A DNA stretch of 64,000 nt. Source: a virus. Positions within the stretch are counted from its first letter, which is position 1. Every line of letters starts with the position of its first letter. The stretch covers positions 8,100 to 72,099 of the IMG/VR virus record IMGVR_UViG_3300045988_121566; one strand, given 5' to 3'. Positions 1-64,000 of the stretch are shown here, piece by piece. Position numbers and translations under genes: made by a program. The notes beneath the pieces are model-generated. The model made no database searches, was not told the DNA's origin, and worked only from the letters and a program-made list of their open reading frames with translations.

Positions 1-5
1 AACCT

Positions 6-362
6 ATGGAGACTGTGGTGGACGTGAAGGTGAAGTTAGGTGACGAGGAAGTGGATTTCAAGCAACTGCCAGCAAACGGGCAGATAGCCAACGACAAGAG
101 TCTTGTGGTAAGCGACAACAAGGAAGCCATGAGCGCAGAGGTGGATGCAATGCTGAGACAATCCAAGGCGATACTGGATAGCGTAGATTACCATGAGAGA
201 GTCGTTAAATCTTGCGAGGGAATGCTACTGAATCTCAACCCACAGATAGCAAAAGAGAGGGAACAGACCGAGAAAATCAACAAACTGGAAGGTAAGGTTT
301 CAGGCATTGAGGGCAAGATTGACAAGATGATGGGATGGCTTCAGCAGACCATGAGCAAGTAA
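6..362 (+). CDS. hypothetical protein (118 aa, coiled-coil-like C-terminus); possibly 5'-truncated by the window edge
   Basis: ORF track. The frame stays open upstream to position 3, so the true start may lie outside the window. No recognisable motif. Confidence 0.45.
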   Translation: METVVDVKVKLGDEEVDFKQLPANGQIANDKSLVVSDNKEAMSAEVDAMLRQSKAILDSVDYHERVVKSCEGMLLNLNPQIAKEREQTEKINKLEGKVSGIEGKIDKMMGWLQQTMSK

Positions 363-392
363 TCTCCTATCTATCTATTCATTTAAAATCTT

Positions 393-662
393 ATGATTAT
401 GGTAATGATTGAGATTACAGAAGACAAGTTTGATGGCTTGTACGATAACTTAGAGAAAGGTTTGCGCTACTTCGATAAGGCTATGAAATGCCTGGACGAA
501 ATGAAGCGTGACAGCCGTGGAAGATACGGAGAAAGAAGCCGTATTCCGGACTACAGAGGTCGTGGTAGAAGTGGCATGCGTGAATACGACGACTACGATG
601 AAGAAATGCGTGACGGTCGTGAGCGCAGAGAGAAACGTGACTACCAAGACTGGGAGGAATAA
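393..662 (+). CDS. hypothetical small Arg/Asp/Glu-rich protein (89 aa)
   Basis: ORF track with an ATG start. The C-terminal half is charged low-complexity (RGRGRSGMREYDDYDEEMRDGRERREKRDY). Co-directional with its neighbours. Confidence 0.45.
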   Translation: MIMVMIEITEDKFDGLYDNLEKGLRYFDKAMKCLDEMKRDSRGRYGERSRIPDYRGRGRSGMREYDDYDEEMRDGRERREKRDYQDWEE

Positions 663-733
663 TAATAACTAACTATGTGGGTTTGGTCACGATATAAATG
701 TCGGAGCCAGACCCATTTAAATTTTAGACGATT

Positions 734-1147
734 ATGGCTACAAAATATAGAGAATCGCTTGATGCGTATGATTACAAACCGAAAGAAATGGTTGCATATC
801 TGAGACACAACGGCTGGCACTTCAACAAGAAAATGTGCGAGTGGGCAGTGGCTCAGATGAAAAAGAACGGGAAACGCATTAAGGCAATGAGCAGCGAGAG
901 TGTAGAAGAACTGCTGAGAAAACACGATGTTGAGTTAGAGAACAACATCGGCCATGATGCCTGTTATATTGCCAATATGTGTGTTGCAGACTTCTACGGC
1001 AGCTCGATAATGGACGAGAAATCGCTTGCCAAGTTTGTGAAAGACTATGTTGATGACGAGGATCAGCAGGATGGCTTTATCTTCAACCGCTTCTATGCAG
1101 ACTGTGCTCATAATGGGGTAGGTATTCCTTGGGATGAGATATTATGA
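734..1147 (+). CDS. hypothetical protein (137 aa)
   Basis: ORF track with an ATG start. Its stop overlaps the next start (ATGA at 1144-1147), suggesting translational coupling. Confidence 0.55.
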   Translation: MATKYRESLDAYDYKPKEMVAYLRHNGWHFNKKMCEWAVAQMKKNGKRIKAMSSESVEELLRKHDVELENNIGHDACYIANMCVADFYGSSIMDEKSLAKFVKDYVDDEDQQDGFIFNRFYADCAHNGVGIPWDEIL

Positions 1148-1524
1148 CAGAACAGGAGATTTACTTAGAGCAGTATGACTGGACGGTGCGTGTGTGTTAT
1201 CATGCTGGCAGGAATGATGCAATGAGAATAAGAAAGCATCTTCGGGAGTTGGGCTGTCATGGCGTACCTCTCGAAGATGCTTGTAATCTTATGCTCAAAG
1301 GTGAGCTGAATAAAGGGCTAACCTACTCCAATATGGACAAAAGGAAAAGTGTTGTCGTTATAGGGGAAGCCTCATCGTACCCTGAGTGGATCAATAGTAT
1401 CGGACATGAAATGCTTCATGTGGTTCAGCATATATCAGACTGTTTCCTCCTTGATATGTATGGAGAAGAAGTGTGCTATCTGCATGGAAAGCTGATGCAA
1501 GCGAGTATGGATGGATTAAAATGA
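1144..1524 (+). CDS. small HExxH-motif protein, putative zinc metallopeptidase-like (126 aa)
   Basis: Motif SIGHEMLHVVQH (HExxH followed by H). ATGA overlap with the upstream ORF. Confidence 0.5.
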   Translation: MTEQEIYLEQYDWTVRVCYHAGRNDAMRIRKHLRELGCHGVPLEDACNLMLKGELNKGLTYSNMDKRKSVVVIGEASSYPEWINSIGHEMLHVVQHISDCFLLDMYGEEVCYLHGKLMQASMDGLK

Positions 1525-2106
1525 AAATACTAATTTTTCAGGATAACCCTTCGTTACATCATAAGCCTCGACCCCTTCTATTGAGGTAAGATCCATCACT
1601 TCTGCCTTATGATGGTGTGTAACATTGTTGGTCTGCTTGGCATAGACTTCCAACTCTTTCAACATATACAGGACGTTGTCAATATCCATGGTTTCACACT
1701 CTGTATCAAACCAGATGTCAACGGTCTTTTCTCCATCCTCTTTGAGTATGTTGGTAGAGTATGATAGACTTCTACGTAAGTTTACATCGAGCCAGCGTTG
1801 CTTGTCGTTGAGAAGGAAAGAGTTGACTGCCGATGATTTGTCATAAGCAGTTATCTCTGCTATCTTTTCTGCCTTAGCTTCTTCGAGTTTCAAGGCATCC
1901 ATCTTAGCAGAGAATTGCGTAAATGCAGCTCTTACTTTGGCTTCATCGAAAGAATCTTTCGGCAGAGTACATTCGTAGCACTCATAAGCGTTCATCTCCT
2001 TGTTATACTCGGCATTGATGTGATATACCACCATGTTTCCGTACTCATACGTTTGTCTGTACTGACCTTCTGGAATAAAGGTCTTGATAAAATTAATTTT
2101 CTCCAT
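1516..2106 (-). CDS. hypothetical protein (196 aa) immediately downstream of the DGR reverse transcriptase
   Basis: ORF track with an ATG start 8 nt after the RT stop, on the same strand. Converges on and overlaps the 1144-1524 ORF by 9 nt. No diagnostic motif. Confidence 0.55.
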   Translation of the reverse strand: MEKINFIKTFIPEGQYRQTYEYGNMVVYHINAEYNKEMNAYECYECTLPKDSFDEAKVRAAFTQFSAKMDALKLEEAKAEKIAEITAYDKSSAVNSFLLNDKQRWLDVNLRRSLSYSTNILKEDGEKTVDIWFDTECETMDIDNVLYMLKELEVYAKQTNNVTHHHKAEVMDLTSIEGVEAYDVTKGYPEKLVFSF

Positions 2107-2113
2107 AGTCTTT

Positions 2114-3280
2114 TTACTTTTTAAATTTATTTTTTATTTTGATTTTCTTCATATTTACACAGAAGACTCTGTCTTTATGTGGCATCATCGCCCATGCCTT
2201 TCGCCTAACGTTATATGTATTATAATGAAAAAGTACGCCCATCAGGCTGTTGATGCGGTTTACGTACCTCTTCATAACTTCACCTTTAGGGTCAGACATC
2301 GTTCCGAATTTATCTATCACGTCATATAAATGTTCAACTGTACGTGAGTTTGGGAGTGTTCTGCCTGGGCGAATTAATGCGCCTGTAAACCTCACTCCAC
2401 TCGATGCCCTCTGTAGGCTAACCTTTCGTGGATGCAGTGTAAGCCCATGTTCTTCTAACAGATAGTTTCTCGATTCTTGTAGGATATTCATAAGCAATTT
2501 TTTATCCCTACTGATAACTACGAAATCATCTACATATCTTCCATATCCACCATCTTCTCCCACTCTGTCTATCATCAGTTTATCGAATTGAGATAGAAGA
2601 AGGTTTGCAAGAAGTTGTGATGGTAGGTTTCCGATAGGCAAGCCGACACCTTTTCCACAGGTGAATAACGACTTATTCTTCGGCAGCTTATTCCACAAAC
2701 TCAAATCACCCACCTTTATACAGTTCTTTGTCGGGTCGTGCAAGACAACTTTCTTCCATAGCCACAGCCACCATTCTATATCACTTCCATGATACTTTTC
2801 TATGATAACCTTTTCAAGTAGCCTATAAAGGAGCGCACGATTAATGCTCATAAAGAAGCCTTGTAGGTCACATTTCAACACCCACGATTCCGTGGTGTAG
2901 TTATCGCTCACTCGCTTTATTTGCTTCTTGACATCAGCGATACCGTAATCAGTGCCCTTGCCTGCACGACAGGCATACGCCTTGTCTGTCATTTCACTTT
3001 CGAGTATGTCTGCAAATTTAATCGCAAGCAGATGGTGTACTATCCTGTCTCGGAATGCAGCACAGAACACTTCCCTTAGCTTTGGTCTCGTTACGCAGAA
3101 AGTCTTACTCTTACTTATCTCGTATGACATAGAGTTAAGTTCGATATATAGTTGATAATTATTCGCAATGTAGTTCATCTTGTATTCGATGCAGCCTGGT
3201 GTTGAACCCTTATGCTTACAGCAGTCGTAATAGGCATCATATACCTCGTCTATCGTTACATATTCTCTTTCAAATTTCAT
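2114..3280 (-). CDS. DGR-type reverse transcriptase
   Basis: RT catalytic box GRYVDDFVVIS. DGR-typical motif LPIGNLPSQLLANLLLSQF. Lies 45 nt downstream of the template repeat. The track start at 3295 is a TTG; the ATG at 3280 (MKFEREYVT...) is preferred. Confidence 0.9.
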   Translation of the reverse strand: MKFEREYVTIDEVYDAYYDCCKHKGSTPGCIEYKMNYIANNYQLYIELNSMSYEISKSKTFCVTRPKLREVFCAAFRDRIVHHLLAIKFADILESEMTDKAYACRAGKGTDYGIADVKKQIKRVSDNYTTESWVLKCDLQGFFMSINRALLYRLLEKVIIEKYHGSDIEWWLWLWKKVVLHDPTKNCIKVGDLSLWNKLPKNKSLFTCGKGVGLPIGNLPSQLLANLLLSQFDKLMIDRVGEDGGYGRYVDDFVVISRDKKLLMNILQESRNYLLEEHGLTLHPRKVSLQRASSGVRFTGALIRPGRTLPNSRTVEHLYDVIDKFGTMSDPKGEVMKRYVNRINSLMGVLFHYNTYNVRRKAWAMMPHKDRVFCVNMKKIKIKNKFKK

Positions 3281-3325
3281 TTTTTTTAATGGCAAATACA
3301 GAGATAATCGTCACTACCTGATAAT

Positions 3326-3417
3326 CGAAAACTGGCAAAACCACGTTGCTGTTCGACTTGTTGTTGTTGTTCGCACTACTACTGTAGTTCCAAGCGTTCG
3401 TAGCATTGTTCTGCGTA
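3326..3417 (-). repeat. DGR template repeat (TR), 92 nt
   Basis: 79/92 identity to 3938-4029 at a constant offset of 612. In the target frame the TR reads TQNNATNAWNYSSSANNNNKSNSNVVLPVF, which is AAC/AAT-rich. The 67-aa track ORF 3314-3517 is just this repeat read in another frame. Confidence 0.9.
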
Positions 3418-3489
3418 TCTCGGTACATTCTCCGTTTTTACGGTCTGAACACTTCTCCATTAAGAGTTGCGTGTTAATACCCCTTGTCA

Positions 3490-3888
3490 CTATAGTGACG
3501 GCACCCTCGTGTTGCATACAGCTTCACGACTCTCACCTTTGCGCTTTTGCTCTGCCTTCTGCCAACCATACGCCTCTCTCAGTACCTTCTCCGCTAAATG
3601 ATTGAGGTTGGTTGCCTGTTTCTTATTCAGAAACTCAGCATCCGTGAGGAGGTTGATCCTTGAGTTGACTTCCGACATGAGCAATATATATTCATGTATA
3701 CGATCATCTCTTTCCGTCCAGCTCTCGTTGATTCTGCGTATCATATCGAGTGCTGTGCAAGCCTTGCTGACAGCCTCATTATAGGTGCTGTATCTAACAA
3801 TCTTGCTGACGGTCTTGCTATACTTTAGAAGTATCTTGCACAAGACAAGCGTATCTTTGTATATAAACAAATTCTCTGTAAGTGCCAT
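3490..3888 (-). CDS. avd: DGR accessory variability determinant (Avd)-like helical-bundle protein
   Basis: 132 aa and predicted all-helical. Sits between the target gene and the TR, the canonical Avd position. The C-terminal ...REAYGWQKAEQKRK resembles Avd/S23-IVS family ends. The track start at 3936 would overlap the VR; the ATG at 3888 (MALTENLF...) is preferred. Confidence 0.7.
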   Translation of the reverse strand: MALTENLFIYKDTLVLCKILLKYSKTVSKIVRYSTYNEAVSKACTALDMIRRINESWTERDDRIHEYILLMSEVNSRINLLTDAEFLNKKQATNLNHLAEKVLREAYGWQKAEQKRKGESREAVCNTRVPSL

Positions 3889-3929
3889 TTTCTTGAAAAG
3901 AGATTTAAAGAGATGAAGAGATAAAGAGG

Positions 3930-5885
3930 TTAACAAGCGAAAACTGGCAAAACCACGAAGCTGCTCGACTTGCCGTAGTTGATCGCACTACTACTGGAGC
4001 TCCAAGCGCTCGTAGCACTGCCCTGCGTAGAAGTCCACCTGTTTTTTTTCATTACGAAGTTGTAGTAGTCTGTAGCAACCGTCTCGCCAAACAGTGTTTC
4101 CAGCACCTGCCGAATGATACCGATATTGGCTACATGCACGTATTCCTGTCCAACCGACATGAGGAAACCATGTAAATCCTCACCACCGATTGTGAATATC
4201 TGACCATACGCATAATCAAAGGCTGGCACAGACAAGCTACGTTCCTGAGCCTCCTGTCTGATAAGGTATGATGAAGACTCTCCGTTGTAGTAATTTGCAT
4301 CATTCACGTTATTTCCGTTCAGAGCAATAGAATTAAACTGTAATTGCTGCGTACACCACGACGTACTTATCAGTTTTGACACATTCTTAATATCACTTGT
4401 ACGAATACAGAAAGTACCATGATTGATAGGAAGTGAAGCGCCTGCCACCTTGATAGCTACTGCGTCATCAGCGTTTCTTCCTGCGGTCACCCAGTCTTCG
4501 ATGTAGTACTCATTTTTATCAATATCTACCACAAATATACCCGACTTGAACTGGTAGAATCTGTAGTCGATAAGTCTCTGAGGAACGTTTGCCGTATAGG
4601 TTCTCGAGTTTTTATTGAAGCTGACATTGTAGCCTTCTTGATTATCAATTCTTACTGTATATTCCTTCTTGTATGGCACGAATACCGTCACCTGACCTTT
4701 CGCATCAGTCTGATATGTAGTATCCTTCCTGTCAACTGTCACAATAACAGGAATGCCTTCCCAAGCTGTGCCTACGTTCTCAACATACTTGGTAGCAGTG
4801 ATAATCACCTTCTCCATACTGTCCTCATCGTAAGGCAGATATTCCACATTGATATTTCGGCTACCCAATACTGCTGTATAGCCAACAGGAGCGATAGGCT
4901 GAGCATTGCCATATTCAGGGAACACTACCTGATAGTAGTTGCCTCGGTCGATGGTAAATGTAGCCTTACCCTCTGCGTTGGTTGTATACGTCTGAGGTGT
5001 CTTTCCGTTGTTGAGGAACACATTGATTTTAATGCCTGCCACGTTTATAGAATCAACAGAAGATGCGATGGTTACAGTCACTTCCTCATCTGTATTGATG
5101 ACATCTACCGACTTGGTTTCTCCGTTTCGGTTTGTTACAGATATTATTGAGCCTGACAGCTCCACATTGCAAGTTTCTGCTCCTGTCGTTGCAGTCTCTG
5201 CTGCTCGGATAGCGGTGTTTGTGTTATTGGCAGCGGTATTAGCTGCGTTGATGGATGCAGTAAGGGCATTGAGGTCTATATTGTCAAGTTTTCCCTTGTC
5301 TTCTCCAGACATAAAGCCAGGTTGACCTGGTAAATGATGGACTGAGCCGTGGGAAGGACCAGAAGCTAATGGAATACTAATTATTTTATGTTTGCCATCT
5401 GCAAACTCAAATAGCAGATTATTTAGTTTCACGTTAGGATTGAAGCTACCATCTACATCCGTATCAGTAAAACGAATGTCAGAAATAGTCTCACTCTTTT
5501 TAGAGTAATCCTTTAAATCTACACTCGTGGTAAATTCTCCTAATTGTTCCCAATCAGTATCTTTGACATTTGTAATATCGCTACCAGTAAATATATACTC
5601 TTTATATATATTCTTATTAGTCTTTTCATCAACACCTCTTGGAACCAAAAATATATGCTTACTTTGTTTTTCTGTCAGTTGTGTAGGAAGTTCAAGAGCT
5701 ATTTCGTGTATATCAGTATCAACATTTCCTAACTGAGAAAGAGGAACATTACCTCCTGCATCAAGAGAGGCAATACCATTTGCTACGCCCTTAGTATCAA
5801 GGACACTTTTCTTTGACTTGTCTATCTGTGTCTTGATGCCTTGCAGGAGTCTTAAAACACTATTTCTATCTAAATATTTTTCCAT
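3930..5885 (-). CDS. tail-fibre / receptor-binding protein; DGR target with a C-terminal variable (C-type-lectin-like) tip
   Basis: 651 aa. The N-terminus has the common tail-fibre motif GVANGIASLDAGGNVPLSQLGN. The C-terminus ...RWTSTQGSATSAWSSSSSAINYGKSSSFVVLPVFAC carries the VR. Confidence 0.85.
   Translation of the reverse strand: MEKYLDRNSVLRLLQGIKTQIDKSKKSVLDTKGVANGIASLDAGGNVPLSQLGNVDTDIHEIALELPTQLTEKQSKHIFLVPRGVDEKTNKNIYKEYIFTGSDITNVKDTDWEQLGEFTTSVDLKDYSKKSETISDIRFTDTDVDGSFNPNVKLNNLLFEFADGKHKIISIPLASGPSHGSVHHLPGQPGFMSGEDKGKLDNIDLNALTASINAANTAANNTNTAIRAAETATTGAETCNVELSGSIISVTNRNGETKSVDVINTDEEVTVTIASSVDSINVAGIKINVFLNNGKTPQTYTTNAEGKATFTIDRGNYYQVVFPEYGNAQPIAPVGYTAVLGSRNINVEYLPYDEDSMEKVIITATKYVENVGTAWEGIPVIVTVDRKDTTYQTDAKGQVTVFVPYKKEYTVRIDNQEGYNVSFNKNSRTYTANVPQRLIDYRFYQFKSGIFVVDIDKNEYYIEDWVTAGRNADDAVAIKVAGASLPINHGTFCIRTSDIKNVSKLISTSWCTQQLQFNSIALNGNNVNDANYYNGESSSYLIRQEAQERSLSVPAFDYAYGQIFTIGGEDLHGFLMSVGQEYVHVANIGIIRQVLETLFGETVATDYYNFVMKKNRWTSTQGSATSAWSSSSSAINYGKSSSFVVLPVFAC
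3938..4029 (-). repeat. DGR variable repeat (VR) at the 3' end of the tail-fibre gene
   Basis: There are 13 mismatches to the TR, at TR positions 3346, 3347, 3352, 3361, 3362, 3365, 3370, 3385, 3388, 3397, 3406, 3409 and 3410. All are T on the + strand, i.e. A on the coding strand. The last 20 nt (3938-3957 vs 3326-3345) are identical, which is IMH-like. Confidence 0.9.
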
Positions 5886-5897
5886 TTGCTAATATTT

Positions 5898-6656
5898 TTA
5901 TCTAAATACACTTGATATACAACTGTCAATATCAGAATCTGTCATTGCTGTAATAACTTCGCTATTGTTGTTTAACAGACCTAACACAGAGCGGTTATGA
6001 GTTTTAAAACCAACTGCTGTAACATCTAATGGAACTTCAAATCTTCCACCATCAAAGCCACCAATAGAACGAGGGTATGGATCGTCATCTCCTCCACTTG
6101 TTTCCCATTTTTCTAACTTAACATCATAGCCATCTTTATTAAAGGCTATAACAGCAGGAAGAGCACTGATGTTTCTGATTTCTTTAACGCCTATGATATT
6201 GTGGTCGTTTAACCCAAGATCGCTGTGCATAAAATTGCTGCCATCTATTCTGAGATATTCATCTTTTAGTTTGTCCCAAACGGCTTGAGCAATCTTCTCG
6301 ATGGTAATGGCATTGTTTTCAATCTCCTGAGTGCCAACAGCTCCTTCTTGGATATTGACTCTTTCTACAGCTCCATTTCCAATGATGCTTGAAGTAACTG
6401 CGTGTTCTGCCAGTTTTCTTTCCGTGACTGCTTCATCATGGAGTTTTTCGGTTGTTACGGAATCGTTCGCTATCTCGTCAGTGCCAACAGCGCCGTCCTG
6501 GATATTATCTCTCAGAACCGCACCTGTTCCAAGTTTTTCGGAAGTAACAGCTTCGTCAGCTAACTTTTCGGTTGTTACAGACCTGTCCTCGTAATCTTCA
6601 GTTTTCATTTGAGGAACTTTCGTTCCTAACCTAATATCTTCTCTAAATGTAGGCAT
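5898..6656 (-). CDS. tail-fibre-associated protein with tandem ~10-aa repeats
   Basis: About 10 copies of the repeat xxAVTxEKLxD/xGAVxxxxI (SVTTEKLADEAVTSEKLGTGAV...DGAVGTDEIANDSVTTEKLHDEAVTERKLAEHAVT...). A ~150-nt internal duplication is visible at DNA level (6330-6358 vs 6480-6508). Adjacent to the tail-fibre gene. Confidence 0.65.
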   Translation of the reverse strand: MPTFREDIRLGTKVPQMKTEDYEDRSVTTEKLADEAVTSEKLGTGAVLRDNIQDGAVGTDEIANDSVTTEKLHDEAVTERKLAEHAVTSSIIGNGAVERVNIQEGAVGTQEIENNAITIEKIAQAVWDKLKDEYLRIDGSNFMHSDLGLNDHNIIGVKEIRNISALPAVIAFNKDGYDVKLEKWETSGGDDDPYPRSIGGFDGGRFEVPLDVTAVGFKTHNRSVLGLLNNNSEVITAMTDSDIDSCISSVFR

Positions 6657-6921
6657 AACAAATTTCTTTTGGTTGAGTTGATGTAAATATCTTAATTTTG
6701 AATTGAGGGGAAGGTATGCGGATTCTGAAACAGAAAGATTTATTATCCTTGTGCCTCTTTATCGGAACTCGATACCATTTATCATCACCACAATTTTGCC
6801 TGATAACAACCTTTCCGGGAGTGGTAAGATTGATTGTTAAGTACACATTGCGATGCACGCTTAGTTCTTCGGAAACCCAAGCATTTTCTTCGTTGCTATA
6901 TGAAGTAGCTATCTTTTCCAT
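6643..6921 (-). CDS. hypothetical protein (92 aa)
   Basis: The track ORF 6643-7080 was trimmed to the ATG at 6921 (MEKIATSYSNEE...), which abuts the stop of the upstream gene at 6923. Confidence 0.45.
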   Translation of the reverse strand: MEKIATSYSNEENAWVSEELSVHRNVYLTINLTTPGKVVIRQNCGDDKWYRVPIKRHKDNKSFCFRIRIPSPQFKIKIFTSTQPKEICYAYI

Positions 6922-6922
6922 C

Positions 6923-7615
6923 TTATTTATTTTGGTTAGCACCCAGTTGCTGCAGAGCAATAGAATACATTTGATTAGCCTTAGAATCATCATAGGCAGA
7001 AAGAAGTAAGAAGGCAAGATAGTAGATGAAGGCACCACGGAAGTTGTCGGAGATTTCGACAGAATCGTCCTCCTCGCCACTGCCCTTTGTTACGTCTGTA
7101 GGCACGCCTACATAAGATACGGAAATCGTTCCATCGGAAGGCATAGGCTGTACCAATACCTGCAGTGGCTTGACGCGCATGATGGCAGCTTGTGGTCGGT
7201 CGACGGTTCCCTTGGAAGTGTCATCAAACATCATCAGTGCCTCATCAGAGGTGTCCTCTACAGGAATGACAGCCTTGTGCCACCCTTTGCCACGTACACG
7301 GTTGATATTGAACACAGAGACAGACGAAGGCATTGTGATAACGCCAATATCCTCGTGCCCATCAAAGGAGGTTACCGTCATAGTAGCGGTTGTAGATGCC
7401 ACATCGGAAGAAGCATTCTTCTGTGTAGAAGAAGATGATGAAAGCACCGAAGAAGCGGAAGCAGTAATAGCAATCCAATGTAATGCATCAGGAATCTTTG
7501 CGCGGATGATATTCTCCATGTACACGTCGTCTTTATCGTCTGCGATATAAGATGTACCAGAAGTTTCCTCGTCAATACACCATCGTACCTGTTTTATGAT
7601 TTCATCTACTCTCAT
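6923..7615 (-). CDS. hypothetical virion-module protein (230 aa)
   Basis: ORF track with an ATG start. Tiles in the capsid-to-tail-fibre gene string. No motif. Confidence 0.55.
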   Translation of the reverse strand: MRVDEIIKQVRWCIDEETSGTSYIADDKDDVYMENIIRAKIPDALHWIAITASASSVLSSSSSTQKNASSDVASTTATMTVTSFDGHEDIGVITMPSSVSVFNINRVRGKGWHKAVIPVEDTSDEALMMFDDTSKGTVDRPQAAIMRVKPLQVLVQPMPSDGTISVSYVGVPTDVTKGSGEEDDSVEISDNFRGAFIYYLAFLLLSAYDDSKANQMYSIALQQLGANQNK

Positions 7616-7639
7616 TATACCTTATTTATATATAGCGGA

Positions 7640-8119
7640 TTATGGCTCGAAGTCGGGGAAGATAATGTTGTACTTTGACGCCTGTTTCATGGCATTAGCC
7701 AAAGTGCGGTAATCTTTATCAAAGCGCTTGTTTACATACTCGATAACGTCTGCAGTAGAAACAACACCCATCACCCGTTCCTTCTCAGGCTCAGCCTCAT
7801 CGGTGTATTTTTCGGAAGTCTCCTCTTTTTCAGTAACGGCATCGTGCGCCTGCAAAGCTTCTTGCTTCTCCTTATCAAGAGCAGCCTGCTCGCCAGGGTA
7901 TTCCTCCTCGGAGTGCTCGAGAATGATGGTGTTGTTAAGAAAAAGAGGGTTGGACTCCAGGAGATCCTGGCAGTATCTGTTGCGAAGTGTCAGTGACGGA
8001 TACTTGTTGATAACCACATTGCCGTTAGTGAAGTTGTATCGTACCTTGTTGCCATGCTTTCCTTCAAGCAGATAACTTACATTATTATTGCTGACTCTCG
8101 CCTTGTATGTTTTAATCAT
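7640..8119 (-). CDS. hypothetical virion-module protein (159 aa, acidic centre)
   Basis: ORF track with an ATG start. Directly follows the terminator after the putative capsid gene. Confidence 0.55.
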   Translation of the reverse strand: MIKTYKARVSNNNVSYLLEGKHGNKVRYNFTNGNVVINKYPSLTLRNRYCQDLLESNPLFLNNTIILEHSEEEYPGEQAALDKEKQEALQAHDAVTEKEETSEKYTDEAEPEKERVMGVVSTADVIEYVNKRFDKDYRTLANAMKQASKYNIIFPDFEP

Positions 8120-8134
8120 ATTACTTTAGAATTT

Positions 8135-8167
8135 AAAAAGGGGGCGAGGCTTACCGCACCCGCCCCC
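8135..8167 (-). terminator. rho-independent terminator after the putative major capsid gene
   Basis: On the minus strand: GGGGGCG...CGCCCCC GC-rich hairpin (8140-8167) followed by TTTTT (8135-8139). It lies 45 nt downstream of the stop at 8212. Confidence 0.65.
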
Positions 8168-8211
8168 ATAATGAGTAAATATATATTGGTTGAAATGAAA
8201 AAGAACTCACA

Positions 8212-9885
8212 TTACGCAGCTACGTCCTGACCTGCGTATATAGACCAAGCTGAACCATCGTAGTAATAGACAGTACCAGCCTCGTAGGTTGTACCACCAT
8301 TGACATAGTCCTTAGTAAGAGCCACCTTCATACCCTTTGCAGGAGTAGCAGGAAGCTTTGCAGCAGAGATGATTGCGCCCAAAGACTCGGTAGCAATCTT
8401 GTTGATCTTGCTTGCAGGACCGACAAGGATAGAGTTGTAACCGCGGAGAGCAACAGAGTCTGCCTCTTGGTGAATCCATCGCTTTGCGTCACGGACCTCG
8501 CCGCCACCCTTGGACATATCGTTTGTCTGCTCGCGCTTACCAATCTTGACGTAACGGCGTGAAGCCTTAGGGTCGAAGATGACCATGAAGTCAGACAAGC
8601 CCATAAGGTCGAGTGTCTGAGCCCAGATAAAGTCGATAGATCCGAATGTGTCCTTGAATCGCTTGAACGACAAATCGAACTCATTGTGATTGATGAAGTC
8701 GTTCTGATGGCTGCCCTCAAGTTTGATATTCTCAAGCCTCTCGATGGCATTCTTGCCACAGAAAGCAAAGCAGCGGTTGTTCTCAGAGAACTCTGTGAAC
8801 TGCAACTTTGAGATGGCAATCAGGTCGGATAGAGTATACTCGTCACCAATGGCGTAAGTGTTGGTAAGCTGATTGATGATACCCTCAGAGGTGTATACAT
8901 CTTCTATCTGGCCATCGCCAGTTTCAGCCTTGAAACGAGACTTAATGCCCATCAGATACGTGCGCTCAGCACGGAGATTATACTTGATGATGGCATCGGT
9001 CTTGAGATCTGCCACCGTGATAGGCTGCTCCTTCTTTACCTTTTCGTAGTCGTCAGTAAAGACGATGTTGAGCAACTTCTTCTGTACATAGACAGACTTC
9101 TCGCGAGGCTGGAAGTTCTCTGGGGTAATGGTAAGCTGAGACTCAGAAGCCGCAGAAGAAGCAGCGAGCAGAGTAGTGCCTACCGGTATTTCAGGACAAG
9201 TCATGTTGTCGAGGTTTTCTCGCGTATCGCCCTCGTTCTTAGGCATACCATTAACGGCCTGCATGACAGCCTTCTTGCCGTTAGACTCAATGACGTAGAG
9301 CATTAGTGTGCCCTCTGTCTTAGTCTTAGAACCTTCCTTGTAACCAGGGACACCCGACACGATAACAGTGGTACCTTTGTAGAAAGGACGGATAGAGCCA
9401 GAGAAGTTGGTAGAGTTGATTTCTACTGTATCGCCAGCTACAATCTTCTGAGTAACCTGACCATCAAGAGTCTCGCCACCCACACGCTGGTGAGATACAG
9501 ACCAGTTTTTGATATTGACGGTCTTTGCCATCTGGCGAACGATAGAGAGGATAGGAGTCTTGAAAGGATAGAACTTTACAATTTCGGAGTCCCACTCCTT
9601 TTCGAGCAGACCACCCTCTCGAAGCTGAGTTGATGAAGCCTGAGATCCTGTTAAGTCCTGTCCGTCCTTCTTACCGCCTGGACTCAGTCGGTCGTTAGTA
9701 TCAGGATTGACAGGCTCTTTCGCCTCAACCGTTTCCTTAGATGCGGGTTCAACGCCCTCGTTGCCAATCTGTGGCTCAACATTGTCGGCCAAAGCGAGAA
9801 CGCCACCACCCGTTGCAACTGCGAGTAACATCAGCACCATCTTTAAGACGGACTGAAAGGAAAAATAATTCATTACTTTCTTCAT
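8212..9885 (-). CDS. putative major capsid protein (557 aa)
   Basis: The call rests on position: downstream of a scaffold-like gene, divergent from the portal, and followed by a strong terminator. The size is appropriate. The N-terminal hydrophobic segment plus a ~90-aa low-complexity region could be a removed propeptide. No family motif was recognised by eye. Confidence 0.5.
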   Translation of the reverse strand: MKKVMNYFSFQSVLKMVLMLLAVATGGGVLALADNVEPQIGNEGVEPASKETVEAKEPVNPDTNDRLSPGGKKDGQDLTGSQASSTQLREGGLLEKEWDSEIVKFYPFKTPILSIVRQMAKTVNIKNWSVSHQRVGGETLDGQVTQKIVAGDTVEINSTNFSGSIRPFYKGTTVIVSGVPGYKEGSKTKTEGTLMLYVIESNGKKAVMQAVNGMPKNEGDTRENLDNMTCPEIPVGTTLLAASSAASESQLTITPENFQPREKSVYVQKKLLNIVFTDDYEKVKKEQPITVADLKTDAIIKYNLRAERTYLMGIKSRFKAETGDGQIEDVYTSEGIINQLTNTYAIGDEYTLSDLIAISKLQFTEFSENNRCFAFCGKNAIERLENIKLEGSHQNDFINHNEFDLSFKRFKDTFGSIDFIWAQTLDLMGLSDFMVIFDPKASRRYVKIGKREQTNDMSKGGGEVRDAKRWIHQEADSVALRGYNSILVGPASKINKIATESLGAIISAAKLPATPAKGMKVALTKDYVNGGTTYEAGTVYYYDGSAWSIYAGQDVAA

Positions 9886-9912
9886 GTTATATACTATTAA
9901 AAATGTTATTTG

Positions 9913-10707
9913 TTAATTGCTTCTGATGTCATCGAAGAAACTCTCTCGCTTTATGGCCTTAGCAGGCTCGTTTCCGCTTCCGGAATTGGCAAGAGAAGGA
10001 GGCATACCTCCCTCTGTCTTAGAGGAGCGCACCTTGTTCTGGATCTTCTCGTTACGAGCCTGCATGGCAGCTTCCTCGCGAGCCGAAGAAATGTCAGCAT
10101 CGTAGCTGTATGCGTTCTTAAAGAGCTTCCATGTTTCGGCAGAGATATTGCCATCTTCGGCATCCTGTATAACGCTAAATACTTTTCCCCACAGGTCGTT
10201 AGTTTCCTCGTCAGAGAGTCCCAAACCCTGTAACGTTTCGTAAGACTTTCGGAGATTGTCATCGAGCATCTGCGAGTGCTTCTCCTGTTCGGCTACCTTT
10301 TCCTGAAACTTGGTAATCTGAGTAGCAACCTTCTTTCCAAGCTCCTCATCTTCGAGTGCCGCCTTGATGTCGATACCCTGCGAAGCCATCCACTCAAAAG
10401 GATGCATATTCTTCCGTGTAGAGTCGATCACCATAGCCGCCAGCCACTTGTTGCTGTCGAGCATCTTTGAGAGAGCCTTTCCGCTTTCCTCGTACTTGGA
10501 GAGCATATCGGCATCGTCGTTCATGGCGCCATAGCGAGCCTCCTTGTCCTCGAAGTCGATGTCGGAATGGCGCTTAGAGAAACGCTTTGAGAAGGCCGTG
10601 CGGTTAGGGCGCTCGTCCTCAGCAGGAGCATCTTGTTCCGTGCCGACAGAAGGGGCGCTTGTCGCCTCTTTAGCTTCCATCATTTTGGCTTGTTCTTCCT
10701 TTTTCAT
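9913..10707 (-). CDS. putative scaffolding protein (264 aa, acidic, helical)
   Basis: Highly charged, helical composition. Sits immediately upstream of the putative capsid gene. ATG start. Confidence 0.45.
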   Translation of the reverse strand: MKKEEQAKMMEAKEATSAPSVGTEQDAPAEDERPNRTAFSKRFSKRHSDIDFEDKEARYGAMNDDADMLSKYEESGKALSKMLDSNKWLAAMVIDSTRKNMHPFEWMASQGIDIKAALEDEELGKKVATQITKFQEKVAEQEKHSQMLDDNLRKSYETLQGLGLSDEETNDLWGKVFSVIQDAEDGNISAETWKLFKNAYSYDADISSAREEAAMQARNEKIQNKVRSSKTEGGMPPSLANSGSGNEPAKAIKRESFFDDIRSN

Positions 10708-10872
10708 TTTTAAAAATAATTATGTAAATAATATTTCTGCAAATATCACGAAAAAAAAGGATTGGTTTTCCGTTAGTAACCAAGGGTAATCGTACATGGG
10801 GAACAATGGGCAAAGAGAGGATATACATTTCTTATTTTTGCGCTAAAACAACAAGAATCTGTATATAAAAAA

Positions 10873-12885
10873 ATGACAAAAGCAAGGATATTGACTCTTA
10901 GCATGGTAATGCCTGGAAAGAAACCGTACAGTTCGGTAATCAACCGTGCATCGAGGCAAGCACATGGTAACGACATGGAGCTATTGCAGCGATGCAGGAG
11001 CGCATGGAACAGCCTGAGTGGGGTAAGAGAGACGAGGGCGAGAACCATGAGATACTGCATGGGAGACCAATGGGGAGATACCATCAAGGTGTGGGATCAC
11101 GGCTCCTACGTCTACATGACTGAACGGGAGTATATGGAGCGAAAGAACACTACGCCGATGAGCAATAACGTGATGGCGAGCATACTGGAGTCTATAGGCG
11201 GCCTCTATGCCAAGCAAGGTACAGAACCCGTGTGCTTTGCCAGGGACAATGACTCAAGAGCTATCAACGACATGATGAGCGCGACCCTGCAATGCAACTG
11301 GCAGTCAACGTATATGCAAGACCTGTTGAATCACGCCATCAAAGACTATGTGATAGGCGGACAAATGTACGCAAGAGAAGGGTGGGAGTCGAAGCAGCTC
11401 GAACTTCCTGACGCGTGGACGGAGCTTATGGAGCCTGACTTTATGTTTTTCGAGTGCGGAAGCGACCCGAGACATGAGGACATCAGCCTGATAGGTTGTC
11501 TGCATGACGTGAGCAGAGAAGATTTGTACCAGAAATTTGCGCGACCGGAGTTTGGACTGACGATAGATGACCTTGACAGCATCTTTTCCATACAAGACGT
11601 GAGTGATGACGGAGTGGGGTATGAGTTCAACGAGGAAAAGAACCTTGGCAACATAAGCTTTGACCATACCAATAAGTCGAACCACTACGTGAGAGTGATA
11701 GAGGTATGGACTACCGAGACAAAGATGCGCCTGCAATGTTTTGACCCTATAGCCACGAACGCCAACAACTCGTACTTTAAGGTGGATATGGACGATACGG
11801 CCATGATAGAGAAGCTGAGATCTGACAATATTAAGCGCAAGAAGATGTATGACGATATGGGTGTGCCAGAAGACGAGAGAGCCTACATCGTATCGGAAGA
11901 AGTAGCTGACAAATACTGGTACTACACCTATATGGCACCAGACGGAACTGTGCTGTGCAAGGGGGAAACCCCATACGACTATAAGAGCCATCCGTTTACA
12001 ATCAAGCTATTCCCGTATCTCAACGGCAAGATACACCCATTCTTAGCGAACGTGATAGACCAGCAGAGATACATCAACCGCCTGATAGTAATGAACGACA
12101 TGGCGATAAGAAGCAGCTCGAAGGGTGTGTGGATGATACCAACCACAGTTCTTGGCGGCAAGAGTCCGGCAGAGTTTGCCGAAGAAATAGTGGAGTATGA
12201 CGGACTGTGTTTCTATACACCAAGGCCCAATATGCCACAAGTGAAGCCTGACATCATCACCTCGAATGCGGTGAACATTGGCGCCAACGAGCTGCTGCAG
12301 ATAGAGCTGAACCTGATACATGAAGTGTCGAACGTGAGCGGAGCTCTGCAAGGGAAAACGCCATCGGCAGGAACATCTGCATCGAGATATGCTCAGGAAA
12401 CACAGAACGCCACCACCTCGCTGTACTCAATTCTATCGGATATGGACGTGTTCGCAGAGAAGATCGCCACCAAGAAGTGCATGACCATACAGCAGTACTA
12501 CGAGAACGGCAGAAAGATACTGAACAAAGACAACAACAGCACCATATTCTACGACCGATATACGGCAAGAGACGTACACTTCAAGACAAGTATAAAGAAT
12601 GCAGCCGCCTCTACCACATATCAGTCTCAGATAAACGACAAACTTGACCAGTTGCTGCAAATGGGTGCTATCAACGTGGTGCAGTATCTGCAGAACATCA
12701 ATGCTCCATTTGCAGACAAGCTGCTTGCGAGTGTTCAGGAACAGCAGGCACAGCTTGAACAGATGTATCAGCAGCAACAGCAATTAGCAATAGCACAAGG
12801 CGGTGGACAGATAGAGAACGGAGTTGTGCAGGGTGCCAACCAGGAAACGGTGAACCAAGCACAAGAGTATTTACAATCAGCATAA
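10873..12885 (+). CDS. portal protein
   Basis: 670 aa. The N-terminal RTMRYCMGDQWGD is a Y-x-x-G-D-Q-W portal-type motif. Gln-rich C-terminal tail. Leads the + strand packaging/morphogenesis operon. Confidence 0.7.
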   Translation: MTKARILTLSMVMPGKKPYSSVINRASRQAHGNDMELLQRCRSAWNSLSGVRETRARTMRYCMGDQWGDTIKVWDHGSYVYMTEREYMERKNTTPMSNNVMASILESIGGLYAKQGTEPVCFARDNDSRAINDMMSATLQCNWQSTYMQDLLNHAIKDYVIGGQMYAREGWESKQLELPDAWTELMEPDFMFFECGSDPRHEDISLIGCLHDVSREDLYQKFARPEFGLTIDDLDSIFSIQDVSDDGVGYEFNEEKNLGNISFDHTNKSNHYVRVIEVWTTETKMRLQCFDPIATNANNSYFKVDMDDTAMIEKLRSDNIKRKKMYDDMGVPEDERAYIVSEEVADKYWYYTYMAPDGTVLCKGETPYDYKSHPFTIKLFPYLNGKIHPFLANVIDQQRYINRLIVMNDMAIRSSSKGVWMIPTTVLGGKSPAEFAEEIVEYDGLCFYTPRPNMPQVKPDIITSNAVNIGANELLQIELNLIHEVSNVSGALQGKTPSAGTSASRYAQETQNATTSLYSILSDMDVFAEKIATKKCMTIQQYYENGRKILNKDNNSTIFYDRYTARDVHFKTSIKNAAASTTYQSQINDKLDQLLQMGAINVVQYLQNINAPFADKLLASVQEQQAQLEQMYQQQQQLAIAQGGGQIENGVVQGANQETVNQAQEYLQSA

Positions 12886-12891
12886 AGCTAT

Positions 12892-13407
12892 ATGGCAGAA
12901 TATACAAAATTGATAACCATCAGCATGGAATCCATCGAAAGCGATGTGATGAAGCAGGTTTCTGTTATCGCAAAGCGGCAGAAAGACAAGGCAGGTGATT
13001 CTCTGTTTGGAAACACGACTTTATCGGCAGTAGAGAAAGTTGTGATAAGGCAATACATAGAATCTGCAGTTCGCAGTTTTGCTGGCGAACTGGCACCAGT
13101 CGTAAAAACATATATTGAATCTTCTATTCCTGCATCAGTCACTTTCAATGTTATCAGACTAAACGAAGGACACAAGAATGCTTTCGAGGGTTGTTTTAGA
13201 GGATATGTGAGAGCATATACAAGCTATATGGTGTTGACTTTGAGCGGTACAGAGCAAGCCAAAGTGTATTCGGATGAAGCAAATATGCTTCTGAAAGACG
13301 CAATAAAACTTGTATTCGACAAAGAGGCTCCTTCGGCTGGAGCTAAAACGCTGAAAGATATGACAGGCTCCATAGAGAGTGATCCTCAGTTAGGAACCAT
13401 TAAATAA
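12892..13407 (+). CDS. hypothetical head-module protein (171 aa)
   Basis: ORF track with an ATG start 7 nt after the portal stop. Confidence 0.55.
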   Translation: MAEYTKLITISMESIESDVMKQVSVIAKRQKDKAGDSLFGNTTLSAVEKVVIRQYIESAVRSFAGELAPVVKTYIESSIPASVTFNVIRLNEGHKNAFEGCFRGYVRAYTSYMVLTLSGTEQAKVYSDEANMLLKDAIKLVFDKEAPSAGAKTLKDMTGSIESDPQLGTIK

Positions 13408-13415
13408 GGAAAGAT

Positions 13416-14207
13416 ATGATATTAAAATTTCAAATTATCAAATCGGTAGTAGTTGACGAGGTAAAGAGGGCAACCTACCTAAAGGCCAAGATAGATGGCG
13501 CTACAGACGACAGAGCCATCAAGATGAGTTTTAACGAAGCTGCTGGTGACGAAGCGGTTCACGAAAACACTTTAACACACGATTTCCAATCAGCATTGGA
13601 GATTACAAAGGTTATACTGGCAGACTATTTGGCTCCAAACTCTCAGACATCAGGCGATAACGTTATCTACTACAACGATAAGGATGACGATATAGTAGAG
13701 TTTGTTGTTGTCGTATCTCGCAGGTGCAACGGAACACTCTCTGATACTTTGGCAAGATTAGTGGCAAAGTATGTGGAAGACTATATGATATATCAGTGGT
13801 GGTTAAAAACTACCAACCTTAAACAGGCAGAACCTTACTTGCAGTCATTGACATTTGACGAGCAGAACATTCGCAGATGCTTTGTTCTGAGCGGTCCGTC
13901 CGTTCCAACCATACCATACGCCAAGACGCTTACAACAAAGGTGGATGGAAGCGACAACGGAGGCGGTGTGACTATTGAACTTGGCAATAAGGAAACTACC
14001 CTATCATATTCTATTGACGATAGCGCAATAGACGATATTGAAGCCAGAAGCAGCGACCCAGGCATTCTTGAAGTACAAAGAAGTGCCGAGCCTCATGCTT
14101 TCTGCCTCGTGCCTATAAATACAGGTGTGACAACCGTAACCATTTTCTCACGTCATAGCGACAATCTAAAGAGGGAAGTAGAGATAACCGTAACAAAGGA
14201 GGAGTAA
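13416..14207 (+). CDS. hypothetical protein with a C-terminal Ig-like (Big_2-like) domain
   Basis: The C-terminal ~80 aa (...SSDPGILEVQRSAEPHAFCLVPINTGVTTVTIFSRHSDNLKREVEITV) has a bacterial Ig-like pattern typical of capsid/tail decoration. Confidence 0.55.
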   Translation: MILKFQIIKSVVVDEVKRATYLKAKIDGATDDRAIKMSFNEAAGDEAVHENTLTHDFQSALEITKVILADYLAPNSQTSGDNVIYYNDKDDDIVEFVVVVSRRCNGTLSDTLARLVAKYVEDYMIYQWWLKTTNLKQAEPYLQSLTFDEQNIRRCFVLSGPSVPTIPYAKTLTTKVDGSDNGGGVTIELGNKETTLSYSIDDSAIDDIEARSSDPGILEVQRSAEPHAFCLVPINTGVTTVTIFSRHSDNLKREVEITVTKEE

Positions 14208-14208
14208 T

Positions 14209-14814
14209 ATGGGATTCAATACATTACACCCCATGCACCATGACAGAGAAAGGGGATGGAAAGCAACGCCAAACCCCTTTGCGCCGAAGCAGCCTATGGC
14301 GACCCGCTACCACACAGACAAGCATATCTTTGTGTATGCCAACCAGCTTTGGTACGACGTAGATGCGACGACAAACCTGCTGAGCAGAAGCCGCAGAAGC
14401 ATCAACGATGCGAAGGCAGACACCATTCCGACAAGTGAGAATGACCATGAACGGCCTTTGTTCTACCGATGGTTTGACAAGTACATGAAGAAAGTAGAAG
14501 GATTGTTGGCCGCCTATCTGATGAAAAAGGAGGGGATTGTAAGAGACAATGCTATCAAGGAGTGGGACGAACAGGAAATATGGCTAAGGATGCCAGACTA
14601 CTGGGACGATACGAGGTATGACTCCTTGGTGCAGGCAATACATAACTATATAGCGGCAGGGGCGCTGTATGAATATTTCAAACTGACATTGACGAGCAAG
14701 GATCCGCTGACGGCAGACAAGGCAGCAGAGGTAGAAGATGCAGAATTAGACATACTGGACGCATCGAATGCTACGAAACCCGGTAGTGTGCATAAACCCT
14801 ATAAACCATTTTAG
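14209..14814 (+). CDS. hypothetical protein (201 aa)
   Basis: ORF track with an ATG start 2 nt after the upstream stop. Confidence 0.55.
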   Translation: MGFNTLHPMHHDRERGWKATPNPFAPKQPMATRYHTDKHIFVYANQLWYDVDATTNLLSRSRRSINDAKADTIPTSENDHERPLFYRWFDKYMKKVEGLLAAYLMKKEGIVRDNAIKEWDEQEIWLRMPDYWDDTRYDSLVQAIHNYIAAGALYEYFKLTLTSKDPLTADKAAEVEDAELDILDASNATKPGSVHKPYKPF

Positions 14815-14819
14815 AGAAC

Positions 14820-15215
14820 ATGGAGGACTACAGCGATATAAAGACGGTGAGGGAGGTGATGGCAGAGAAGCGCGAGAAAGCCAAGCGTATACTGCCCGCC
14901 ACGAAGAGCGCCCAAAAGGAGTTCTTGAGAGACTTCCTTGCCCGTCATCAAGAGAAGTTTGAGGACTGCATGAACCAGTTGGCCGAGTATGACCCAAAGA
15001 CATACGCAACCATATACAAAGACCTGATGAAACACATGATACCCAAGCAGAGCGAGGTGAGTGTGACGCACGGACTGGACGAGGACTTTAAACAGCTGGC
15101 AGCGCTGAGTATGACTAAAGTGGGAGATAATAATGAGATAGACGTGTCGAAGGTGCCCGAGATAAAGGACGCAGACTTTGAGGAACTACAATCATTAGCA
15201 GATGGCGATAGTTAA
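14820..15215 (+). CDS. hypothetical protein; small-terminase candidate by position
   Basis: 131 aa, helical and charged. Overlaps the start of the large terminase by 14 nt. The function is positional inference only. Confidence 0.4.
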   Translation: MEDYSDIKTVREVMAEKREKAKRILPATKSAQKEFLRDFLARHQEKFEDCMNQLAEYDPKTYATIYKDLMKHMIPKQSEVSVTHGLDEDFKQLAALSMTKVGDNNEIDVSKVPEIKDADFEELQSLADGDS

Positions 15216-17334
15216 AGAGGAAGATATAGACGAACTTGTAAGGGAGAACAGACGGAGATATGAAGAAATCTACGGCACGTATGACCCCTGGACTGGCGAA
15301 AACTGCTATGACTTTGAGCATAGAGAGGTGCTGGAGCTTCCGGATTTCATGATCAAGAAGATGTGGGTTCCGAAGGAGTGTATGCGCACACTGCTATACA
15401 GGCAGCTGAGGCAGTTGGGAAGTCTGAGAGAATTCATTATCCGTGTGTGGAGGCGAGACTATGATGAAGGCAGCCGATATACCAAGCAGCTCATCATGAT
15501 ACTGACCTTTGAGATTATGAAGGTGAGGTTTCGTGAAGACCCAGAGTTCGCTCTGTACGCCACAGACAAGATAGAGGACAAGATAACGGGAAACATGGTG
15601 CCCTTCAAGCTGAACTATCCACAGCGAAAGCTGCTGAAAATATTCGAAGATTTGCGCACCAGTGGAGCAGCCATCAGGGTGGTAATTCTGAAAGCAAGAC
15701 AATGGGGAGGTTCGACCCTGACGCAGCTATACATCAAGTGGATACAAGACTACAGGAGGGACGGATGGAATGCTATCGTGCTGGCTCAACAGAAGAATAC
15801 GGCCAAGAAAATAAAGGCTATGTACAGAAAGGCTTTGGAGAACCAGCCTGGATGGACAGTGGGTTGTCCCGGTTCAAAGTTGCAATTCTCGCCCTACGAA
15901 AACTCTCCAGATGACTTTCAAGTTACGGACGGAATGAGAGCTATCAGAAGAAGTACGCTTACCGTTGCATCATTTGAAAACTTCGACTCCGTGCGCGGTA
16001 GCAACTTCCACTGCGCCCACTACTCGGAGGTGGCATACTGGAAGAAAACGCCTGAGCATGACCCGGAAGGTGTTATTTCTTCTATCTCTGGAGGTATCAG
16101 AAACCAAGAGGACAACCTTGAGGTATTCGAGAGTACAGGAAAGGGTAACTCTGGCTTCTTCTACGACAAGTGTCAGCTCGCCATGAATCCAGATAACAAC
16201 GATGCCTACTCGTTTATCTTCATACCCTGCTACTTCATAGAGCACGATATGGAGGAAGTGAAGGACGAACGAGCCTTTGCGAGATGGCTGCTGCAGAACA
16301 AAGACAGGAGCACCAATCCAAGAGGATACAGAGAGACTGGTAAGTTCTTTTGGCGAATGTGGGAGAAGGGAGCATGTATGCAGGCCATAGAGTGGTACAG
16401 AAACTTCCGCAACAAGTTCACCACGCACTCCTTCTGTGCCACGGAGGCACCAATAGACGAGGAGGATGCCTTTAGAAACTCAGGTAACCTCGTATTCAAT
16501 CCATACAGCATAGACGACCTGCAGAAGCGCTACAAGAAAGAGCCGATGTACACGGCAGACATCGTGGTAGACGGAAACAAGAACGACAGCACTATACAGA
16601 AATCATCTATCAGTATAAGGAATGACGGAACTGGATGCCTGAAAATATGGGCTGCGCCCAACAAGCTGAAGGTGGAGAACAGATATGTGGTGAGTGTTGA
16701 TATAGGCGGTAAGTCATCAACATCAGACTACACGGTGATGACAGTGATAGACCGTTTCGGCATGATACCTACGATAAAAGGCAAGCCTGAGGTTGTGGCG
16801 AGATGGAGGGGGCACGAGAGGCACGACCGCATAGCATGGATGGCGGCAGCACTTGCACACTTCTATGACGATGCGCTACTGGTGATAGAAAGCAACACGG
16901 CAGACCGCGAGAAGAACAACAACACAGAGGGAGATCACTTTGGAAGTATCATCAACGAGATAGCCTACTACTATGACAATCTGTATCAGAGAACATCGAG
17001 TCCTGAGGATGTGAAGGACAATGTGCTGGCGAAGTACGGATTTCAAACGAACAAGCTAACGAAAGGCTGGGTGATAGACAACCTGGAGCAGTATGTGGAC
17101 GATATGCTGTGGAAAGAACCAGACAGAGAGATGTATCATGAGTTGAGGATATACGAGCGGCACGACGACGGAAGCCTTGGAAACATTGTAGGTAACGGCA
17201 ACCATGACGATGTTCTGATGAGTACAGCTATAGGTCTATGGGTGAGCGCAAACGACATGGAAAAACCAAGGTGGGCACCTAAGAAGAGCGACACGCCAAA
17301 GGGAGACCGCGTACACTCGATGGCAAAATTCTAA
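15202..17334 (+). CDS. terLA: terminase large subunit
   Basis: ATPase Walker-A-like VILKARQWGGSTLTQ. C-terminal nuclease-domain features (VVSVDIGGKSSTSDYTVMTVIDR ... GNGNHDDVLMSTAI). 710 aa. Confidence 0.8.
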   Translation: MAIVKEEDIDELVRENRRRYEEIYGTYDPWTGENCYDFEHREVLELPDFMIKKMWVPKECMRTLLYRQLRQLGSLREFIIRVWRRDYDEGSRYTKQLIMILTFEIMKVRFREDPEFALYATDKIEDKITGNMVPFKLNYPQRKLLKIFEDLRTSGAAIRVVILKARQWGGSTLTQLYIKWIQDYRRDGWNAIVLAQQKNTAKKIKAMYRKALENQPGWTVGCPGSKLQFSPYENSPDDFQVTDGMRAIRRSTLTVASFENFDSVRGSNFHCAHYSEVAYWKKTPEHDPEGVISSISGGIRNQEDNLEVFESTGKGNSGFFYDKCQLAMNPDNNDAYSFIFIPCYFIEHDMEEVKDERAFARWLLQNKDRSTNPRGYRETGKFFWRMWEKGACMQAIEWYRNFRNKFTTHSFCATEAPIDEEDAFRNSGNLVFNPYSIDDLQKRYKKEPMYTADIVVDGNKNDSTIQKSSISIRNDGTGCLKIWAAPNKLKVENRYVVSVDIGGKSSTSDYTVMTVIDRFGMIPTIKGKPEVVARWRGHERHDRIAWMAAALAHFYDDALLVIESNTADREKNNNTEGDHFGSIINEIAYYYDNLYQRTSSPEDVKDNVLAKYGFQTNKLTKGWVIDNLEQYVDDMLWKEPDREMYHELRIYERHDDGSLGNIVGNGNHDDVLMSTAIGLWVSANDMEKPRWAPKKSDTPKGDRVHSMAKF

Positions 17335-17348
17335 AACGAAAGACTATT

Positions 17349-20087
17349 ATGGAAAGGAATACAGAAAGAAAAGTGCTGAGTTTCGGCAAGGGTATGACCA
17401 ACGTGCCCAGCGACATGATGAGTGATGACAACGAGCTGGAGGTATGTGACGGGTTTATCTACAGAGACGGAGAGTTGAAGCCGATACAGAAACCAGTGAA
17501 AATCGGCCAAACATCATATACAATCATGTATGTGCACAAGATGGCAGATTACAAAAACCTTATCGGAAAGTTGGAGCATACGCAGTCTATCATCTGCTAC
17601 AAAATGACGGATGACGGAATAGACATGGATAGCGGCCAGACGTTTAGTATAGGAGAACCTTCTGAGATAACGAGTGTGGGCAATACGTTGATATGTGTTA
17701 CAGAGAACGGCATACATTACCTGTTGTTCAAAGGTACGAAGTATGTAGACCTGGGAACAGAACTCCCCAAGCCAAAGGTGGAATTCAGAACGTTTGCCAC
17801 CAACATGTCAATAGGAAGCGGCAAGACAACTGCTCTCGATATAAGAGAGTTCTGTGAAACAAGCAAGAAAACAGCCTACTACGACGACTCTGGAAGCCTG
17901 ACCAGCGTAACGACCAGTAAAACCTCCACCTACTGGACTTATAAGCCAATAAACGATGTAAACAAGCTTAAAGATTTCCAAACAGCCGTACAGGGTCATG
18001 TTGCGTCTAAGATAAAGGAGGCAAAAGAAACAAACAAGTTCTGCTTCCCATTCTTTGTAAGATATGCTCTAAAACTGCACGATGGTTCTTATGCAAGAAT
18101 CAGCAACCCTATTCTTGTATGTCCTACAATCAACAGAAACTTCAAAATAGCACCACACCGTCACAATGGGGAAAATTATGAAGAATCTGTTAACAGGCAG
18201 ACGTTAGACTTAGAGAACGTTAATAGTAGTGCAGCTATTTATTTTATATACGTCATCGGGCATAGTGACCTATACTACAAAGCCTCTATAGAGGGTGCTG
18301 ACAACTGGAAAGACATCGTGAAAGAGATTGTAGTGTTTGCTTCCGATGAAGTAAGGCCTTTTGATATAGATGGAGATTTCGAGTTTAAAGAGCCGTTAGA
18401 AATGGATGGATACTGCTATATGAACCAAGTTTCTGGCAAACGGAAAGATTTAAGCGGCGGAATATTAGGTGTACCTGTTTTAGACCTTAATCAAAGTTAT
18501 AAGTTTACATATGATGAATACAAAGCGAGGTCGGTTATTATGCCTAAACATGTGAAATCGGACAGGGAGATTATAGATGCGTTGATGAGCAAGACGCAAT
18601 TCTACAAACTCTTTGCGATAAAGACAGATGAGGCGAACGGTAAACTTGAATATGCTCCTATAGCCAATCATGTGGTAGAAACGCTGACGGAGCAGGAGCA
18701 GCTAAAGACGGATGACTACTACGGATGGGCAACTATGGTGGCTAAGAAAGTGTACCCATACAATAACCGTCTTAATATGACAGGTGTGAAGAGAAAACCA
18801 TTCAGCGGTTTCAACGACTTTATACCTATCACAACAGGAGAGCAACCTGGAATGTCGGGCGTTATCGCGCCTTTCCCTGATGAGCAGGAATACGAAATAT
18901 ACACACATATAGTAGCTAACAGCATGGACGCATGGGTGAAAGCAGACGGGTATTACACGGCCTTACCAGAAATGATAGGCAGCTGGATATACTACCCAGA
19001 CCCTAACGCAACAGAAATGCTGATTATAGACAAGGACACTGGGAGCGCATCCCACATAAAACTGAAAGTACATCCAAGGCTGAACGGAGCATACTGCTTT
19101 GACAAACTGCCATTCCCGAGAATAACGTATGACGGATTTGAAGATGACAATGCAAGGCCGGTGGTGGATCAGAACGCCCACGAGACGCTGGACTCAAATA
19201 TCTACACTTCTGTGGTGAACAACCCATTCCTATTTGAAGCGAGTGGAGATAACACCGTAGGAACGGGAAGCATACTTGGGATCATAGCGAACACAGAGGC
19301 TATCAGTCAGGGACAGTTCGGTCAATATCCACTGATTGTATTCACATCAGAAGGTATATACGCCATGAGCGTGACGAACGAAGGTATGTATGGCAGCATA
19401 CACCCCATATCGAGAGAAGTATGCCTTGAGAATTCTCCACTTGTTCCTACTGACAAACTGGTGTACTTTGCTTCGGAGAAGGGGTTGATGGCAGCAAGCG
19501 GAGCAGAAACGGCACCTATGAGTGAACAGTTAAAAGGTAGATCAAGCATGCAGGATGGAGGATTTGCCAACTATCTAAAGAACTGCCTTATAGTCTACGA
19601 CTACAGAGACTCACTCCTAAGGATATACAGCAAGGTCTACCCCTGGCAGTATATCTACAACATGAAGGACAAGACCTTTTCGGTAGTGGAGAACGGAGTG
19701 AAGGCAAAGGCGTTGGCGAACGACTACCCAGACAATCTGATACAAGATACGGACGGAAACGTCTATTCTCTTACGACCAAGCCGGACATCGTTCATGACG
19801 ATAATACTTACAGCGGAACCGTTACGACAAGAGCCCTGAAACTGGGAGGAAGCATTATGCAGAAATCGCTGAGGTCCGTCAAACACCTTATGGACGCATC
19901 GGATAACGGCAAGGTGAAACTGGAAGTATGGGGAAGCAACAATGCCAAACATTGGAGGAAGCTGAACAGTCTTGGCGGTAAGCCTTGGGCATATTTCAAG
20001 ATAAGATACACGCTTACTGGGTTTCGAGCGTCTGACTCGTATGCAGGAACCGTGATAGAGGTACAGAAGCGGAGAGAAGATAAATAA
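17349..20087 (+). CDS. large virion structural protein (912 aa), function unknown
   Basis: ORF track with an ATG start. Last gene of the + strand morphogenesis operon and followed by a hairpin. Confidence 0.6.
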   Translation: MERNTERKVLSFGKGMTNVPSDMMSDDNELEVCDGFIYRDGELKPIQKPVKIGQTSYTIMYVHKMADYKNLIGKLEHTQSIICYKMTDDGIDMDSGQTFSIGEPSEITSVGNTLICVTENGIHYLLFKGTKYVDLGTELPKPKVEFRTFATNMSIGSGKTTALDIREFCETSKKTAYYDDSGSLTSVTTSKTSTYWTYKPINDVNKLKDFQTAVQGHVASKIKEAKETNKFCFPFFVRYALKLHDGSYARISNPILVCPTINRNFKIAPHRHNGENYEESVNRQTLDLENVNSSAAIYFIYVIGHSDLYYKASIEGADNWKDIVKEIVVFASDEVRPFDIDGDFEFKEPLEMDGYCYMNQVSGKRKDLSGGILGVPVLDLNQSYKFTYDEYKARSVIMPKHVKSDREIIDALMSKTQFYKLFAIKTDEANGKLEYAPIANHVVETLTEQEQLKTDDYYGWATMVAKKVYPYNNRLNMTGVKRKPFSGFNDFIPITTGEQPGMSGVIAPFPDEQEYEIYTHIVANSMDAWVKADGYYTALPEMIGSWIYYPDPNATEMLIIDKDTGSASHIKLKVHPRLNGAYCFDKLPFPRITYDGFEDDNARPVVDQNAHETLDSNIYTSVVNNPFLFEASGDNTVGTGSILGIIANTEAISQGQFGQYPLIVFTSEGIYAMSVTNEGMYGSIHPISREVCLENSPLVPTDKLVYFASEKGLMAASGAETAPMSEQLKGRSSMQDGGFANYLKNCLIVYDYRDSLLRIYSKVYPWQYIYNMKDKTFSVVENGVKAKALANDYPDNLIQDTDGNVYSLTTKPDIVHDDNTYSGTVTTRALKLGGSIMQKSLRSVKHLMDASDNGKVKLEVWGSNNAKHWRKLNSLGGKPWAYFKIRYTLTGFRASDSYAGTVIEVQKRREDK

Positions 20088-20099
20088 GACAAGAGAACA

Positions 20100-20130
20100 G
20101 AGGCGGCTACTCATCACGAGCAGCCGCCTC
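20100..20130. terminator. hairpin between convergent genes (candidate bidirectional terminator)
   Basis: GAGGCGGCT (20100-20108) pairs with AGCCGCCTC (20122-20130) across a 13-nt loop. Lies between the convergent 17349-20087 (+) and 20155-20658 (-) genes. There is no clear U-tract. Confidence 0.45.
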
Positions 20131-20154
20131 TTAGGATAGTGATATCAAATTACT

Positions 20155-20658
20155 TCAAAAGTATGGAATGTGTGAATATTTAGTAACAATACGTCCGATG
20201 ATAAAACCAATGATGTATGCATAGAAGTGAAGTATGCCGTTGACTCCAGGCATGAGCATCGCGAGAACGATGAAAGGCATAACCACGCAACAGGAGTCAA
20301 AAAATCTGCCAGTCTTACCCCACATGATGCCTATGGCAGCGAAGATAACTCCAGAAAGCCCGACAGTGGGCTGAGACACATACGTCGGCAAGAAACTCGA
20401 CAAAACCGCAGCGAAGAGGCTTGCGCAAAGACATATACGATTGCGCAGCGACCACAGGACAACGAGGTTGGCTGCAAGATGAAAAATGTTGGCGTGACAA
20501 AACGAATATGTAAGATGAGAGACGAAGCTACTTCCGGGGAAGAAGCCTGCATTATCTGGACGTGCGACGAAAACCGCCAGACTTACGCAAGTGAGCAAGG
20601 TCTTTATCAGAAAGTTTGTCTTTTCCGAAGATTTCTTTGTGATGATAATATTCTCCAT
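20155..20658 (-). CDS. rhomboid-family intramembrane serine protease (minimal 6-TM core, 167 aa)
   Basis: All three GlpG-type signatures are present: HANIFHLAANL (HxxxxHxxxN), VGLSGVIFAAIG (GxSG catalytic Ser) and NGILHFYAYIIGFIIG (catalytic His). Confidence 0.8.
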   Translation of the reverse strand: MENIIITKKSSEKTNFLIKTLLTCVSLAVFVARPDNAGFFPGSSFVSHLTYSFCHANIFHLAANLVVLWSLRNRICLCASLFAAVLSSFLPTYVSQPTVGLSGVIFAAIGIMWGKTGRFFDSCCVVMPFIVLAMLMPGVNGILHFYAYIIGFIIGRIVTKYSHIPYF

Positions 20659-21049
20659 ATTTCTTTCCGCAACTAATAGCCTTTCGCACTGTTTCTATAC
20701 TTGCATAGAACTCTGGCGCAGGCTGAGATACCAAGAAGGGAGTGATGAACCACAGTGACTTGCCTATGAACTCCTTCTGCTGAGACAGCTTGTCGAGTCT
20801 GCGGAACAGTTCGTAGTACATACGTTGTTCTCTTGGACTCTTTGCATCGACCACAGTGAAATCGCCACGTACCATATAGCGCAGGACATTGTAAGCCGTT
20901 TTGGGGCTGACATAGAACCGATGAGCATCATGACGAGCCGTCTTGATCCACGCCTCCTTCTGAGAATGACAGTTGGTGTAGACTTGCCTGTAGGCGCTAA
21001 GTAAATCGCGCCTCATAGCGACTGTAAGGTCAAATCCTCTTCTTGGCAT
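20552..21049 (-). CDS. hypothetical protein (165 aa)
   Basis: ORF track with an ATG start 24 nt downstream of a TATCTTTG box. Its last 107 nt overlap the rhomboid ORF out of frame. Confidence 0.5.
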   Translation of the reverse strand: MPRRGFDLTVAMRRDLLSAYRQVYTNCHSQKEAWIKTARHDAHRFYVSPKTAYNVLRYMVRGDFTVVDAKSPREQRMYYELFRRLDKLSQQKEFIGKSLWFITPFLVSQPAPEFYASIETVRKAISCGKKYGEYYHHKEIFGKDKLSDKDLAHLRKSGGFRRTSR

Positions 21050-21072
21050 AGGTTATTTATTATAGTACGCTG

Positions 21073-21080
21073 CAAAGATA
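21073..21080 (-). promoter_or_regulatory. Bacteroidota-type -7 promoter box (TATCTTTG on the minus strand)
   Basis: The + strand CAAAGATA equals TAnnTTTG on the minus strand, just upstream of the ATG at 21049. Confidence 0.4.
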
Positions 21081-21177
21081 CGTCTTATTTAGATAAAATC
21101 CAAATAAGCAGTTGTATATTTATCGTTAAATATTCTAAAAAGATATTATTTAAGCAATGATTTGTTGCAAAAATGCC

Positions 21178-21185
21178 TATATTTG
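21178..21185 (+). promoter_or_regulatory. Bacteroidota-type -7 promoter box (TATATTTG)
   Basis: TAnnTTTG match in the AT-rich divergent intergenic region, with a TTTG at 21161-21164. About 80 nt upstream of the 21264 ATG. Confidence 0.4.
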
Positions 21186-21263
21186 CAGTGAATTGTAATG
21201 TAAAAGGCATGTTTGATACATAATTAACTCAAACCAAGCAAAAATAAATAAAAACTGAAAGTT

Positions 21264-21734
21264 ATGGAAACAGAACAAGAAGAAAGTCCGATTTCGGAAG
21301 AAGAGCGGCGTGCGATACGTTCGCGATTGCTTGACAGAGGCATATTCAAGCTGTATGAGATTGGTGTGAAATGGATTCCCATCCCGCTAATGATCGGTCA
21401 CTGGTACGGAGTTTGGGACTATTCGAGATATTCGCGTCCCATTATCCTTGACACGGATACGAACGGAAACTGCGTGATATGGCTTTATATACTGGCTTAT
21501 GTCTATATGCCGCTTGCCATGCTGCCAGCGAGTTATTTCTATAAATACTGCTGGATGTTCAGAATACCCTTCCTTTATTTTTTCGGTATTAATGCCATAA
21601 GAATATACTACAAGAGCTGGATGATACGCCCGGAACAGATAGAGGCGCATCATATATTTATTATATTCACAATTATACTTTACATTTATGGATTCATTAA
21701 ACTTACTTTTGAGCGAGGTACGAAATGCGCTTAG
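21264..21734 (+). CDS. hypothetical integral membrane protein (156 aa)
   Basis: ORF track. Several hydrophobic segments (WIPIPLMIGHWYGVW, VIWLYILAYVYMPLAMLPA, IFIIFTIILYIYGFI). Confidence 0.55.
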   Translation: METEQEESPISEEERRAIRSRLLDRGIFKLYEIGVKWIPIPLMIGHWYGVWDYSRYSRPIILDTDTNGNCVIWLYILAYVYMPLAMLPASYFYKYCWMFRIPFLYFFGINAIRIYYKSWMIRPEQIEAHHIFIIFTIILYIYGFIKLTFERGTKCA

Positions 21735-21735
21735 A

Positions 21736-22149
21736 ATGTTGGAAGAAGGAGAGTGTGGTATGAGTAAGGAGCAGGAGGAGAACGCCTACAGAGCCATACA
21801 ATACTACAAGAACGGAGTGAGTCACTTTGACGAGTTGACAGCGAGAGGCTGCATCTCACAGATGTACTACTACGACAGTGATACCCACAGGAGCTATGCT
21901 CCATTTGTGAGCTACGAGGACATAGAAAAGGAGTACAGACGCGTAGGTAAGGATATACCTGACTACAATCTATGGGACTTCGCGGTAACGATGAATCTGA
22001 TGTATTCGAACCACATAGAGTTGGTGAGAAAATGGACGAAGGACAAAGGCAGTCTGATTGGGAGGATGAGCGAGTTGTCGGTAAGTTTTCTGAATGACGA
22101 GGATACTGTCCATCCTACAGATAAGATATTCTGGTACATGATGGGATAG
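21736..22149 (+). CDS. hypothetical protein (137 aa)
   Basis: The track ORF starts at 21688 and overlaps the upstream gene by 47 nt. The in-frame ATG at 21736 sits 1 nt after the upstream stop and is preferred. Confidence 0.5.
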   Translation: MLEEGECGMSKEQEENAYRAIQYYKNGVSHFDELTARGCISQMYYYDSDTHRSYAPFVSYEDIEKEYRRVGKDIPDYNLWDFAVTMNLMYSNHIELVRKWTKDKGSLIGRMSELSVSFLNDEDTVHPTDKIFWYMMG

Positions 22150-22216
22150 GTAAGACTACTAAGAGAAAAAGGTGAAAGAAAAGCGCATATCTTTGTAGGC
22201 AACAAAAATCAAAGAT

Positions 22217-22657
22217 ATGACAGAGATAATACATACATTTTTGCAAGAGCATCTATACAGATCGGCGCTGGTGATAGCTATCTGTATGGGTGCTCTTATC
22301 GTATCTATGGCCGTAGACCTGTTCTTCGGCATAAAGAAGGCGAGACAGAACGGAGAGGCTACGACCAGCATGGGGCTAAAGAAAACCTGCGACAAGGCAA
22401 GAAAGTATTTCTCGCCATTCTTGGTTACGGTGTGCATAGACCTGATAGCCTGCATCGTGATGCCGTTCCCGGTATTCTCGATGATATGGGCAGGGTACTG
22501 CGTGTTTTGCGAATTCATGAGTGTGAGAGAAAAGTCATGGCAGAAGGCAGAGATACGCAAGCAGGAAAAGACAATAAGCATACTATTGGAGAACAAAGAC
22601 GACCTGGCAAAGGCTTTTGCTGAGGTTCTAAAGAAACAGCAGGAGGCAGAGAAATGA
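22217..22657 (+). CDS. holin (LL-H / holin_4-like)
   Basis: TM segments are present. Motif AVDLFFGIKKARQNGEATTSMGLKKTCDK resembles the D-x-x-x-G-x-x-x-A...S-x-x-G...K pattern of this holin family. The stop overlaps the endolysin start (ATGA). Confidence 0.6.
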   Translation: MTEIIHTFLQEHLYRSALVIAICMGALIVSMAVDLFFGIKKARQNGEATTSMGLKKTCDKARKYFSPFLVTVCIDLIACIVMPFPVFSMIWAGYCVFCEFMSVREKSWQKAEIRKQEKTISILLENKDDLAKAFAEVLKKQQEAEK

Positions 22658-23199
22658 AGATAACGAGGCTGCAGATGTATGAAATCCTGGAAGACTGGGA
22701 CAGAGTGAGCTACTTTCTGCATTATATCAACGAGTGGTGTGATGTTTTTCATATCAATACACCACTGAGACTTGCTCACTTCATGGCTCAGGTATGTCAT
22801 GAGACCAACGGGCTGAGGTGTATGAGAGAACTCGGGAATCCATCGTACTTCCGAAAATACGAGGAAGGAAGGCTTGGAAAGATGCTCGGTAACAACATGA
22901 AGGGTGATGGCGCGAGATATAAGGGAAGAGGGATGCTGCACATTACAGGCAGAGTCAACTACAAGGCTTATCAGGACTCTGGATATTGCAAGGGCGACAT
23001 CATGGAGAATCCGGAACTGCTGGAAAAGCCGCTCGGTGCAACAAAGAGTGGTGCCTGGTGGTGGTGGAAGCACGGACTGAACGAGTTGGCCGACAAGGAC
23101 GATGTGGTGGCTGTGACGAAACGCATTAACGGAGGAACCAACGGGCTTGCGAGCAGGAAAAGATGGTTGGCAAAATGTAAAAAGGTGTTGTGCTCATGA
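22654..23199 (+). CDS. endolysin, glycoside hydrolase family 19-like (chitinase-like lysozyme)
   Basis: LAHFMAQVCHETNG...YKGRGMLHITGRVNYKAY...ATKSGAWWWWKHGLNELADKDDVVAVTKRINGGTNGLASRKRW matches the conserved GH19-type phage lysin pattern. Confidence 0.8.
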   Translation: MKITRLQMYEILEDWDRVSYFLHYINEWCDVFHINTPLRLAHFMAQVCHETNGLRCMRELGNPSYFRKYEEGRLGKMLGNNMKGDGARYKGRGMLHITGRVNYKAYQDSGYCKGDIMENPELLEKPLGATKSGAWWWWKHGLNELADKDDVVAVTKRINGGTNGLASRKRWLAKCKKVLCS

Positions 23200-23594
23200 A
23201 GTTGAACATTGCGATATTGGTGATATTAGCAGGGTTGGCTCTCGGAAGCTGCAAGACGAAGTACGTAAGTGTGCCTGAGATCCATACTGAGTACATAACG
23301 AGGGTGGACACGACTGTCATAATGGATAGTGTGTACCAGAGAGACTCGGTATATGTGGAGAGAAAGGGAGATACCCTGTACGTAAACAAGACATTGTATA
23401 GGGACAGGTATCATAATATATATAAGGTAAAGAAGGACACAGTCGTTAAACGTGACAGTGTGAACGTAGCTTACCCTGTGGAGAAGGAGATGAGTAGGAG
23501 CGAAAGGCTCTTTGTAGCGATTGGGAAGTTTTTTGCCGCATTGGTGATTGCGCTGCTTTTCGTGATTGGCGTGAAGCAGTATAAACGACATTGA
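23196..23594 (+). CDS. unimolecular-spanin-like lipoprotein
   Basis: MKLNIAILVILAGLALGSC is a lipobox signal, and there is a C-terminal TM helix (FVAIGKFFAALVIALLFVIGV). The ATG at 23196 overlaps the endolysin stop. The track's GTG start at 23190 is less likely. Confidence 0.5.
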   Translation: MKLNIAILVILAGLALGSCKTKYVSVPEIHTEYITRVDTTVIMDSVYQRDSVYVERKGDTLYVNKTLYRDRYHNIYKVKKDTVVKRDSVNVAYPVEKEMSRSERLFVAIGKFFAALVIALLFVIGVKQYKRH

Positions 23595-23595
23595 T

Positions 23596-23916
23596 ATGGT
23601 GAAGATAAGCGAGGAACTGGAGGCTATAGACAACCTGTTGATGGAGTTTCACGACAGGATAAGGTCTGGCAGATGTCTTGTCAACAGAACGCAGTCGGCC
23701 TTTCTGTTTGACTATCTACATAGGCTGGCAAATAAGGATGAGGCTATCAGCTTTGCTGAGGCTTGTAAATATACCAGGCTGCCATCTTCTACTTTTAGAA
23801 GATATGTGAAGGATGGCAAGTTGCCTGCTGGAAAGAAAAGACTCGGGTTTACCGAAAAAGTGTGGTACCCGAAAGAACTGGACGAATATTTAGATAGGTT
23901 AGTGAATAGGTTATAG
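23596..23916 (+). CDS. helix-turn-helix DNA-binding protein (excisionase/MerR-like HTH)
   Basis: The C-terminal AEACKYTRLPSSTFRRYVKDGKLPAGKK...WYPKELDEYL resembles HTH_17/excisionase-type domains. Confidence 0.45.
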   Translation: MVKISEELEAIDNLLMEFHDRIRSGRCLVNRTQSAFLFDYLHRLANKDEAISFAEACKYTRLPSSTFRRYVKDGKLPAGKKRLGFTEKVWYPKELDEYLDRLVNRL

Positions 23917-23998
23917 TTTTATGGGTTTTAGTTATTATGTTTTTAAGTTTTTTGAAAAAGCCCCCACTCAGTCGTGATGACCGGGTGGTGGCGTCTTT

Positions 23999-24391
23999 TT
24001 ATAAATGGCCATCACAAACAAAGAAATGAGTATTATCGGGGAGATTTTCAAAGTACGTTTTAATGTCACTTTCTGCCTCAAACTCCCACTTTAAGTTGTG
24101 TTCTGGAGTCTCATCTCTGATGTCATAGCATTCATAATATTGCCTCTTTCTAACTATTTTGTCATATAATTCCATATCATCCTTAGTAAACTCACAATCC
24201 TCTTGTTCTGGATATAAAGATTCAGAATGATGTGTGAGGTTTTCTAAAAGTTCTTTTTTCGTATATACTGTAAGGTAATCATACGAAAATGCTATTTCTG
24301 AAGGTGATTCACATAATAAATCTGGGCAGTCCTCAAAAATGTTGAACAAATTCTCGATTGTTCCAACGAATAAAACTCTACAATGTGACAT
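23999..24391 (-). CDS. hypothetical protein (130 aa)
   Basis: ORF track with an ATG start. Last gene of the long minus-strand early operon. Confidence 0.5.
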   Translation of the reverse strand: MSHCRVLFVGTIENLFNIFEDCPDLLCESPSEIAFSYDYLTVYTKKELLENLTHHSESLYPEQEDCEFTKDDMELYDKIVRKRQYYECYDIRDETPEHNLKWEFEAESDIKTYFENLPDNTHFFVCDGHL

Positions 24392-24417
24392 ACGCTATTT
24401 TTCTTTAAGTTTTATTT

Positions 24418-24666
24418 TTATGATCCAATGCGAATATCACCATTATCATAGGTTGATACACTGCAAGCGTCACTATACTCAAATCCAGTAGATACGAAAA
24501 CAGGTTTATCTCCATTTTCTTCTATCAACTTTTTGAGTTCTCTGATAACATCAGTAGCCATAAGTTGACGTTCTGGCTTGTAAATATTTTTGTTATCAAA
24601 TGTGAACCCACGTTCTTCCATCAATTTTTTAAGATTTGGGTCTAAACAAATTTTATACTTAACCAT
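24418..24666 (-). CDS. hypothetical protein (82 aa)
   Basis: ORF track with an ATG start. Tiles with its neighbours. Confidence 0.5.
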   Translation of the reverse strand: MVKYKICLDPNLKKLMEERGFTFDNKNIYKPERQLMATDVIRELKKLIEENGDKPVFVSTGFEYSDACSVSTYDNGDIRIGS

Positions 24667-24674
24667 ATCTATTC

Positions 24675-24875
24675 TTATTTAAGTTCTACTGGCTCATCGT
24701 TCCAGCTTAATTCTCTTCCGATGAGCTTCTTGATGCTACCTTTTGGAAGCTCTACGTAGTCGTACACTCTATTTTCGTATTCGCAAAATGTTGGCTCCCA
24801 TACACAATAAAATCGTTGTGGCATTGATTCATAGATGTATTCGTCACCATACCTATTAACTGCTACCCATGCCAT
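24675..24875 (-). CDS. hypothetical protein (66 aa)
   Basis: The track start at 24929 is a TTG. The ATG at 24875 (MAWVAVNRYG...) is preceded by AAAGAGGAGGAATAGTT. Confidence 0.45.
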   Translation of the reverse strand: MAWVAVNRYGDEYIYESMPQRFYCVWEPTFCEYENRVYDYVELPKGSIKKLIGRELSWNDEPVELK

Positions 24876-24988
24876 AACTATTCCTCCTCTTTCATATAAG
24901 GGCAACACTCTGCGTATATATACTTGCAAATATCACTTAATTTGCAAAGTTGACAATCTCCAATCATAACTATATTGTAATTCTATTG

Positions 24989-25762
24989 TTAGAATAGGCT
25001 CGGCTGCGCCATTTCAAGTTGAATGCGCTTGCAAGCCTTGTCGTAATATTCTTTGTTTAATTCAAAGCCGATGAAGTTGCGCTTCTCACGGATGGCTGCA
25101 ATGGCGGTGGTGCCACTTCCAGAACAGTTATCCAATATAGTGTCGCCCTCGTTGGAGTAGGTGCGAATGAGGTACTGAATAAGAGCTACGGGCTTTTGAG
25201 TGGGGTGGAAGGTGTCAGCAGAATGTTCCTTATCGAAACATATAATGCTCTTTGGGAATTTTTCATCTGATACGATAGTAGGCACTTCTTTATGGTCGCC
25301 GTAGCAACCTCGCTTCAAACTATGAGAACCATCGCCCTTTCTATGGTTTCGTTGATGTGGCGCACATTTTACCATCTGAGGGTTGTAGATAGGCAGCTTT
25401 CGATAAAATACTGCAATATCCTCATGCGAGCGTAAAGGCATTTTGTTCGCATTTAGAAAGCCAGTTGGACGCTGCTTGCTCCAAATGAGATTGTATTTCC
25501 AAAGTTTAGGCTGCGACATCATAAGCTGCGCAGTGAACATACCCTGACAGAATAGAATAATGGCTGCATTAGGCTTTGTAATGCGTAGATATTGCGCCCA
25601 TAATGGCTCAATCGGAATAAGGCTATCCCATCCTCCTCCTTCACTCTGCTTGTTGAGGACACCATACGGCAAATCGCATATCACGCAATCCACGCTTCCG
25701 TCAGGAATACGTTTCATTCCTTCGAGGCAGTCTTCATTATATATCTTATTCAGTTCAATCAT
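24989..25762 (-). CDS. DNA methyltransferase (N6-adenine/N4-cytosine, beta class)
   Basis: Motif IV variant VICDLPYG comes before motif I DNCSGSGTTAIAA. The N-terminus MIELNKIYNEDCLEGMKRIPDGSVD is typical of this family. Trimmed to the ATG at 25762. No adjacent restriction gene is evident. Confidence 0.85.
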   Translation of the reverse strand: MIELNKIYNEDCLEGMKRIPDGSVDCVICDLPYGVLNKQSEGGGWDSLIPIEPLWAQYLRITKPNAAIILFCQGMFTAQLMMSQPKLWKYNLIWSKQRPTGFLNANKMPLRSHEDIAVFYRKLPIYNPQMVKCAPHQRNHRKGDGSHSLKRGCYGDHKEVPTIVSDEKFPKSIICFDKEHSADTFHPTQKPVALIQYLIRTYSNEGDTILDNCSGSGTTAIAAIREKRNFIGFELNKEYYDKACKRIQLEMAQPSLF

Positions 25763-25888
25763 GCTTTGTTGTTTTTGTGTTGTTATGTTTTTGTAGAACG
25801 TGTTAAACAATCGCATTTTCATTAATACGTCATGTTTGATATGTTAAGAAATTATCGTTTCATCAACATAAGGTTATACCTATTACCT

Positions 25889-26908
25889 TCATATCTCATA
25901 CTCCATCAGATATTCCTCACACCTGAATCCCTTTCTTGGCATGAAGTCCTTGAAGTCGGTGGTGCAGAATATCATTCGCTTGTTGCACCACTGAGCCATG
26001 TCCTTTTGCCATTTAGGGATGACGTGATTAGGATTTGTCGGGTCGCGGTATGGCTGGGCGTAGGCATACACGGCTCTGCCTTCATGGTCTTTGCGAAAGC
26101 GTTTTAGTCGCTCCCACCAATAATGCAGACGATGATAACATTCCCGAAAGTCATTCTTGCCTCCTATCATGGTGTATAGGAAATATTCGCCACGAAATCC
26201 TGCTGCATTGATAAGCTGCATGGCTCGCTCACATTCCGCTATCTGCGCCGTGGTGTCGCAACCGAAGCGGATGCGAGAGTCTATCCATTTTACTTTTCCT
26301 AACAACTCTGCATATTCTGTCGTTACCAGTCGTGCGTCCATCGCCTGATTGAAGTCGATATGCAGGCCAAGGTCGATTATCTTCTGAAGCTGTTCTTTCG
26401 CATAGTCGCCCGCTGCAAGAATGTTGTTGTCCATCAGCACAACATGCGTCCTGCCCTCGATGGCTATCTCCTCTATATCCATATACGGACGGATGAACCC
26501 CTCTTTCTTGGGCACCACACACCAAAAGCACTTGTTGGGGCAACCTTCGGTCAGTTTGCCGTAAGCATGGTTCTTTGGCACCCATGGAAACAAATCGTAT
26601 AGCGGTTGCAGGCGGTCTATCTCGTCGGGCAGACGCTTGTAGATGTCGTAGCCGGTGCCACCCTTCTCCAGTCGGTCGTAGGAGAACTGCCGAAAGTCGA
26701 TGTCGGGAGAGAAATTGAACACCTTGCTGGCATACAGGATGTCGTAATGATGCCTGTCGAAAAGGTCGGTAGGCTGCGCCCATTCCACCTCGTCGCCATG
26801 CATCGTGTGCCAACGGGCAATCTTGCCGAGAGCCACGTTAGGATATACCGTAGCTCCCCATTTCTTTTTGCCGTGTCGTCCGTCCACATCAATAAGTCCT
26901 ATCCTCAT
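25889..26908 (-). CDS. radical SAM domain protein
   Basis: CxxxCxxC cluster motif TEGCPNKCFWCVV, preceded by a ~120-aa N-terminal domain. 339 aa. Confidence 0.7.
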   Translation of the reverse strand: MRIGLIDVDGRHGKKKWGATVYPNVALGKIARWHTMHGDEVEWAQPTDLFDRHHYDILYASKVFNFSPDIDFRQFSYDRLEKGGTGYDIYKRLPDEIDRLQPLYDLFPWVPKNHAYGKLTEGCPNKCFWCVVPKKEGFIRPYMDIEEIAIEGRTHVVLMDNNILAAGDYAKEQLQKIIDLGLHIDFNQAMDARLVTTEYAELLGKVKWIDSRIRFGCDTTAQIAECERAMQLINAAGFRGEYFLYTMIGGKNDFRECYHRLHYWWERLKRFRKDHEGRAVYAYAQPYRDPTNPNHVIPKWQKDMAQWCNKRMIFCTTDFKDFMPRKGFRCEEYLMEYEI

Positions 26909-26959
26909 TCCTCATCCTCCGTTTCCTCAAAATTCGTCAATTTTAATTCCATTGTAATT

Positions 26960-27346
26960 CTACTCAATTTTTGCTCCAAACGGTTTACCGTCAGAAAAAA
27001 CATACATATTCATAATGCTCAAAAAGTCCCAACCTGTTATTCCATTTAATGCCATCATGTCTTCATTGTCTACAACAGTGATTAAGGTGCGATGTCCATC
27101 ATTCTTATCTTTCAACCATCCAAAAGGTTGATGTTTTTGCATCTCCTGCCAGCATTCTTCTGTGTTCTTGAATGGGCGATACTTTGGCTCTTGCTTTATT
27201 CTGTATTCTAAATCATTATCAAAGCTTGGGTCTTCGTCATCATACCACAAAGGCTTGTCGCCTTTGATACATCTGCTTTCTATTGTTTTGCCATCTGCAA
27301 AAGCTACCAAAATAGGCATTAGTTTTTTAACTTCTTCTCTTGTCAT
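26960..27346 (-). CDS. hypothetical protein (128 aa)
   Basis: The track start at 27352 is a TTG. The ATG at 27346 (MTREEVKK...) is preferred. Confidence 0.5.
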   Translation of the reverse strand: MTREEVKKLMPILVAFADGKTIESRCIKGDKPLWYDDEDPSFDNDLEYRIKQEPKYRPFKNTEECWQEMQKHQPFGWLKDKNDGHRTLITVVDNEDMMALNGITGWDFLSIMNMYVFSDGKPFGAKIE

Positions 27347-27348
27347 AC

Positions 27349-27507
27349 TCAATCCTCCAACTCTTTAAGTGCCTTATCACATTTTTGAATATTTAAGTCC
27401 ATTTTCTCTACAAGAGTGTCTTCATCTCTAATATACAACATACTCTTCACTAAAAATAAACTATGTTTAACCTCCTTGATTAACTCTATAGCTTTTTCTT
27501 TACTCAT
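27349..27507 (-). CDS. hypothetical small protein (52 aa), not in the ORF track
   Basis: Read by eye: MSKEKAIELIKEVKHSLFLVKSMLYIRDEDTLVEKMDLNIQKCDKALKELED. It fills the gap between two co-directional genes. Confidence 0.3.
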   Translation of the reverse strand: MSKEKAIELIKEVKHSLFLVKSMLYIRDEDTLVEKMDLNIQKCDKALKELED

Positions 27508-27519
27508 TGCTTATCCTCT

Positions 27520-27765
27520 TTAGTAATTGATAATTTTCTGCGTCTTACGAACCTTATCGAAAAACTTACGAACTTCTTGTGAAGTTGCTTCTCTCAAGTA
27601 GCCTTTCATCCAATTACCAATACCATTGGATTTCTGAATCATTCCATCAGAATCCTCACCAATTATAACGCCATATCCATCAGCGTTAATAAAGCCATCA
27701 TGTATAAACACTTTGCCATAACCATCAACTAAGATAGTACCTGCTCTAAATTCACTTAATCTCAT
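27520..27765 (-). CDS. hypothetical protein (81 aa)
   Basis: ORF track with an ATG start. Confidence 0.5.
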   Translation of the reverse strand: MRLSEFRAGTILVDGYGKVFIHDGFINADGYGVIIGEDSDGMIQKSNGIGNWMKGYLREATSQEVRKFFDKVRKTQKIINY

Positions 27766-27813
27766 ATTCTATTCTTTTTACCCTCTCCCTGTTGCCAAGG
27801 AGAGGGTGGTTAG

Positions 27814-28062
27814 TTACTCAGCTACTTCCTCGTAAGTCTTAGCGAAAATATCAGGCTTACAAGGATAGAACTCTCCGTTTACACCCTTGATGATATAGTC
27901 ACCAATAGATGCCTCCATATCTCCTTCTAAGGTATGAATCACAAGGGTAGTTCCTTTGTTTTCAACGGTTCCACCCATAAAATTGTCAATCTCAGACAAA
28001 TTCTTGCCATTCCACTGAATAGCTTCAATGGTAACAGGCTTCTTTCTGTACTTCTTAATCAT
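27814..28062 (-). CDS. hypothetical protein (82 aa)
   Basis: ORF track with an ATG start. Followed by the hairpin CCCTCTCC/GGAGAGGG at 27781-27806. Confidence 0.5.
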
Positions 28063-28099
28063 ATTACTTATATTTATGTCCTATAAGGACGGTTAGTTA

Positions 28100-28315
28100 C
28101 TAAAGCTCGTCAAACTCTTTCTGAAATCTCTGTTTTGTTTCATTCAGTAATTGCTTGAATTTTTTGCCAAATTCCATATCATGTTGTGATAGTCCCCAAA
28201 TAGCATCAGCAAGTCCATTTCTGCTTGATTTTAAAGACATATCTAAGAGTTCATCTACTTTAGGAATCAAACTTTTGGCTAAGATATTTGCTCTTTCTAA
28301 TTTATCTATATTCAT
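28100..28315 (-). CDS. hypothetical protein (71 aa)
   Basis: ORF track with an ATG start. Confidence 0.45.
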   Translation of the reverse strand: MNIDKLERANILAKSLIPKVDELLDMSLKSSRNGLADAIWGLSQHDMEFGKKFKQLLNETKQRFQKEFDEL

Positions 28316-28349
28316 AATCTATCTATTTATGTCCGAAGGCGGTTAAATA

Positions 28350-28622
28350 CTAATGTAAAAAAATATTTTTATCGCCTAAATCTTTTAATGCTATATCCTT
28401 ACACTTTTGACAAAGAAATCTGTTTCCTACGCCATTGTCAAAACACGCTACAGAAATAAGATCTTCTGGTTGGAATTTGCGCCCACAGCAAAAGCAAGTC
28501 TTTTGTACTGACAAATTATAATTCTCACGCAACTCTTTAAAACAGGCAAATGTTCCAAAGATGTGTCCTTCTTCACACCCTACTGCTTTGTATATTTTCT
28601 TAGTTATTTTTACTACTTCCAC
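28350..28622 (-). CDS. hypothetical Cys-rich (zinc-finger-like) protein (90 aa)
   Basis: Cys pairs CFCCGRKF ... CQKC. GTG start preceded by AAGGAGGAATAG. Confidence 0.45.
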   Translation of the reverse strand: MEVVKITKKIYKAVGCEEGHIFGTFACFKELRENYNLSVQKTCFCCGRKFQPEDLISVACFDNGVGNRFLCQKCKDIALKDLGDKNIFLH

Positions 28623-28624
28623 AC

Positions 28625-29056
28625 CTATTCCTCCTTATCTTTTAGTTCAACGAAATCGCCAATGCCCAAACGAGCCTTGTTGATACAATCACATATCCAC
28701 CCCATAAGGTATGCCTGATGCTCATTGTTGGCAACCCTGAACCTCTCAAGGTCACATGAGTCATTCATTGACGAAAGAACATGAAACGCCTCATGGCTGA
28801 TATTTCTCATAGTCATGTCTTTCTTCTTTGGGAAGACTACAAGATTGCCGATGTAATTTCCTGATTTACTCATACATTCGTCATAAACCATACCTCCGTA
28901 GTTTCCTTCATTCATAGGCTCATCGTTGTGAACAAGAGGTTTGCCTTTCATGTCGGTAAAGCATTTGTCAATCTCGTCCTCACTTGTGTCGTACATTACC
29001 CACAGCTTCCTTGGATAAATGCCGTTACTGTATTCGTAATATCCCTTCTTCTTCAT
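28625..29056 (-). CDS. small HExxH-motif protein, putative metallopeptidase-like (143 aa)
   Basis: Motif ISHEAFHVLSS. Confidence 0.5.
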   Translation of the reverse strand: MKKKGYYEYSNGIYPRKLWVMYDTSEDEIDKCFTDMKGKPLVHNDEPMNEGNYGGMVYDECMSKSGNYIGNLVVFPKKKDMTMRNISHEAFHVLSSMNDSCDLERFRVANNEHQAYLMGWICDCINKARLGIGDFVELKDKEE

Positions 29057-29058
29057 TT

Positions 29059-29274
29059 TTATTTCCCTTTCTTTTTAGGAACATATACGTTTAACACATC
29101 ATTAAACTCATAGCAATCTGGGCAGTAGTGCTTATCTCCTATCTCTTCCCATTCTGATGCAAGAGCATAGTATATTGCAGATTGCTTATCAGTCCAAGCA
29201 ATACACCCGTCTGCTTCAAAAATTTTTCCGCATCTGTCACATACGACAGAATACGTAGTAACTGGCTTAATCAT
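29059..29274 (-). CDS. zinc-ribbon protein (71 aa)
   Basis: CDRCGKIF ... CPDC four-Cys ribbon. The ATG is preceded by GAAAGGAGGAAACC. Confidence 0.5.
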   Translation of the reverse strand: MIKPVTTYSVVCDRCGKIFEADGCIAWTDKQSAIYYALASEWEEIGDKHYCPDCYEFNDVLNVYVPKKKGK

Positions 29275-29611
29275 GGTTTCCTCCTTTCTGCTTTGGCAGT
29301 ATGTCAGATAAATAAGCCCACTTGGTGATTTGGCATCTACTAATTGAATGTCTCCAAGATTCCTCTTTCCAAATAAAGGATTCTTTAAAGTGTAGGGAAA
29401 TATAGTTATAAGAACCTATGGTAATAATATCACTCTTTCTCTTATCTGGCTCTTCTTCAATAGGATGCCACAAGTCCTTTAAAAACTCATTGATAGCCCA
29501 ATTAGCACCTTTCCTAAAAGCTTCTGCTATAAAAGGATTGGTATTGAGAGTGCCATAAGTAGCATCACAATATCCTTGTGCTGCACTTTTTATTTTGTTT
29601 TTATCAATCAT
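29267..29611 (-). CDS. hypothetical protein (114 aa)
   Basis: ORF track with an ATG start. 8-nt overlap with the downstream gene. Confidence 0.5.
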   Translation of the reverse strand: MIDKNKIKSAAQGYCDATYGTLNTNPFIAEAFRKGANWAINEFLKDLWHPIEEEPDKRKSDIITIGSYNYISLHFKESFIWKEESWRHSISRCQITKWAYLSDILPKQKGGNHD

Positions 29612-29748
29612 AATCTACCCTTTCTTCTTTTTAATTGTCGTTTTCTCCTCTCTCTACGTTTTGTCTTTCCATCTTTAGGGGCATCAACGCATTTTAGTTT
29701 TGGGAGGAGATAATAAGGTATGTAATCTATTGAATCTTCATTGTTCAT
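29608..29748 (-). CDS. hypothetical small basic protein (46 aa), not in the ORF track
   Basis: Read by eye: MNNEDSIDYIPYYLLPKLKCVDAPKDGKTKRRERRKRQLKRRKGRL. Its ATG lies 2 nt after the upstream stop and is preceded by GGGAGGG. Its TGA overlaps the next ATG. Confidence 0.35.
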   Translation of the reverse strand: MNNEDSIDYIPYYLLPKLKCVDAPKDGKTKRRERRKRQLKRRKGRL

Positions 29749-29750
29749 GT

Positions 29751-30755
29751 CTAACCCTCCCAATTATTTGTTGTACCAATCAGCTTTGCTGTCTCTGCAT
29801 TGTAAGGAAGACAATAAGGATAACCACCCACACAACCAATAGTATTATATTCTCCATATTGGTCAATATGACTGAAAATATTAGCAGTCCATATAGCATC
29901 ATCATCAACTCTTGTTACCACTCTATCAAATGGCTTTGGAGTCCACTTCGGTTTCAAATCCACAATGGCTTTGCTTTCGGCATCCCAAACCTTACCTTCC
30001 TTTGCTAAAGCTTCAAAGAGCTGCTTCTTTTCTGAGTCAGTGGCAAGGCGAATTTCTTCGATTTCATCTTTGGATATTGGGTATTTACCACAAATATCAA
30101 TCATCTGTAGTGTCGTGCTTAGTGAAGCGTGATCATATAAGCCATCATCCTTAAAGTAATTAAAGATTTCAATATAACAAAATCTTTTACATCTAACAAA
30201 CACAACATCTCCATCCTTGAACTCTTGCTGTTTCTCAATCTCCAAAGTTTTACGATTGAGTTTGCCACCCAATCTTTCCTCGATAGTTTTGATATAGGTT
30301 TTAACAACTTCTTTGTTATCTTCAATATGATAGTTTTGTGTATTCTGCATATTCATAAAAGATATATGTCTCTTTTTACTTAAACTAATCCAGTGTTTAC
30401 CTTCAAATATAGTATAATCATCTTTTGAGAAAGCATTAAAGATTATAAGGATATCACTATCATTGCTAATCAACACATCACCTTTCTTCCAATAGAATTT
30501 GCGCCAGTCACGCATTTCTTTTGAAGGAAGAAGAATCTGTAAACCATCAGGACATCCTCTTACTGTACCAAATTCGGAATAACCACGATGGCAAGTAGTA
30601 TTATTATCTGTCTCATTTGTACACCAAACTACTGTTTCTGTATCTGTAGTGCTGATTTTATCTAACTCTACATCTACGTTATACAGCAAATCATACAACT
30701 TAGTTCCTTTCGGTTTATCTTTTAGAATTTCCGCTATGTTAAGTTCTTTTTCCAT
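29751..30755 (-). CDS. hypothetical protein (334 aa)
   Basis: ORF track with an ATG start. Confidence 0.55.
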   Translation of the reverse strand: MEKELNIAEILKDKPKGTKLYDLLYNVDVELDKISTTDTETVVWCTNETDNNTTCHRGYSEFGTVRGCPDGLQILLPSKEMRDWRKFYWKKGDVLISNDSDILIIFNAFSKDDYTIFEGKHWISLSKKRHISFMNMQNTQNYHIEDNKEVVKTYIKTIEERLGGKLNRKTLEIEKQQEFKDGDVVFVRCKRFCYIEIFNYFKDDGLYDHASLSTTLQMIDICGKYPISKDEIEEIRLATDSEKKQLFEALAKEGKVWDAESKAIVDLKPKWTPKPFDRVVTRVDDDAIWTANIFSHIDQYGEYNTIGCVGGYPYCLPYNAETAKLIGTTNNWEG

Positions 30756-30766
30756 AATCGTATTGT

Positions 30767-31405
30767 TTAGTTTTTGTAAACTGCATCCAAGATTTCTCTG
30801 AAGTTAGGGTTGTCAATGACAGCTTGGGCATCTTTTTCGCATTTGAAATATACCGTATCGGAAGCAAAACAAGTACTATAATCTGTTATATAGCATTTGG
30901 CACGATTACTATATAGAATACAATATTTAGATTCTGCACTATACCAATTAGGCTTCCAATCTCCATTGTAATATCTTGCTATATTCATAAGGCGATCAGT
31001 AGCACAGAGTTTGAAAGCATTGTTTTCATCAACAGGTATTCCTGTTCTGTTTCCTTCAAGATCTAAAGAATTCTCTATATCTTCATAACGCAATTCTTTC
31101 TTCTTGAACTTGATAACGCCTGCATTAAAGTCGCAATTCTCTACATCTATCTCCATCCCATCAGGGATATTGATAGTGAGTTTGTTGTCTTTGATTTCCA
31201 TATCTTTTTTAATTTCTTTGAAACACACGTTACGGGTATCCATTCTGTTGCTTGGGCTACAAGTTCCTGCTACATTTTCTAAATAACTCCTTTTGCTATA
31301 GCATTCTTTTTCTAAATCACAAAACGCACAAAAGTAATCAGGTAGTTCTGCTACCTCATAAGTTTTCCCTTTAAACTCAAAGGTTTCTCCTATTTTTCGT
31401 TCCAT
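30767..31405 (-). CDS. hypothetical protein (212 aa)
   Basis: ORF track with an ATG start. Confidence 0.55.
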   Translation of the reverse strand: MERKIGETFEFKGKTYEVAELPDYFCAFCDLEKECYSKRSYLENVAGTCSPSNRMDTRNVCFKEIKKDMEIKDNKLTINIPDGMEIDVENCDFNAGVIKFKKKELRYEDIENSLDLEGNRTGIPVDENNAFKLCATDRLMNIARYYNGDWKPNWYSAESKYCILYSNRAKCYITDYSTCFASDTVYFKCEKDAQAVIDNPNFREILDAVYKN

Positions 31406-31419
31406 AAGCTAATTTCTTA

Positions 31420-31785
31420 TTATTTCTTAGTACAAGAAGAGTTGAGTTGTAAAACCTCAGTTATGAACATAAGCACATTGTCGCCGCAGTCGACAACCTC
31501 ATGTTTGTATTTCTCTGCATCCTCGATGAAGTGATGCCTGCTTTCATTGAAACCACATACCATAGATCCTTCAAGATTTGCAAAGAGGTAATTGTTCGAA
31601 AAAGCACGACAGCATGGGCAGAGATTGATTCCGGCTTCACGAATAGTGTTTCGTATTGGTTCGTTGTTGACACGAAGAAAGACGAATTTGCCTTGTTTAG
31701 TAGCCACCTGCTTACGAGATAAGCAGAGATACAAAGACAAAGATAAGAGGCATGTGAAGATGATAATTAATAAAGCTACGAACAT
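31420..31785 (-). CDS. hypothetical membrane-anchored protein (121 aa)
   Basis: N-terminal TM helix MFVALLIIIFTCLLSLSLYLCL. Confidence 0.5.
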   Translation of the reverse strand: MFVALLIIIFTCLLSLSLYLCLSRKQVATKQGKFVFLRVNNEPIRNTIREAGINLCPCCRAFSNNYLFANLEGSMVCGFNESRHHFIEDAEKYKHEVVDCGDNVLMFITEVLQLNSSCTKK

Positions 31786-31797
31786 TGTTATTGATTT

Positions 31798-32499
31798 TTA
31801 TTTGTTGTTTTTATTATTCTTTTTTGGGTAAAGAACATTGTTTACGTTCATTTTGTCGATATTGACACGATGGAGCTTGTGGGTGTTAGGGTCGAGACCA
31901 TGTTGCTTACAATAGTCTATCCATGCAGCTATTCCATGCGGCTTTGCTGCATCACGCAAGCGCTCCTGAGCAAGTTTCTTACTACGCTGCTCATCCTCGT
32001 AACGGGCACGCTCCTTAAGAAGGTCTGCATCGAACGCGATTAGTGCCTTCATAACGTCTTGAGGATTAATTACAGACGTGTCGCCATCATGATTGTAATG
32101 GACAAGTTTGCCGTATTCTCCATTCGTGAAAGCCACGAAAGCATAATCAAGTTCTGGGACTGTCCAGTAGTAGAACCGATTGCAGATACGGACTGCGAGA
32201 GTATGTATCTGATACTCCTCAACGATGTCGAATGCACCGAGATAATGAAACACCTCTATAAGTCGGCTCTTAATCCAGGAAACAAGCCTACGAAGGTCGT
32301 TCTGATCTCTGCGCACAACGGCTATAACCCTATCTTGTCCACGAGAAATAGCATCTCTGAAAGAAAGTGGTTGTATATAACCATTTCCTGTTTTAGAATT
32401 TGTCGCTACCGAGGATTCTTGCCGCTTTGGAAGCGAGTTTGACAGATCGTTGTTGCTCATAGTCTTTTTGCTGAATAATCTCGTCATTCCAGCACTCAC
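31798..32499 (-). CDS. hypothetical protein (up to 233 aa; start uncertain)
   Basis: ORF track. The first 107 nt overlap the upstream gene out of frame. The alternative ATG at 32460 still overlaps it. Confidence 0.5.
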   Translation of the reverse strand: MSAGMTRLFSKKTMSNNDLSNSLPKRQESSVATNSKTGNGYIQPLSFRDAISRGQDRVIAVVRRDQNDLRRLVSWIKSRLIEVFHYLGAFDIVEEYQIHTLAVRICNRFYYWTVPELDYAFVAFTNGEYGKLVHYNHDGDTSVINPQDVMKALIAFDADLLKERARYEDEQRSKKLAQERLRDAAKPHGIAAWIDYCKQHGLDPNTHKLHRVNIDKMNVNNVLYPKKNNKNNK

Positions 32500-32818
32500 C
32501 GTTGAGATAGGTGAGTGGGTCTTTCTGAAATTGTTTGTCTTTTATACTTTTAACGTAAGCAGGAGTAGCAGCTATGCACGCTTCTCGCTGTGAAGGAGCA
32601 AGTCGAAGCCATTTCTGCTGCGCCTTTTTCTTTCCGCGCTTCTTGTCGTATAGAAGCCACCATAGCTCGAAGGACGCGAGGTCTTCTGAGAAATTCTGCT
32701 CCTTATAATACTTTCCAGTACGTACGAACATGGCACCGGCTATGAAAGCTTCGAGGCGTGCGTTATCGTCTTTAGCATAACGAGCTGCCTCTTGTCTGAT
32801 TTCTTTTGGCAGTATCAT
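32393..32818 (-). CDS. hypothetical protein, possibly replication-associated (141 aa)
   Basis: The pattern FELWWLLYDKKRGKKKAQQKWLRL...YLNGECWNDE recalls phage replisome-organizer-type N-terminal domains. This is weak, from memory only. Confidence 0.45.
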   Translation of the reverse strand: MILPKEIRQEAARYAKDDNARLEAFIAGAMFVRTGKYYKEQNFSEDLASFELWWLLYDKKRGKKKAQQKWLRLAPSQREACIAATPAYVKSIKDKQFQKDPLTYLNGECWNDEIIQQKDYEQQRSVKLASKAARILGSDKF

Positions 32819-32845
32819 ATCTTGAGAGTTTAAAAAAGTGACACA

Positions 32846-33277
32846 TTATACCCATCCTTTGCTGGAATCAACCTCACGCTGACAATACTTAACGGCCAGT
32901 TCGTCTTCCTTGTCAGGTATCATGATTTCACGACTTTCCGCAAAGTCGATAACACCACGGATGACGGATGAAGCCTCTGCGGTGTCGAGAAGCCCGAGCG
33001 GCTTGAACTTAGGATAACCATTCTTGTCATATTCTCCCGTCATGAAAATATGAGGAGCCACATTATTCTGTATTTCGGAAAGAGTCTGGTAGAACGTCTG
33101 TCCGAGTTTGGAAGAAAGGTACGTGATAATGAATGCGAGATAAGCTTTCTGCATATCTGTAGCGACAGGGTGGAACTTTCGGATTTCGAGTGAGTAACCT
33201 ATCTCCTTAGCCTTGTCGATTTCTTTCAAGGCTTCCATATACGTGCGTAGGTTGTTGAGATTTGAAAAAACAGGCAT
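32846..33277 (-). CDS. hypothetical protein (143 aa)
   Basis: Track ORF trimmed to the ATG at 33277 (MPVFSNLNNL...), which removes an overlap with the MBL gene. Confidence 0.5.
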   Translation of the reverse strand: MPVFSNLNNLRTYMEALKEIDKAKEIGYSLEIRKFHPVATDMQKAYLAFIITYLSSKLGQTFYQTLSEIQNNVAPHIFMTGEYDKNGYPKFKPLGLLDTAEASSVIRGVIDFAESREIMIPDKEDELAVKYCQREVDSSKGWV

Positions 33278-33288
33278 AGTGTAAAAAA

Positions 33289-34002
33289 TTAAATTAAATC
33301 GAGAGTAAAGCCTTTGGAGGCATAGTAGGTCGGAACGCCAAGAACCTGCTGGAACTTGTTTACAGCCTTGCTTGGCTGCAGGTGTCGCGAAGATCCATGA
33401 ATAAGAACGATCTGACGGGTTGACTTGTCTACCTCGCACTGCTGCAGGAACTGAACCGCGTGTTCGAGACTCATGTGCGAAAGTCGGATGCGGTCAGCCT
33501 GACTTGCAGAGGTCTTTCTCTCATCTATGGCCTTGTTGAGCAAGCTATCCTCGTAATTGCACTCCATGAGGTAGGTTCGGCAGTTCTTAATAATGTTGTG
33601 CAGATTGTAGCAATCTGTAGCAAAGAAGATTGTGCCAAAATCTGGGTGGAAGATAAGGTAGCCGTAATTGGTAACGTCATGCTCTACCTCGAACGGTGTA
33701 ACCTTGAATGGACCGATAGAAAGAGTGAAGTCGAATTGCAATACTTTGACGAGGTAGCGGTTGGCCACCTCCTTGCATGAATAGACGTCGATACCTGCTG
33801 AGAAATATTCGGGAATATACTTTGCGTGATCTCCATGTACGTGAGATACGATGCATCCAACCACCTTGTTCGTCTGATAACCGATAGCCTTCTTGACCTC
33901 ACGAATGGGTCTGCCAGCTTCAAGCAGCAGGATTTCTCCTGATGCTGCTTGAATGGCATACGCATTTCCTTTTGACGATGAACCTATAACGATGAGTTTC
34001 AT
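33289..34002 (-). CDS. metallo-beta-lactamase-fold hydrolase (candidate recombination nuclease)
   Basis: MKLIVIGSSSKGNAYAI... followed by the HxHxDH motif VSHVHGDHAKY. Lies directly downstream of recT. Confidence 0.7.
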   Translation of the reverse strand: MKLIVIGSSSKGNAYAIQAASGEILLLEAGRPIREVKKAIGYQTNKVVGCIVSHVHGDHAKYIPEYFSAGIDVYSCKEVANRYLVKVLQFDFTLSIGPFKVTPFEVEHDVTNYGYLIFHPDFGTIFFATDCYNLHNIIKNCRTYLMECNYEDSLLNKAIDERKTSASQADRIRLSHMSLEHAVQFLQQCEVDKSTRQIVLIHGSSRHLQPSKAVNKFQQVLGVPTYYASKGFTLDLI

Positions 34003-34003
34003 G

Positions 34004-34924
34004 TTAGCTTAATTTGAAAGGATTTGGATTGACTGATTGAGGCTGTGAAGCTTCGTCACCTGGCTGTACAATTTCTCCAGTGTTTGCGTCGACAGTAGCA
34101 ACTTCCTTTGCTTCGGAAAATTCAGTATCACGCAGCTCCTCTGCCGAAATGCAAGGAGCCTCGTCTAAGTTAAGAATATCATTATTCTCGATTGAGAGTT
34201 CTCCCCACTTTGAAAGTAACTGGCGAAGAACAGTCTTGATTGCCATACTCTCGAAGTTTGCGAGCCAACCCACTCCATCGCATGCGATAAAACCTGCCTG
34301 CTTTAATGCGATTTCTTTCAGCGATTGTACCGTTACATTCTGGTTGAACTTGACGGTAGGACTATACTGCTTTGCGTATGCGCAAACATCATCCAGGGGC
34401 ATATAGAAAAGTTTGGAGAAACCATCCTTCTTCTCGAAATATGCGAAATATCCTACCGGGACGTTAGAGGTTCTCTGTCCTGTCAAGTCCAACTTACCTC
34501 TAACCTTGTCATAGGCTTTCAATTCGCCTTCGAAAACCACATCGGCATTGATGTTAGCATACTTGTTGGTGCGCATAGCGAGCTGCAAATATCCTCGAAC
34601 ACCGATAACAAGCGTTGGAGTCATTACACCTTTTGTCTTGAAAGGTAGAATGTAACACTGCCCAAGTTGCTTGTTGAGGGGGAGATGGAGAGATGCTGCT
34701 TTAAGTGCCTCTGCCATAAGGTCGGTAGGCTTGCACTGCATTAACTTCTCATCAGAGGAGAAGAGTTCCATCAGGCTTGTGCAGAATGTTCCTTTGTTCT
34801 CACGCAGGGTATTCTGTAAAAGAGACTGATAATAATTGTTGTTCATCACGTCCTGAAAGGACTTTACCGCCATTGCCTTAGTTGAAGGCTGCTTTGCTAC
34901 TGTTGTTCCTGTCATTCCTGCCAT
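34004..34924 (-). CDS. recT: RecT-family single-strand annealing recombinase
   Basis: CYILPFKTKGVMTPTLVIGVRGYLQLAMRTNKYANINADVVFEGE matches the conserved RecT core (P-F...G-Y-x-G-x-x-x-L-A). Confidence 0.7.
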   Translation of the reverse strand: MAGMTGTTVAKQPSTKAMAVKSFQDVMNNNYYQSLLQNTLRENKGTFCTSLMELFSSDEKLMQCKPTDLMAEALKAASLHLPLNKQLGQCYILPFKTKGVMTPTLVIGVRGYLQLAMRTNKYANINADVVFEGELKAYDKVRGKLDLTGQRTSNVPVGYFAYFEKKDGFSKLFYMPLDDVCAYAKQYSPTVKFNQNVTVQSLKEIALKQAGFIACDGVGWLANFESMAIKTVLRQLLSKWGELSIENNDILNLDEAPCISAEELRDTEFSEAKEVATVDANTGEIVQPGDEASQPQSVNPNPFKLS

Positions 34925-34929
34925 AATTT

Positions 34930-35139
34930 TTATTTATTTAGAAATTTAATTAATTCTTCTTTTGTTCTAAAACATTCCAATTCTTTCCGCATTGGAAAGA
35001 TTGGGAAGTGATAGGTGATACAAGGCTTTGCCGTGCCGTGTTGCTCAAACTTGATGCATGAGATGTTGGCACGGACAATCTTGTATCCGTCAAGAATATA
35101 TACAGCATCACCTATATTGTATTTCGTCTTAATCTCCAT
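34930..35139 (-). CDS. hypothetical protein (69 aa)
   Basis: Track ORF trimmed to the ATG at 35139 (MEIKTKYNIG...). 11-nt overlap with the upstream ATPase gene. Confidence 0.45.
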   Translation of the reverse strand: MEIKTKYNIGDAVYILDGYKIVRANISCIKFEQHGTAKPCITYHFPIFPMRKELECFRTKEELIKFLNK

Positions 35140-37120
35140 CTTCGAATATGTATTCGAAGTTAGACGAAGGAGTGACGCGTAGACGTATCTGCTGCCCGCC
35201 ACGATATATAGGAGAAAGGTTGCTCTCACACTCATCAAGGACGATAGGGACGGAGAGCCCAAACTTCTCGGCTACTGTATACGCTATATCAATACCGGCA
35301 TTAGCCTTGGCTGCTGTATTGAGGCTGCTGTAAGGTACGCCATCGTGATAACACTCACAGGCCTGCTTTCGTTCGCCTTCGAGAGTTGTCCTAAAAAGCG
35401 AGAACTTAACATAGGAGAAATGCTCGTTGACACGTTCTTCGAGGAGTTGGCAGGCTTTCTGCTGATAATCATTAGCGATGTCAAGTTTCTGGTCGATATC
35501 ATCGAGCTGGCCCTGGAACTTCTCCTTGTCGCCCTGTGCATTAGAAATGAGGGTGGAGATGTGTTCATAGGTCTCTTTTGTTGCAAGACGTGAAGTAAGA
35601 CTATCAACAGTCTGCTGTTCCTCTGACTGCTGTTTCTTCAGATCAATGAGAAGTTGAGAAATGTCTTTCGTAGAATCTGACGGCTTGTTGAGTTCATCGG
35701 TAAGCGACTGTAGTTCCTCGGATGCCTGCCTGTAGTTCTCGTTGGCTGCAAGGAAATCATCTGCCGTGCGAACATTCTCGGCAAGTATAGTCTCAAGATG
35801 AGCATCAGACTGCTTCTTCGCTTTCTGAGCTTCTGTGAGCTGATTAGTGGTAGAGCGGCGTTCCTCATTTGTATTCTCAATTAGTTTCTTAATGTCGGTA
35901 TAACGCTGCTGAAGGTCACTAAACTCTTTCTGGAGTTCTTTCTGTCTGTTGGATATGTACTCATTAAACCTGTCGTGAGACTGCTGTTTTAATTCTGCTA
36001 CCCTATCGAGCGGCAGAGGTTGTCCGCAATGTGGGCACATAGAGTCTGCATCGTCCCACTCCCATTTCATCTGAGAGATTAACGTGGAGCGCTCGTTGAG
36101 TTTAATAACCTCAGCCTCGCACTCTTCCTTATGTTTGTTGGCCTGGATTTCGGTGTTAGTGAGTCCTTCCATCTTCTGCTTCAACTCATCGACCATTCGT
36201 GTAGCTGCTGAGGATGCTGCTCTGGCTGAAATTAAATCCGACTCGTGCTTTGTCGCCTCTTCATTGGCAAGGTTGCGTGCAGAAGCGGTCATCTCGTCAA
36301 TGCGCTTTTGTGTGAACTCTATGCGACGACGAAGTCCCTCATTGCGCACAGAGTCTGTTGCGCCATTCTGTGCAAGATTAATCTTGTCGCTAACCTCCTT
36401 GAGTTTCTTCTTTGCATCGTAAAGCTCTGCAGACAGCTTTTCCCAGTCTTCTGACTGAGGAAGTGCGTTATTGAGTTCTGCGAGACGGACAGGGACTTTG
36501 TCAAGATTATCCTGTACCTCCTTACGTGTGTACTTGAGGTGATGAATGAAAGCTTCGAGTTCTCGTTTCTTCAATTCCTCGGTAATGAAGTCGTATCTCG
36601 TATCGCCTTGTGTAATGTCTTCCTGAGTGACTTCCGGTACAAGGGACTGGAGGAACTTGCGCTGTTCCTGCCATGTCATAGAAGTGAAGGCCGTGGCAGA
36701 TGAGCATAGTCGAAACGTCTTCTCCGGGCAGATGTTTTCAATAGCCTTGCGGTAGTCGCCAGCTGTCACCACTTCTCCATCAATGAAATACTTGTAAGTA
36801 TTCTTGACCTGCTCGCCCTTCCATAAATCTGTGAGTGTTCGCTTGAAGGTTGTCTTCTCGCCATCTACGCTGACAGTAAGCGAAGCCTCATGCGGAATCT
36901 CACGGATGATTTGATGGTTGGAGTCATAGGTCTTAATGTCGAGCGCATTGCCAAACTGGTCGGTACCGAAAAGTACGTAGTAGATGGCATTGAAGATTGT
37001 CGACTTACCAATACCATTACTCCCACAAATGGTAGTGATGTTGTGATAGAACTCTATCTCTTCGTTATCAATTCCGCAGAAGTTAGACAGAGTGACTTTT
37101 TTGAATCGTATTGTTTTCAT
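35129..37120 (-). CDS. Rad50/SbcC-like SMC-type ATPase with coiled coil and zinc hook
   Basis: Walker A GSNGIGKSTIF. Long coiled-coil middle containing CPHCGQ (a CxxC hook). C-terminal Walker B-like VPIVLDECES. 663 aa. Confidence 0.75.
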   Translation of the reverse strand: MKTIRFKKVTLSNFCGIDNEEIEFYHNITTICGSNGIGKSTIFNAIYYVLFGTDQFGNALDIKTYDSNHQIIREIPHEASLTVSVDGEKTTFKRTLTDLWKGEQVKNTYKYFIDGEVVTAGDYRKAIENICPEKTFRLCSSATAFTSMTWQEQRKFLQSLVPEVTQEDITQGDTRYDFITEELKKRELEAFIHHLKYTRKEVQDNLDKVPVRLAELNNALPQSEDWEKLSAELYDAKKKLKEVSDKINLAQNGATDSVRNEGLRRRIEFTQKRIDEMTASARNLANEEATKHESDLISARAASSAATRMVDELKQKMEGLTNTEIQANKHKEECEAEVIKLNERSTLISQMKWEWDDADSMCPHCGQPLPLDRVAELKQQSHDRFNEYISNRQKELQKEFSDLQQRYTDIKKLIENTNEERRSTTNQLTEAQKAKKQSDAHLETILAENVRTADDFLAANENYRQASEELQSLTDELNKPSDSTKDISQLLIDLKKQQSEEQQTVDSLTSRLATKETYEHISTLISNAQGDKEKFQGQLDDIDQKLDIANDYQQKACQLLEERVNEHFSYVKFSLFRTTLEGERKQACECYHDGVPYSSLNTAAKANAGIDIAYTVAEKFGLSVPIVLDECESNLSPIYRGGQQIRLRVTPSSNFEYIFEDGD

Positions 37121-37121
37121 A

Positions 37122-37415
37122 TTATTTTAATGTAATTAAAATGTCGTTGACAGTCTTTGAAATTTCTATTCTATTCTTCTCAAGAAGATAGTTTAGATTT
37201 TCGGAAAGGTCTCTTTGCACGGCTGTCCTTATATTAGCGTAAAGAACACCGCGAGGAACATGATGCTCATCTTGCATCATACTGCGAATAAGATCAAGTA
37301 AATATTGTTGCATATTCTTTTGAATAAAATCCCACAAGGTGAGCAGGAGGACTATCCAGTGCCAGCTGCCACCAAGTGGGAAACAAACAGATAATAAAAA
37401 ATGAATAACAACCAC
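37122..37415 (-). CDS. hypothetical protein (up to 97 aa; start uncertain)
   Basis: ORF track. Hydrophobic N-terminus. An alternative ATG at 37313 is possible. Confidence 0.4.
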   Translation of the reverse strand: MVVIHFLLSVCFPLGGSWHWIVLLLTLWDFIQKNMQQYLLDLIRSMMQDEHHVPRGVLYANIRTAVQRDLSENLNYLLEKNRIEISKTVNDILITLK

Positions 37416-37426
37416 TAATTGCAGTC

Positions 37427-37936
37427 TTATAGTGAAAGGCTTCTCTCTAATAAAAGCCTATCGACTTGTTTTTTGTAAAAATCAATCATTTGCTTTAGAT
37501 CGAACAAAGACCATTCTCTTCTTTCCTGTCTTGCCCGAACTTCTATCAGGTCAACACGCTGCTCACCGATAGAGCGGACAAGCGCCCTGCGGTACATCTG
37601 AATATTACCCTGATTGAATATATTGCAAGCAACACACTGCGGTCGGCAGTTGTCTTCTGAAAACCGGGTAGACATATATCGTCTTGACATATAGTGTCCA
37701 TTTTGAATATCTTTCCAGAAGAAAATCTTTCCGCAAGATATACATCTGCAATATCCGTTCTTGTCAGAATTCTTGAGACGTACATAATAGCTGAACCACT
37801 TGTCTAATTCCTTAATTAGAGCAGGCTTGCTTATTCCTGCTTTGACCTTTTTCTTCTCCTGAGTCTGATTGGCCTTTTTCCAGGGCGCACGTTTGAGAGG
37901 CGTACGTCTGAGGGGCTTGTATCGTTTTAATGCCAT
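37427..37936 (-). CDS. ninG: NinG-like recombination protein
   Basis: Basic N-terminus, then CISCGK...HYMSRR...NCRPQCVACN, the Cys/His pattern typical of lambda NinG-family proteins. Confidence 0.6.
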   Translation of the reverse strand: MALKRYKPLRRTPLKRAPWKKANQTQEKKKVKAGISKPALIKELDKWFSYYVRLKNSDKNGYCRCISCGKIFFWKDIQNGHYMSRRYMSTRFSEDNCRPQCVACNIFNQGNIQMYRRALVRSIGEQRVDLIEVRARQERREWSLFDLKQMIDFYKKQVDRLLLERSLSL

Positions 37937-37957
37937 ATACCTTATTATATATAGAAA

Positions 37958-38149
37958 TTAAAGGGTGTCATATATTCCTTCTGGCTTCCCGAGATCGGCA
38001 GACATGTTCACTATCTTTGCATTGTAGACGTGTATCATGCGATACCTGTATTCGAAGAGCTTGAGATTGTCGCTCTTGTCGGTTAATAGCTGTCGGTATA
38101 TATAGTCAACCTTATCTTGATAATATCTTGTTGATGATAATCTAATCAT
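37958..38149 (-). CDS. hypothetical protein (63 aa)
   Basis: ORF track with an ATG start. First gene of the minus-strand early operon. Confidence 0.4.
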   Translation of the reverse strand: MIRLSSTRYYQDKVDYIYRQLLTDKSDNLKLFEYRYRMIHVYNAKIVNMSADLGKPEGIYDTL

Positions 38150-38260
38150 ATATCTAATCGCTTTTGCGGTTAATTAAAAGCCAGTCTAACTTCTCAGTCA
38201 GACCGGCAAAAACAATATTCAAAGCAGCCGCTGCTGCATAAAAACGGAATATATTTATAG

Positions 38261-38354
38261 TACGCAAGAGCGGAATCGAACCGCAGTGTTCACAAAAGGA
38301 AGATTGTTTTATGCACTCTGTGATAAACACTTGTCTCCTGTTGACATCTTGCGC
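38261..38354 (-). ncRNA. tRNA-like RNA 1 (94 nt, non-canonical central arm)
   Basis: Minus strand: acceptor GCGCAAG pairs with CTTGCGT (7 bp, one G-U), plus a discriminator A. D-like arm GTC-AACAGGA-GAC. T arm GCGG-TTCGATT-CCGC. The ~45 nt between the D and T arms form a long rod (GTGTT...AACAC, CACA...TGTG) instead of a 5-bp/7-nt anticodon arm. Confidence 0.5.
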
Positions 38355-38591
38355 TGCTGGCATCATGCGCTACCATGAATATCAAGGGGCATTCCCACCA
38401 TACCATATATACATAAAATCGCTAAACAAAAAGTCAAAGATCAATCGAGCAATCACCACAACAACTGGCGCTTTCTCAAGTTTGCGATTTAAAATGAAGG
38501 CGGTGGTATGATGCTCGCCCGCAACATCTAATTCTGGTTAATGGACTATACCGCCTACCGCCTTACCATGAAAACGCAAATAATAACTTGC

Positions 38592-38729
38592 CAACGCAGG
38601 AGGATTCGAACCTCCGTCTCTCACCTGCTTTTTAAAGGGCTTATCGCAGGAACTTCACTACTTATCATTCACATGGCTTATAACAACATTATAAAAAGCC
38701 CTCGCTCTAACCAACTGAGCTATGCGTTG
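38592..38729 (-). ncRNA. tRNA-like RNA 2 (138 nt; canonical acceptor, D and T arms with a ~65-nt expansion)
   Basis: Minus strand: CAACGCA-TA-GCTC-AGTTGGTTA-GAGC ... GGAGG-TTCGAAT-CCTCC-TGCGTTG-G. The acceptor is a perfect 7 bp and the D and T arms are textbook. The 87 nt between them contain an 8-bp closing stem GCTTTTTA/TAAAAAGC and an ATAAGCC direct repeat. No standard anticodon arm could be drawn. Confidence 0.55.
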
Positions 38730-38859
38730 AGTTTAAACCCCATCTATCTTCACAGACCAATGAGGAAATGAATACACCTATTCTAACATCTAACATTAAT
38801 ACCACAAACGGGACAATGGTGTTCGTCTATATAACACACCTATATATTGAGAATAATGA

Positions 38860-39066
38860 TTATGTTCTCATCTTCATGACATCTTTACCCTCAACGCCGC
38901 CAAATTCATTAATGGCTGCTTCTCGGATTAATGAAGCCAGTTCACTGTTTGTATGATACCTCAGAGCATTGTAGATTGTTGACTTGGATGCTCCGAATTT
39001 TTTCATCAGCGTAGGAATTTTTCGCTCGTCCACGAAAATTTTCCGAAATCTTACTATCTTTATCAT
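38860..39066 (-). CDS. small helix-turn-helix regulator (Cro/excisionase-like, 68 aa)
   Basis: LMKKFGASKSTIYNALRY is an HTH pattern. Divergent from the CI-like repressor gene. Confidence 0.5.
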   Translation of the reverse strand: MIKIVRFRKIFVDERKIPTLMKKFGASKSTIYNALRYHTNSELASLIREAAINEFGGVEGKDVMKMRT

Positions 39067-39076
39067 AATTTATTGT

Positions 39077-39084
39077 TATTTTTG
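39077..39084 (+). promoter_or_regulatory. -7 promoter box (TATTTTTG) for the CI-like gene
   Basis: TAnnTTTG match in the divergent intergenic region, about 134 nt upstream of the 39218 ATG. Confidence 0.35.
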
Positions 39085-39100
39085 CAGTGTAAAACTAATA

Positions 39101-39114
39101 TTGCACGAATGCAA
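39101..39114. promoter_or_regulatory. candidate operator palindrome TTGCA-CGAA-TGCAA
   Basis: Perfect 5-bp inverted repeat. Further TGCAA(G/A) copies lie at 39130-39135 and 39158-39163. All sit between divergent HTH genes. Confidence 0.35.
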
Positions 39115-39131
39115 GTGTTTAAATACGGATG

Positions 39132-39139
39132 CAAATATA
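39132..39139 (-). promoter_or_regulatory. -7 promoter box (TATATTTG on the minus strand) for the small HTH gene
   Basis: The + strand CAAATATA equals TAnnTTTG on the minus strand, about 66 nt upstream of the ATG at 39066. Confidence 0.35.
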
Positions 39140-39217
39140 CTCAAACTTGTTTAAACGTGCAAGTATATGGGCAATAATTTAGTGAATTTTTAGGAATATT
39201 TACGTTAATAAACACTT

Positions 39218-39592
39218 ATGGGTATGGAGGAAATTAGAAAAAGAATCAATGAAGTTGTGTATGATAAGCACCTCAGTAACAGGGCTTTCTCTGCTATGGT
39301 TGGTATGAAGCCTACGTCTGTCAACAACTATCTTAACGGCACGAAGACCTGTACGTTAGAACTTATCGCAAGAACCCTCGAGGTATTCGTGGAAATATCG
39401 GCAGAATGGTTGCTGCGTGGCGAGGGTGCGATGATCAAAGGCGAAGTGAAAAACGATGATGCAGTCAGGAAAGAACTTGCTGATGTAAAAGCGAAGCTAC
39501 TGGTGCAGGAGGGTATCACGAGAGAGCTGCGTGATATTCTGTTGGAGAAAAGTAAGATTGATGCAAAAAGAAAGGCAGGACTGGAGAAATAA
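39218..39592 (+). CDS. CI-like phage repressor (HTH domain)
   Basis: HLSNRAFSAMVGMKPTSVNNYLNG...ISAEWLLRGEG matches the phage CI-repressor HTH domain pattern. Coiled-coil C-terminus. Confidence 0.65.
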   Translation: MGMEEIRKRINEVVYDKHLSNRAFSAMVGMKPTSVNNYLNGTKTCTLELIARTLEVFVEISAEWLLRGEGAMIKGEVKNDDAVRKELADVKAKLLVQEGITRELRDILLEKSKIDAKRKAGLEK

Positions 39593-39612
39593 CCAGTCCT
39601 GCCTTTTGTCTT

Positions 39613-40752
39613 TTAAAGTTTCCCCTCAAGTTTATCGAATGCTCCTCTAATATCTTTGTTAAGAGTCCTTGCGTATCTTGTTGTCTGACGCAGAGTCGTA
39701 TGGCCAAGTACTTTCATTACTACATTGATTGGCATACCTTTTGAGAGGAACAGGGTTGCTGCCGTTCCTCTGCCCATGTGGCTCCTGAGATTACTCACTC
39801 CAGCCATCATGCCTATAACCTTGAGATAATCATTATACTTCTGATTACTCAGATGTGGTAATTTGAAATCGTATTTTCTCAAAATCTCCATAGCCGGAGC
39901 GAGCAGTTGAAAAGAAAAGTCCGTGTCGGTCTTCGTGCGGTGTGACTTATAGACCATCTTTTTCTCCTCCTCCTCGCAGGCGCTGAAGTCGAACGCCATC
40001 AAATCTGAGTATGCAAGTCCTGTGTAGACTTGAAATAAAAATAAATCTCTTGCCCTGCAAAGGTGCGGAGTATTAAGTTGCAGCTCTTTAATTTTAATGA
40101 ACTGATCTTCTGTTATACAGTCAACGTATTGTTTTTCCCCTCTGTTTATCTTAAACGGCAACTTCGTATACGGATTTACATCTATAAGTCCGTCTACACA
40201 GGCATCATTAATGAATAGCTTTAGATATTTGTGGTAGTCGTAGATGGTTGATGCTTTCTTGCCTTGCTGGTGCAAGAACTCATCCATAGACCTGATGTTT
40301 GACACGTTACAGTCGGAGAATAGAGCTATCTTCCCCCAGGAGCGGAGGAACTTTGTAAACACGACATACCTCTTCTTCGTATGCTCGCATACATTACGCT
40401 CATTAGTCCGCTTTTCGCAATATGCTATAAAGTCGGTCTTGTCGCAGACTTCATTCTGCATAAGGGTAGGTATAAGGTCGAGGTCTGTAATGCCTTCCTC
40501 TATCATGCGGTCTGTGATTTTCTTCACACGAAGATAGAACGCATGAATAGTTTCGTTCATAAGGTCTGCGTCCTTGCACTTCGACAGCACCATCTTTTTA
40601 GTGTCTGACCAGTTGTTAGGAGTCACAAGAACACCTGTTGACATGTACTTTCTCTCGCTTCCGAAAGACACACGAATTTCCACAGAAACAGCCTTTTTTG
40701 CCGTTCCTCGCTTCAAGCGGTTGTGAATAATGTTTAAATGTAATTTCTTCAT
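39613..40752 (-). CDS. int: tyrosine-type site-specific integrase
   Basis: 379 aa. The N-terminus has the Bacteroides-integrase style (MKKLHLNIIHNRLKRGTAKKAVSVEIRVSF). The C-terminal catalytic region is RSHMGRGTAAT...VLGHTTLRQTTRYA (H-x-x-R, H, Y). Confidence 0.85.
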   Translation of the reverse strand: MKKLHLNIIHNRLKRGTAKKAVSVEIRVSFGSERKYMSTGVLVTPNNWSDTKKMVLSKCKDADLMNETIHAFYLRVKKITDRMIEEGITDLDLIPTLMQNEVCDKTDFIAYCEKRTNERNVCEHTKKRYVVFTKFLRSWGKIALFSDCNVSNIRSMDEFLHQQGKKASTIYDYHKYLKLFINDACVDGLIDVNPYTKLPFKINRGEKQYVDCITEDQFIKIKELQLNTPHLCRARDLFLFQVYTGLAYSDLMAFDFSACEEEEKKMVYKSHRTKTDTDFSFQLLAPAMEILRKYDFKLPHLSNQKYNDYLKVIGMMAGVSNLRSHMGRGTAATLFLSKGMPINVVMKVLGHTTLRQTTRYARTLNKDIRGAFDKLEGKL

Positions 40753-41111
40753 TTGATAACATTTTTTTTACGAGTTGATACCCATTTGATAACACTAAAT
40801 TTTTTCCAATATTTTTTGTGTGTTACGAAAGTATACTCTAATCTTCTGATTATCAAATGATTATGAGCATTTGTAGACTTGCACTGGTTTTGCACTGTTT
40901 TGAAAACCAAACGACTTGTGTTCTCAAAAGTGTTATCAACCAATCAAACAAAAAGCGTCTGTAATTACTTGTGTATAAGTAAGTTACAGACGCCAATTCT
41001 TTTGAATGAATTGAAAACTTTTCACCAAATTTGTCCCATTCGAGTGATTCCGTTGGGTTCACAACTTCGTCACTATAATCGTCAGAAATAGAGATGCTTA
41101 CATACACACTG

Positions 41112-41119
41112 CAAAGATA
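41112..41119 (-). promoter_or_regulatory. -7 promoter box (TATCTTTG on the minus strand), possibly the int promoter
   Basis: The + strand CAAAGATA. About 360 nt upstream of the int ATG, in a 630-nt AT-rich intergenic region. Confidence 0.3.
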
Positions 41120-41381
41120 GTGATAACATTTTTATATACATAAAATTTTAGCATTATTTTTCAGAAATCAGAACATTTTACATTTTTTTAATGAGTTAAT
41201 GGTTGTTTAAAAACTTGCACGGTTGAATAAGAATGAGTACATTTGCACTCGTCAATAGCAAACTCCACTTTGTGTTGGTTATTACTCAGTATGATAATAC
41301 CTGTGTTCAATAGGTTTCAAAATATGGGGGATTGATTAAATCGGTGGAGCGGTTTTTTCTTTCCCCTCTATTTTTTTCTTA

Positions 41382-42101
41382 ATGAACAAGAATCTAAGAT
41401 TAAGACTGGCTTTAGAAATGTTCAACAACAAAGAGTTGCTGAAAGCTATAGCTATGTCCTTGCTTATCCGCAAGAAATTAGGTTCTCATGTTCTCAAAAA
41501 CTATAGCATAAACAAGTTAGTTAATTTATTAGGCGCGCACGCACGCACGATCAAGAAGCGCATACGTGTGTTGTCCCAGTATGGTCTTCTCACGATAGAG
41601 GGAAAGACTCTCGTATTTCGTTCTATTGTTTCAAAGCACGCAAAGAGAAATGTAAAGTTAGGCGAGAGGAAGGTGGAGTATTCTTCTCTTAAGAGTGTAG
41701 AGTATTCTCTGCAGGCAATCTTGGTGGTAGTTATTCAGAGCAGAAAGGATTTTGCACAAAGAACCATTCGAAATGCTCATGGTGCCAGCCACGACTACAA
41801 GGTCGTTAAGGCTGCTCGTGATGCTGCACGGAAGTTCGGGTTCGGATTTGAGTATGTCGAGAAGGGTCTATCATACAAGACAATCGCAAATAAACTCGGG
41901 GTTAGTATCAAAACTGCGGTAGAAATCGTCAAATTTGCAGTAAAACGCACAATTTTGAAGAAGACAAAGCATTTTATCTCTGATTATCTTCCTAAAGTAA
42001 ACTTTATGGAAGTATCAGGTTATAACTTTACTACTCGTAACTATGGGTATAAGGTTATGGCTAACACTTACTCTGTCTCTCCCTCCTTAGCCTTGGTATA
42101 A
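41382..42101 (+). CDS. winged-helix DNA-binding protein (239 aa), function unknown
   Basis: Two HTH-like stretches (INKLVNLLGAHARTIKKRIRVLSQYGLL; YKTIANKLGVSIKTAVEIVKFAV). Confidence 0.5.
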   Translation: MNKNLRLRLALEMFNNKELLKAIAMSLLIRKKLGSHVLKNYSINKLVNLLGAHARTIKKRIRVLSQYGLLTIEGKTLVFRSIVSKHAKRNVKLGERKVEYSSLKSVEYSLQAILVVVIQSRKDFAQRTIRNAHGASHDYKVVKAARDAARKFGFGFEYVEKGLSYKTIANKLGVSIKTAVEIVKFAVKRTILKKTKHFISDYLPKVNFMEVSGYNFTTRNYGYKVMANTYSVSPSLALV

Positions 42102-42143
42102 TTAGATAGTAAAAAGTGCAGACTCTGAAATTTAATTGTAGGT

Positions 42144-42809
42144 ATGATTACAAATCAAGTAATGAAACGACCGATGGGAGACTTTTTGGTCGAGCAGAGA
42201 ACAAAAGATAGTATGTTCAATGCTACAAACTTGCTAAAACAGTGGAATGAAGCAAGTGGAGAGAAGAAGGAGATTACAAAATTCTTCGATAACGACAACA
42301 CAAAGGAGTTTATTTCTGCTCTGATGGAAGAAGAAAAGCTTAATACGCAAAATTCTGCGTATTTAAAAGCAAGAGGAAAAAACGGAGGAACTTGGATGCA
42401 TCCAATCCTCTTCGTTAAGTTTGCGATGTGGCTTAATCCTCGCTTCGAGGTTCAGGTTATCAAGTTCGTATACGACCAGATGCTGAAATACAGAAATGAT
42501 GCCGGCGACGCATATAAAGAACTCGCTTCGGCTATCGGAAAACTCGTTGACAAGAACTTCATGCACGCAGCAATGTGCAAAATGGCAAAGGCCATCAACT
42601 ATGTCGTGTTTGGCGAACATGAGCATGAGTTACGCAACAAGCATGGAGATGAGACTAAGCAATACAAATTGCTCGACATGGAACGTCAGGTTGCGAGACT
42701 CATCAATGATGGGTTTATCCGTACTTATGATGAGGCCATCATATATTTGCGAAAGAAATACGTTGAAAAGTATATGCCTGCTGCTCTTCGTACAAGATAT
42801 ATTGTTTAG
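42144..42809 (+). CDS. KilA-N domain protein
   Basis: MFNATNLLKQW...TKEFISAL...GGTWMHPILFVKFAMWLNPRFEVQV matches the KilA-N core (G-T-W-x-H-P...A-x-W-L-x-P-x-F). Confidence 0.7.
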   Translation: MITNQVMKRPMGDFLVEQRTKDSMFNATNLLKQWNEASGEKKEITKFFDNDNTKEFISALMEEEKLNTQNSAYLKARGKNGGTWMHPILFVKFAMWLNPRFEVQVIKFVYDQMLKYRNDAGDAYKELASAIGKLVDKNFMHAAMCKMAKAINYVVFGEHEHELRNKHGDETKQYKLLDMERQVARLINDGFIRTYDEAIIYLRKKYVEKYMPAALRTRYIV

Positions 42810-42927
42810 TTTTAAGGCAAAGTTAGATTTTTGGTTTTATCCAAGGCATTCATGGTTCGTGAGAATAGTGTTTGCCGCTTGCTTTTAAGATTAATCAGAA
42901 GAAACAAAAAAACAGGGCAGTCGCAAA

Positions 42928-43458
42928 TCACGACTGCCCTGTTGCCGTATTATCTCGTTCAAGTTTCTCCGCTATCGCTGTTCTAATCCAAAGAGACTTG
43001 TCGGGAAGCGACTGGAGATAATCGTATGTATCTGCGTTCACTCTTAGGGTTATAATGTGCTGTATGCTTTCCCTGCCCTTGCTTTTTCGACCAGACCCTG
43101 GGCGTGAGCCTCCTCGCCTTGATGTGCGTATTTTCGACACTTTTCCGTTTCGTGTCACGTTGTATTTAAGGATTAGGTTGTTGGTGGCTGCATCGTAAGC
43201 CTCTGCCGTTTTAGCCTCTGACGTGGCTCTGAGCATAGCTACAACAATATCAGCCAACTGGTCTTTCTTGTCGTACAGGATTTCGGTGTCGTCCACACAA
43301 CAGATTTCATCATAAAAATATACTACTGCTTTCTTTGTCATATCGAAAATAAAAAAGTGGGAGTTGGTTGGACTCCCGTTACCTTTTATGAAAAACCGAT
43401 TATAATGCTCAGGATGAACATGATCAGAATAAACCACTCCTGCTTGCTCATGATGCAC
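42928..43458 (-). CDS. hypothetical protein with a C-terminal ribbon-helix-helix-like domain (start uncertain)
   Basis: The C-terminus ITLRVNADTYDYLQSLPDKSLWIRTAIAEKLERD is RHH/CopG-like and is preceded by a basic Gly/Arg linker. An alternative ATG at 43341 is possible. Confidence 0.5.
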   Translation of the reverse strand: MHHEQAGVVYSDHVHPEHYNRFFIKGNGSPTNSHFFIFDMTKKAVVYFYDEICCVDDTEILYDKKDQLADIVVAMLRATSEAKTAEAYDAATNNLILKYNVTRNGKVSKIRTSRRGGSRPGSGRKSKGRESIQHIITLRVNADTYDYLQSLPDKSLWIRTAIAEKLERDNTATGQS

Positions 43459-43720
43459 CTCCTTCCTCTACTACTTCGATTGGCTTGATGTCGCTCACAG
43501 AATCGTCTTCAGTGAAAAAAGAAATTTTCATCGTCTCGCTGACGTATGCCATAGCGACTACTTCGTTGAGGCTGTTGCGGATGATGCAGATGTCTCCACG
43601 AACCTCGTTCTGAACCTTTAGGTACTTTACCACTGCATCCTTGACTGCGAGAGGGTTCATGACTCTCGTAATCGTCTCCCCTGACTGGGGGAAGACGAAA
43701 ATAAACTCTTGTTTCTTCAT
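43448..43720 (-). CDS. hypothetical protein (90 aa)
   Basis: ORF track with an ATG start. Overlaps both neighbours by a few nt (coupled). Confidence 0.5.
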   Translation of the reverse strand: MKKQEFIFVFPQSGETITRVMNPLAVKDAVVKYLKVQNEVRGDICIIRNSLNEVVAMAYVSETMKISFFTEDDSVSDIKPIEVVEEGGAS

Positions 43721-44886
43721 GCTGTCTTGATTTTAATTGTGTTGTTATTATTGTTATAGCTCTCGATGAGGGCTGCGCTTGAATTGACAAGTCGGAGCAC
43801 CTCATTATGCTGCTTGCTTATCTTGTTACAGCAGCCGTATGCCTGTATTACTTTCCCGCTTACAAGGTCGAACTCTACGGTCTCAACTCGCTTTCCGTCC
43901 TTGTCACGTACGGAGAAAATCAAAGAGTTCTTTCGATTGTAATACCTACAAGCGAACACGCAATTATGCATTGCCTCTCCCTCCTTGATAAACTCATCAA
44001 CGGATTTCAGCACCTCGCCAGTAAGTTCTCCGTCCGAAAGGAATATGCCGAAGAACTTCTGCTTCTCCTTGACGTATCGATCGTTGTCTTTGAGTGCTTT
44101 CTTCCTGCGCTCCTCATCTTTTGCTCTCTTTTTCTCTGCTTCCACTTTAGCAACATACTTGTCGTGCGCCTGAAGAAGATTGTCTGGGCATACATAGAAT
44201 GGGTTGTGCGTGTCCTTTCCGAGATAGACAAGCGTACTGATATAGTCAACATACATAGATACATCGCTGATGGCATAGCCGTGACGGATAGCAACCTTGT
44301 ATGCTGCCATATAAGGTTCTGTGTCACGCACGTATCTGTGGGCGTAAGCAAACAATGCTGGCGAAGCCTTGAAAAGAGTCTCCTCGAAGGGGTCATTCTT
44401 AGATAGTATCTTGTATATCTCTGCTCTATGCATTTCCTGCTGCGCTGCTTCCATATATGGCTCGCAATACTGGTATGTATCAACGAGAGACTTATTGTAG
44501 CAATAGTCGTAAGGTATGTCGATGCGCTGCGGGCGTATGGTAAGGTCTGATGAGTATGTAAATGCATCAAGACACCAACCCATAGTACGTCTGCGTGAAA
44601 GAGTTGTCTGCCGTGAACCTTTCTTGTTCCAAACCTGCTGCACCTCCCAAAGGGAGTATGATACCTCACGTTTGCGGTTGCGGTGTCGGGTGATGCGGAA
44701 ATACCTCAATACCTGATAGCCTCTGTAGGCTTGATTGATTACTGTGTATGTTCTTTCGTACATATCTTTATAATCGCATGTTCCGTAAGTCTGCTTGATG
44801 AGTTTCTGCTCATCACGACTGCAAATGCTACCCAGCTTTCTGGATAGCTTCACAATCTTCTCCTCGTTCTTGGTTCTTGGTTTCAT
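43717..44886 (-). CDS. PcfJ-like protein
   Basis: The C-terminal EGEAMHNCVFACRYYNRKNSLIFSVRDKDGKRVETVEFDLVSGKVIQAYGCCNK resembles the PcfJ-like domain signature (from memory). Sits downstream of a PcfK-like gene, as in Bacteroidota mobile elements. Confidence 0.5.
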   Translation of the reverse strand: MKPRTKNEEKIVKLSRKLGSICSRDEQKLIKQTYGTCDYKDMYERTYTVINQAYRGYQVLRYFRITRHRNRKREVSYSLWEVQQVWNKKGSRQTTLSRRRTMGWCLDAFTYSSDLTIRPQRIDIPYDYCYNKSLVDTYQYCEPYMEAAQQEMHRAEIYKILSKNDPFEETLFKASPALFAYAHRYVRDTEPYMAAYKVAIRHGYAISDVSMYVDYISTLVYLGKDTHNPFYVCPDNLLQAHDKYVAKVEAEKKRAKDEERRKKALKDNDRYVKEKQKFFGIFLSDGELTGEVLKSVDEFIKEGEAMHNCVFACRYYNRKNSLIFSVRDKDGKRVETVEFDLVSGKVIQAYGCCNKISKQHNEVLRLVNSSAALIESYNNNNNTIKIKTA

Positions 44887-44900
44887 AACTTGAAATGGTT

Positions 44901-45275
44901 TTAGTCGAACATGTTTAACTCGATAAACTTTGCCTTAGACTCTGCTTTCTTTGCCTTTGGTGCTGTTTTCTTCTTAGGCTGTGGCTTGGCTGGTACAGGC
45001 GAAGCCACTGCTGGGGACGAAGCCTTTACTTTTGCTACAACATTACCCTTTGGCTTGCAGTCCTTCTCCTGGTAGTAGTGTACTGCCCAGTTCAATACCT
45101 CGTCATTGTCTATCGCTGCGCAATTATTCTCTGCTTGCTTCTTCGCTTGCTCAAAGATATACTTCACGCATTCGTCCATAGACTTTTCCTTGTCCTCATA
45201 GCGAGCCTTGAAATTCTCGTCCTGTGCAGCCATATCCTTTAACTGCTCTGTAATGTAATCACGTAACTTTACCAT
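44901..45275 (-). CDS. PcfK-like protein
   Basis: 124 aa. ...FKARYEDKEKSMDECVKYIFEQAKKQ...DNDEVLNWAVHYYQEKD followed by a basic Pro/Lys tail resembles PcfK-family proteins (from memory). Confidence 0.45.
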   Translation of the reverse strand: MVKLRDYITEQLKDMAAQDENFKARYEDKEKSMDECVKYIFEQAKKQAENNCAAIDNDEVLNWAVHYYQEKDCKPKGNVVAKVKASSPAVASPVPAKPQPKKKTAPKAKKAESKAKFIELNMFD

Positions 45276-45283
45276 AACTGTGT

Positions 45284-45412
45284 TTAATTGTAAAATTGTT
45301 CAACCTCGTTCTTGCAGTCGAGTGCATACTCCTCTGCTTGTCTCTCTGTCGCTCCGTTGCTTATCGCATACTGGTATGCGTACGCATAGATGTTTGATAA
45401 AATATCTTCCAT
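45284..45412 (-). CDS. hypothetical small protein (42 aa), not in the ORF track
   Basis: Read by eye: MEDILSNIYAYAYQYAISNGATERQAEEYALDCKNEVEQFYN. It fills an otherwise empty 217-nt gap in a co-directional operon. Confidence 0.3.
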   Translation of the reverse strand: MEDILSNIYAYAYQYAISNGATERQAEEYALDCKNEVEQFYN

Positions 45413-45492
45413 ATTATTTGCGTTTTGTCTTTGTGTCTGCCACAAACGTTGCATTGTGGTGTGCTGATTTTACAGACTCAGCCGATAATTTC

Positions 45493-45912
45493 TTAAAATA
45501 CCAAATCATCCGAAAGTACATTCAGGTTGAACATAGCTACAACCTCTCCTTCTGCCTCGTAATTTATCGTAACAACAAGTCTATTGTCATCATCCTCAAA
45601 AATATACTGGAAAGAGTTCCCAATATATATATCCTTGTACTCTTCTTCTGTGATACGAGATAGAATAGTGCCGGCGAATATTCCTTTGTCTGCCTCATTC
45701 TTATTGATGAGTGTAAAGAATACGTTGTTATAGAAGATAGTAGCCTTGACAGCCATATCCTCCACATACCCGAGATATGTGCCTTTTCTTGTTATGCACT
45801 CCTCATTGTCGAAAACTCTCCGTATAATGTCCGACTGGACGTTAGTTTCGTCTATAGGTGCTGAAATCAGTGTGTATTCAGCAATGTGCTTGTCTTTTTG
45901 TATAGCTTTCAT
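45493..45912 (-). CDS. hypothetical protein (139 aa)
   Basis: ORF track with an ATG start. Confidence 0.5.
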   Translation of the reverse strand: MKAIQKDKHIAEYTLISAPIDETNVQSDIIRRVFDNEECITRKGTYLGYVEDMAVKATIFYNNVFFTLINKNEADKGIFAGTILSRITEEEYKDIYIGNSFQYIFEDDDNRLVVTINYEAEGEVVAMFNLNVLSDDLVF

Positions 45913-46074
45913 AATTGTTATTTCTTTATTCTCTGCAAGCAGGTTGATTTGCTCACTTGTGTTCCGTTGATTAAATAATATCTCTCTGAATTCGGTGTTC
46001 TTATCTGAACAAAGGTTGTGCGTGCGACATATCTCACGTTGTTCTTGTCTGAATATCCCGCTCCCTTGAAAAAC

Positions 46075-46401
46075 TTAGTTATTATTGCCATGTTCCTTGT
46101 TTTTGTCGTTGTGATATACTATTTCGTCTATCTTATACTGCTCATCGAAGTCTGTCACATCATAGAAGCACGACTGCTCTACATAGTAGGCAGCCATGTT
46201 CCTGAGGTCGTGGAGGCTTGATTTCTTGTAGTCCTTGTTTGGATCAATCTGCTCAAGCCCATTGTTCTTCTGACAATACTCAATGAAATCAATAAGCAAA
46301 CGTCTGTCTGCTTCCTTGCGTGCGCTGTTGTATGCGCTTGCAAGTATTGGCATTGCAGCAATGGCTGCAACTACCAACAAATGGTTGATGTACTTCTTCA
46401 T
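46075..46401 (-). CDS. hypothetical secreted protein (108 aa)
   Basis: N-terminal signal peptide MKKYINHLLVVAAIAAMPILASA. Confidence 0.5.
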   Translation of the reverse strand: MKKYINHLLVVAAIAAMPILASAYNSARKEADRRLLIDFIEYCQKNNGLEQIDPNKDYKKSSLHDLRNMAAYYVEQSCFYDVTDFDEQYKIDEIVYHNDKNKEHGNNN

Positions 46402-46923
46402 AATCTTATCTGTTTATTCCTTAAAATTGTCGTTGTTTCTTCCAGCGGCTACGCCAAGCGCATAGAATACTACCGCTGTTATTGCGAAAAATGTAATGTC
46501 CATAGCTTTGTCCTTTCTTTTTATCGTTATACGTTTGTAGTCGTTGCGGTCGTGAGCCGCTGGAAGCCTTTTGGATTGCTTCTACGCCTTTTATTGTGCG
46601 GAGGTGTACGTTTCCGCTGCCCTACCTTTTTTGTCCGCTTATGCACGGCTCGTTGCACTTAACGTTGTTGCTCAACGTGCTTCCTTGTTTCGTTTCGATT
46701 GCACTCGAAATGCTCTTTTTTCAACTTAGCGATGTTGGCGGATGCCGCTCTATCTGCGCTTTTTTATGTTGTGTTGTCAACATCACAAGTAACGCCCAAT
46801 GTGCTGCGGATTTTAAAGACTGAAATCTGTCTGCCTTTCTTGACTAACGTTTTTATTAGTGTGTGTCTGTTTATCAAGATAGAGCTAAATAAGCCATCGT
46901 CACACGAATGATTAATCGTTCGG

Positions 46924-46944
46924 CAGGTGGTCTTGAACCACCTG
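46924..46944 (-). terminator. hairpin just downstream of the 46976 gene stop (possible terminator)
   Basis: CAGGTGG-TCTTGAA-CCACCTG is a perfect 7-bp stem. There is no U-tract. Confidence 0.3.
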
Positions 46945-46975
46945 TGAGCCTCTATACTCTTGCCGATATAGACTG

Positions 46976-47221
46976 TTATCTCTTACCAAAGTAGAAGATT
47001 CTCACAAACTGGTAAAGTTGCTTTTTGTCACATAGGTGGTACAAGTCTTCCAGTATGAAATCTTTGCACTCTTTGTTGCCTTCTCTGAAGGTGCTTTGCA
47101 TTTCGGCTGGTGTCATACATCCGCATTCAAGCCAGTAAATGAACATAGCTCCCAAACTCTCGTATAGTCCGCTCTCATCGTAGAACTTCTTTTGCTGCTC
47201 GTAAGTCTTGTTCTTTCTCAT
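46976..47221 (-). CDS. hypothetical protein (81 aa)
   Basis: ORF track with an ATG start. Confidence 0.5.
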   Translation of the reverse strand: MRKNKTYEQQKKFYDESGLYESLGAMFIYWLECGCMTPAEMQSTFREGNKECKDFILEDLYHLCDKKQLYQFVRIFYFGKR

Positions 47222-47269
47222 AGTCTTATTTGTTTAATCGTTTATTTTTTGTTCCACATTCAGCAAGGG

Positions 47270-47304
47270 GAGGGCGCAGCCCTCCCTTATCTCTCAAAGG
47301 TTTT
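47270..47304. repeat. GC-hairpin element, copy A (GAGGGCGCAGCCC...CTTATCTCTCAAAGGTTTT)
   Basis: Contains the perfect hairpin GGGAGGGC-GCA-GCCCTCCC (47268-47286). It shares a 13-mer and a 17/19-identical 19-mer with 49745-49789. Confidence 0.6.
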
Positions 47305-47638
47305 ATTTCACCTCCTTATAGTAGCAATTAACCTCTAACCCCAAGTACTTAGTAAATATGGTTAAGGCTTTCTTAGCACTTGGATAGTAAAGGTTAAGAA
47401 TAACCTTAACTTCTCCTCTATCAGCCTCAAACATATTCTTTCCGTAATCTTTTATCAAATTCTTTACATGTTTAATATCAGTGAAGAATGCGTAAAGACC
47501 TCTTGAATGAGAACCATTTTGTTCGATATAATCGTAAGTGAATGCGGCTAAAACATTTCCGTCCCAAATGTCGAGTTTCTTTTCTTTACCTTTTTGGGAG
47601 AATGTTATCTCACCGATTTTAGAATTAAGTGTAAGCAT
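47303..47638 (-). CDS. hypothetical protein (111 aa)
   Basis: ORF track with an ATG start. Confidence 0.5.
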   Translation of the reverse strand: MLTLNSKIGEITFSQKGKEKKLDIWDGNVLAAFTYDYIEQNGSHSRGLYAFFTDIKHVKNLIKDYGKNMFEADRGEVKVILNLYYPSAKKALTIFTKYLGLEVNCYYKEVK

Positions 47639-47661
47639 AGTTTTTATAGTTTAATGATTTA

Positions 47662-47793
47662 TTACTCTTTCCACCAGTCGGAAACATCGCTTCTCTTAAG
47701 GTTGCGCATTTCCAAAAACTCTTTTAGGGTGCTGCAATAAGTATTCATTGAATAGCAGTCTCCCTTTAAAATTACATGAACTTCCTTTGCCAT
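47662..47793 (-). CDS. hypothetical small protein (43 aa), not in the ORF track
   Basis: Read by eye: MAKEVHVILKGDCYSMNTYCSTLKEFLEMRNLKRSDVSDWWKE. It fills a gap between co-directional genes. Confidence 0.3.
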   Translation of the reverse strand: MAKEVHVILKGDCYSMNTYCSTLKEFLEMRNLKRSDVSDWWKE

Positions 47794-47836
47794 AGTCTCA
47801 TATTTTTGAATTAATAGAAATCATATCTTTATCCTA

Positions 47837-48076
47837 TCAAATGTATATATCCAATACTTTTTCTAACTTTGTGCGGTCGCATCCAGGAAACCAACTGCAA
47901 ATGGTTTCAAGTGACCACATATAAGGGTTTGTGCCATCGTTGAACAATATGAAGAACAATTCAGCATATCTGCCAAATGGGCGTTTGATGTTGTGTGCTT
48001 TATAATAGTTCATGTTACTATTATAAATGCTTAATAGTTCTTCCTTTGTCAATTTTCTGTAATCAATCGGTTCCAT
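47837..48076 (-). CDS. hypothetical protein (79 aa)
   Basis: ORF track with an ATG start. Confidence 0.5.
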   Translation of the reverse strand: MEPIDYRKLTKEELLSIYNSNMNYYKAHNIKRPFGRYAELFFILFNDGTNPYMWSLETICSWFPGCDRTKLEKVLDIYI

Positions 48077-48092
48077 GTTTTATCCAATTAAA

Positions 48093-48392
48093 TTATTTAC
48101 TCATTTTTTCTATAATTCTATCAAGTGAACGTTTCTCGCTTGGTTCAAGTTGGCAAAGAAAACTTCCATTATCATGGTAAAGTGTACCACCAAATAGGTT
48201 GTCCTTTTCCAAGCATTTGTTCACTCGGTCAAGTACGTAATATAATACCTGTGCCTGTTTGTCTGTCAATTCGATTTTCATGTTGTTACGATGTTTGCTC
48301 CACTCTGCATTGAAGGGCTTGTGACCTACACATATATAAAAATGTACATACGTGGCTGCATTACGGCAACTATCGGGTGACATCTCTGCCAT
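48093..48392 (-). CDS. hypothetical protein (99 aa, or 62 aa from the ATG at 48281)
   Basis: ORF track. The shorter form MKIELTDKQAQVLYYVL... looks more protein-like. Confidence 0.45.
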   Translation of the reverse strand: MAEMSPDSCRNAATYVHFYICVGHKPFNAEWSKHRNNMKIELTDKQAQVLYYVLDRVNKCLEKDNLFGGTLYHDNGSFLCQLEPSEKRSLDRIIEKMSK

Positions 48393-48467
48393 GCTCCCTC
48401 CGCTCGGCTAATCGTAACTACGGGCTTTGCGTTCTTCGGTGAACCAGTGTAATACTGATTTCGATTG

Positions 48468-48475
48468 CAAAGATA
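48468..48475 (-). promoter_or_regulatory. -7 promoter box (TATCTTTG on the minus strand) for the 48.4-42.9 kb leftward operon
   Basis: The + strand CAAAGATA, in the divergent intergenic region. Confidence 0.4.
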
Positions 48476-48582
48476 AAGCAAAACTTTATTTAATCCAAAT
48501 ATTAAAGAAAGAAATACTTTATTTTTAATACTTATTAGTATAGTTCTTCTGAATTTTTACAGAAATTAAATATAGATATGCT

Positions 48583-48590
48583 TATTTTTG
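48583..48590 (+). promoter_or_regulatory. -7 promoter box (TATTTTTG) for the XRE gene
   Basis: TAnnTTTG match 39 nt upstream of the 48629 ATG. Confidence 0.4.
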
Positions 48591-48628
48591 TATAACTTTG
48601 TACCCGAAAATAAAGTAACGTTTGAATT

Positions 48629-48955
48629 ATGGTTAAGATATACTTAAAGGAAATATTAAAGAAGAAGGGCAAGACTTCAAAGGAGTTTGCTGAAGAGATG
48701 GGTGTAACCGCTGCGGCTATTAGCAATATTGTGACTGGTCGAAATTATCCTACGTATGATTTGTTAGAGAAGATGGCGGACAAACTAAATGTTAAGATGT
48801 CGACACTTTTAGGCGAAGAGCCTTTGATGGTTGTTGATACCTCAAGTGAGTTTGCGGCATTCGTGAGATATAAGGGTATTCATTATACTGCCGATACCCT
48901 TGAAGAGTTTTTTCTGCAAGTAGATGAATTAAGAGCGATAACAAGATGGAAGTAG
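48629..48955 (+). CDS. XRE-family helix-turn-helix transcriptional regulator
   Basis: LKKKGKTSKEFAEEMGVTAAAISNIVTGRNYPTYDLLEKMADKLNVKMSTLLG is a classic HTH_3 pattern. Confidence 0.75.
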   Translation: MVKIYLKEILKKKGKTSKEFAEEMGVTAAAISNIVTGRNYPTYDLLEKMADKLNVKMSTLLGEEPLMVVDTSSEFAAFVRYKGIHYTADTLEEFFLQVDELRAITRWK

Positions 48956-49701
48956 AAACATTTCAAAGTAAGGATGGTTATGCGGTTCGTATAGTTGGCG
49001 AAACAAATAACGTATATTATCTCTATTGCAAAGAAGAGGGAGCTATGATGTCTGCTCCTAAAAGTAGAGTAAACGAGACTTACCTTAGGGTTTGCAATAT
49101 AGGTTATATTGATTGCAATAATGTTAGCGAGTTTAAAGAAATAAAGAAAAGTGTAGCTTATAAAATATGGCATGGTATTTTATTGAGAATTGGAAAGAGG
49201 AATTATAAAGATGTAAAACTATCGCCTGAATGGCATTATTTCTCGTTCTTTAAAAAGTTCCACGAAGCAAACTATCATGAAGGATTCGTGATAGATAAAG
49301 ACCTACTATCTGGGAGATACGGAAAGATATATTCCGCTTATACTTGTAGTTATATTCCGCAATCTCTTAATAGTATAATAAGAGAGCGATCAAAAGAGTT
49401 TAAACCGTTCAAAAAGGACGACGAAGGCTATTATTTTTTTTATTATAATATTGGAGGGTATTGTAAGCCTCATATCATCAGAGCAAAAACAATAGAGGAA
49501 ATTTGCGAGAAGTACTCTATATATAGATGCACAAGAGTGCTGTCTGTATATAGTGAATACTGGAAATACCTCAGTGATAATGTAAGAAAAGCGCTTATAG
49601 TTCTATATGATTATAAAAACTATTATGATAGAATATATTCTTTGTGTGTCGGAGATACATACGTTGTCTGCAAGCAAATAGATGAGAACAAATTATGGTA
49701 G
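48946..49701 (+). CDS. hypothetical protein (251 aa) translationally coupled to the XRE regulator
   Basis: The start overlaps the XRE stop by 10 nt. Visibly AT-rich codon usage. No firm motif. Confidence 0.55.
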   Translation: MEVETFQSKDGYAVRIVGETNNVYYLYCKEEGAMMSAPKSRVNETYLRVCNIGYIDCNNVSEFKEIKKSVAYKIWHGILLRIGKRNYKDVKLSPEWHYFSFFKKFHEANYHEGFVIDKDLLSGRYGKIYSAYTCSYIPQSLNSIIRERSKEFKPFKKDDEGYYFFYYNIGGYCKPHIIRAKTIEEICEKYSIYRCTRVLSVYSEYWKYLSDNVRKALIVLYDYKNYYDRIYSLCVGDTYVVCKQIDENKLW

Positions 49702-49744
49702 TGGTAATATCCAAGTAATGGGCGCAGCACCACAGCAGGGACGT

Positions 49745-49789
49745 GAGGGCGCAGCCCCGCCCCACGTTGCCTTATCTCCCAAAGGTATT
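49745..49789. repeat. GC-hairpin element, copy B (GAGGGCGCAGCCC...CTTATCTCCCAAAGGTATT)
   Basis: Same 13-mer and 19-mer as copy A, with a 13-nt GC-rich spacer. An extra GGGCGCAGC lies at 49720-49728. Confidence 0.6.
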
Positions 49790-50434
49790 CTTCTCTCCAT
49801 TCCTCATCATATACAGATAACCAGGATAGAAAAACACAAACAGAGAATACAGAGGGAAGGAAAGGAAAGAGGAGGAAAGGAAACAGGAAAACAGCATAAA
49901 AACACCTTCTAAAAGCCTTAATCCTATTTTGCGATAAATTCTGCGCAAACTTGAAGAACAAGCCTGGAAAGCAAGAAAATGGCTCTAAAATGACAAGAAA
50001 ACGCCCTTAAACGCCTCATAATTAGCGAATTTGACGAAAAACACGACCAATTACCCGAATATGCTGAAAATACGAGAGTTTTGGTTTGAATGATAGCTGT
50101 ATTACGTGATGAGATAGTATTTTTCATCATTCCTTGCGTGCGTGCGTACCTATTAATGCGACATGATTTTTTGGGCAAAAATTCTCTATGATAGAGAAAA
50201 GTAAAATATCGTTACATAAAAGTTGTGTTCACTCTCTGGAGGAGGTGAAACTAAAGTGCTGATAATGAGGTGTATAAGTTTTTGGTGTAAAAGTGCAAAA
50301 TGTTTACAAAGATAGACGTTTTGAGGGGTATTTTGATGGGCAAAGCCATGATTTGGGCCCCGACAAAAGGACTTGTGGGAGGAGGGTGGGAAATGTGTAG
50401 GGCTACAATGGAAAAAATGTGGGTCAAATATATA

Positions 50435-50442
50435 TATATTTG
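50435..50442 (+). promoter_or_regulatory. -7 promoter box (TATATTTG) for the 50.5-64 kb rightward operon
   Basis: TAnnTTTG match 38 nt upstream of the ATG at 50480. Confidence 0.4.
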
Positions 50443-50479
50443 CCGACAAAAATACATTGGTAAATTAATAATTGCAATT

Positions 50480-51199
50480 ATGATAGAAATCTTGACGAAA
50501 ATTCCAAAGAATTTAGGCGCTGCATCTCCAGTTCTCGGTGTTCGATGTGAATGGATAGCCACTGCGGCATTGTTGGCTGGCGGTGTTGCTTCTTCTATTT
50601 TCGGTGGCGCAAAGGCACGTAGGGAGGCAAAAAGGGCGGAGAGAGAGCGTAAGTACAGGGCAGCGGCAGAAAAGGCATGGTATGACAAGGAGTACAATAC
50701 CGACTACATCGACACAAAAGCTGGCCAAAACCTGATGAGGCGTGCGCAAGAGGTTCAGGACAGCTACGTCCGAAAGGCTGATGGTGCTGCTGCTGTTGGC
50801 GGTGGTACTGCTGCGGCTACAGCAATGGCGAAAGAAGCGGCTAACAAGACTATGGGTGACACGATAGCCAACATCGGGGCGAAAGACACTGCACGGAAGC
50901 AGCAAGTGGCTGATGCGCACTTCCAACACCAAATAGGACAGTCTCAGGAACGTGAGCAAGCCGCCATGCAGACCGCACAGAATACCAGTGAGGCGGCTCA
51001 GAATATGAGCAATGCTCTGTTCAAGGCGGGTGTGACCCAGTTGGGTTCAGAACCTAAAGTGTCTAAGTCGCTGAATGACAGGCTACAATCAAGTGACATG
51101 GGTAGTCGTGATAACACTGGTATAACATCTGCACTCGGAGAAAGTGCGGATGCAAGGCTTAAGAAGGTCACAGAGGGCGTTGATGGGCTGTTTGGATAG
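50480..51199 (+). CDS. hypothetical virion-type protein (239 aa, Ala/Gln-rich, one N-terminal TM segment)
   Basis: Track ORF (from 50300) trimmed to the ATG at 50480, downstream of the promoter box. WIATAALLAGGVASSIFGG is TM-like. The remainder is low-complexity and helical. Confidence 0.5.
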   Translation: MIEILTKIPKNLGAASPVLGVRCEWIATAALLAGGVASSIFGGAKARREAKRAERERKYRAAAEKAWYDKEYNTDYIDTKAGQNLMRRAQEVQDSYVRKADGAAAVGGGTAAATAMAKEAANKTMGDTIANIGAKDTARKQQVADAHFQHQIGQSQEREQAAMQTAQNTSEAAQNMSNALFKAGVTQLGSEPKVSKSLNDRLQSSDMGSRDNTGITSALGESADARLKKVTEGVDGLFG

Positions 51200-51432
51200 G
51201 CTTGATGCTTCGGTGGGAGCAGGAGACAAAGACGAGAGGTTATCGAGAGGAACGAGTGCCAAGAACATGGAGCAGGATGCGTACACAACCAAACCCAAAG
51301 GGGCACCCCCGTTGACCACCGTTTCAAACTATAGTAGATAAATACAAATATAAAAATGCGACCCACCACCCCCCATCTCCTTTTTATTTCGGTTTTCCGA
51401 TTTTCCACACCCTTATTTTTCTGGAAGTGTTA

Positions 51433-51738
51433 ATGAAGTTAAACTTAAAGATTATGAATATATTTCAGAGATTTATAAAGCGAATTGGCGGAGAAGACAA
51501 GGTATTGCACTTTGAAACTTGCTGCCTGATCACGATGGTTGTTGCTCTTTTGAATATGAACGTGCTCGGTCTGGGTACTACAGCTTCGGAAGTATCAGCC
51601 TGTATGATTTCGGTTATTGCCGGCATATCGAAGGAGGTATACGACTATAACACATACTGCTTGTTTGACAACAAGGATATAATAGCAGATGTATTTGGCG
51701 CATTTGCTGGTTTTTTAATCATTATTTTAATTGGATAG
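51433..51738 (+). CDS. hypothetical small membrane protein
   Basis: Three hydrophobic segments. The track start at 51427 is a GTG; ATGs at 51433 or 51454 are possible. Confidence 0.45.
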   Translation: MKLNLKIMNIFQRFIKRIGGEDKVLHFETCCLITMVVALLNMNVLGLGTTASEVSACMISVIAGISKEVYDYNTYCLFDNKDIIADVFGAFAGFLIIILIG

Positions 51739-51741
51739 ATT

Positions 51742-52743
51742 ATGACATTTGAAGAAGCAAAGAAGATATTGAAGAAAGAGTTTTTGGGAATTAGATTCAA
51801 GAAGTTCAACAAGCCTCTTAAATTTGAAGAAAAGCTATGGGTTCGTAATGAGAAGCCAGAGATTCTTGAAGCTTTGCGTATTGTGGCAAAGAATGGCATT
51901 AGTGTTTGCGTTCCAAAAGCAGCTCTTCGTATTCGCAGCATAATTACCAAGAAGATGAGGGCAGGAGAGGAAGCACTGTCTCCAGTTTCAGGCACTCCAT
52001 TGAGCGCATCAGAAGGAATAAAATTGCAGTGGAAAGACAACAAGAATACAGTCAAGAACCCTGCTCTTAAAGAAGCAGCCTCCCAGTTCAACGATGCTTT
52101 GTTGGATGAGCAGGGAAAGAAGATAAAGCGCTTCGGCAAAGAGATTGCCCGACTCAACAAGATTATCCGCAAGAAGAACTTGAAGATTGCAGAGAAGGAC
52201 GAGGTGATTGGCGACTTGGGCAAGGAGTTGAAGGCGCAGAAAGACTTGGTAGATCATATTAGTAAGCTACGTGATAGTGCCAAGATTAATCTTAATCTTC
52301 GCATGAAGGAATGCGAGAAGTTGAAAGAGAAGTTGGAAGAAGCAAACAATCTGGTTAAAGAGGTTCGTAAAGTTTCTAAGGAGTATTGTGAATACGGTAT
52401 TGCTGCTGAAAAGATGATTCAGAAGTTGGCTAAGATAATAGTTAGCAAAGGTCTCGCTCCTTCTGATGTCTTCGAGAAATGTCGTCTTTGGGCGAATGGC
52501 TACAGATTCAACCCTCAGCTTCCTGAGCTTAGCAAGGACGGCAATGGTATCTTCTACCATATTGCTGGGGTTGATGTTGCAGAGGAAGGCGCTGACCATA
52601 CTGGTGTAATGGTTCTATGCGGTAAGGATTTTGCTAAGATTCTTAAAGAGGACGAGGAAGCAGCAGAGGAACTTTCAAAAGTTCTCAATGACGTTATAGA
52701 CCGATTTCTTCTGTTTGGCGAAATTATTATTAAAGAAGAATAA
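51742..52743 (+). CDS. hypothetical coiled-coil protein (333 aa)
   Basis: ORF track with an ATG start 4 nt after the upstream stop. Long Lys/Glu-rich heptad-like region. Confidence 0.55.
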   Translation: MTFEEAKKILKKEFLGIRFKKFNKPLKFEEKLWVRNEKPEILEALRIVAKNGISVCVPKAALRIRSIITKKMRAGEEALSPVSGTPLSASEGIKLQWKDNKNTVKNPALKEAASQFNDALLDEQGKKIKRFGKEIARLNKIIRKKNLKIAEKDEVIGDLGKELKAQKDLVDHISKLRDSAKINLNLRMKECEKLKEKLEEANNLVKEVRKVSKEYCEYGIAAEKMIQKLAKIIVSKGLAPSDVFEKCRLWANGYRFNPQLPELSKDGNGIFYHIAGVDVAEEGADHTGVMVLCGKDFAKILKEDEEAAEELSKVLNDVIDRFLLFGEIIIKEE

Positions 52744-52746
52744 GCT

Positions 52747-54066
52747 ATGCCAATAAACAATAACAAGAATACGCATATGAACAAAGGGAGAGTTACTATA
52801 ACGGAGCCTTCTCCTATGGTTCAGCAGATGGCGCAGCAGAATTACGCCATGAAGAATGGTGGAGAGCTGCCGATGCAGGGTGCGCCAGGAGGAGCTTCTA
52901 CACCTGTTGCTCCTCAGCCGATGGATATGAATTTCTTTGGTGGAAATGGAGGTGCAACTGGCAAGTTTGAGATGCCGGCTGTTGCCACAGCTCCCGACTT
53001 GACTCCAGAAAGCAAGGCCCCCGACCCAAAGTACGGAACAGGTGGTGCTCAGTTTGCCAATCCCTCTGGTATAGACAAGAAGGATTTGGGTTCGTTATCA
53101 GCAGCCTTGAACTCGGCAGGAGTATCTTCTCCTTCTTCTGGAAGGGAGTTTAAAGCCGATGATACAAAGAAGGATGGCGGTTTCTTTGGCTGGATAAAGG
53201 GGATTGCTCCAAAGTTTAGGCCTGGAATACGTGATGGAGAGACAGACGAAGAGTACGATATGCGGAATACACAAAATATGCAGCGTTTGGCCACCTTTGC
53301 GGATGCTATCCGTCACATGGGTAATATCGTGAACACTTACAAGGGAGGACCTTTGCAGCGATTTAATGACCCTACGGACTACATCTTGGAAGGCTACGAG
53401 AAGCGCAAGGCGGAACGTAGACAGCAGGATGCAGCTGATGCGGATGCGGCTTACAAGCAGGCAACTCTCAATTTGAAGGAACGTGCTGCTGAGGCTAAGA
53501 ACGCCTACGACCAGTTGAACCTGTTGCTTAAACAGAATGGAGTGACTCTAAGTAAAGACAAGTTCGACTACCAGAAAGCCAAGGATGCTGCAGCCGCAAA
53601 AGCTAAATCCGAAAAGGATGAAAGAGACTTCAAGTACAAACAGGAGCGCGATAAGGTAAAGGACAAACAGACAGAAAAACGCCTTGGCATTGCAGAATAC
53701 AATGCTACCCACAAGGGACGAGGAGGTGGAGGTCGCTCTGGAAGTGGTGGTGGTAGCTCGTCTGCTAAATACATAACTTGGGATGCAGAAGGCAATCCTC
53801 ATTACGCATCAAATAAGACAATGTATGAAGCAAATGAAGCTTACTACAATGGAAATACTTCTGGCAATTCATCTACTTCAAACAGCAAGGAAGTGCTCAA
53901 TAGGGATGGCTCTACTACAAGAATCACCAACAGACAAAGCGGTTCTTCTGTTGCACAGAGAGCAGGAATGCAGCGAAGACAGAGGGAAGAAGCCAGAAAG
54001 AGAGCATCAAAGCCTGCCGGCAAGTCGAAGAATGGCTATAAGAATACAAAGAAACTTGGATTATAA
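52747..54066 (+). CDS. hypothetical low-complexity basic protein (439 aa), virion-internal candidate
   Basis: ORF track. Gly/Ser/Lys/Arg-rich tail (GRGGGGRSGSGGGSSSAKY...). Lies immediately upstream of the giant ORF. Confidence 0.55.
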   Translation: MPINNNKNTHMNKGRVTITEPSPMVQQMAQQNYAMKNGGELPMQGAPGGASTPVAPQPMDMNFFGGNGGATGKFEMPAVATAPDLTPESKAPDPKYGTGGAQFANPSGIDKKDLGSLSAALNSAGVSSPSSGREFKADDTKKDGGFFGWIKGIAPKFRPGIRDGETDEEYDMRNTQNMQRLATFADAIRHMGNIVNTYKGGPLQRFNDPTDYILEGYEKRKAERRQQDAADADAAYKQATLNLKERAAEAKNAYDQLNLLLKQNGVTLSKDKFDYQKAKDAAAAKAKSEKDERDFKYKQERDKVKDKQTEKRLGIAEYNATHKGRGGGGRSGSGGGSSSAKYITWDAEGNPHYASNKTMYEANEAYYNGNTSGNSSTSNSKEVLNRDGSTTRITNRQSGSSVAQRAGMQRRQREEARKRASKPAGKSKNGYKNTKKLGL

Positions 54067-54083
54067 ACATTAATATATAATAT

Positions 54084-57000
54084 ATGGCTGGAGATAAATT
54101 TGACCAACTTTACAACGCCTTGAAAGCTGATGGCGCAGTTACAGGAACGAGAGAGCATTTCAGAAAGTTCGTGTATGCGCCTGGCAAGCAGGGCTATCAT
54201 AACAGAAAGCAGCTCTATGATGCTCTTCATGCTGATGGTGCTGTTTCCAGTAATTCCTATGAGGAGTTTGCGCAACGGCTTGGACTCCATGCTGTAAATC
54301 CGAAGCCTCAGCAGAAGCCAGTAGCACAGAAGCCTATGACAACAGCACAGAGAGCAATGCAGGTTCCTCAGCAGTATCAGAGGACACAATTAGGCAAGGC
54401 TCCAAAGAGTGCCCCAAAGAACGCTTCTCCTTTCGTGCAGTCTTTGTATGATATTGATGATGCGCAGAAGGGAGCAGGTTATCCAGTTGACTATACTTCA
54501 CCTAAGGCTACCCAGCAAGTGTATCAGCAAAATCAGCGGATAAGAAGACAGGCGGCAAAGACTGCTGCAAAAAAAATAGACAGACAGGCAAGTCATGCTC
54601 AACCTATCATGCAGACAAATACACCTGCTGATACTTATATAGGTAAGACTGAGGGGCAGTTGATGGACGAAATGAACCAAAGTGCAAACGCTTTGGTTGG
54701 TTCTGAAATGGGCGATTATCTCGATAAGGTTATAGGAGACGAGTTCAAGGCGGCTCATGCAAGAGGACTTGCAGCGTTGAGTGCAAACAGTGGAGTTCAT
54801 GGTACTGGTGGTGCAGACTGGTGGATTGGTGAAAGAGCTTACCAAAATCAAATGGATCAAGATAAGCAGCTTCAAGAAATCACAGGGAACATACAGAAGA
54901 ATATAGAAAGTATCTTCTCTAACCCAAAGGTTAAGCAGAGAGTGTTGTCTGATGCTCAAAAACTCGGAGTTTCCCCAGAGACATATATTGAAAGTTCACT
55001 TGCACCAGCCCTGATAGAGAAAGCCGGAAAACAATTCAATAATACTCAGCTTAACCGCATGATGGCAAAGGGTGCATCTGACTATATTGCAAGCGGCATT
55101 CTTAATTCTCTCACTGGAACATTGCTTACTGGTCTTACTTCAACTAAAAGTCAGAGGCAAATGCAGCAGCAAGCAGATACAATGACAGAAGAGGGGTTGA
55201 ATCCAAACTATAAACCGGGCACTTGGGCAAAAGCATCAAAAGGAGCTGTGGCTTTTGCAGCAGATGCGCCTTGGTATAATCTCGCTGGTATCGGAGCTGG
55301 AGCTTTGACAGAAAAGGTTTTTGGTAATGCAGCTCAGCAGATGGCGAGAGTGGCTAACCAGTCTTTGAGACAGAGGGTGTTTGAAGGTGTAGCAAGAGGC
55401 ATTGTTCATGGAGGAGCTACAGGCTTTCAATATGGAGCCATCAACGGAGCCGTTCAGAACTATTCTACAGGAGAAGATACTTCGCTTTTGGGAACTTTGA
55501 AAGCAGCAGCCAAAGGTGGATTGGAAGAAGGTGTTAGCTTTGCTACTATGGAAGGCATGGGTGGCGCAGTTGGAGCTTTTGGACATGGCATTGGTCTTAA
55601 AGGAACGGAAAAGACGTGGAAGCAGAGAGTTAACAAAATGGGGCAAAAACTTACCTATGAAGGCATTAAAACTGGTATGGAAGGTATCGGTATGGCTACA
55701 GGTGGGGTTGCTTCAAGCTATGCTAATCATATTCTTACTGGTGATGACTGGCACGGTTTCTCTACAGAGGGAACACTTGAATCTTGTGCGAGTGCTGTCA
55801 TCTTTAAACTTACCCATGCGAAAGACTTATTCAAAAAGGAAACAGATAGAAACGGCAAGCCATTCAGCTTTACCAGCAATATTGCCCAAAAGACTGCAAG
55901 ATTTTTCTTGTCTGGCGAGACAAAATCAGCACCTCATGTTTTTTCTGACGAGGAGAAACATCAGTTGTTTGCTGCTGGTTCTGAGTTAGGAATGAAGCCT
56001 ATGGAGAATATTGTCAGCTGGGCAAAGCAGGCTAAAAAATACAGATCTGATGATATTGAGAAGAGCGAGGATGGTTCAGATCTACTCAATAACTATCAGC
56101 AAATCATGCTTGACCCAAATGTTTCTTGGGATGCCAAGGCAAAATTTACTACTATGGTCATGGGTACAATGCCTGAGTCTCGTCCTATGATGGACCATAT
56201 ATCCTATGGAACAGAAGATGGAACAGATGGAGACAATCGCATACATACTTATAAGACCGTGAACGAGTATGCTGCTGACGGAACACTTTTGTCAAAACAC
56301 AGATTTGACACAAAAGACAAGAGGGAGTCTATCATTTACGAAATAGGTGTAAGAAAAGAGGAGTTGCGTTCTAAGAATGCTCTTGCTCTGTTGGTTGGCT
56401 TAGATAGAAACAATTATGACTTGCAAAATTCTTTCTTTAAGAAGAATGCGAAAGACTTGGAGCAGGTTCAAGAGATTGTTGAAGGTATGCAAACAGGCGG
56501 CTCAAAAATAGACCATCAGTTTACGGAGTATGTATTAAATTCTGAAAGAGGTTCTTTCTTGCCTATCGTTGATGCTGTGGCAAGCAAAAATGGTATGGAT
56601 AGAGAAAGTATGCTAAAGGCATTTGATAAAGACCCAATGAAGCGAAGTGATGAAGAGCAGAATGCTTGCGTTCAGCTTAGAAAGGCTATAGAAATGTCTG
56701 TGTTCCCGGCAAATAAAGTTCATGAAGAACAGAGTGTCATGGATGGTAAAGATGTCGCAACAGACAACAACCTTGGAACTGAGCAGCCAAATGGCGGTGC
56801 AGTTAAAGCAGAGCTTGACGGGTTGAGACAGGCTGAGGCTGAAATGGATGAGCTTATGCGTGATAATGATGTATTCGGTCAGAATTTCCAAAAACTGAAA
56901 CAACAGGGTTTGACAAATCCGCAGATTTATGACTGGATGGTTCAGCAGGGAGGTTTAACTGTTGAGCAATTAGAACCATTTGTTCACTATATCAATGCGA

Positions 57001-60000
57001 ACGCAAGAGTGCAGGGTATGCAGGAGGCTACCAAGAACGCCATTGACGAACAGGTTTCTTCTTATGTTCAGGACTGGTCTTTCCACGGAACATTGAACGG
57101 GCAGGAAAAGAATGGCGAACAGGCGATTTACGTGCAGGACAGCAACGGAAGAACGCTTCTTGTTGGTACTGGTGAAGTGGCTTTTGACACAACTACAGGA
57201 AGGGCAAAGGAAGGCGTTGGTGATATGCTTGTATGTCTTGACCAAAAGACAGGCGAGACAGTATATGTCAAGTCAGACGAAGTGAAGTTTGTTGGCACAC
57301 AGAGTGCAGACGATTTTGCTAATGGGTATCGTCAGGAGTTGCAGATGAAGAACTCTGAGCCTTACAATCAGGCAGCGCAGGAACAGGCGATGCAGGATGC
57401 TGCAAAGCCTCAGCCAGAGGAGAAATCTAAAGATGATGCCGCAAAAGGTGGTGATTTAACAAAAGATGATACGACTTTAACAAAAGTTGATACCACATCT
57501 GGAAAAGATAATACCACAAGCGAGGACTTAGTACCACAAGAGCAGCCTCAGCAGGCCCGAAAGTTTGCAGATGGTTCTGATGTTCCTATGACAAAGGACA
57601 GCAAGGGAAGACCTACACCAGACTATGAGAAAATGACTCCTGAGCAGAGCGCAGAGATTCTTACTGAGGACTTCGGGGAGAATGCCGATAAGGTGGTGGA
57701 CGGACAGATTCAGAAAGCAGAAAAGGCTTTGAAGGATGCCGAGAAGATAAAGGTGGACTATACCGCCGAGCTTAACGACATCATGGAGCAGGAGGCTTTG
57801 AAGAAAAAGACCGTTGAGGCTGCCAAGAAAAAGCTGGAGCACGCTCAGAATGTCAAGAAGAATATGACCGCCAAGAAGGTTGCAGAGACTGTGGGTAACA
57901 CAGAACAGACTGAGGGTGCTCATGAGGCTGGCAGCGTGGCCGCGCAGAAGTTTGAGAATGCACCAAGACTTGTGGGCAATAAGCGCACAAGAATGCTTCC
58001 TGACGGAGAGACTAAGATCAAGGGACACTATGAGATTGTTCCGGCTGAAAGTCTTACTCCTTCTCATGATGTGAATAATGGCTACAAGAAATCTGAGGGA
58101 TTCCCTACCGATGCAGAGGGAAGAACCGTTAATGACCGTGACTACGAGCACGACAAGGCGGCTCAGCAGAATACGGACCAGATTGCCAGGAAGTATAACG
58201 GTATGGCTATCGAGCAGGTGCCAGTGGTATCTGACGAGGGTATCGTATATGATGGCAATGGTAGAACTATGGCAGGACAGAAGGCAGCAAAGGAAGGTAC
58301 GGATGGAGAATACATCAACGACCTCTTAGAGAATGCCGAGAACTTCGGCTTTACAAGAGAGCAGATTGAGCAAAGCGGAATCGAGCACCCACGTCTGGTA
58401 TTGGTGACCGATGAGAGATTACCATACGATACAGCTACCTTCTCCAAGTTCAACCGCAACGAGAAGAAGACGCAAAGTAATACCGAACAGGCAGTAGCCA
58501 AGGCCAAGACGTTGACTTCTGACGAAGTAGGCGCTATTGTAGCCGAGATTGAGGGAAGCGGCTCTCTCGATGCTTTCTTTAACAATTCCAAGGCAATAAA
58601 TGACTTGGTTAAGACGTTAGTAGATAAAGGCATCATCGGACAGAACGAGGTGGCGCAGATGATGGATAGTCCTGAGCGCCTTTCTGCACAAGGCAGGGAG
58701 TATGTGAAGAACCTTCTCCTTGGTTCCATCTTTAAGCCAGAGACTATCAGAATGCTTGGCATCGACTCTGCGGTGAAGAATAAGGCTATCAACGCTATCC
58801 GTTCGGTAATGGATAATATGAAACTTGGCGATTACTCTCTTCGTGATGAGATTGACCAAGCCATCCAGTTGCTCTATGAGGCAAGACAGGGTGGCAATAA
58901 GGTTGATACACTGCTGAGAACACCGGATATGTTCGGTGAGGACGCAGCAAAGCGTTATCCTTCTATCTCTCAGATGATGGCTTTAGCCTTGGAGGGCAAG
59001 GTTTCTGATTTCAGAGATTTGCTTGATGAGTACAACAGAATTGCCGCTTCAAGAAATACTGGTGAGGGCAATATGTTCGAGGCTGCTCCTACCAAGGAAG
59101 AGTTGATAAACGAGTATTTAAACTTTAAAAAATGGCAAGATTATGGCACAGGACATTCAGAAAATGAAGGAGGCAATGATGTTTCAGGCATTCAAGAACC
59201 TAAACAAGAAACATCAGGAGGAAATGGATCAGCAGGAGAAGGAGCAGAACCAGAGCGACCAAGAGTAGAAGAGACTGGCGATAAGGAACTTGGAGCTACC
59301 AAAGTTTCAGCTAATCCTAAAGCTACAATTTCTGAAAGAAAGCAGGCTTTGCTTGACAGGATTGCCAGTGGAACAGTTAAGAGGAAGGATGAGGCTTGGG
59401 GTATGCTTGCCGATGCTGAGGAGCTTTTGGCAGAGTACTATGGTATTCCGTACGATGAATATGGCGGCCGCCAAAGAACCAGCAGCACCACTATAGACAT
59501 CGTTCTTAATCTCTACACAAAGGGTGTTCTTGACAAGATTACTGACGAACCTATCCCTTCCGCCACTGAGAAACAGATGAATTATCTGATGAAGTTGGCT
59601 AAGGGAGAGCATTTGTGGGAGTCTGGGCTTGAGGGTATGATTCCTAATAAGAGGCAGGCAAGTTGGTTGATTAACGCAATGAAGGGTTTGGGTGATGAAT
59701 ACTTATTGAGTATGCACCCTGACGAAATCGAAGAGAGAGAAAGGGAGATTTATAAGGGCATCGACCTTGTAAGAAAAGCCAATGGTGCAAATTCTTATGA
59801 TTGGAACCGTATGCGTCTCCTTCCAAGAGAAGAGAAGACAGACCCTCAGTTTAACCCGATTGAGGCTGCTGCCGCTGAATTTAAGAAAGAGCATCCTCTG
59901 ACTGAGGAGGAAATCATGAAGTCTGACGTGGATGATTTATCCAAGGATATGGCTTTGGACTATCTGAACGGAGAAGTGACAGATGATTTGCACCGTGCAA

Positions 60001-63000
60001 TCTACGAAAGCATCTATGCTAAACGTAAGGAATTGAATGCTGAGCAAAAGGTTGACACTTCTAAAACAGAACCATCTGCTAATCCTATTGAAGAAATCAA
60101 GAATGCAGCAGAAGGATTCGAGAAGGAGAAGAAAACGAAAATAGAACAGGGCGAAAAGCCTCAGCAGAAAGCAGACGATGCAGCGGTATCAGCTTCAAAC
60201 AAAAAGGTCAACGACCTGTGGAAAGAACTTATGAATGCTGGTAAGGATGAGGTTTCTTCTTCCTTTATCGGTCTTAATTCAAGACAATTAGAGGTGTTGC
60301 CTAAACTGGTGAGTGCAATGGCAGAGAATGCTTACCTTAGAATTAAGAGAGGTATGCACAATCTTGAAGACGTAGTAAAGGAAATGCGTAAGGAGTTTGC
60401 TCCTGCTGCCAAGATTTTCAAGAAAGAAGATGTGGATGCTATCTACGAGCAGATGATGAATATTCGCTATCGTGATGGCGAGCAGCGCATGAGCTTGAAG
60501 GACTGGGCTGACTACTACGAGAAGACTTCTCCTAAGCATCAGGAGAATCTGGTTGGTGACTCCAAGAATGCCGAGGAAAGAAAGCAGAAGGAGAATAGCT
60601 TCATCAACCGCATTCAGACAGTTCTTTCTATGGGAGAATTTAAGACTGGCATTGCGGGTATGAGAAAGATTGCCGAAGATTGTGGTCTTGAAGGCACTAA
60701 GGATACCGACTTACAAGAGTTGGTGGAAACCGCTGTTGTAGGAATGGCAAGGCGGTATGCTTCAAGCAAGGCTATGAGTGATGATGTTAAGTTTGCAAAG
60801 ATAAAGCTTCTATATAACAGACAGCCTTCACTCAACCAGCGTGATTCTGAGCGAGTGATGAAACAGCAGTATTCTACCCCTGCCCCTTACGCTTATCTCG
60901 CAGATGTGTATGTGAAGGGTAACGGCAAGGAGATAAAGAGTGCGCTGGAGCCAAGTGCAGGCAATGGTATGCTTACCATCGGCTTGCCAATGGATAAGGT
61001 GCATGTGAACGACATTGATGCTCAGAGATTGGAGAACCTGAGAAGACAGGGCTTCAAGAACGTGACCAGTCAGGACGGAACCCAGCCTTTTGCAGACAAG
61101 GACGTTGACGTGGTGGTAACAAATCCACCATTCGGAAGTGCAATCCCTAAGGAGTATGACGGCTATAAGATTTCTTCTTTGGAAGGACAGATGGCTATCA
61201 ACGCCCTGGAGAGCATGAAGGATGATGGTCGTGCTGCCATTATCATCGGCGGAAAGACAGAATACGCCAAGAACGGAAGCCTGAATCCGAAAGATAAGGC
61301 TTTCCTTGGTTATCTCTATAGTCACTATAATGTGGAGGACGTGATTAATGTGGATGGTAGTCTCTATGCAAAGCAGGGAACTTCTTATCCTACACGTATT
61401 ATATTAATAAACGGAAGACGCTTGGACGAGAATATTTTTCCTCCTGTAAAGGATAAGGCAAGAGCGGAAACCGTGAAAGATTATGACGAACTTTATAAAC
61501 GAATTGAAGATGATATACTACGAAGTGAACGGATGGATTCTTCCATCGGAGGAGAAACAAGAAGTGCTCAACCAGAACTTGATCAACAAGGCGCTGCTGG
61601 TACTCCTAAAGAGAGAGTACGAGCAGGAGAACGAGGAGGAAGCAAACCAGATGGTGAGCGAGAGCCTGACCTATTTGACTCCACTTCCGTATCAGGAACC
61701 CATGATGACTTGGAAAATCAACGAGGAACCGAGCCAAGACAAGATGGAGGACTTCCTAATGGAGATAGTAGAGCAGACGGAACAGGGACAGAGCCTTCTC
61801 CAAGCAAAGAACCAACCGCTGGAACCAATGAGCAGCGAGGAAATGGATCAGGAGGAGCTGGACGGAATGACGCTCAGCCAAGTACTGATGAATCTACCAA
61901 CGCCGGGAGCGGAAGCGGACCACGGGGACAATTACAGCGGGTGGACAAATCCGTACGTGGACTAAGCACCGAGAAAGTTACTTACGACCCTAAGAGTGAA
62001 AATCCATTCACTCTGAAAGCTGTTATGCCTGCCGATCAGCAGGAGGCGGTTAATAAGAATCTTGAAAAGTTGGGCGATGCCGACCAGTTCCTTGTTGACG
62101 AACTGGGCTATAACGATAAGGACGATTTGTATTCTCATCTTGCCGCAGAGCAGGTTGACTCTGTAGCCCTTGCCTTGCAGCAGGCAAAGAAGGGCAACGC
62201 CTTTATTATCGGCGACATGACCGGTATCGGTAAGGGAAGACAGGCTGCTTCGCTTATCAGATACGCCAAGAAGCAGGGTCAGGTTCCTGTGTATTTCACC
62301 AAGACAGCAGGATTGCTGAGCGATGTTTATCGTGACTTGGTGGATATTGGCAGCCCAGACCTAAGACCATTTGTATTCGGTAGTGCCAAGGAAGCTGCCA
62401 TTACCGACTCAGACGGAAAAGTGGTATTTGCTTTGCCATCGAAGAGTGAGGTGAAGCGAGTGCTTGATTATGTCGAAAAGAACGGAAAACTTCCAGACGA
62501 ATACGATTATGTATTGACTACTTACAGCCAAGTAAGCAATGGAGTCTACGAGTTTGACGAGAATGGTGCCCGAAAAGAGAAGAAACTTGCGAAGGGTAAG
62601 ACATTCGGCGCTGCTGCCCTTAGCGGACAAAGAAGACGTGATGCTATAGAAAAACTGATGGACAACGCCTATCTTATCCTTGACGAAAGCCATACGGCTG
62701 GTGGCAATAGCGGTCAGGGCAACTATTTCCAACACATTATTCAGAAGGCAAAGAACGTTACCTTCTTCTCTGCTACCTTTGCCAAGCGACCAGACAATAT
62801 GCCTATCTACGCTTTGCGTACTGCTATGAATGAGGGCGGTATGAAATCATCCGACTTGATTGATGCGGTGAAGCGTGGTGGCGCAACCTTGCAGGAAATC
62901 ATGAGCCAGACCTTGACACAATGCGGTCAGATGATTCGCCGTGAGCGAGATATGACTGGCGTAACCATCGACTGGAAGGCTATTGATGATCCTGGGCGAG

Positions 63001-64000
63001 TGCAGGAGCAGCGAGAACAGTATGATAGTATCATCGGATTGTTTAATGATATTATCAATTTCCAAAAGAAATATGTTTCAAGTTACGTGGATGAGCGTAA
63101 TGAGGAGCTGGCTGCCATTCAGTCTACCATTGGAATCAAAAAGGGAACGGCTGCCCTGGGAATTAAGAACCAGCCATTTGCCAGCAAGGCATTCAATACC
63201 GTTCAGCAGGTACTTCTCTCCTTGAAAGCGAAGTCTGCTGCAGAGCGTGCCATCGACTATTTGAAGCAGGGCATGAAGCCTGTGATTGCGTTGAACAATA
63301 CCAACGAATCTCAGACTGGCAACCTTGCGCTTGGTGAGGAAATGGACGCACCAGACTTGGGTACATCTTTGAAGAAGGGTCTTGAAGGTACACTTCGCTA
63401 TACCAAGAAGGATGCAAAGGATAATAGTGAAAGCGGCTACATCAAGCTTTCGGATTTGGGTGATGAGGCTGTTGAGGCTTATCACGAACTGGAAAAGAAG
63501 ATTGAGCAGACAAGTACAGGTCTTTCACTCTCCCCTATTGATGTTATCAAGAACGAGTTGCAGAAGGCAGGTTATAAGGTAGGCGAACTAACCGGTAGAC
63601 AGACCGAGTTCGTTTATAACGACAACGGAACTGTTACCAAGGTTAAGCGTGCTGATACAGACAAGAAGAAACTCGCGCGCGACTTTAACGATGGTAAGAT
63701 TGATGCGCTTATTCTCAACAAGAGTGCAGCAACTGGTATTTCCCTTCATGCTTCGAGCAAGTATAAGGACCAGAAGAAGCGTGTAATGATCGTGGCTCAG
63801 CAGCAGCTTGACGTGAATGATGAGGTTCAGATGCGTGGGCGTATCGACCGAACAGGACAGGTTGCAAGAGGTGCATACGAATATGTTGTTTCTCTTATTC
63901 CTGCAGAGCAGCGATTGTTGATGATGTTTAAGGCTAAGCTGAAGTCACTTGATGCCAACACAACTTCTTCTCAGAAGAGTAAGTTCAACGAAATGGAAGT
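54084..64000 (+). CDS. giant multidomain (polyvalent, DarB-like) protein, 3'-truncated by the window edge (more than 3,305 codons)
   Basis: Not in the ORF track because no stop occurs before the window end. The ATG at 54084 follows an in-frame TAA at 54078. I read the frame by eye to 64000 without meeting a stop. The frame was re-verified at DGNGR (58251), NPPF (61122), GIGKGR (62223) and DESH (62682). No + strand track ORF exists in this frame. Confidence 0.9.
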   Translation, partial: MAGDKFDQLYNALKADGAVTGTREHFRKFVYAPGKQGYHNRKQLYDALHADGAVSSNSYEEFAQRLGLHAVNPKPQQKPVAQKPMTTAQRAMQVPQQYQRTQLGKAPKSAPKNASPFVQSLYDIDDAQKGAGYPVDYTSPKATQQVYQQNQRIRRQAAKTAAKKIDRQASHAQPIMQTNTPADTYIGKTEGQLMDEMNQSANALVGSEMGDYLDKVIGDEFKAAHARGLAALSANSGVHGTGGADWWIGERAYQNQMDQDKQLQEITGNIQKNIESIFSNPKVKQRVLSDAQKLGVSPETYIESSLAPALIEKAGKQFNNTQLNRMMAKGASDYIASGILNSLTGTLLTGLTSTKSQRQMQQQADTMTEEGLNPNYKPGTWAKASKGAVAFAADAPWYNLAGIGAGALTEKVFGNAAQQMARVANQSLRQRVFEGVARGIVHGGATGFQYGAINGAVQNYSTGEDTSLLGTLKAAAKGGLEEGVSFATMEGMGGAVGAFGHGIGLKGTEKTWKQRVNKMGQKLTYEGIKTGMEGIGMATGGVASSYANHILTGDDWHGFSTEGTLESCASAVIFKLTHAKDLFKKETDRNGKPFSFTSNIAQKTARFFLSGETKSAPHVFSDEEKHQLFAAGSELGMKPMENIVSWAKQAKKYRSDDIEKSEDGSDLLNNYQQIMLDPNVSWDAKAKFTTMVMGTMPESRPMMDHISYGTEDGTDGDNRIHTYKTVNEYAADGTLLSKHRFDTKDKRESIIYEIGVRKEELRSKNALALLVGLDRNNYDLQNSFFKKNAKDLEQVQEIVEGMQTGGSKIDHQFTEYVLNSERGSFLPIVDAVASKNGMDRESMLKAFDKDPMKRSDEEQNACVQLRKAIEMSVFPANKVHEEQSVMDGKDVATDNNLGTEQPNGGAVKAELDGLRQAEAEMDELMRDNDVFGQNFQKLKQQGLTNPQIYDWMVQQGGLTVEQLEPFVHYINANARVQGMQEATKNAIDEQVSSYVQDWSFHGTLNGQEKNGEQAIYVQDSNGRTLLVGTGEVAFDTTTGRAKEGVGDMLVCLDQKTGETVYVKSDEVKFVGTQSADDFANGYRQELQMKNSEPYNQAAQEQAMQDAAKPQPEEKSKDDAAKGGDLTKDDTTLTKVDTTSGKDNTTSEDLVPQEQPQQARKFADGSDVPMTKDSKGRPTPDYEKMTPEQSAEILTEDFGENADKVVDGQIQKAEKALKDAEKIKVDYTAELNDIMEQEALKKKTVEAAKKKLEHAQNVKKNMTAKKVAETVGNTEQTEGAHEAGSVAAQKFENAPRLVGNKRTRMLPDGETKIKGHYEIVPAESLTPSHDVNNGYKKSEGFPTDAEGRTVNDRDYEHDKAAQQNTDQIARKYNGMAIEQVPVVSDEGIVYDGNGRTMAGQKAAKEGTDGEYINDLLENAENFGFTREQIEQSGIEHPRLVLVTDERLPYDTATFSKFNRNEKKTQSNTEQAVAKAKTLTSDEVGAIVAEIEGSGSLDAFFNNSKAINDLVKTLVDKGIIGQNEVAQMMDSPERLSAQGREYVKNLLLGSIFKPETIRMLGIDSAVKNKAINAIRSVMDNMKLGDYSLRDEIDQAIQLLYEARQGGNKVDTLLRTPDMFGEDAAKRYPSISQMMALALEGKVSDFRDLLDEYNRIAASRNTGEGNMFEAAPTKEELINEYLNFKKWQDYGTGHSENEGGNDVSGIQEPKQETSGGNGSAGEGAEPERPRVEETGDKELGATKVSANPKATISERKQALLDRIASGTVKRKDEAWGMLADAEELLAEYYGIPYDEYGGRQRTSSTTIDIVLNLYTKGVLDKITDEPIPSATEKQMNYLMKLAKGEHLWESGLEGMIPNKRQASWLINAMKGLGDEYLLSMHPDEIEEREREIYKGIDLVRKANGANSYDWNRMRLLPREEKTDPQFNPIEAAAAEFKKEHPLTEEEIMKSDVDDLSKDMALDYLNGEVTDDLHRAIYESIYAKRKELNAEQKVDTSKTEPSANPIEEIKNAAEGFEKEKKTKIEQGEKPQQKADDAAVSASNKKVNDLWKELMNAGKDEVSSSFIGLNSRQLEVLPKLVSAMAENAYLRIKRGMHNLEDVVKEMRKEFAPAAKIFKKEDVDAIYEQMMNIRYRDGEQRMSLKDWADYYEKTSPKHQENLVGDSKNAEERKQKENSFINRIQTVLSMGEFKTGIAGMRKIAEDCGLEGTKDTDLQELVETAVVGMARRYASSKAMSDDVKFAKIKLLYNRQPSLNQRDSERVMKQQYSTPAPYAYLADVYVKGNGKEIKSALEPSAGNGMLTIGLPMDKVHVNDIDAQRLENLRRQGFKNVTSQDGTQPFADKDVDVVVTNPPFGSAIPKEYDGYKISSLEGQMAINALESMKDDGRAAIIIGGKTEYAKNGSLNPKDKAFLGYLYSHYNVEDVINVDGSLYAKQGTSYPTRIILINGRRLDENIFPPVKDKARAETVKDYDELYKRIEDDILRSERMDSSIGGETRSAQPELDQQGAAGTPKERVRAGERGGSKPDGEREPDLFDSTSVSGTHDDLENQRGTEPRQDGGLPNGDSRADGTGTEPSPSKEPTAGTNEQRGNGSGGAGRNDAQPSTDESTNAGSGSGPRGQLQRVDKSVRGLSTEKVTYDPKSENPFTLKAVMPADQQEAVNKNLEKLGDADQFLVDELGYNDKDDLYSHLAAEQVDSVALALQQAKKGNAFIIGDMTGIGKGRQAASLIRYAKKQGQVPVYFTKTAGLLSDVYRDLVDIGSPDLRPFVFGSAKEAAITDSDGKVVFALPSKSEVKRVLDYVEKNGKLPDEYDYVLTTYSQVSNGVYEFDENGARKEKKLAKGKTFGAAALSGQRRRDAIEKLMDNAYLILDESHTAGGNSGQGNYFQHIIQKAKNVTFFSATFAKRPDNMPIYALRTAMNEGGMKSSDLIDAVKRGGATLQEIMSQTLTQCGQMIRRERDMTGVTIDWKAIDDPGRVQEQREQYDSIIGLFNDIINFQKKYVSSYVDERNEELAAIQSTIGIKKGTAALGIKNQPFASKAFNTVQQVLLSLKAKSAAERAIDYLKQGMKPVIALNNTNESQTGNLALGEEMDAPDLGTSLKKGLEGTLRYTKKDAKDNSESGYIKLSDLGDEAVEAYHELEKKIEQTSTGLSLSPIDVIKNELQKAGYKVGELTGRQTEFVYNDNGTVTKVKRADTDKKKLARDFNDGKIDALILNKSAATGISLHASSKYKDQKKRVMIVAQQQLDVNDEVQMRGRIDRTGQVARGAYEYVVSLIPAEQRLLMMFKAKLKSLDANTTSSQKSKFNEME
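58020..58300 (+). other. ParB/Srx-like domain within the giant ORF
   Basis: KGHYEIVPAESLTPSHD...VPVVSDEGIVYDGNGRTMAGQKA has the ParB-like nuclease/NTPase-fold pattern (motif D-G-x-x-R). Confidence 0.5.
60864..61420 (+). other. N6-adenine DNA methyltransferase domain within the giant ORF
   Basis: QQYSTPAPYAY...LEPSAGNGML (SAM-binding motif I) ... DVVVTNPPFGS (motif IV, NPPF). Confidence 0.8.
62196..64000 (+). other. strawberry-notch/SNF2-like superfamily-2 helicase domain within the giant ORF (continues past the window)
   Basis: GDMTGIGKGRQ (Walker A), LILDESHTAGG (DExH), VTFFSATFAKRPDNM, SAATGISLHA and EVQMRGRIDRTGQ (motif VI). Confidence 0.75.

Follow-up and report, generated by a model that had tools for sequence, protein, structure and literature searches.

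The 64,000-nt stretch of viral DNA analysed here (the window; positions 8,100 to 72,099 of IMG/VR record IMGVR_UViG_3300045988_121566) very probably carries a complete and recently active diversity-generating retroelement (DGR) of a temperate, Bacteroidales-type gut phage. The ORF list and the gene calls agree with the canonical order given in the initial annotation, with the target gene, a 132-aa Avd-type ORF, the TR and the reverse transcriptase (RT) following one another on the minus strand (Table 1). A portal, an SU10-like adaptor, a tail-fibre neighbour and an integrase make up the phage context. The element is clearly a further instance of a system that is already well known, and it does not define a new kind.

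Table 1. Features of the element, in window coordinates.
Feature	Position	Strand	Remarks
DGR RT	2114..3280	-	388 aa from ATG, the start also picked by gene callers
TR-RT spacer	3281..3325	-	45 nt, from TR to the RT start codon
TR 3' end, IMH*-like	3321..3345	-	20 nt as in VR, then ATTAT, not CTTGT
TR	3326..3417	-	92-nt core; 31 adenines, ten AAY codons including an (AAC)4 tract
Structured RNA leader	3422..3507	-	Extends over the 3' end of avd and the gap before the TR; predicted with RNAalifold from 21 loci
Avd-type accessory gene	3490..3888	-	132 aa; phrog_3206 'Avd protein of DGR', E 1.4e-5, nearly full length
DGR target gene	3930..5885	-	651 aa; ORF list and gene caller
VR 3' end, IMH-like	3933..3957	-	TR-identical 20 nt CGTGGTTTTGCCAGTTTTCG (coding sense) plus CTTGT, with two fixed differences
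VR domain	3933..4553	-	207 aa, C-terminal; DUF1566/Lcl_C-like (C-type-lectin-like) fold predicted from a model
VR	3938..4029	-	92-nt core; encodes target residues 620-649; differs from TR only at TR adenines

A repeat search returned a direct repeat of 95 nt (3323-3417 and 3935-4029, spacing 612), within which the cores of TR and VR align gap-free at an offset of 612. Our own tabulation reproduced the 13 mismatches claimed for this alignment, all of them at a + strand T of the TR, or an adenine when read in the coding (minus) sense. From TR to VR, eight are A>G, four A>T and one A>C. Substitutions at non-adenine TR positions, which the initial annotation had named as evidence against its reading, number 0 of 13 in the computed alignment, and the probability that every mismatch falls on an adenine by chance is 9.2e-8 (hypergeometric). 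As the TR has 31 adenines, 18 are unaltered in the VR, one more than the 17 first counted. In the target frame the TR translates as TQNNATNAWNYSSSANNNNKSNSNVVLPVF and the VR as TQGSATSAWSSSSSAINYGKSSSFVVLPVF. Ten codons differ, nine AAY and one TAC, as had been read from the sequence. Across the related loci, use of adenines is concentrated on positions 1-2 of AAY codons, which are used in 30-86% of loci, and those in ACG, CAG, AGT, AAG and CCA codons in ~0-10%.

The terminal 20-mer of the repeat occurs at exactly two sites in the window (0.00 expected), and the search for further copies found no second VR there. Homology extends 5 nt beyond it in the 3' direction (coding sense), where ATTAT in the TR (3321-3325) is matched by CTTGT in the VR (3933-3937). 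The two further differences both lie at TR adenines and are fixed in every relative examined; the target stop codon (3930-3932) follows directly. CGCTTGT in the VR and CGATTAT in the TR are invariant across 22 loci of related phages with the same layout, and this boundary marks where information transfer ends on the 3' side. The last 20 nt, earlier labelled 'IMH-like', are AT-rich and no hairpin was found downstream of the VR end (z 0.41), unlike phage BPP-1, which has a downstream GC-rich inverted repeat that is needed for efficient homing. An inverted repeat of the BPP-1 type is present in only 34% of DGRs (PMC5758913).

Both motifs singled out in the RT were located, the catalytic YVDD at 2525-2536 and IGNLPSQLLAN at 2603-2635, and the protein matches Pfam RVT_1 (E 2.5e-17) and phrog_1423 (E 7e-77). 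An alternative TTG start at 3295 would give 393 aa. The assignment to the DGR type is borne out by the top PDB match, the Bordetella phage DGR RT 8ub7 (E 4.6e-31, 111.5 bits), which agrees with BPP-1 Brt in length and in the aligned motifs. The I/LGxxxSQ (DGR-type IGxxxSQ) and YxDD motifs of the two proteins align, and group II and retron RTs in the PDB trail by ~77 bits, at E 1e-7 or weaker. By tblastn, the RT is 37-41% identical over ~90% of its length to those of Bacteroides phages F2, F4, Bacuni_F1 and BS-TP1, the closest among cultured phages, and 29% identical to BPP-1 Brt.

A rival reading, in which the RT belongs to another retroelement (a retron, a group II intron or an RT of the defence type, for example DRT/Abi) and merely lies beside an unrelated direct repeat, has in its favour the NCBIfam result, where the highest scores go to the models for group II RT/maturase, with 91.8 bits, and for retron St85, with 50.2 bits; homologues are also labelled 'retron-type' RTs in many phage records. 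However, these scores fall far short of the curated thresholds (300 and 235), the DGR RT leads the PDB matches, and an Rfam search of the window returned neither a group II intron nor a retron ncRNA. The adenine-specific mismatches, moreover, recur in the 22 loci, where 225 of 237 core TR/VR substitutions lie at TR adenines and the other 12 are concentrated in two loci with abnormal-looking TRs (L009 and L010). We regard this explanation as extremely improbable, and give as little credence to ordinary duplication, gene conversion or an assembly artefact, in which two 92-mers would have diverged by normal mutation. Metagenome assemblers can mix near-identical repeats, and P0024 and the TR of L010 resemble TR/VR chimeras, but the changes in the window are confined to one base of one copy, the window is identical over 7.9 kb to an independent ENA contig, and between relatives it is the TR that is conserved (96-100%) and the VR that varies (79-91% identical).

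Current activity cannot be read from one assembled sequence, and the DGR could be sequence-intact but inactive in the present phage, its VR/TR differences being historical. Loss of Avd-TR-RT does occur in the group, as two syntenic loci (L034 and L036) lack these parts yet retain a diversified VR-like end, and the TRs of L009 and L010 are A-depleted and VR-like and may belong to decaying elements. In the window, by contrast, every ORF is intact, the catalytic YVDD is present, and the TR has kept each of its ten AAY codons, with 31 adenines in total. Comparison of assemblies also argues against inactivity. A near-clonal contig from an independent run (L032) differs from the window at 11 sites in 3,077 nt; ten of the sites fall within the VR, each at a TR-A position, and the two TRs do not differ. 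In addition there is one in-frame insertion of 3 nt in the (AAC)4 tract of the VR. With ten A-site changes and a codon insertion inside the VR and one difference in the ~2,985 nt outside it, the contig implies retrohoming on the timescale of strain divergence. Similarly, the TRs and 300-nt flanks of two relatives (L008 and L021) are identical and their VRs differ at 10 sites, all TR-A, and in pairs whose TRs are nearly identical, 331 of the 384 VR differences sit where both TRs have an A. We consider inactivity very unlikely, and the comparison supports the earlier suggestion that the DGR 'is or recently was active'.

The 132-aa ORF was originally described as Avd-like, and its match to one PHROG family, phrog_3206, supports its identification as an Avd-type accessory protein. 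All 19 of 19 diverse family members match the same PHROG (best E 5.5e-10), and the gene lies between VR and TR in all relatives. No sequence link was detected between this protein and BPP-1 Avd (bAvd) or the PDB.

Near its N-terminus the target has a short motif shared with tail proteins (aa 26-62; weak matches to tail PHROGs, best E 5e-5). A beta-sandwich (Ig-like) region occupies its centre, and the VR is borne by a domain at the C-terminus; members of its family show weak matches to Big_1, CarboxypepD_reg and SdrD_B. Against cultured phages the protein has almost no match, and aa 27-183 alone are 29-47% identical to two uncultured phages. It was initially called a tail fibre as a matter of fact. 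Context and weak homology sustain a more guarded version, in which the target is probably a tail fibre or receptor-binding protein, given the N-terminal motif, the neighbouring gene at 5898-6656 (minus strand), which matches tail-fibre phrog_892 (E 3.6e-26), and the fold matches below, one of which is a named tail fibre.

The suggestion of a C-type-lectin fold at the C-terminus of the target agrees with an AlphaFold2 model of the VR domain (40-sequence alignment; pLDDT 97.1, pTM 0.92). With Foldseek, the model matches BFVD entries at E 2.5e-11 to 2e-8 (TM 0.69-0.74), among them a phage cr10_1 DUF1566 protein and an entry named 'tail fiber protein'. Within the PDB it comes closest to 8q4e, the C-terminal domain of Lcl (prob 0.89, E 0.06, 67 columns), which has a C-type-lectin-like fold (PMC11162425); no solved C-type-lectin DGR target in the PDB matched significantly. 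No Pfam model covers the domain, DUF1566 and Fib_succ_major going undetected even at E up to 5. The domain family comprises 205 clusters at 50% identity and is C-terminal in all of them.

Upstream of the TR, the RNA leader is predicted to form helices at 3476-3481/3422-3427, 3471-3475/3448-3452, 3463-3466/3455-3458 and 3442-3443/3432-3433. Over 21 loci, 95.6% of cells in these helices are paired, compared with 32-52% in slid controls; 12 pairs show compensatory changes, and 0 of 500 shuffles reached the covariation score. One helix (alignment columns 43-48/102-107) is compensatory at all six pairs. The leader has no match in Rfam. An extra 5' arm, CGTCACT (3494-3500), could pair locally (3486-3490) or with the complementary AGTGACG of the spacer (3309-3315), and the data do not discriminate between these partners; the long-range helix (columns 22-28/214-220) is 93% paired and nearly invariant. 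The spacer also holds a second copy of GATTATC (3303-3309), and covariation support for GATTATC:GATTATC pairing was looked for and not found.

BPP-1 (mtd-avd-TR-brt) shares the gene order, the adenine-specific TR-to-VR differences, a homologous RT and a VR at the very 3' end of a gene for a tail protein, here a probable one. The complementarity of the avd 3' end to the spacer downstream of the TR also recalls the BPP-1 avd:Sp duplex, 'cPRT Stop' (bioRxiv 10.1101/2023.10.23.563531). The two differ in VR length (92 nt here, 134 nt in BPP-1), in the avd-TR gap (72 nt with covarying helices vs 0 nt), in the TR-RT gap (45 vs 144 nt) and in the VR domain (predicted DUF1566-like vs Mtd-type). The target has no detectable sequence similarity to Mtd, and hhalign against Mtd was negative.

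DGRs are well documented in Bacteroidales phages, and in Hankyphage (PMC6199706), Bacuni_F1/F2/F4 (PMC8143477) and BS-TP1 they reportedly diversify tail proteins. These are gut Bacteroidales phages too, and the likeness to them lies in the RT and in the reported role of the DGR, with no similarity to the window at the nucleotide level. As the portal is only 30-35% identical to those of the temperate Bacteroides phages BKO1-TP3, BS-TP4 and BF1-TP2, the present phage represents a different lineage. Among DGR targets, the nearest class is DUF1566/Fib_succ_major ('CLec2', category d), of which Legionella LdtA is an example (Wu et al., 2018; PMC5758913). Shared with this class are a C-terminal VR within a DUF1566-like C-type-lectin-like domain and N-terminal scaffolds that vary and include Ig-like domains. 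At 207 aa the present domain is larger; it escapes Pfam, is linked to this class through predicted structures only, and belongs to a probable phage virion protein and not to a bacterial surface lipoprotein.

These features fit a mechanism in which an RNA covering the avd 3' end, the leader, the TR and the short spacer would be made and, as the covariation indicates, fold into the conserved helices. The RT, with the Avd-type protein, would copy the TR into cDNA, probably starting at or just 5' of the TTTTCG|ATTATC junction, because information transfer has its fixed boundary there. Misincorporation opposite template adenines would leave the observed sequence pattern, and by analogy with BPP-1 the cDNA would replace the homologous VR at the target 3' end, directed by the IMH-like end. 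Variation would then be concentrated in ten AAY codons of the DUF1566/C-type-lectin-like domain, at the tip of the probable tail fibre, allowing up to ~15^10 = 6e11 protein variants. An extra codon may occasionally arise by slippage in the (AAC)4 tract. Such variation probably serves to alter receptor binding and, through it, host range.

The minus-strand cassette holds a target gene, an Avd-type ORF, a template repeat (TR) and a reverse transcriptase (RT), and is complete. We consider it almost certain that it is a bona fide diversity-generating retroelement (DGR); the initial annotation, which had read it as a complete element of this kind, described a real feature and interpreted it correctly. 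When the 92 nt of the TR were aligned with those of the variable repeat (VR) and tabulated, we found no gaps and 13 mismatches, every one of them at a plus-strand T of the TR, that is, at an adenine in the coding (minus) sense (P = 9.2e-8 for all 13 mismatches of 92 nt landing on adenines). Read from TR to VR in the coding sense, eight of these changes are A>G, four A>T and one A>C. This recomputation bears out the ungapped alignment and the adenine-only differences first reported, and re-translation gave the same TR and VR peptides with ten altered codons, while the count of unchanged TR adenines rises from the 17 claimed to 18, of 31 in total. The homology continues 5 nt in the 3' direction, where TR ATTAT faces VR CTTGT and adds two differences at TR adenines. 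Residues 620-649 of the 651-aa ORF come from the VR, which is read in frame; the stop codon lies 5 nt past the VR core. Further VR copies, which the initial annotation had thought worth seeking, do not occur in the window: a scan of both strands in which just the TR's 61 non-A nucleotides had to match returned the TR and VR alone, so there is no second target in the window, and the terminal 20-mer occurs twice, at the TR and VR ends (expected 0.00). Annotation pipelines also call as a gene a 52-aa ORF that crosses the TR in the frame used by the VR (3853-4011 in contig L030); this ORF is probably no genuine gene but a side effect of the TR.

Features of the cassette and its surroundings, in window positions
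Feature	Position	Strand	Details
Target gene	3930-5885	-	651 aa
VR	3938-4029	-	
Avd-type ORF	3490-3888	-	132 aa
Leader RNA	3422-3507	-	~75 nt
TR	3326-3417	-	
RT gene	2114-3280	-	388 aa from ATG
Direct repeat	3323-3417 / 3935-4029		spacing 612; repeat search of window
Leader helix	3476-3481/3422-3427		6/6 pairs with compensatory changes
CGTCACT arm	3494-3500		avd 3' end
Local partner of arm	3486-3490		
Spacer AGTGACG	3309-3315		complementary to arm
Hairpin GGTA-TATGA-TGCC	3233-3245	-	RT codons 12-16
52-aa ORF	3270-3428	-	through TR
Gene next to target	5898-6656		strong tail-fibre PHROG matches
DUF7841 protein	734-1147	+	137 aa
Portal	10873-12885		
tRNA-like gene	38591-38729	-	139 nt
Integrase gene	39613-40752	-	

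The same adenine specificity is seen across related loci. An RT scan of IMG/VR recovered 23 loci with RT identities of 64-90%, and 21 of them keep the VR-Avd-TR-RT order; of the other two, one contig stops before the cassette and one has no repeat pair. These 21 relatives and the window provide 22 TR/VR pairs, in whose 90-nt core 225 of 237 substitutions fall on TR adenines (A>T 113, A>G 85, A>C 27). The TR is kept while the VR varies among relatives: in comparisons between loci whose TRs are at least 95% identical, 331 of 384 VR differences lie in columns that are A in both TRs, and two loci with identical TRs and identical 300-nt flanks (L008 and L021) differ at 10 VR positions, all 10 at TR adenines. 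Substitution is concentrated at positions 1-2 of the ten AAY codons (30-86% of loci), and adenines of ACG, CAG, AGT, AAG and CCA codons are substituted in ~0-10% of loci. Searching viral contigs with a degenerate TR (A replaced by N) gave no contigs beyond those already in the set, scanning metagenomes with exact VR flanks as anchors gave 0 matches, and the 90%-identity cluster of the target protein has a single member and hence no VR alleles. Two relatives have A-depleted, VR-like TRs (L010:5868-5960 and L009:5880-5970; for example TAC GTC ATC GAC for AAC AAC AAC AAC) and several TR/VR mismatches at non-A positions, and in one target protein (P0024) the VR is the same as the translated TR and continues into the TR 3' flank. 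These cases could be VR-to-TR conversion, decaying elements or assembly chimeras of TR and VR.

The cassette appears to have been active recently. By exact-protein look-up, we found that the window corresponds to ENA contig CHAT13-1_SAMEA2149794 scaffold_165, identical across the 7.9 kb compared. A near-clonal contig from a separate run (L032, 3,091 nt, ERR12410825) encodes an identical Avd, and its 388-aa RT differs at one nucleotide. Its alignment with the window spans 3,077 nt and contains 11 mismatches: 10 in the VR, all at TR adenines, and one outside it, at window 2355. This is the pattern that mutagenic retrohoming in a near-clonal lineage would be expected to leave. With L008 and L021 behaving likewise, it agrees with the first reading of an element that is or recently was active; the lineage of the window, at least, has apparently seen recent activity. 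The L032 VR also carries an in-frame 3-nt insertion inside its (AAC)4 tract, opposite window 3978/3979, while its TR is identical to that of the window. VRs one codon (3 nt) longer than their own TR occur in three further loci (L001, L009 and L013), always within the (AAC)4 tract. Indels opposite AAC repeats are known in DGRs and have been ascribed to slippage (PMC5758913; PMC12875486), and the L032 insertion together with the A-site substitutions points to slippage during cDNA synthesis.

Two relatives syntenic with window 1516-5885 (L034:10783-13413 and L036:10783-13418) have no Avd, TR or RT, and no TR was found across the 20 kb examined in them. In these, a 671-aa or 674-aa fibre with the same C-terminal domain as the target adjoins a 196-aa gene. 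The L034 fibre is 74% identical to the target, and the end of both fibres is VR-like and looks diversified (...VLPVFPC in L034). Either these phages have lost the diversifier and their VR is 'frozen', or a DGR at another site acts on it in trans. They make it possible to compare 'evolvable' with 'frozen' receptor-binding tips in a natural setting.

The 3' ends of the repeats show the behaviour of an IMH (VR) and IMH* (TR). In 22 of 22 loci, 20 identical nucleotides are followed by fixed differences, CGCTTGT-TAA in the VR and CGATTAT in the TR, which upholds the IMH-like character first given to the last 20 nt, here in an AT-rich and not a GC-rich segment. The two adenines of TR ATTAT are never varied in any VR, and there is no A-site variation 3' of the 20-nt block; therefore the 3' limit of information transfer lies at or before this junction. 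BPP-1, the Bordetella phage with the paradigm DGR, and Legionella have a GC-rich inverted repeat after the IMH, whereas the window VR does not: DNA folding of the VR 3' end plus 80 nt gave no hairpin or cruciform above chance (z 0.41; 130 of 200 shuffles fold equally well). As an inverted repeat downstream of the IMH is present in 34% of DGRs and hence is not defining (PMC5758913), an AT-rich IMH without a hairpin is unlike BPP-1 yet inside known DGR variation.

The RT, whose start is the one picked by gene callers, matches Pfam RVT_1 and PHROG 1423 (7e-77). Its top PDB match is 8ub7 (E 4.6e-31, 111.5 bits), a 328-aa reverse transcriptase that we take to be BPP-1 Brt, with which its length and aligned motifs agree. 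In this alignment IGNLPSQLLAN pairs with IGSLTSQLFAN and YVDD with YMDD, so that the I/LGxxxSQ of motif 4, the YxDD catalytic site and a bRT-like nearest structure all mark the RT, by sequence comparison, as DGR-type. The other RT classes do match, at a distance. Group II, retron, Cas-RT and DRT2 enzymes in the PDB score at most 35 bits, with group II and retron RTs at E 1e-7 or weaker. A retron is further disfavored by an NCBIfam retron St85 score of 50.2 bits against a cut-off of 235, and a group II intron by a TIGR04416 score of 91.8 bits, over the fingers only, against a cut-off of 300; at the Rfam gathering threshold, the window contains neither retron nor group II RNA. With 8ub7 far ahead in the profile and structure-database comparison, the assignment to the DGR type made at the outset is sustained. 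Among cultured phages, the nearest RTs are those of Bacteroides phages F2, F4 and Bacuni_F1 (39-41%), followed by BS-TP1 (37%) and BPP-1 Brt (29%).

The 132-aa ORF matches phrog_3206, 'Avd protein of DGR', across nearly its full length, as do 19 of 19 diverse members of its family (best E 5.5e-10). The family shows no link to BPP-1 Avd by hhalign of profiles and none to any PDB chain by profile search. We therefore place the ORF, at family level and with the support of its position, as a probable Avd-type accessory protein, as first proposed, with no detected tie to bAvd.

The 651-aa target has no whole-protein family match in Pfam, NCBIfam or PHROG searches. Its residues 26-62 carry a short motif that also occurs in PHROGs for tail and tail-fibre proteins (best E 5e-5), its middle gives weak Ig-like or beta-sandwich matches (seen in family members), and the neighbouring gene is tail-fibre-like (table). 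Since these three agree, we reasonably infer that the target is a tail fibre; the initial annotation had named it as one, which holds as a likely role and not as a result. The VR lies in a 207-aa domain whose family comprises 205 clusters at 50% identity and which invariably forms the very C-terminal end of its protein, with scaffold lengths of 200-1,384 aa. Nothing in Pfam covers this domain, and DUF1566, Fib_succ_major and FGE-sulfatase gave no match even at E 5.

AlphaFold modelling of the domain from a shallow alignment was unusable (pLDDT 54.5) and was replaced by a model from a 40-sequence alignment reaching down to 23% identity, with pLDDT 97.1 and pTM 0.92. This model matches predicted phage proteins at E 2.5e-11 to 2e-8 (TM 0.69-0.74, ~212 columns), among them a crAss-like phage cr10_1 'DUF1566 domain-containing protein' and one 'tail fiber protein'; the DUF1566-annotated matches have TM 0.72-0.74. 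Among solved structures none is significant, with no PDB match at E 1e-3 or better; the best is the C-terminal (DUF1566) domain of Legionella Lcl (probability 0.89, E 0.06, 67 columns), followed by weak snake-venom C-type-lectin-like matches. The Lcl domain is C-type-lectin-like (PMC11162425), and DUF1566 / Fib_succ_major is a recognised class of DGR target, found in 14% of DGRs (PMC5758913). The last four beta-strands of the model are VR-encoded, and the variable residues are predicted to be displayed on a C-type-lectin-like fold. The C-type-lectin fold expected at the target's end is accordingly what the pLDDT 97 model resembles, by way of predicted structures of DUF1566 phage proteins. Some 205 uncurated 207-aa domain clusters are thereby linked by a confident model to the DUF1566 / C-type-lectin-like fold. 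Membership of the Mtd family, named for the BPP-1 target, received a probability of 0.3% when the target family profile was compared with Mtd by hhalign. Nor is the target a 'tentaclin': the C-lec domain is N-terminal in tentaclins (PMC10743442) and C-terminal here.

The spacing around the TR differs from that of BPP-1. The avd-TR gap is 72 nt here and 0 nt in BPP-1, and the TR-RT gap is 45 nt here and 144 nt (TR-brt) in BPP-1. Between avd and TR lies a leader in which a 21-locus alignment (RNAalifold) shows four helices with strong covariation: 95.6% of cells are paired and 12 pairs have compensatory changes, including every pair of one helix (table). Its covariation score was reached by 0 of 500 shuffles, and slid controls were 32-52% paired. 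Rfam has no family for the leader, TR or spacer. The CGTCACT arm is complementary to the spacer AGTGACG (93% paired); the TR would lie inside this pairing, which is similar to the 'cPRT Stop' duplex (avd:Sp) known from BPP-1 (bioRxiv 10.1101/2023.10.23.563531). The arm also has a local partner; because both pairings are nearly invariant, the counts do not discriminate between the local and long-range partners. It is possible, if rather unlikely, that the DGR RNA is leader-centred here, with most structured RNA 5' of the TR in the ~75-nt leader and its four covarying helices, presumably protein-binding, unlike the long 3' spacer of BPP-1, and that the CGTCAC arm, through its exclusive local and spacer partners, is a switch gating cDNA synthesis. 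If such a leader-centred organisation were true, the family would be a natural variant for telling the universal RNA elements of DGR reverse transcription from those that are not; the covarying helices flanking the TR are in any case material for testing the generality of the BPP-1 RNA control elements. The duplicated near-palindrome GATTATC:GATTATC, considered as a TR:Sp template:primer duplex, shows no covariation, and a slid control was equally good, so this pairing is unsupported. Of the four pairs in a hairpin within RT codons 12-16, two show compensatory changes among relatives, one in seven sequences and the other in eight; the hairpin might belong to functional spacer RNA reaching into the RT ORF.

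Tail-protein-diversifying DGRs are established in gut Bacteroidales phages (PMC6199706, PMC8143477), and a DUF1566-type variable domain, AAC slippage and an absent inverted repeat are all documented DGR variations (PMC5758913). The cassette leaves the current picture of DGR biology unchanged; it adds an apparently active DGR of an uncultured, probably temperate Bacteroidales phage lineage, with 22 relatives. Three features are modestly new: a covarying leader combined with a shortened spacer, an as yet uncurated family of 207-aa variable domains, and relatives in which the diversifier is absent.

No RT relative was found in 185,579 species-representative genomes, and the cassette had no nucleotide match by megablast among 50,697 phage records; the one pointer to a host is that an Avd homologue is labelled 'uncultured Prevotella sp.' The window also encodes a portal, whose nearest cultured relatives belong to temperate Bacteroides phages (30-35% identity), an SU10-like adaptor, an SbcC-like nuclease, a radical SAM protein and an integrase. 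Beside the integrase gene is a tRNA-like gene (Rfam tRNA 49.3 bits) that default ARAGORN misses and whose intron mode gives anticodon UUA (which would read the UAA stop), a 48-nt anticodon-loop insertion and a long variable arm; these features could fit a suppressor or an interrupted tRNA, or a link to the attachment site of the integrase. A giant 'large polyvalent protein' of 5,300-5,800 aa, with ddrB-ParB, AAA_34, Helicase_C_4 and LPD38 domains, is encoded in three related contigs (L034:1-7093, L035:1-6862 and L036:1-6969), lying upstream, by a few kb, of the stretch that is syntenic with the start of the window; no such giant ORF is present in the window. The exact sequence of the DUF7841 protein recurs in 1,061 blocks of a public assembly collection, which marks the phage group as very widespread.

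Follow-up and report, generated by a model that had tools for sequence, protein, structure and literature searches.

The 64,000-nucleotide stretch of viral DNA analysed here (the window) ends inside a giant gene on the + strand (54084..64000). The frame beginning with the ATG at 54084 comprises 3,305 sense codons, of which the last complete one is at 63998, and translation of 54078-64000 revealed a single stop in this frame, the TAA at 54078, compared with 57-304 stops in each of the remaining five frames over the same stretch. Because the probability of 3,305 stop-free codons, as calculated from base composition, is ~1e-90, chance is ruled out as the cause of the open frame. In the available listing of open reading frames (ORFs), the region from 54.0 to 63.6 kb shows nothing but short ORFs that are antisense or in another frame, because the program leaves out ORFs that run off the end of the DNA, as an earlier, sequence-only reading of the window had suggested. 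The open frame, free of in-frame stops after the TAA at 54078, was recovered when we recomputed it, and every motif quoted in that reading was found by translation at the nucleotide given. The description of a 9.9-kb ORF, in turn, is correct for the open frame but not for the size of the gene, as the window holds only the 5′ ~62% of ~16 kb. ORF callers that drop edge-truncated frames lose the largest gene of this genome.

Judging by its conservation, the ATG at 54084 is the real start: distant homologues keep Met-1 and most of the first ~70 residues with little or no change, and 'MAGDKFDQLY...' forms the N-terminus of most of the 76 full-length relatives. The closest relative (L002), with ~96% nucleotide identity across alignable blocks, encodes 5,224 amino acids from this ATG, and the frame is intact in all 80 of the 80 related IMG/VR contigs (5,083-6,087 codons, apart from five copies that are cut by a locus end or situated at one). 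With L002 as the basis for the estimate, and the sequence beyond 64000 read from relatives, the full protein would have about 5,300 residues (~590 kDa), and the gene occupies ~22% of a circular or permuted genome of ~72.3 kb. A homologue search run on pieces of the protein returned only matches of less than 2,000 amino acids, the closest of which were fragments, and a near-identity DNA search against cultured phages returned no match.

The only copy found in an isolate genome, that of Segatella copri GCA_003439165.1, is split into at least seven ORFs by frameshifts, which is what a decaying pseudogene, or an open frame that is an artefact, might look like. This explanation, to which we attach practically no weight, is refuted by the probability given above, by significant Pfam matches, and by the intact frame in 80 of 80 viral contigs and the invariant catalytic motifs, the last two of which indicate that the gene is real and under selection. 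We also rejected the view that the S. copri copy represents naturally unfused genes, as its breaks lie inside conserved segments and take the form of frameshifts. A broken copy in an isolate fits a function in infection rather than in lysogeny.

The gene belongs to a temperate, DGR-bearing phage of ~72 kb, the genome of which also encodes a portal protein (phrog_156, E 1e-49, 10873-12885), terminase-like matches, a tail fibre, and an integrase. Among the ORFs of the window that were scanned, there was no call for a tape-measure or sheath protein. The 80 relatives are without exception viral contigs of IMG/VR, and the copy in the S. copri assembly supports the assignment of Segatella (Prevotella) copri as the host. 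Membership in the 'Quimbyviridae', considered in view of the ~75-kb genome, the DGR, and the Prevotella host, could not be established; this group is described as related to myovirus lineages, in a paper that does not mention a giant gene.

The giant gene is the last of a tightly spaced block of five + strand genes. It is preceded by three ORFs of 299 (Ala/Gly-rich), 101 (hydrophobic), and 333 (Lys/Glu-rich) amino acids (50300..52743) and by a 439-amino acid low-complexity ORF (A/G/K/N/S-rich; 52747..54066), which ends 17 nucleotides before it; the last two junctions within this upstream part (50300-54066) are 3-nucleotide gaps. The sequence-only reading considered these genes 'internal-protein-like', which holds for their tight coupling and low complexity but does not extend to detectable homologues, as the upstream ORFs displayed no similarity to vb_24B_43-47 of phage phi24B or to gp1-2 of the Bacteroides phage BS-TP4. 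Further, they returned no informative family matches, and, for this reason, no DarA/Hdf-like packaging partner is identifiable. Every relative has the 439-amino acid protein, a candidate partner in the virion.

Predicted enzymes in the middle of the protein

Three domains with recognizable families occupy the middle of the protein, each of which the sequence-only reading had named from motifs. First, a ddrB-like ParB/Srx domain (amino acids 1310-1435; 58011..58388) matches Pfam PF18763 (ddrB-ParB) with an E of 4e-11 and a score of 43.4 bits (cut-off 27.6), and 70 of 77 sequences retain its DGNGR (58251), in which the Arg of the GxxR motif lies. The best ParB fold match to the AF2 model of amino acids 1151-2250 (mean pLDDT 58.6) was 5k5d, with an E of 0.68 and a probability of 0.2. 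Second, the N6-adenine DNA methyltransferase (MTase) domain (amino acids ~2250-2450; 60831..61433) contains motif I (EPSAGNG, amino acid 2289) and motif IV (NPPF, amino acid 2347; 61122), both invariant (77 of 77 sequences), and, in isolation, scored above the Pfam cut-offs of the MTS (24.7; cut-off 23) and N6_Mtase (20.8; cut-off 20.4) profiles; a sequence search of the PDB gave 1ne2 as the sole, weak match (E 0.0015). These features are those of a gamma-type N6-adenine DNA methyltransferase, the activity of which is predicted. Third, amino acids 2651-3299 (62034..63980) form a Strawberry-notch (Sno)-type SF2 helicase, consisting in the window of AAA_34 and the start of Helicase_C_4 (PF13872, 52.2 bits; PF13871, 66 bits; each above its cut-off), with the remainder of Helicase_C_4 seen in L002. 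Its motifs are GIGKGR (62223; kept in 75 of 77 sequences), DESH (62682; 77 of 77), ATGISLHA (63729), and QMRGRIDRTGQ (63828), and we predict helicase activity from this composition.

The ParB domain is followed by a conserved helical region (amino acids 1436-1729; 58389..59270) that has no family or fold match, by a variable slot discussed below, and by a further helical region without a family match (amino acids 1912-2249; 59817..60830) that leads up to the MTase. A Gly/Ser/Arg/Glu-rich low-complexity linker (amino acids ~2480-2650; 61521..62033), in which hydrophobic residues make up only 6% of amino acids 2501-2600, separates the MTase from the helicase. Pfam searches with tiles covering amino acids 1-1320, 1430-2250, and 2450-2700 as well as the L002 tail returned only the MTase, Helicase_C_4, and LPD38, and a PDB fold search with AF2 models of amino acids 1-1150 and 1151-2250 (mean pLDDT ~58) returned no match at E ≤ 0.001. 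In all, no known domain or fold accounts for ~2,000 of the amino acids encoded within the window.

The two ends of the protein and the link to virions

The window stops short of the C-terminal module, the sequence of which was taken from L002; there, the protein ends with LPD38 (PF18857; E 1e-26; 94.7 bits, cut-off 27). This bears out the label 'polyvalent protein' applied in the sequence-only reading: the occurrence of ddrB-ParB, MTase, AAA_34/Helicase_C_4, and LPD38 in one ORF of ~5,300 amino acids identifies the gene product, as far as its domains can tell, as a phage-type large polyvalent protein (Iyer et al. 2017). DdrB-ParB and LPD38 (the latter from L002) are both signature domains restricted to this phage type, and Strawberry-notch helicases were noted in only 'a few instances' of polyvalent proteins (Iyer et al. 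2017). The type is encoded among late or virion genes by phages with portal-terminase packaging, in line with the portal and the terminase-like matches of the present genome. The C-terminal part also contains an HExxH motif, WHEVVGHKGMRELFG, that 68 of 80 relatives, as well as BS-TP4 and BKO1-TP3, share; none of the Pfam MPTase models matched this region at E ≤ 0.1. A zincin-like metallopeptidase is a frequent, not an obligatory, component of phage-type polyvalent proteins.

The C-terminal 1,125 amino acids match 335 phage records, which include Stx/933W-like, Bcep22-like, Ralstonia, Vibrio, and Bacteroides phages. Direct alignment of the module with vb_24B_48 (gp47) of phi24B gave an E of 6e-37, with ~26% identity over ~530 amino acids. 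phi24B gp47 is abundant in virions by mass spectrometry and absent from the cryo-EM map, and it is proposed to be an encapsidated ejection protein and to form a conduit. Further, gp69 of the Bcep22-like phage JC1 (4,515 amino acids; MTase/helicase/LPD38) is a virion protein detected by mass spectrometry with 51 unique peptides, and PTXU04_00025, in which LPD38 is the only confident annotation, is required for efficient infection. The virion packaging proposed in the sequence-only reading is backed by homology to phi24B gp47 and by the LPD38 domain common to JC1 gp69, from which we infer that the protein is packaged in the virion.

That the protein is instead a late, unpackaged enzyme complex of the cytoplasm, working on host DNA or methylating or processing progeny DNA prior to its packaging, and has LPD38 through shared ancestry only, appears improbable to us. 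Sequence alone gives no proof of encapsidation, ~590 kDa would be a heavy cargo, and a candidate small MTase-like ORF (24989-25822; seen by eye), if real, would speak for DNA modification by soluble enzymes. Against such a complex, the C-terminal module is homologous to the virion protein phi24B gp47 and LPD38 is shared with JC1 gp69; the gene lies in a tight low-complexity block, just as the JC1 giant gene is preceded by genes for the virion-associated proteins gp67 and gp68; and DdrB-ParB domains adjoin late virion genes (Iyer et al. 2017).

At the other end, amino acids 4-70 (54093..54293) form a tag of two ~33-amino acid helix-loop-helix repeats with the pattern 'LYxALKxDG...YEEFxxxLG', which is nearly invariant in relatives and covered by no Pfam model. 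Exported proteins of Bacteroidales carry this repeat too, where it forms the extracytoplasmic tails of lipoproteins, of membrane-anchored proteins, and of a Ser/Thr kinase. The Gly/Ala-rich hydrophobic stretches pointed out earlier are present (amino acids 326-561; 55059..55766; strings at 55287, 55548, and 55683), but they are only weakly hydrophobic, with one Kyte-Doolittle peak above 1.0, and AF2 predicts long helices with a pLDDT below 50 over most of the stretch (amino acids 379-587). Membrane insertion of these segments is, on both counts, speculative. Similar segments occur in BS-TP4 gp3, BKO1-TP3 gp55, and phi24B gp47, and each of the four giants compared has Gly/Ala-rich hydrophobic segments close to both of its ends. 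A conserved helical region with a small SH3/Tudor-like β-barrel (amino acids ~1001-1074) in the AF2 model follows at 56634..57533; within it, amino acids 856-1069 give one weak profile match to BS-TP4 gp3, the sole such part of the N-terminal 1,150 amino acids. Altogether, the N-terminal ~1,150 amino acids constitute a small family (172 clusters among 1.84 billion representatives) with no Pfam or PDB match, and a BFVD fold search with the model of this region gave, as the best viral matches, N-terminal pieces of giant 'Podoviridae sp.' proteins and tape-measure proteins at low TM-scores.

Known counterparts and variation among relatives

The closest class consists of the LPD38 giants, namely Bcep22 gp75/JC1 gp69, labelled 'DarB-like', and phi24B gp47/933W homologues (2,807 amino acids). 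As in JC1, one giant polypeptide takes up about 22% of the genome (22.1% in JC1), and an MTase and a helicase lie in its middle, as in gp69; as in phi24B, the C-terminal LPD38 module aligns, although phi24B gp47 has neither MTase nor helicase. Gly/Ala-rich segments near both ends and low-complexity ORFs ahead of the gene are also features of these giants, from which our protein differs by its Sno-type helicase, by a gut Bacteroidota host, and in that no lytic transglycosylase, LPD1/LPD5, or MuF-C was found.

BS-TP4 gp3 (5,391 amino acids, 'hypothetical protein') is collinear from the MTase to the end, with 39.5% identity over amino acids 2190-3844 and 27% over amino acids 4044-5263. It shares ddrB-ParB, MTase, Sno helicase, and LPD38 and has an additional InPase domain; homology starts at amino acid 2190, and its N-terminal ~1,100 amino acids are not BLAST-alignable. 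BKO1-TP3 gp55 (5,553 amino acids, 'DarB-like antirestriction') matches only amino acids 4-113 and 4044-5231; the parts in common are the repeat tag at the N-terminus and the last ~1,200 amino acids. The portal gene comes immediately after the giant gene in both phages, whereas here it is ~43 kb away. Passages of the paper on these phages (Gut Microbes 2025, PMC12694917) describe both as cultured temperate gut phages, BS-TP4 likewise with a DGR, and in these passages no discussion of the giant genes was found.

P1 DarB (2,255 amino acids; virion-packaged, anti-restriction), to which the sequence-only reading compared the protein, can be regarded as a functional analogue but not as an orthologue. 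Both follow the same logic of fusing an MTase to an SF2 helicase, and dyads of an MTase and a helicase have been linked both to anti-restriction, in P1 DarB, and to R-M-like systems. However, the helicase of DarB is of the SNF2-rel plus Helicase_C type rather than the Sno type, LPD38 was undetected in DarB, and only two short segments aligned (E 3e-4 and 4e-4), one helicase motif and the MTase motif region (EPSAGxG ... N[PV]PFG; 29% identity, pairwise E 4e-4). Further, P1 was not returned by a tblastn search of amino acids 1-3000 against 50,697 phage records that included it.

Comparison of the relatives revealed several places at which the protein varies. First, amino acids ~100-850 (54381..56633) display only ~50-56% BLASTP identity in relatives with helicases that are 86-98% identical; the allele in the window is present in only 3 of 76 relatives, and this module co-varies with the upstream 439-amino acid gene. 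The DGR was rejected as the source of this hypervariability because its only TR/VR pair targets a 651-amino acid ORF at 3930-5885. Second, the domain following the N-terminal module is ddrB-ParB, LPD13, or PBECR2, depending on the relative. Third, the block that the window carries in slot 1 (amino acids 1730-1911; 59271..59816) is rare among relatives (alignment gaps of up to 84%), others of which have inserts of 300-770 amino acids there, and, overall, two slots hold inserts of 290-860 amino acids, some with LPD3. The middle of the protein is shown to be swappable, and the activities of this payload are inferred from the families to which its domains belong.

Proposed role during infection

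We favor, as the probable explanation, that the gene encodes a phage-type polyvalent protein of an S. copri temperate phage in which an encapsidated delivery chassis carries a swappable anti-restriction payload. The protein would be made late, as the order and spacing of the five-gene + strand block suggest, packed into the capsid like its homologues in virion proteomes, and ejected at infection with or ahead of the DNA. The chassis would comprise the N-terminal tag, the helices of amino acids 326-561, and the C-terminal ~1,200 amino acids with HExxH and LPD38, which also hold Gly/Ala-rich hydrophobic segments, and it may serve in packaging and in crossing the Gram-negative envelope or forming a conduit there. 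The payload, i.e. the ddrB-type ParB and the N6-adenine MTase coupled to the Strawberry-notch helicase, would act in cis on the entering genome, where it would track along the DNA and either methylate it or block type I/III restriction enzymes, in the manner of P1 DarB, and the HExxH module may cleave the polyprotein into working pieces. Anti-restriction activity is, in this scheme, suggested by analogy.

It is also conceivable, but rather unlikely, that the packaged protein is, first and foremost, an essential structural ejectosome that forms, much like a tape-measure protein, the trans-envelope conduit of a short-tailed virion. In this view, the Sno helicase would pull DNA in, the ParB domain would bind or pilot the DNA end, and the MTase would have a minor or regulatory part. 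The requirement for PTXU04_00025, annotated with LPD38 only, for efficient infection fits such a conduit, as do the abundance in virions of phi24B gp47, proposed as a conduit despite having no MTase or helicase, the tape-measure proteins among the viral fold matches of the N-terminal model, and the lack of a separate tape-measure gene among the ORFs scanned. In contrast, the payload domains (ParB, LPD13, PBECR2, InPase, and LPD3) swap freely among relatives, which would be expected of accessory effectors and not of a core delivery motor, and the link of MTase-helicase dyads to anti-restriction and R-M-like systems points the same way. We note that this alternative overlaps with the delivery chassis and anti-restriction payload that we favor and differs from it only in the purpose of the middle domains.

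The locus adds a good example to a known type of system and does not found a new one. Descriptions of the class, of its domain vocabulary, and of its association with virions have already been published, and current understanding is unchanged. Giant polyvalent proteins make up approximately one-fifth of the genome in several phage lineages, and this one is a clear case from a common temperate S. copri phage, the host being a major and hard-to-study human gut bacterium. The details that are new are the two-repeat tag, the hypervariable module co-varying with the upstream gene, the two variable slots, and ~2,000 amino acids with no known domain.

More tentatively, these details might add up to a modular chassis of a combination not previously described, with a host-derived N-terminal tag, an exchangeable cassette of the N-terminal module and the 439-amino acid protein, and two anti-defence payload slots, although we regard this as doubtful. 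If it were true, the tag may be of host origin and could serve as an envelope/periplasm-binding or capsid-targeting module that docks the first-ejected end; the cassette could be a post-adsorption determinant of host-strain specificity, matched to the diverse S. copri envelope or defences; and the two internal slots would exchange anti-defence payloads within one phage species. The 80 near-complete natural variants, with a conserved chassis set against swappable slots and a hypervariable cassette, amount to a natural mutagenesis data set.

A very large gene extending beyond the window

Translation of window positions 54078-64000 gave a TAA followed, from the ATG at 54084, by 3,305 sense codons up to the window end, and recomputation over 54084-64000 returned zero in-frame stops, as a sequence-only reading had claimed; the motifs quoted in that reading lay exactly at the positions assigned to them (10/10). 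The ORF track holds only short off-frame or antisense ORFs here, since its lister skips ORFs that run off the end and this one has no stop inside the window. Further, conservation supports the start at ATG 54084: distant homologues show little or no variation at M1 and at most of the first ~70 residues. An artefactual open frame is excluded: each of the other five frames contains 57-304 stops over the same stretch, the probability of 3,305 codons without a stop is ~1e-90 from base composition, and the catalytic motifs are (nearly) invariant across 77 sequences compared. We conclude that the gene is intact, very large and under selection, with conserved catalytic motifs.

To read past position 64000 we relied on relatives. 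Scanning IMG/VR with the helicase segment yielded 80 loci (88-99% identity; the longest contig is 79.8 kb and many are 65-80 kb), in which the frame runs without a stop for 5,083-6,087 codons save in five copies cut by or at the locus end; L002, the closest relative, has an ORF of 5,224 aa. The size of 9.9 kb given earlier is hence corrected to ~16 kb. Window positions 1-1720 match L002 20184-21899 (94.8%), which implies a circular or permuted genome of ~72.3 kb, with 64 kb of it in the window; in the relatives, the window's first 1.7 kb sits ~2.2 kb after the giant gene. The 8.3 kb outside the window (L002 11900-20183) include the last ~6 kb of the giant gene, which takes up ~22% of the genome.

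Homologues of the N-terminal part occur in Segatella/Prevotella copri MAGs and one isolate, which makes S. copri the likely host. The sole isolate-genome copy found (locus L086, Segatella copri GCA_003439165.1, contig QSUX01000029, 6983-22379) is split into at least seven called ORFs, with frameshifts within conserved segments, and looks like a decaying prophage or the product of assembly errors; the gene is intact in 80/80 viral contigs.

Domains, relatives and proposed role of the giant protein

As shown by a Pfam search, all three predicted modules are present: a ddrB-ParB domain (aa 1310-1435, numbered from ATG 54084), an MTase (aa ~2250-2450, with an isolated tile above cut-offs for MTS and N6_Mtase) and a Strawberry-notch-type helicase (AAA_34 and Helicase_C_4, aa 2651-3299). 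Beyond the window, L002 encodes a conserved HExxH motif (L002 aa 3976) and a C-terminal LPD38 domain (E 1e-26). No further match was found for the giant protein in Pfam, PHROGs of known function or PDB sequences. Two AF2 models of aa 1-2250 were mainly helical (mean pLDDT ~58) and neither gave a significant PDB fold match, the sole recognisable element being a small SH3/Tudor-like barrel at aa ~1001-1074. In all, ~2,000 residues are without annotation.

Polyvalent proteins were defined by Iyer et al. 2017, who described the MTase-helicase dyad, in a few cases with Sno-type helicases, and found DdrB-ParB and LPD38 confined to the phage type. With ddrB-ParB in the window and LPD38 at the C-terminus beyond it, the polyvalent label is borne out, and the domain content places the giant protein in this already known phage-type class. 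Its C-terminal 1,125 aa match 335 cultured-phage records (Stx/933W-like, Ralstonia, Bcep22-like Burkholderia and Vibrio phages, three Bacteroides phages and a Methanosarcina virus), and direct alignment of the C-terminal part with phi24B vb_24B_48 gave an E value of 6e-37. The closest cultured relatives are the Bacteroides phages BS-TP4, whose gp3 (5,391 aa) is collinear with the giant protein from the MTase on, and BKO1-TP3, whose gp55 (5,553 aa; annotated as 'DarB-like antirestriction') overlaps with it at aa 4-113 and aa 4044-5231 only. The MTase motif region of P1 DarB aligns weakly with the giant protein, but the DarB helicase is of the SNF2-rel plus Helicase_C type whereas the one described here is of the Strawberry-notch type; P1 DarB, named as a comparison in the sequence-only reading, is an analogue and not an orthologue. 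With this and the gene size amended, and with the roles proposed there for the upstream genes taken as putative, the observation and interpretation of that reading hold.

The giant gene is the last of a tightly spaced + strand gene block. In phage JC1, gp69 (4,515 aa; MTase, helicase, LPD3 and LPD38) is associated with the virion (51 unique peptides), as are gp67 and gp68, encoded just upstream of it. The phi24B protein gp47 is abundant in the virion by mass spectrometry and missing from the cryo-EM map, and has been put forward as an encapsidated ejection protein; in an E. coli phage, a protein with LPD38 as its sole confident annotation is needed for efficient infection. Gly/Ala-rich, weakly hydrophobic segments lie near both ends of the giant protein, BS-TP4 gp3, BKO1-TP3 gp55 and phi24B gp47. 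By homology, the giant protein would be packed into the capsid and ejected at infection; beside these virion data, a cytoplasmic role without packaging is the less likely reading. Its anatomy suggests that the two ends would serve packaging and envelope passage and that the middle part would protect incoming DNA in cis, through a ParB-like activity (binding of DNA or NTP, or nicking) and through helicase-driven adenine methylation or hindrance of restriction enzymes. Processing of the polyprotein may fall to the HExxH module. In the main rival reading, the protein is likewise packaged, and its enzymes would serve DNA delivery rather than counter-defence.

N-terminal tag and mosaicism

Residues 4-70 (54093-54293) consist of two copies of a ~33-aa repeat (LYxALKxDG...YEEF), predicted by AF2 to form helix-loop-helix units (pLDDT 66-82). 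Pfam has no model for this repeat, which is an undescribed family. The N-terminal 1,150 aa have only 172 related clusters among 1.84 billion cluster representatives, and many of these match the tag alone. A repeat HMM located the tag at residues ~5-70 in 28/28 matches of at least 2,000 aa (the giant protein and BKO1-TP3 gp55 counted). Short Bacteroidales proteins carry tandem copies of the repeat at their C-terminal end, which is predicted to be extracytoplasmic; these proteins have lipoprotein signals or membrane anchors, the membrane-anchored ones with H..C..CxxC, and in one case a transmembrane segment and a Ser/Thr kinase domain precede the repeat. The repeat was found in the proteins P0079, P0121, P0123, P0147, P0158, P0165, P0190, P0192 and P0193 and at locus L087 (4009-4542). 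P0121 shares 65% identity with the tag; its gene has NrfA/NrfH, TilS and radical-SAM genes around it, an ordinary chromosomal context. The N-terminal tag, which also occurs in host envelope proteins, is an unreported feature.

After the N-terminal module, homologues run into ddrB-ParB, LPD13 or PBECR2. We note that, in relatives with 86-98% identity in the MTase and helicase, aa ~100-850 show just ~50-56% BLASTP identity and do not align at the DNA level. The window's allele of this region was found only in L002, L006 and L078, as was a near-identical copy of the low-complexity 439-aa ORF (52747-54066, +) that ends 17 nt before the giant gene. This indicates that both regions travel as a single cassette, and this hypervariable cassette is an unreported feature. 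Further, across the 80 relatives, two fixed slots (L002 aa ~1729-1815 and ~3766-3900) take inserts of 290-860 aa, the majority without a Pfam domain and those in L067 and L081 with LPD3. Because of these inserts, the giant gene varies between 5,083 and 6,087 codons within one species-level phage cluster. The payload slots and the ~2,000 unannotated residues are also unreported.

Other features of the phage genome

Elsewhere, the window is that of a phage genome, with portal, terminase-like, integrase, HNH, tail fibre, reverse transcriptase, PcfJ and KilA-N matches. A complete diversity-generating retroelement (DGR) occupies 2114-5885 (-): a reverse transcriptase (2114-3280, -; phrog_1423, E 7e-77), a 95-nt repeat pair made up of the template repeat TR (3323-3417, -) and the variable repeat VR (3935-4029, -), and a 651-aa target ORF (3930-5885, -) that has VR at its 3' end and adjoins the tail-fibre gene (5898-6656). 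Of the TR/VR mismatches, 14/14 sit at a T of the template on the + strand, i.e. A on the coding strand. Action of the DGR on the giant gene was rejected, as VR lies in the 651-aa ORF.

In a lysogeny and accessory block (39613-44886), a tyrosine integrase (39613-40752, -) carries an Arm-DNA-binding domain; the block also encodes an HTH protein (41382-42101), a KilA-N protein (42144-42809) and a PcfJ-like protein (43717-44886, -). Conjugative elements are the more familiar setting for PcfJ. By eye, translations revealed a small putative DNA MTase-like ORF with the motif DLPYG (24989-25822, -), separate from the giant gene, and a putative multi-pass membrane ORF whose GLSG motif is rhomboid-like (20155-20658, -), at a position similar to that of an ORF annotated as rhomboid in BS-TP4. 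Finally, a 912-aa ORF after the terminase-like gene (17349-20087, +) matches phrog_32516, of unknown function (E 2e-84), and weakly the 'internal virion protein' family phrog_511 (E 2.5e-4), and may encode a second internal or ejection protein.
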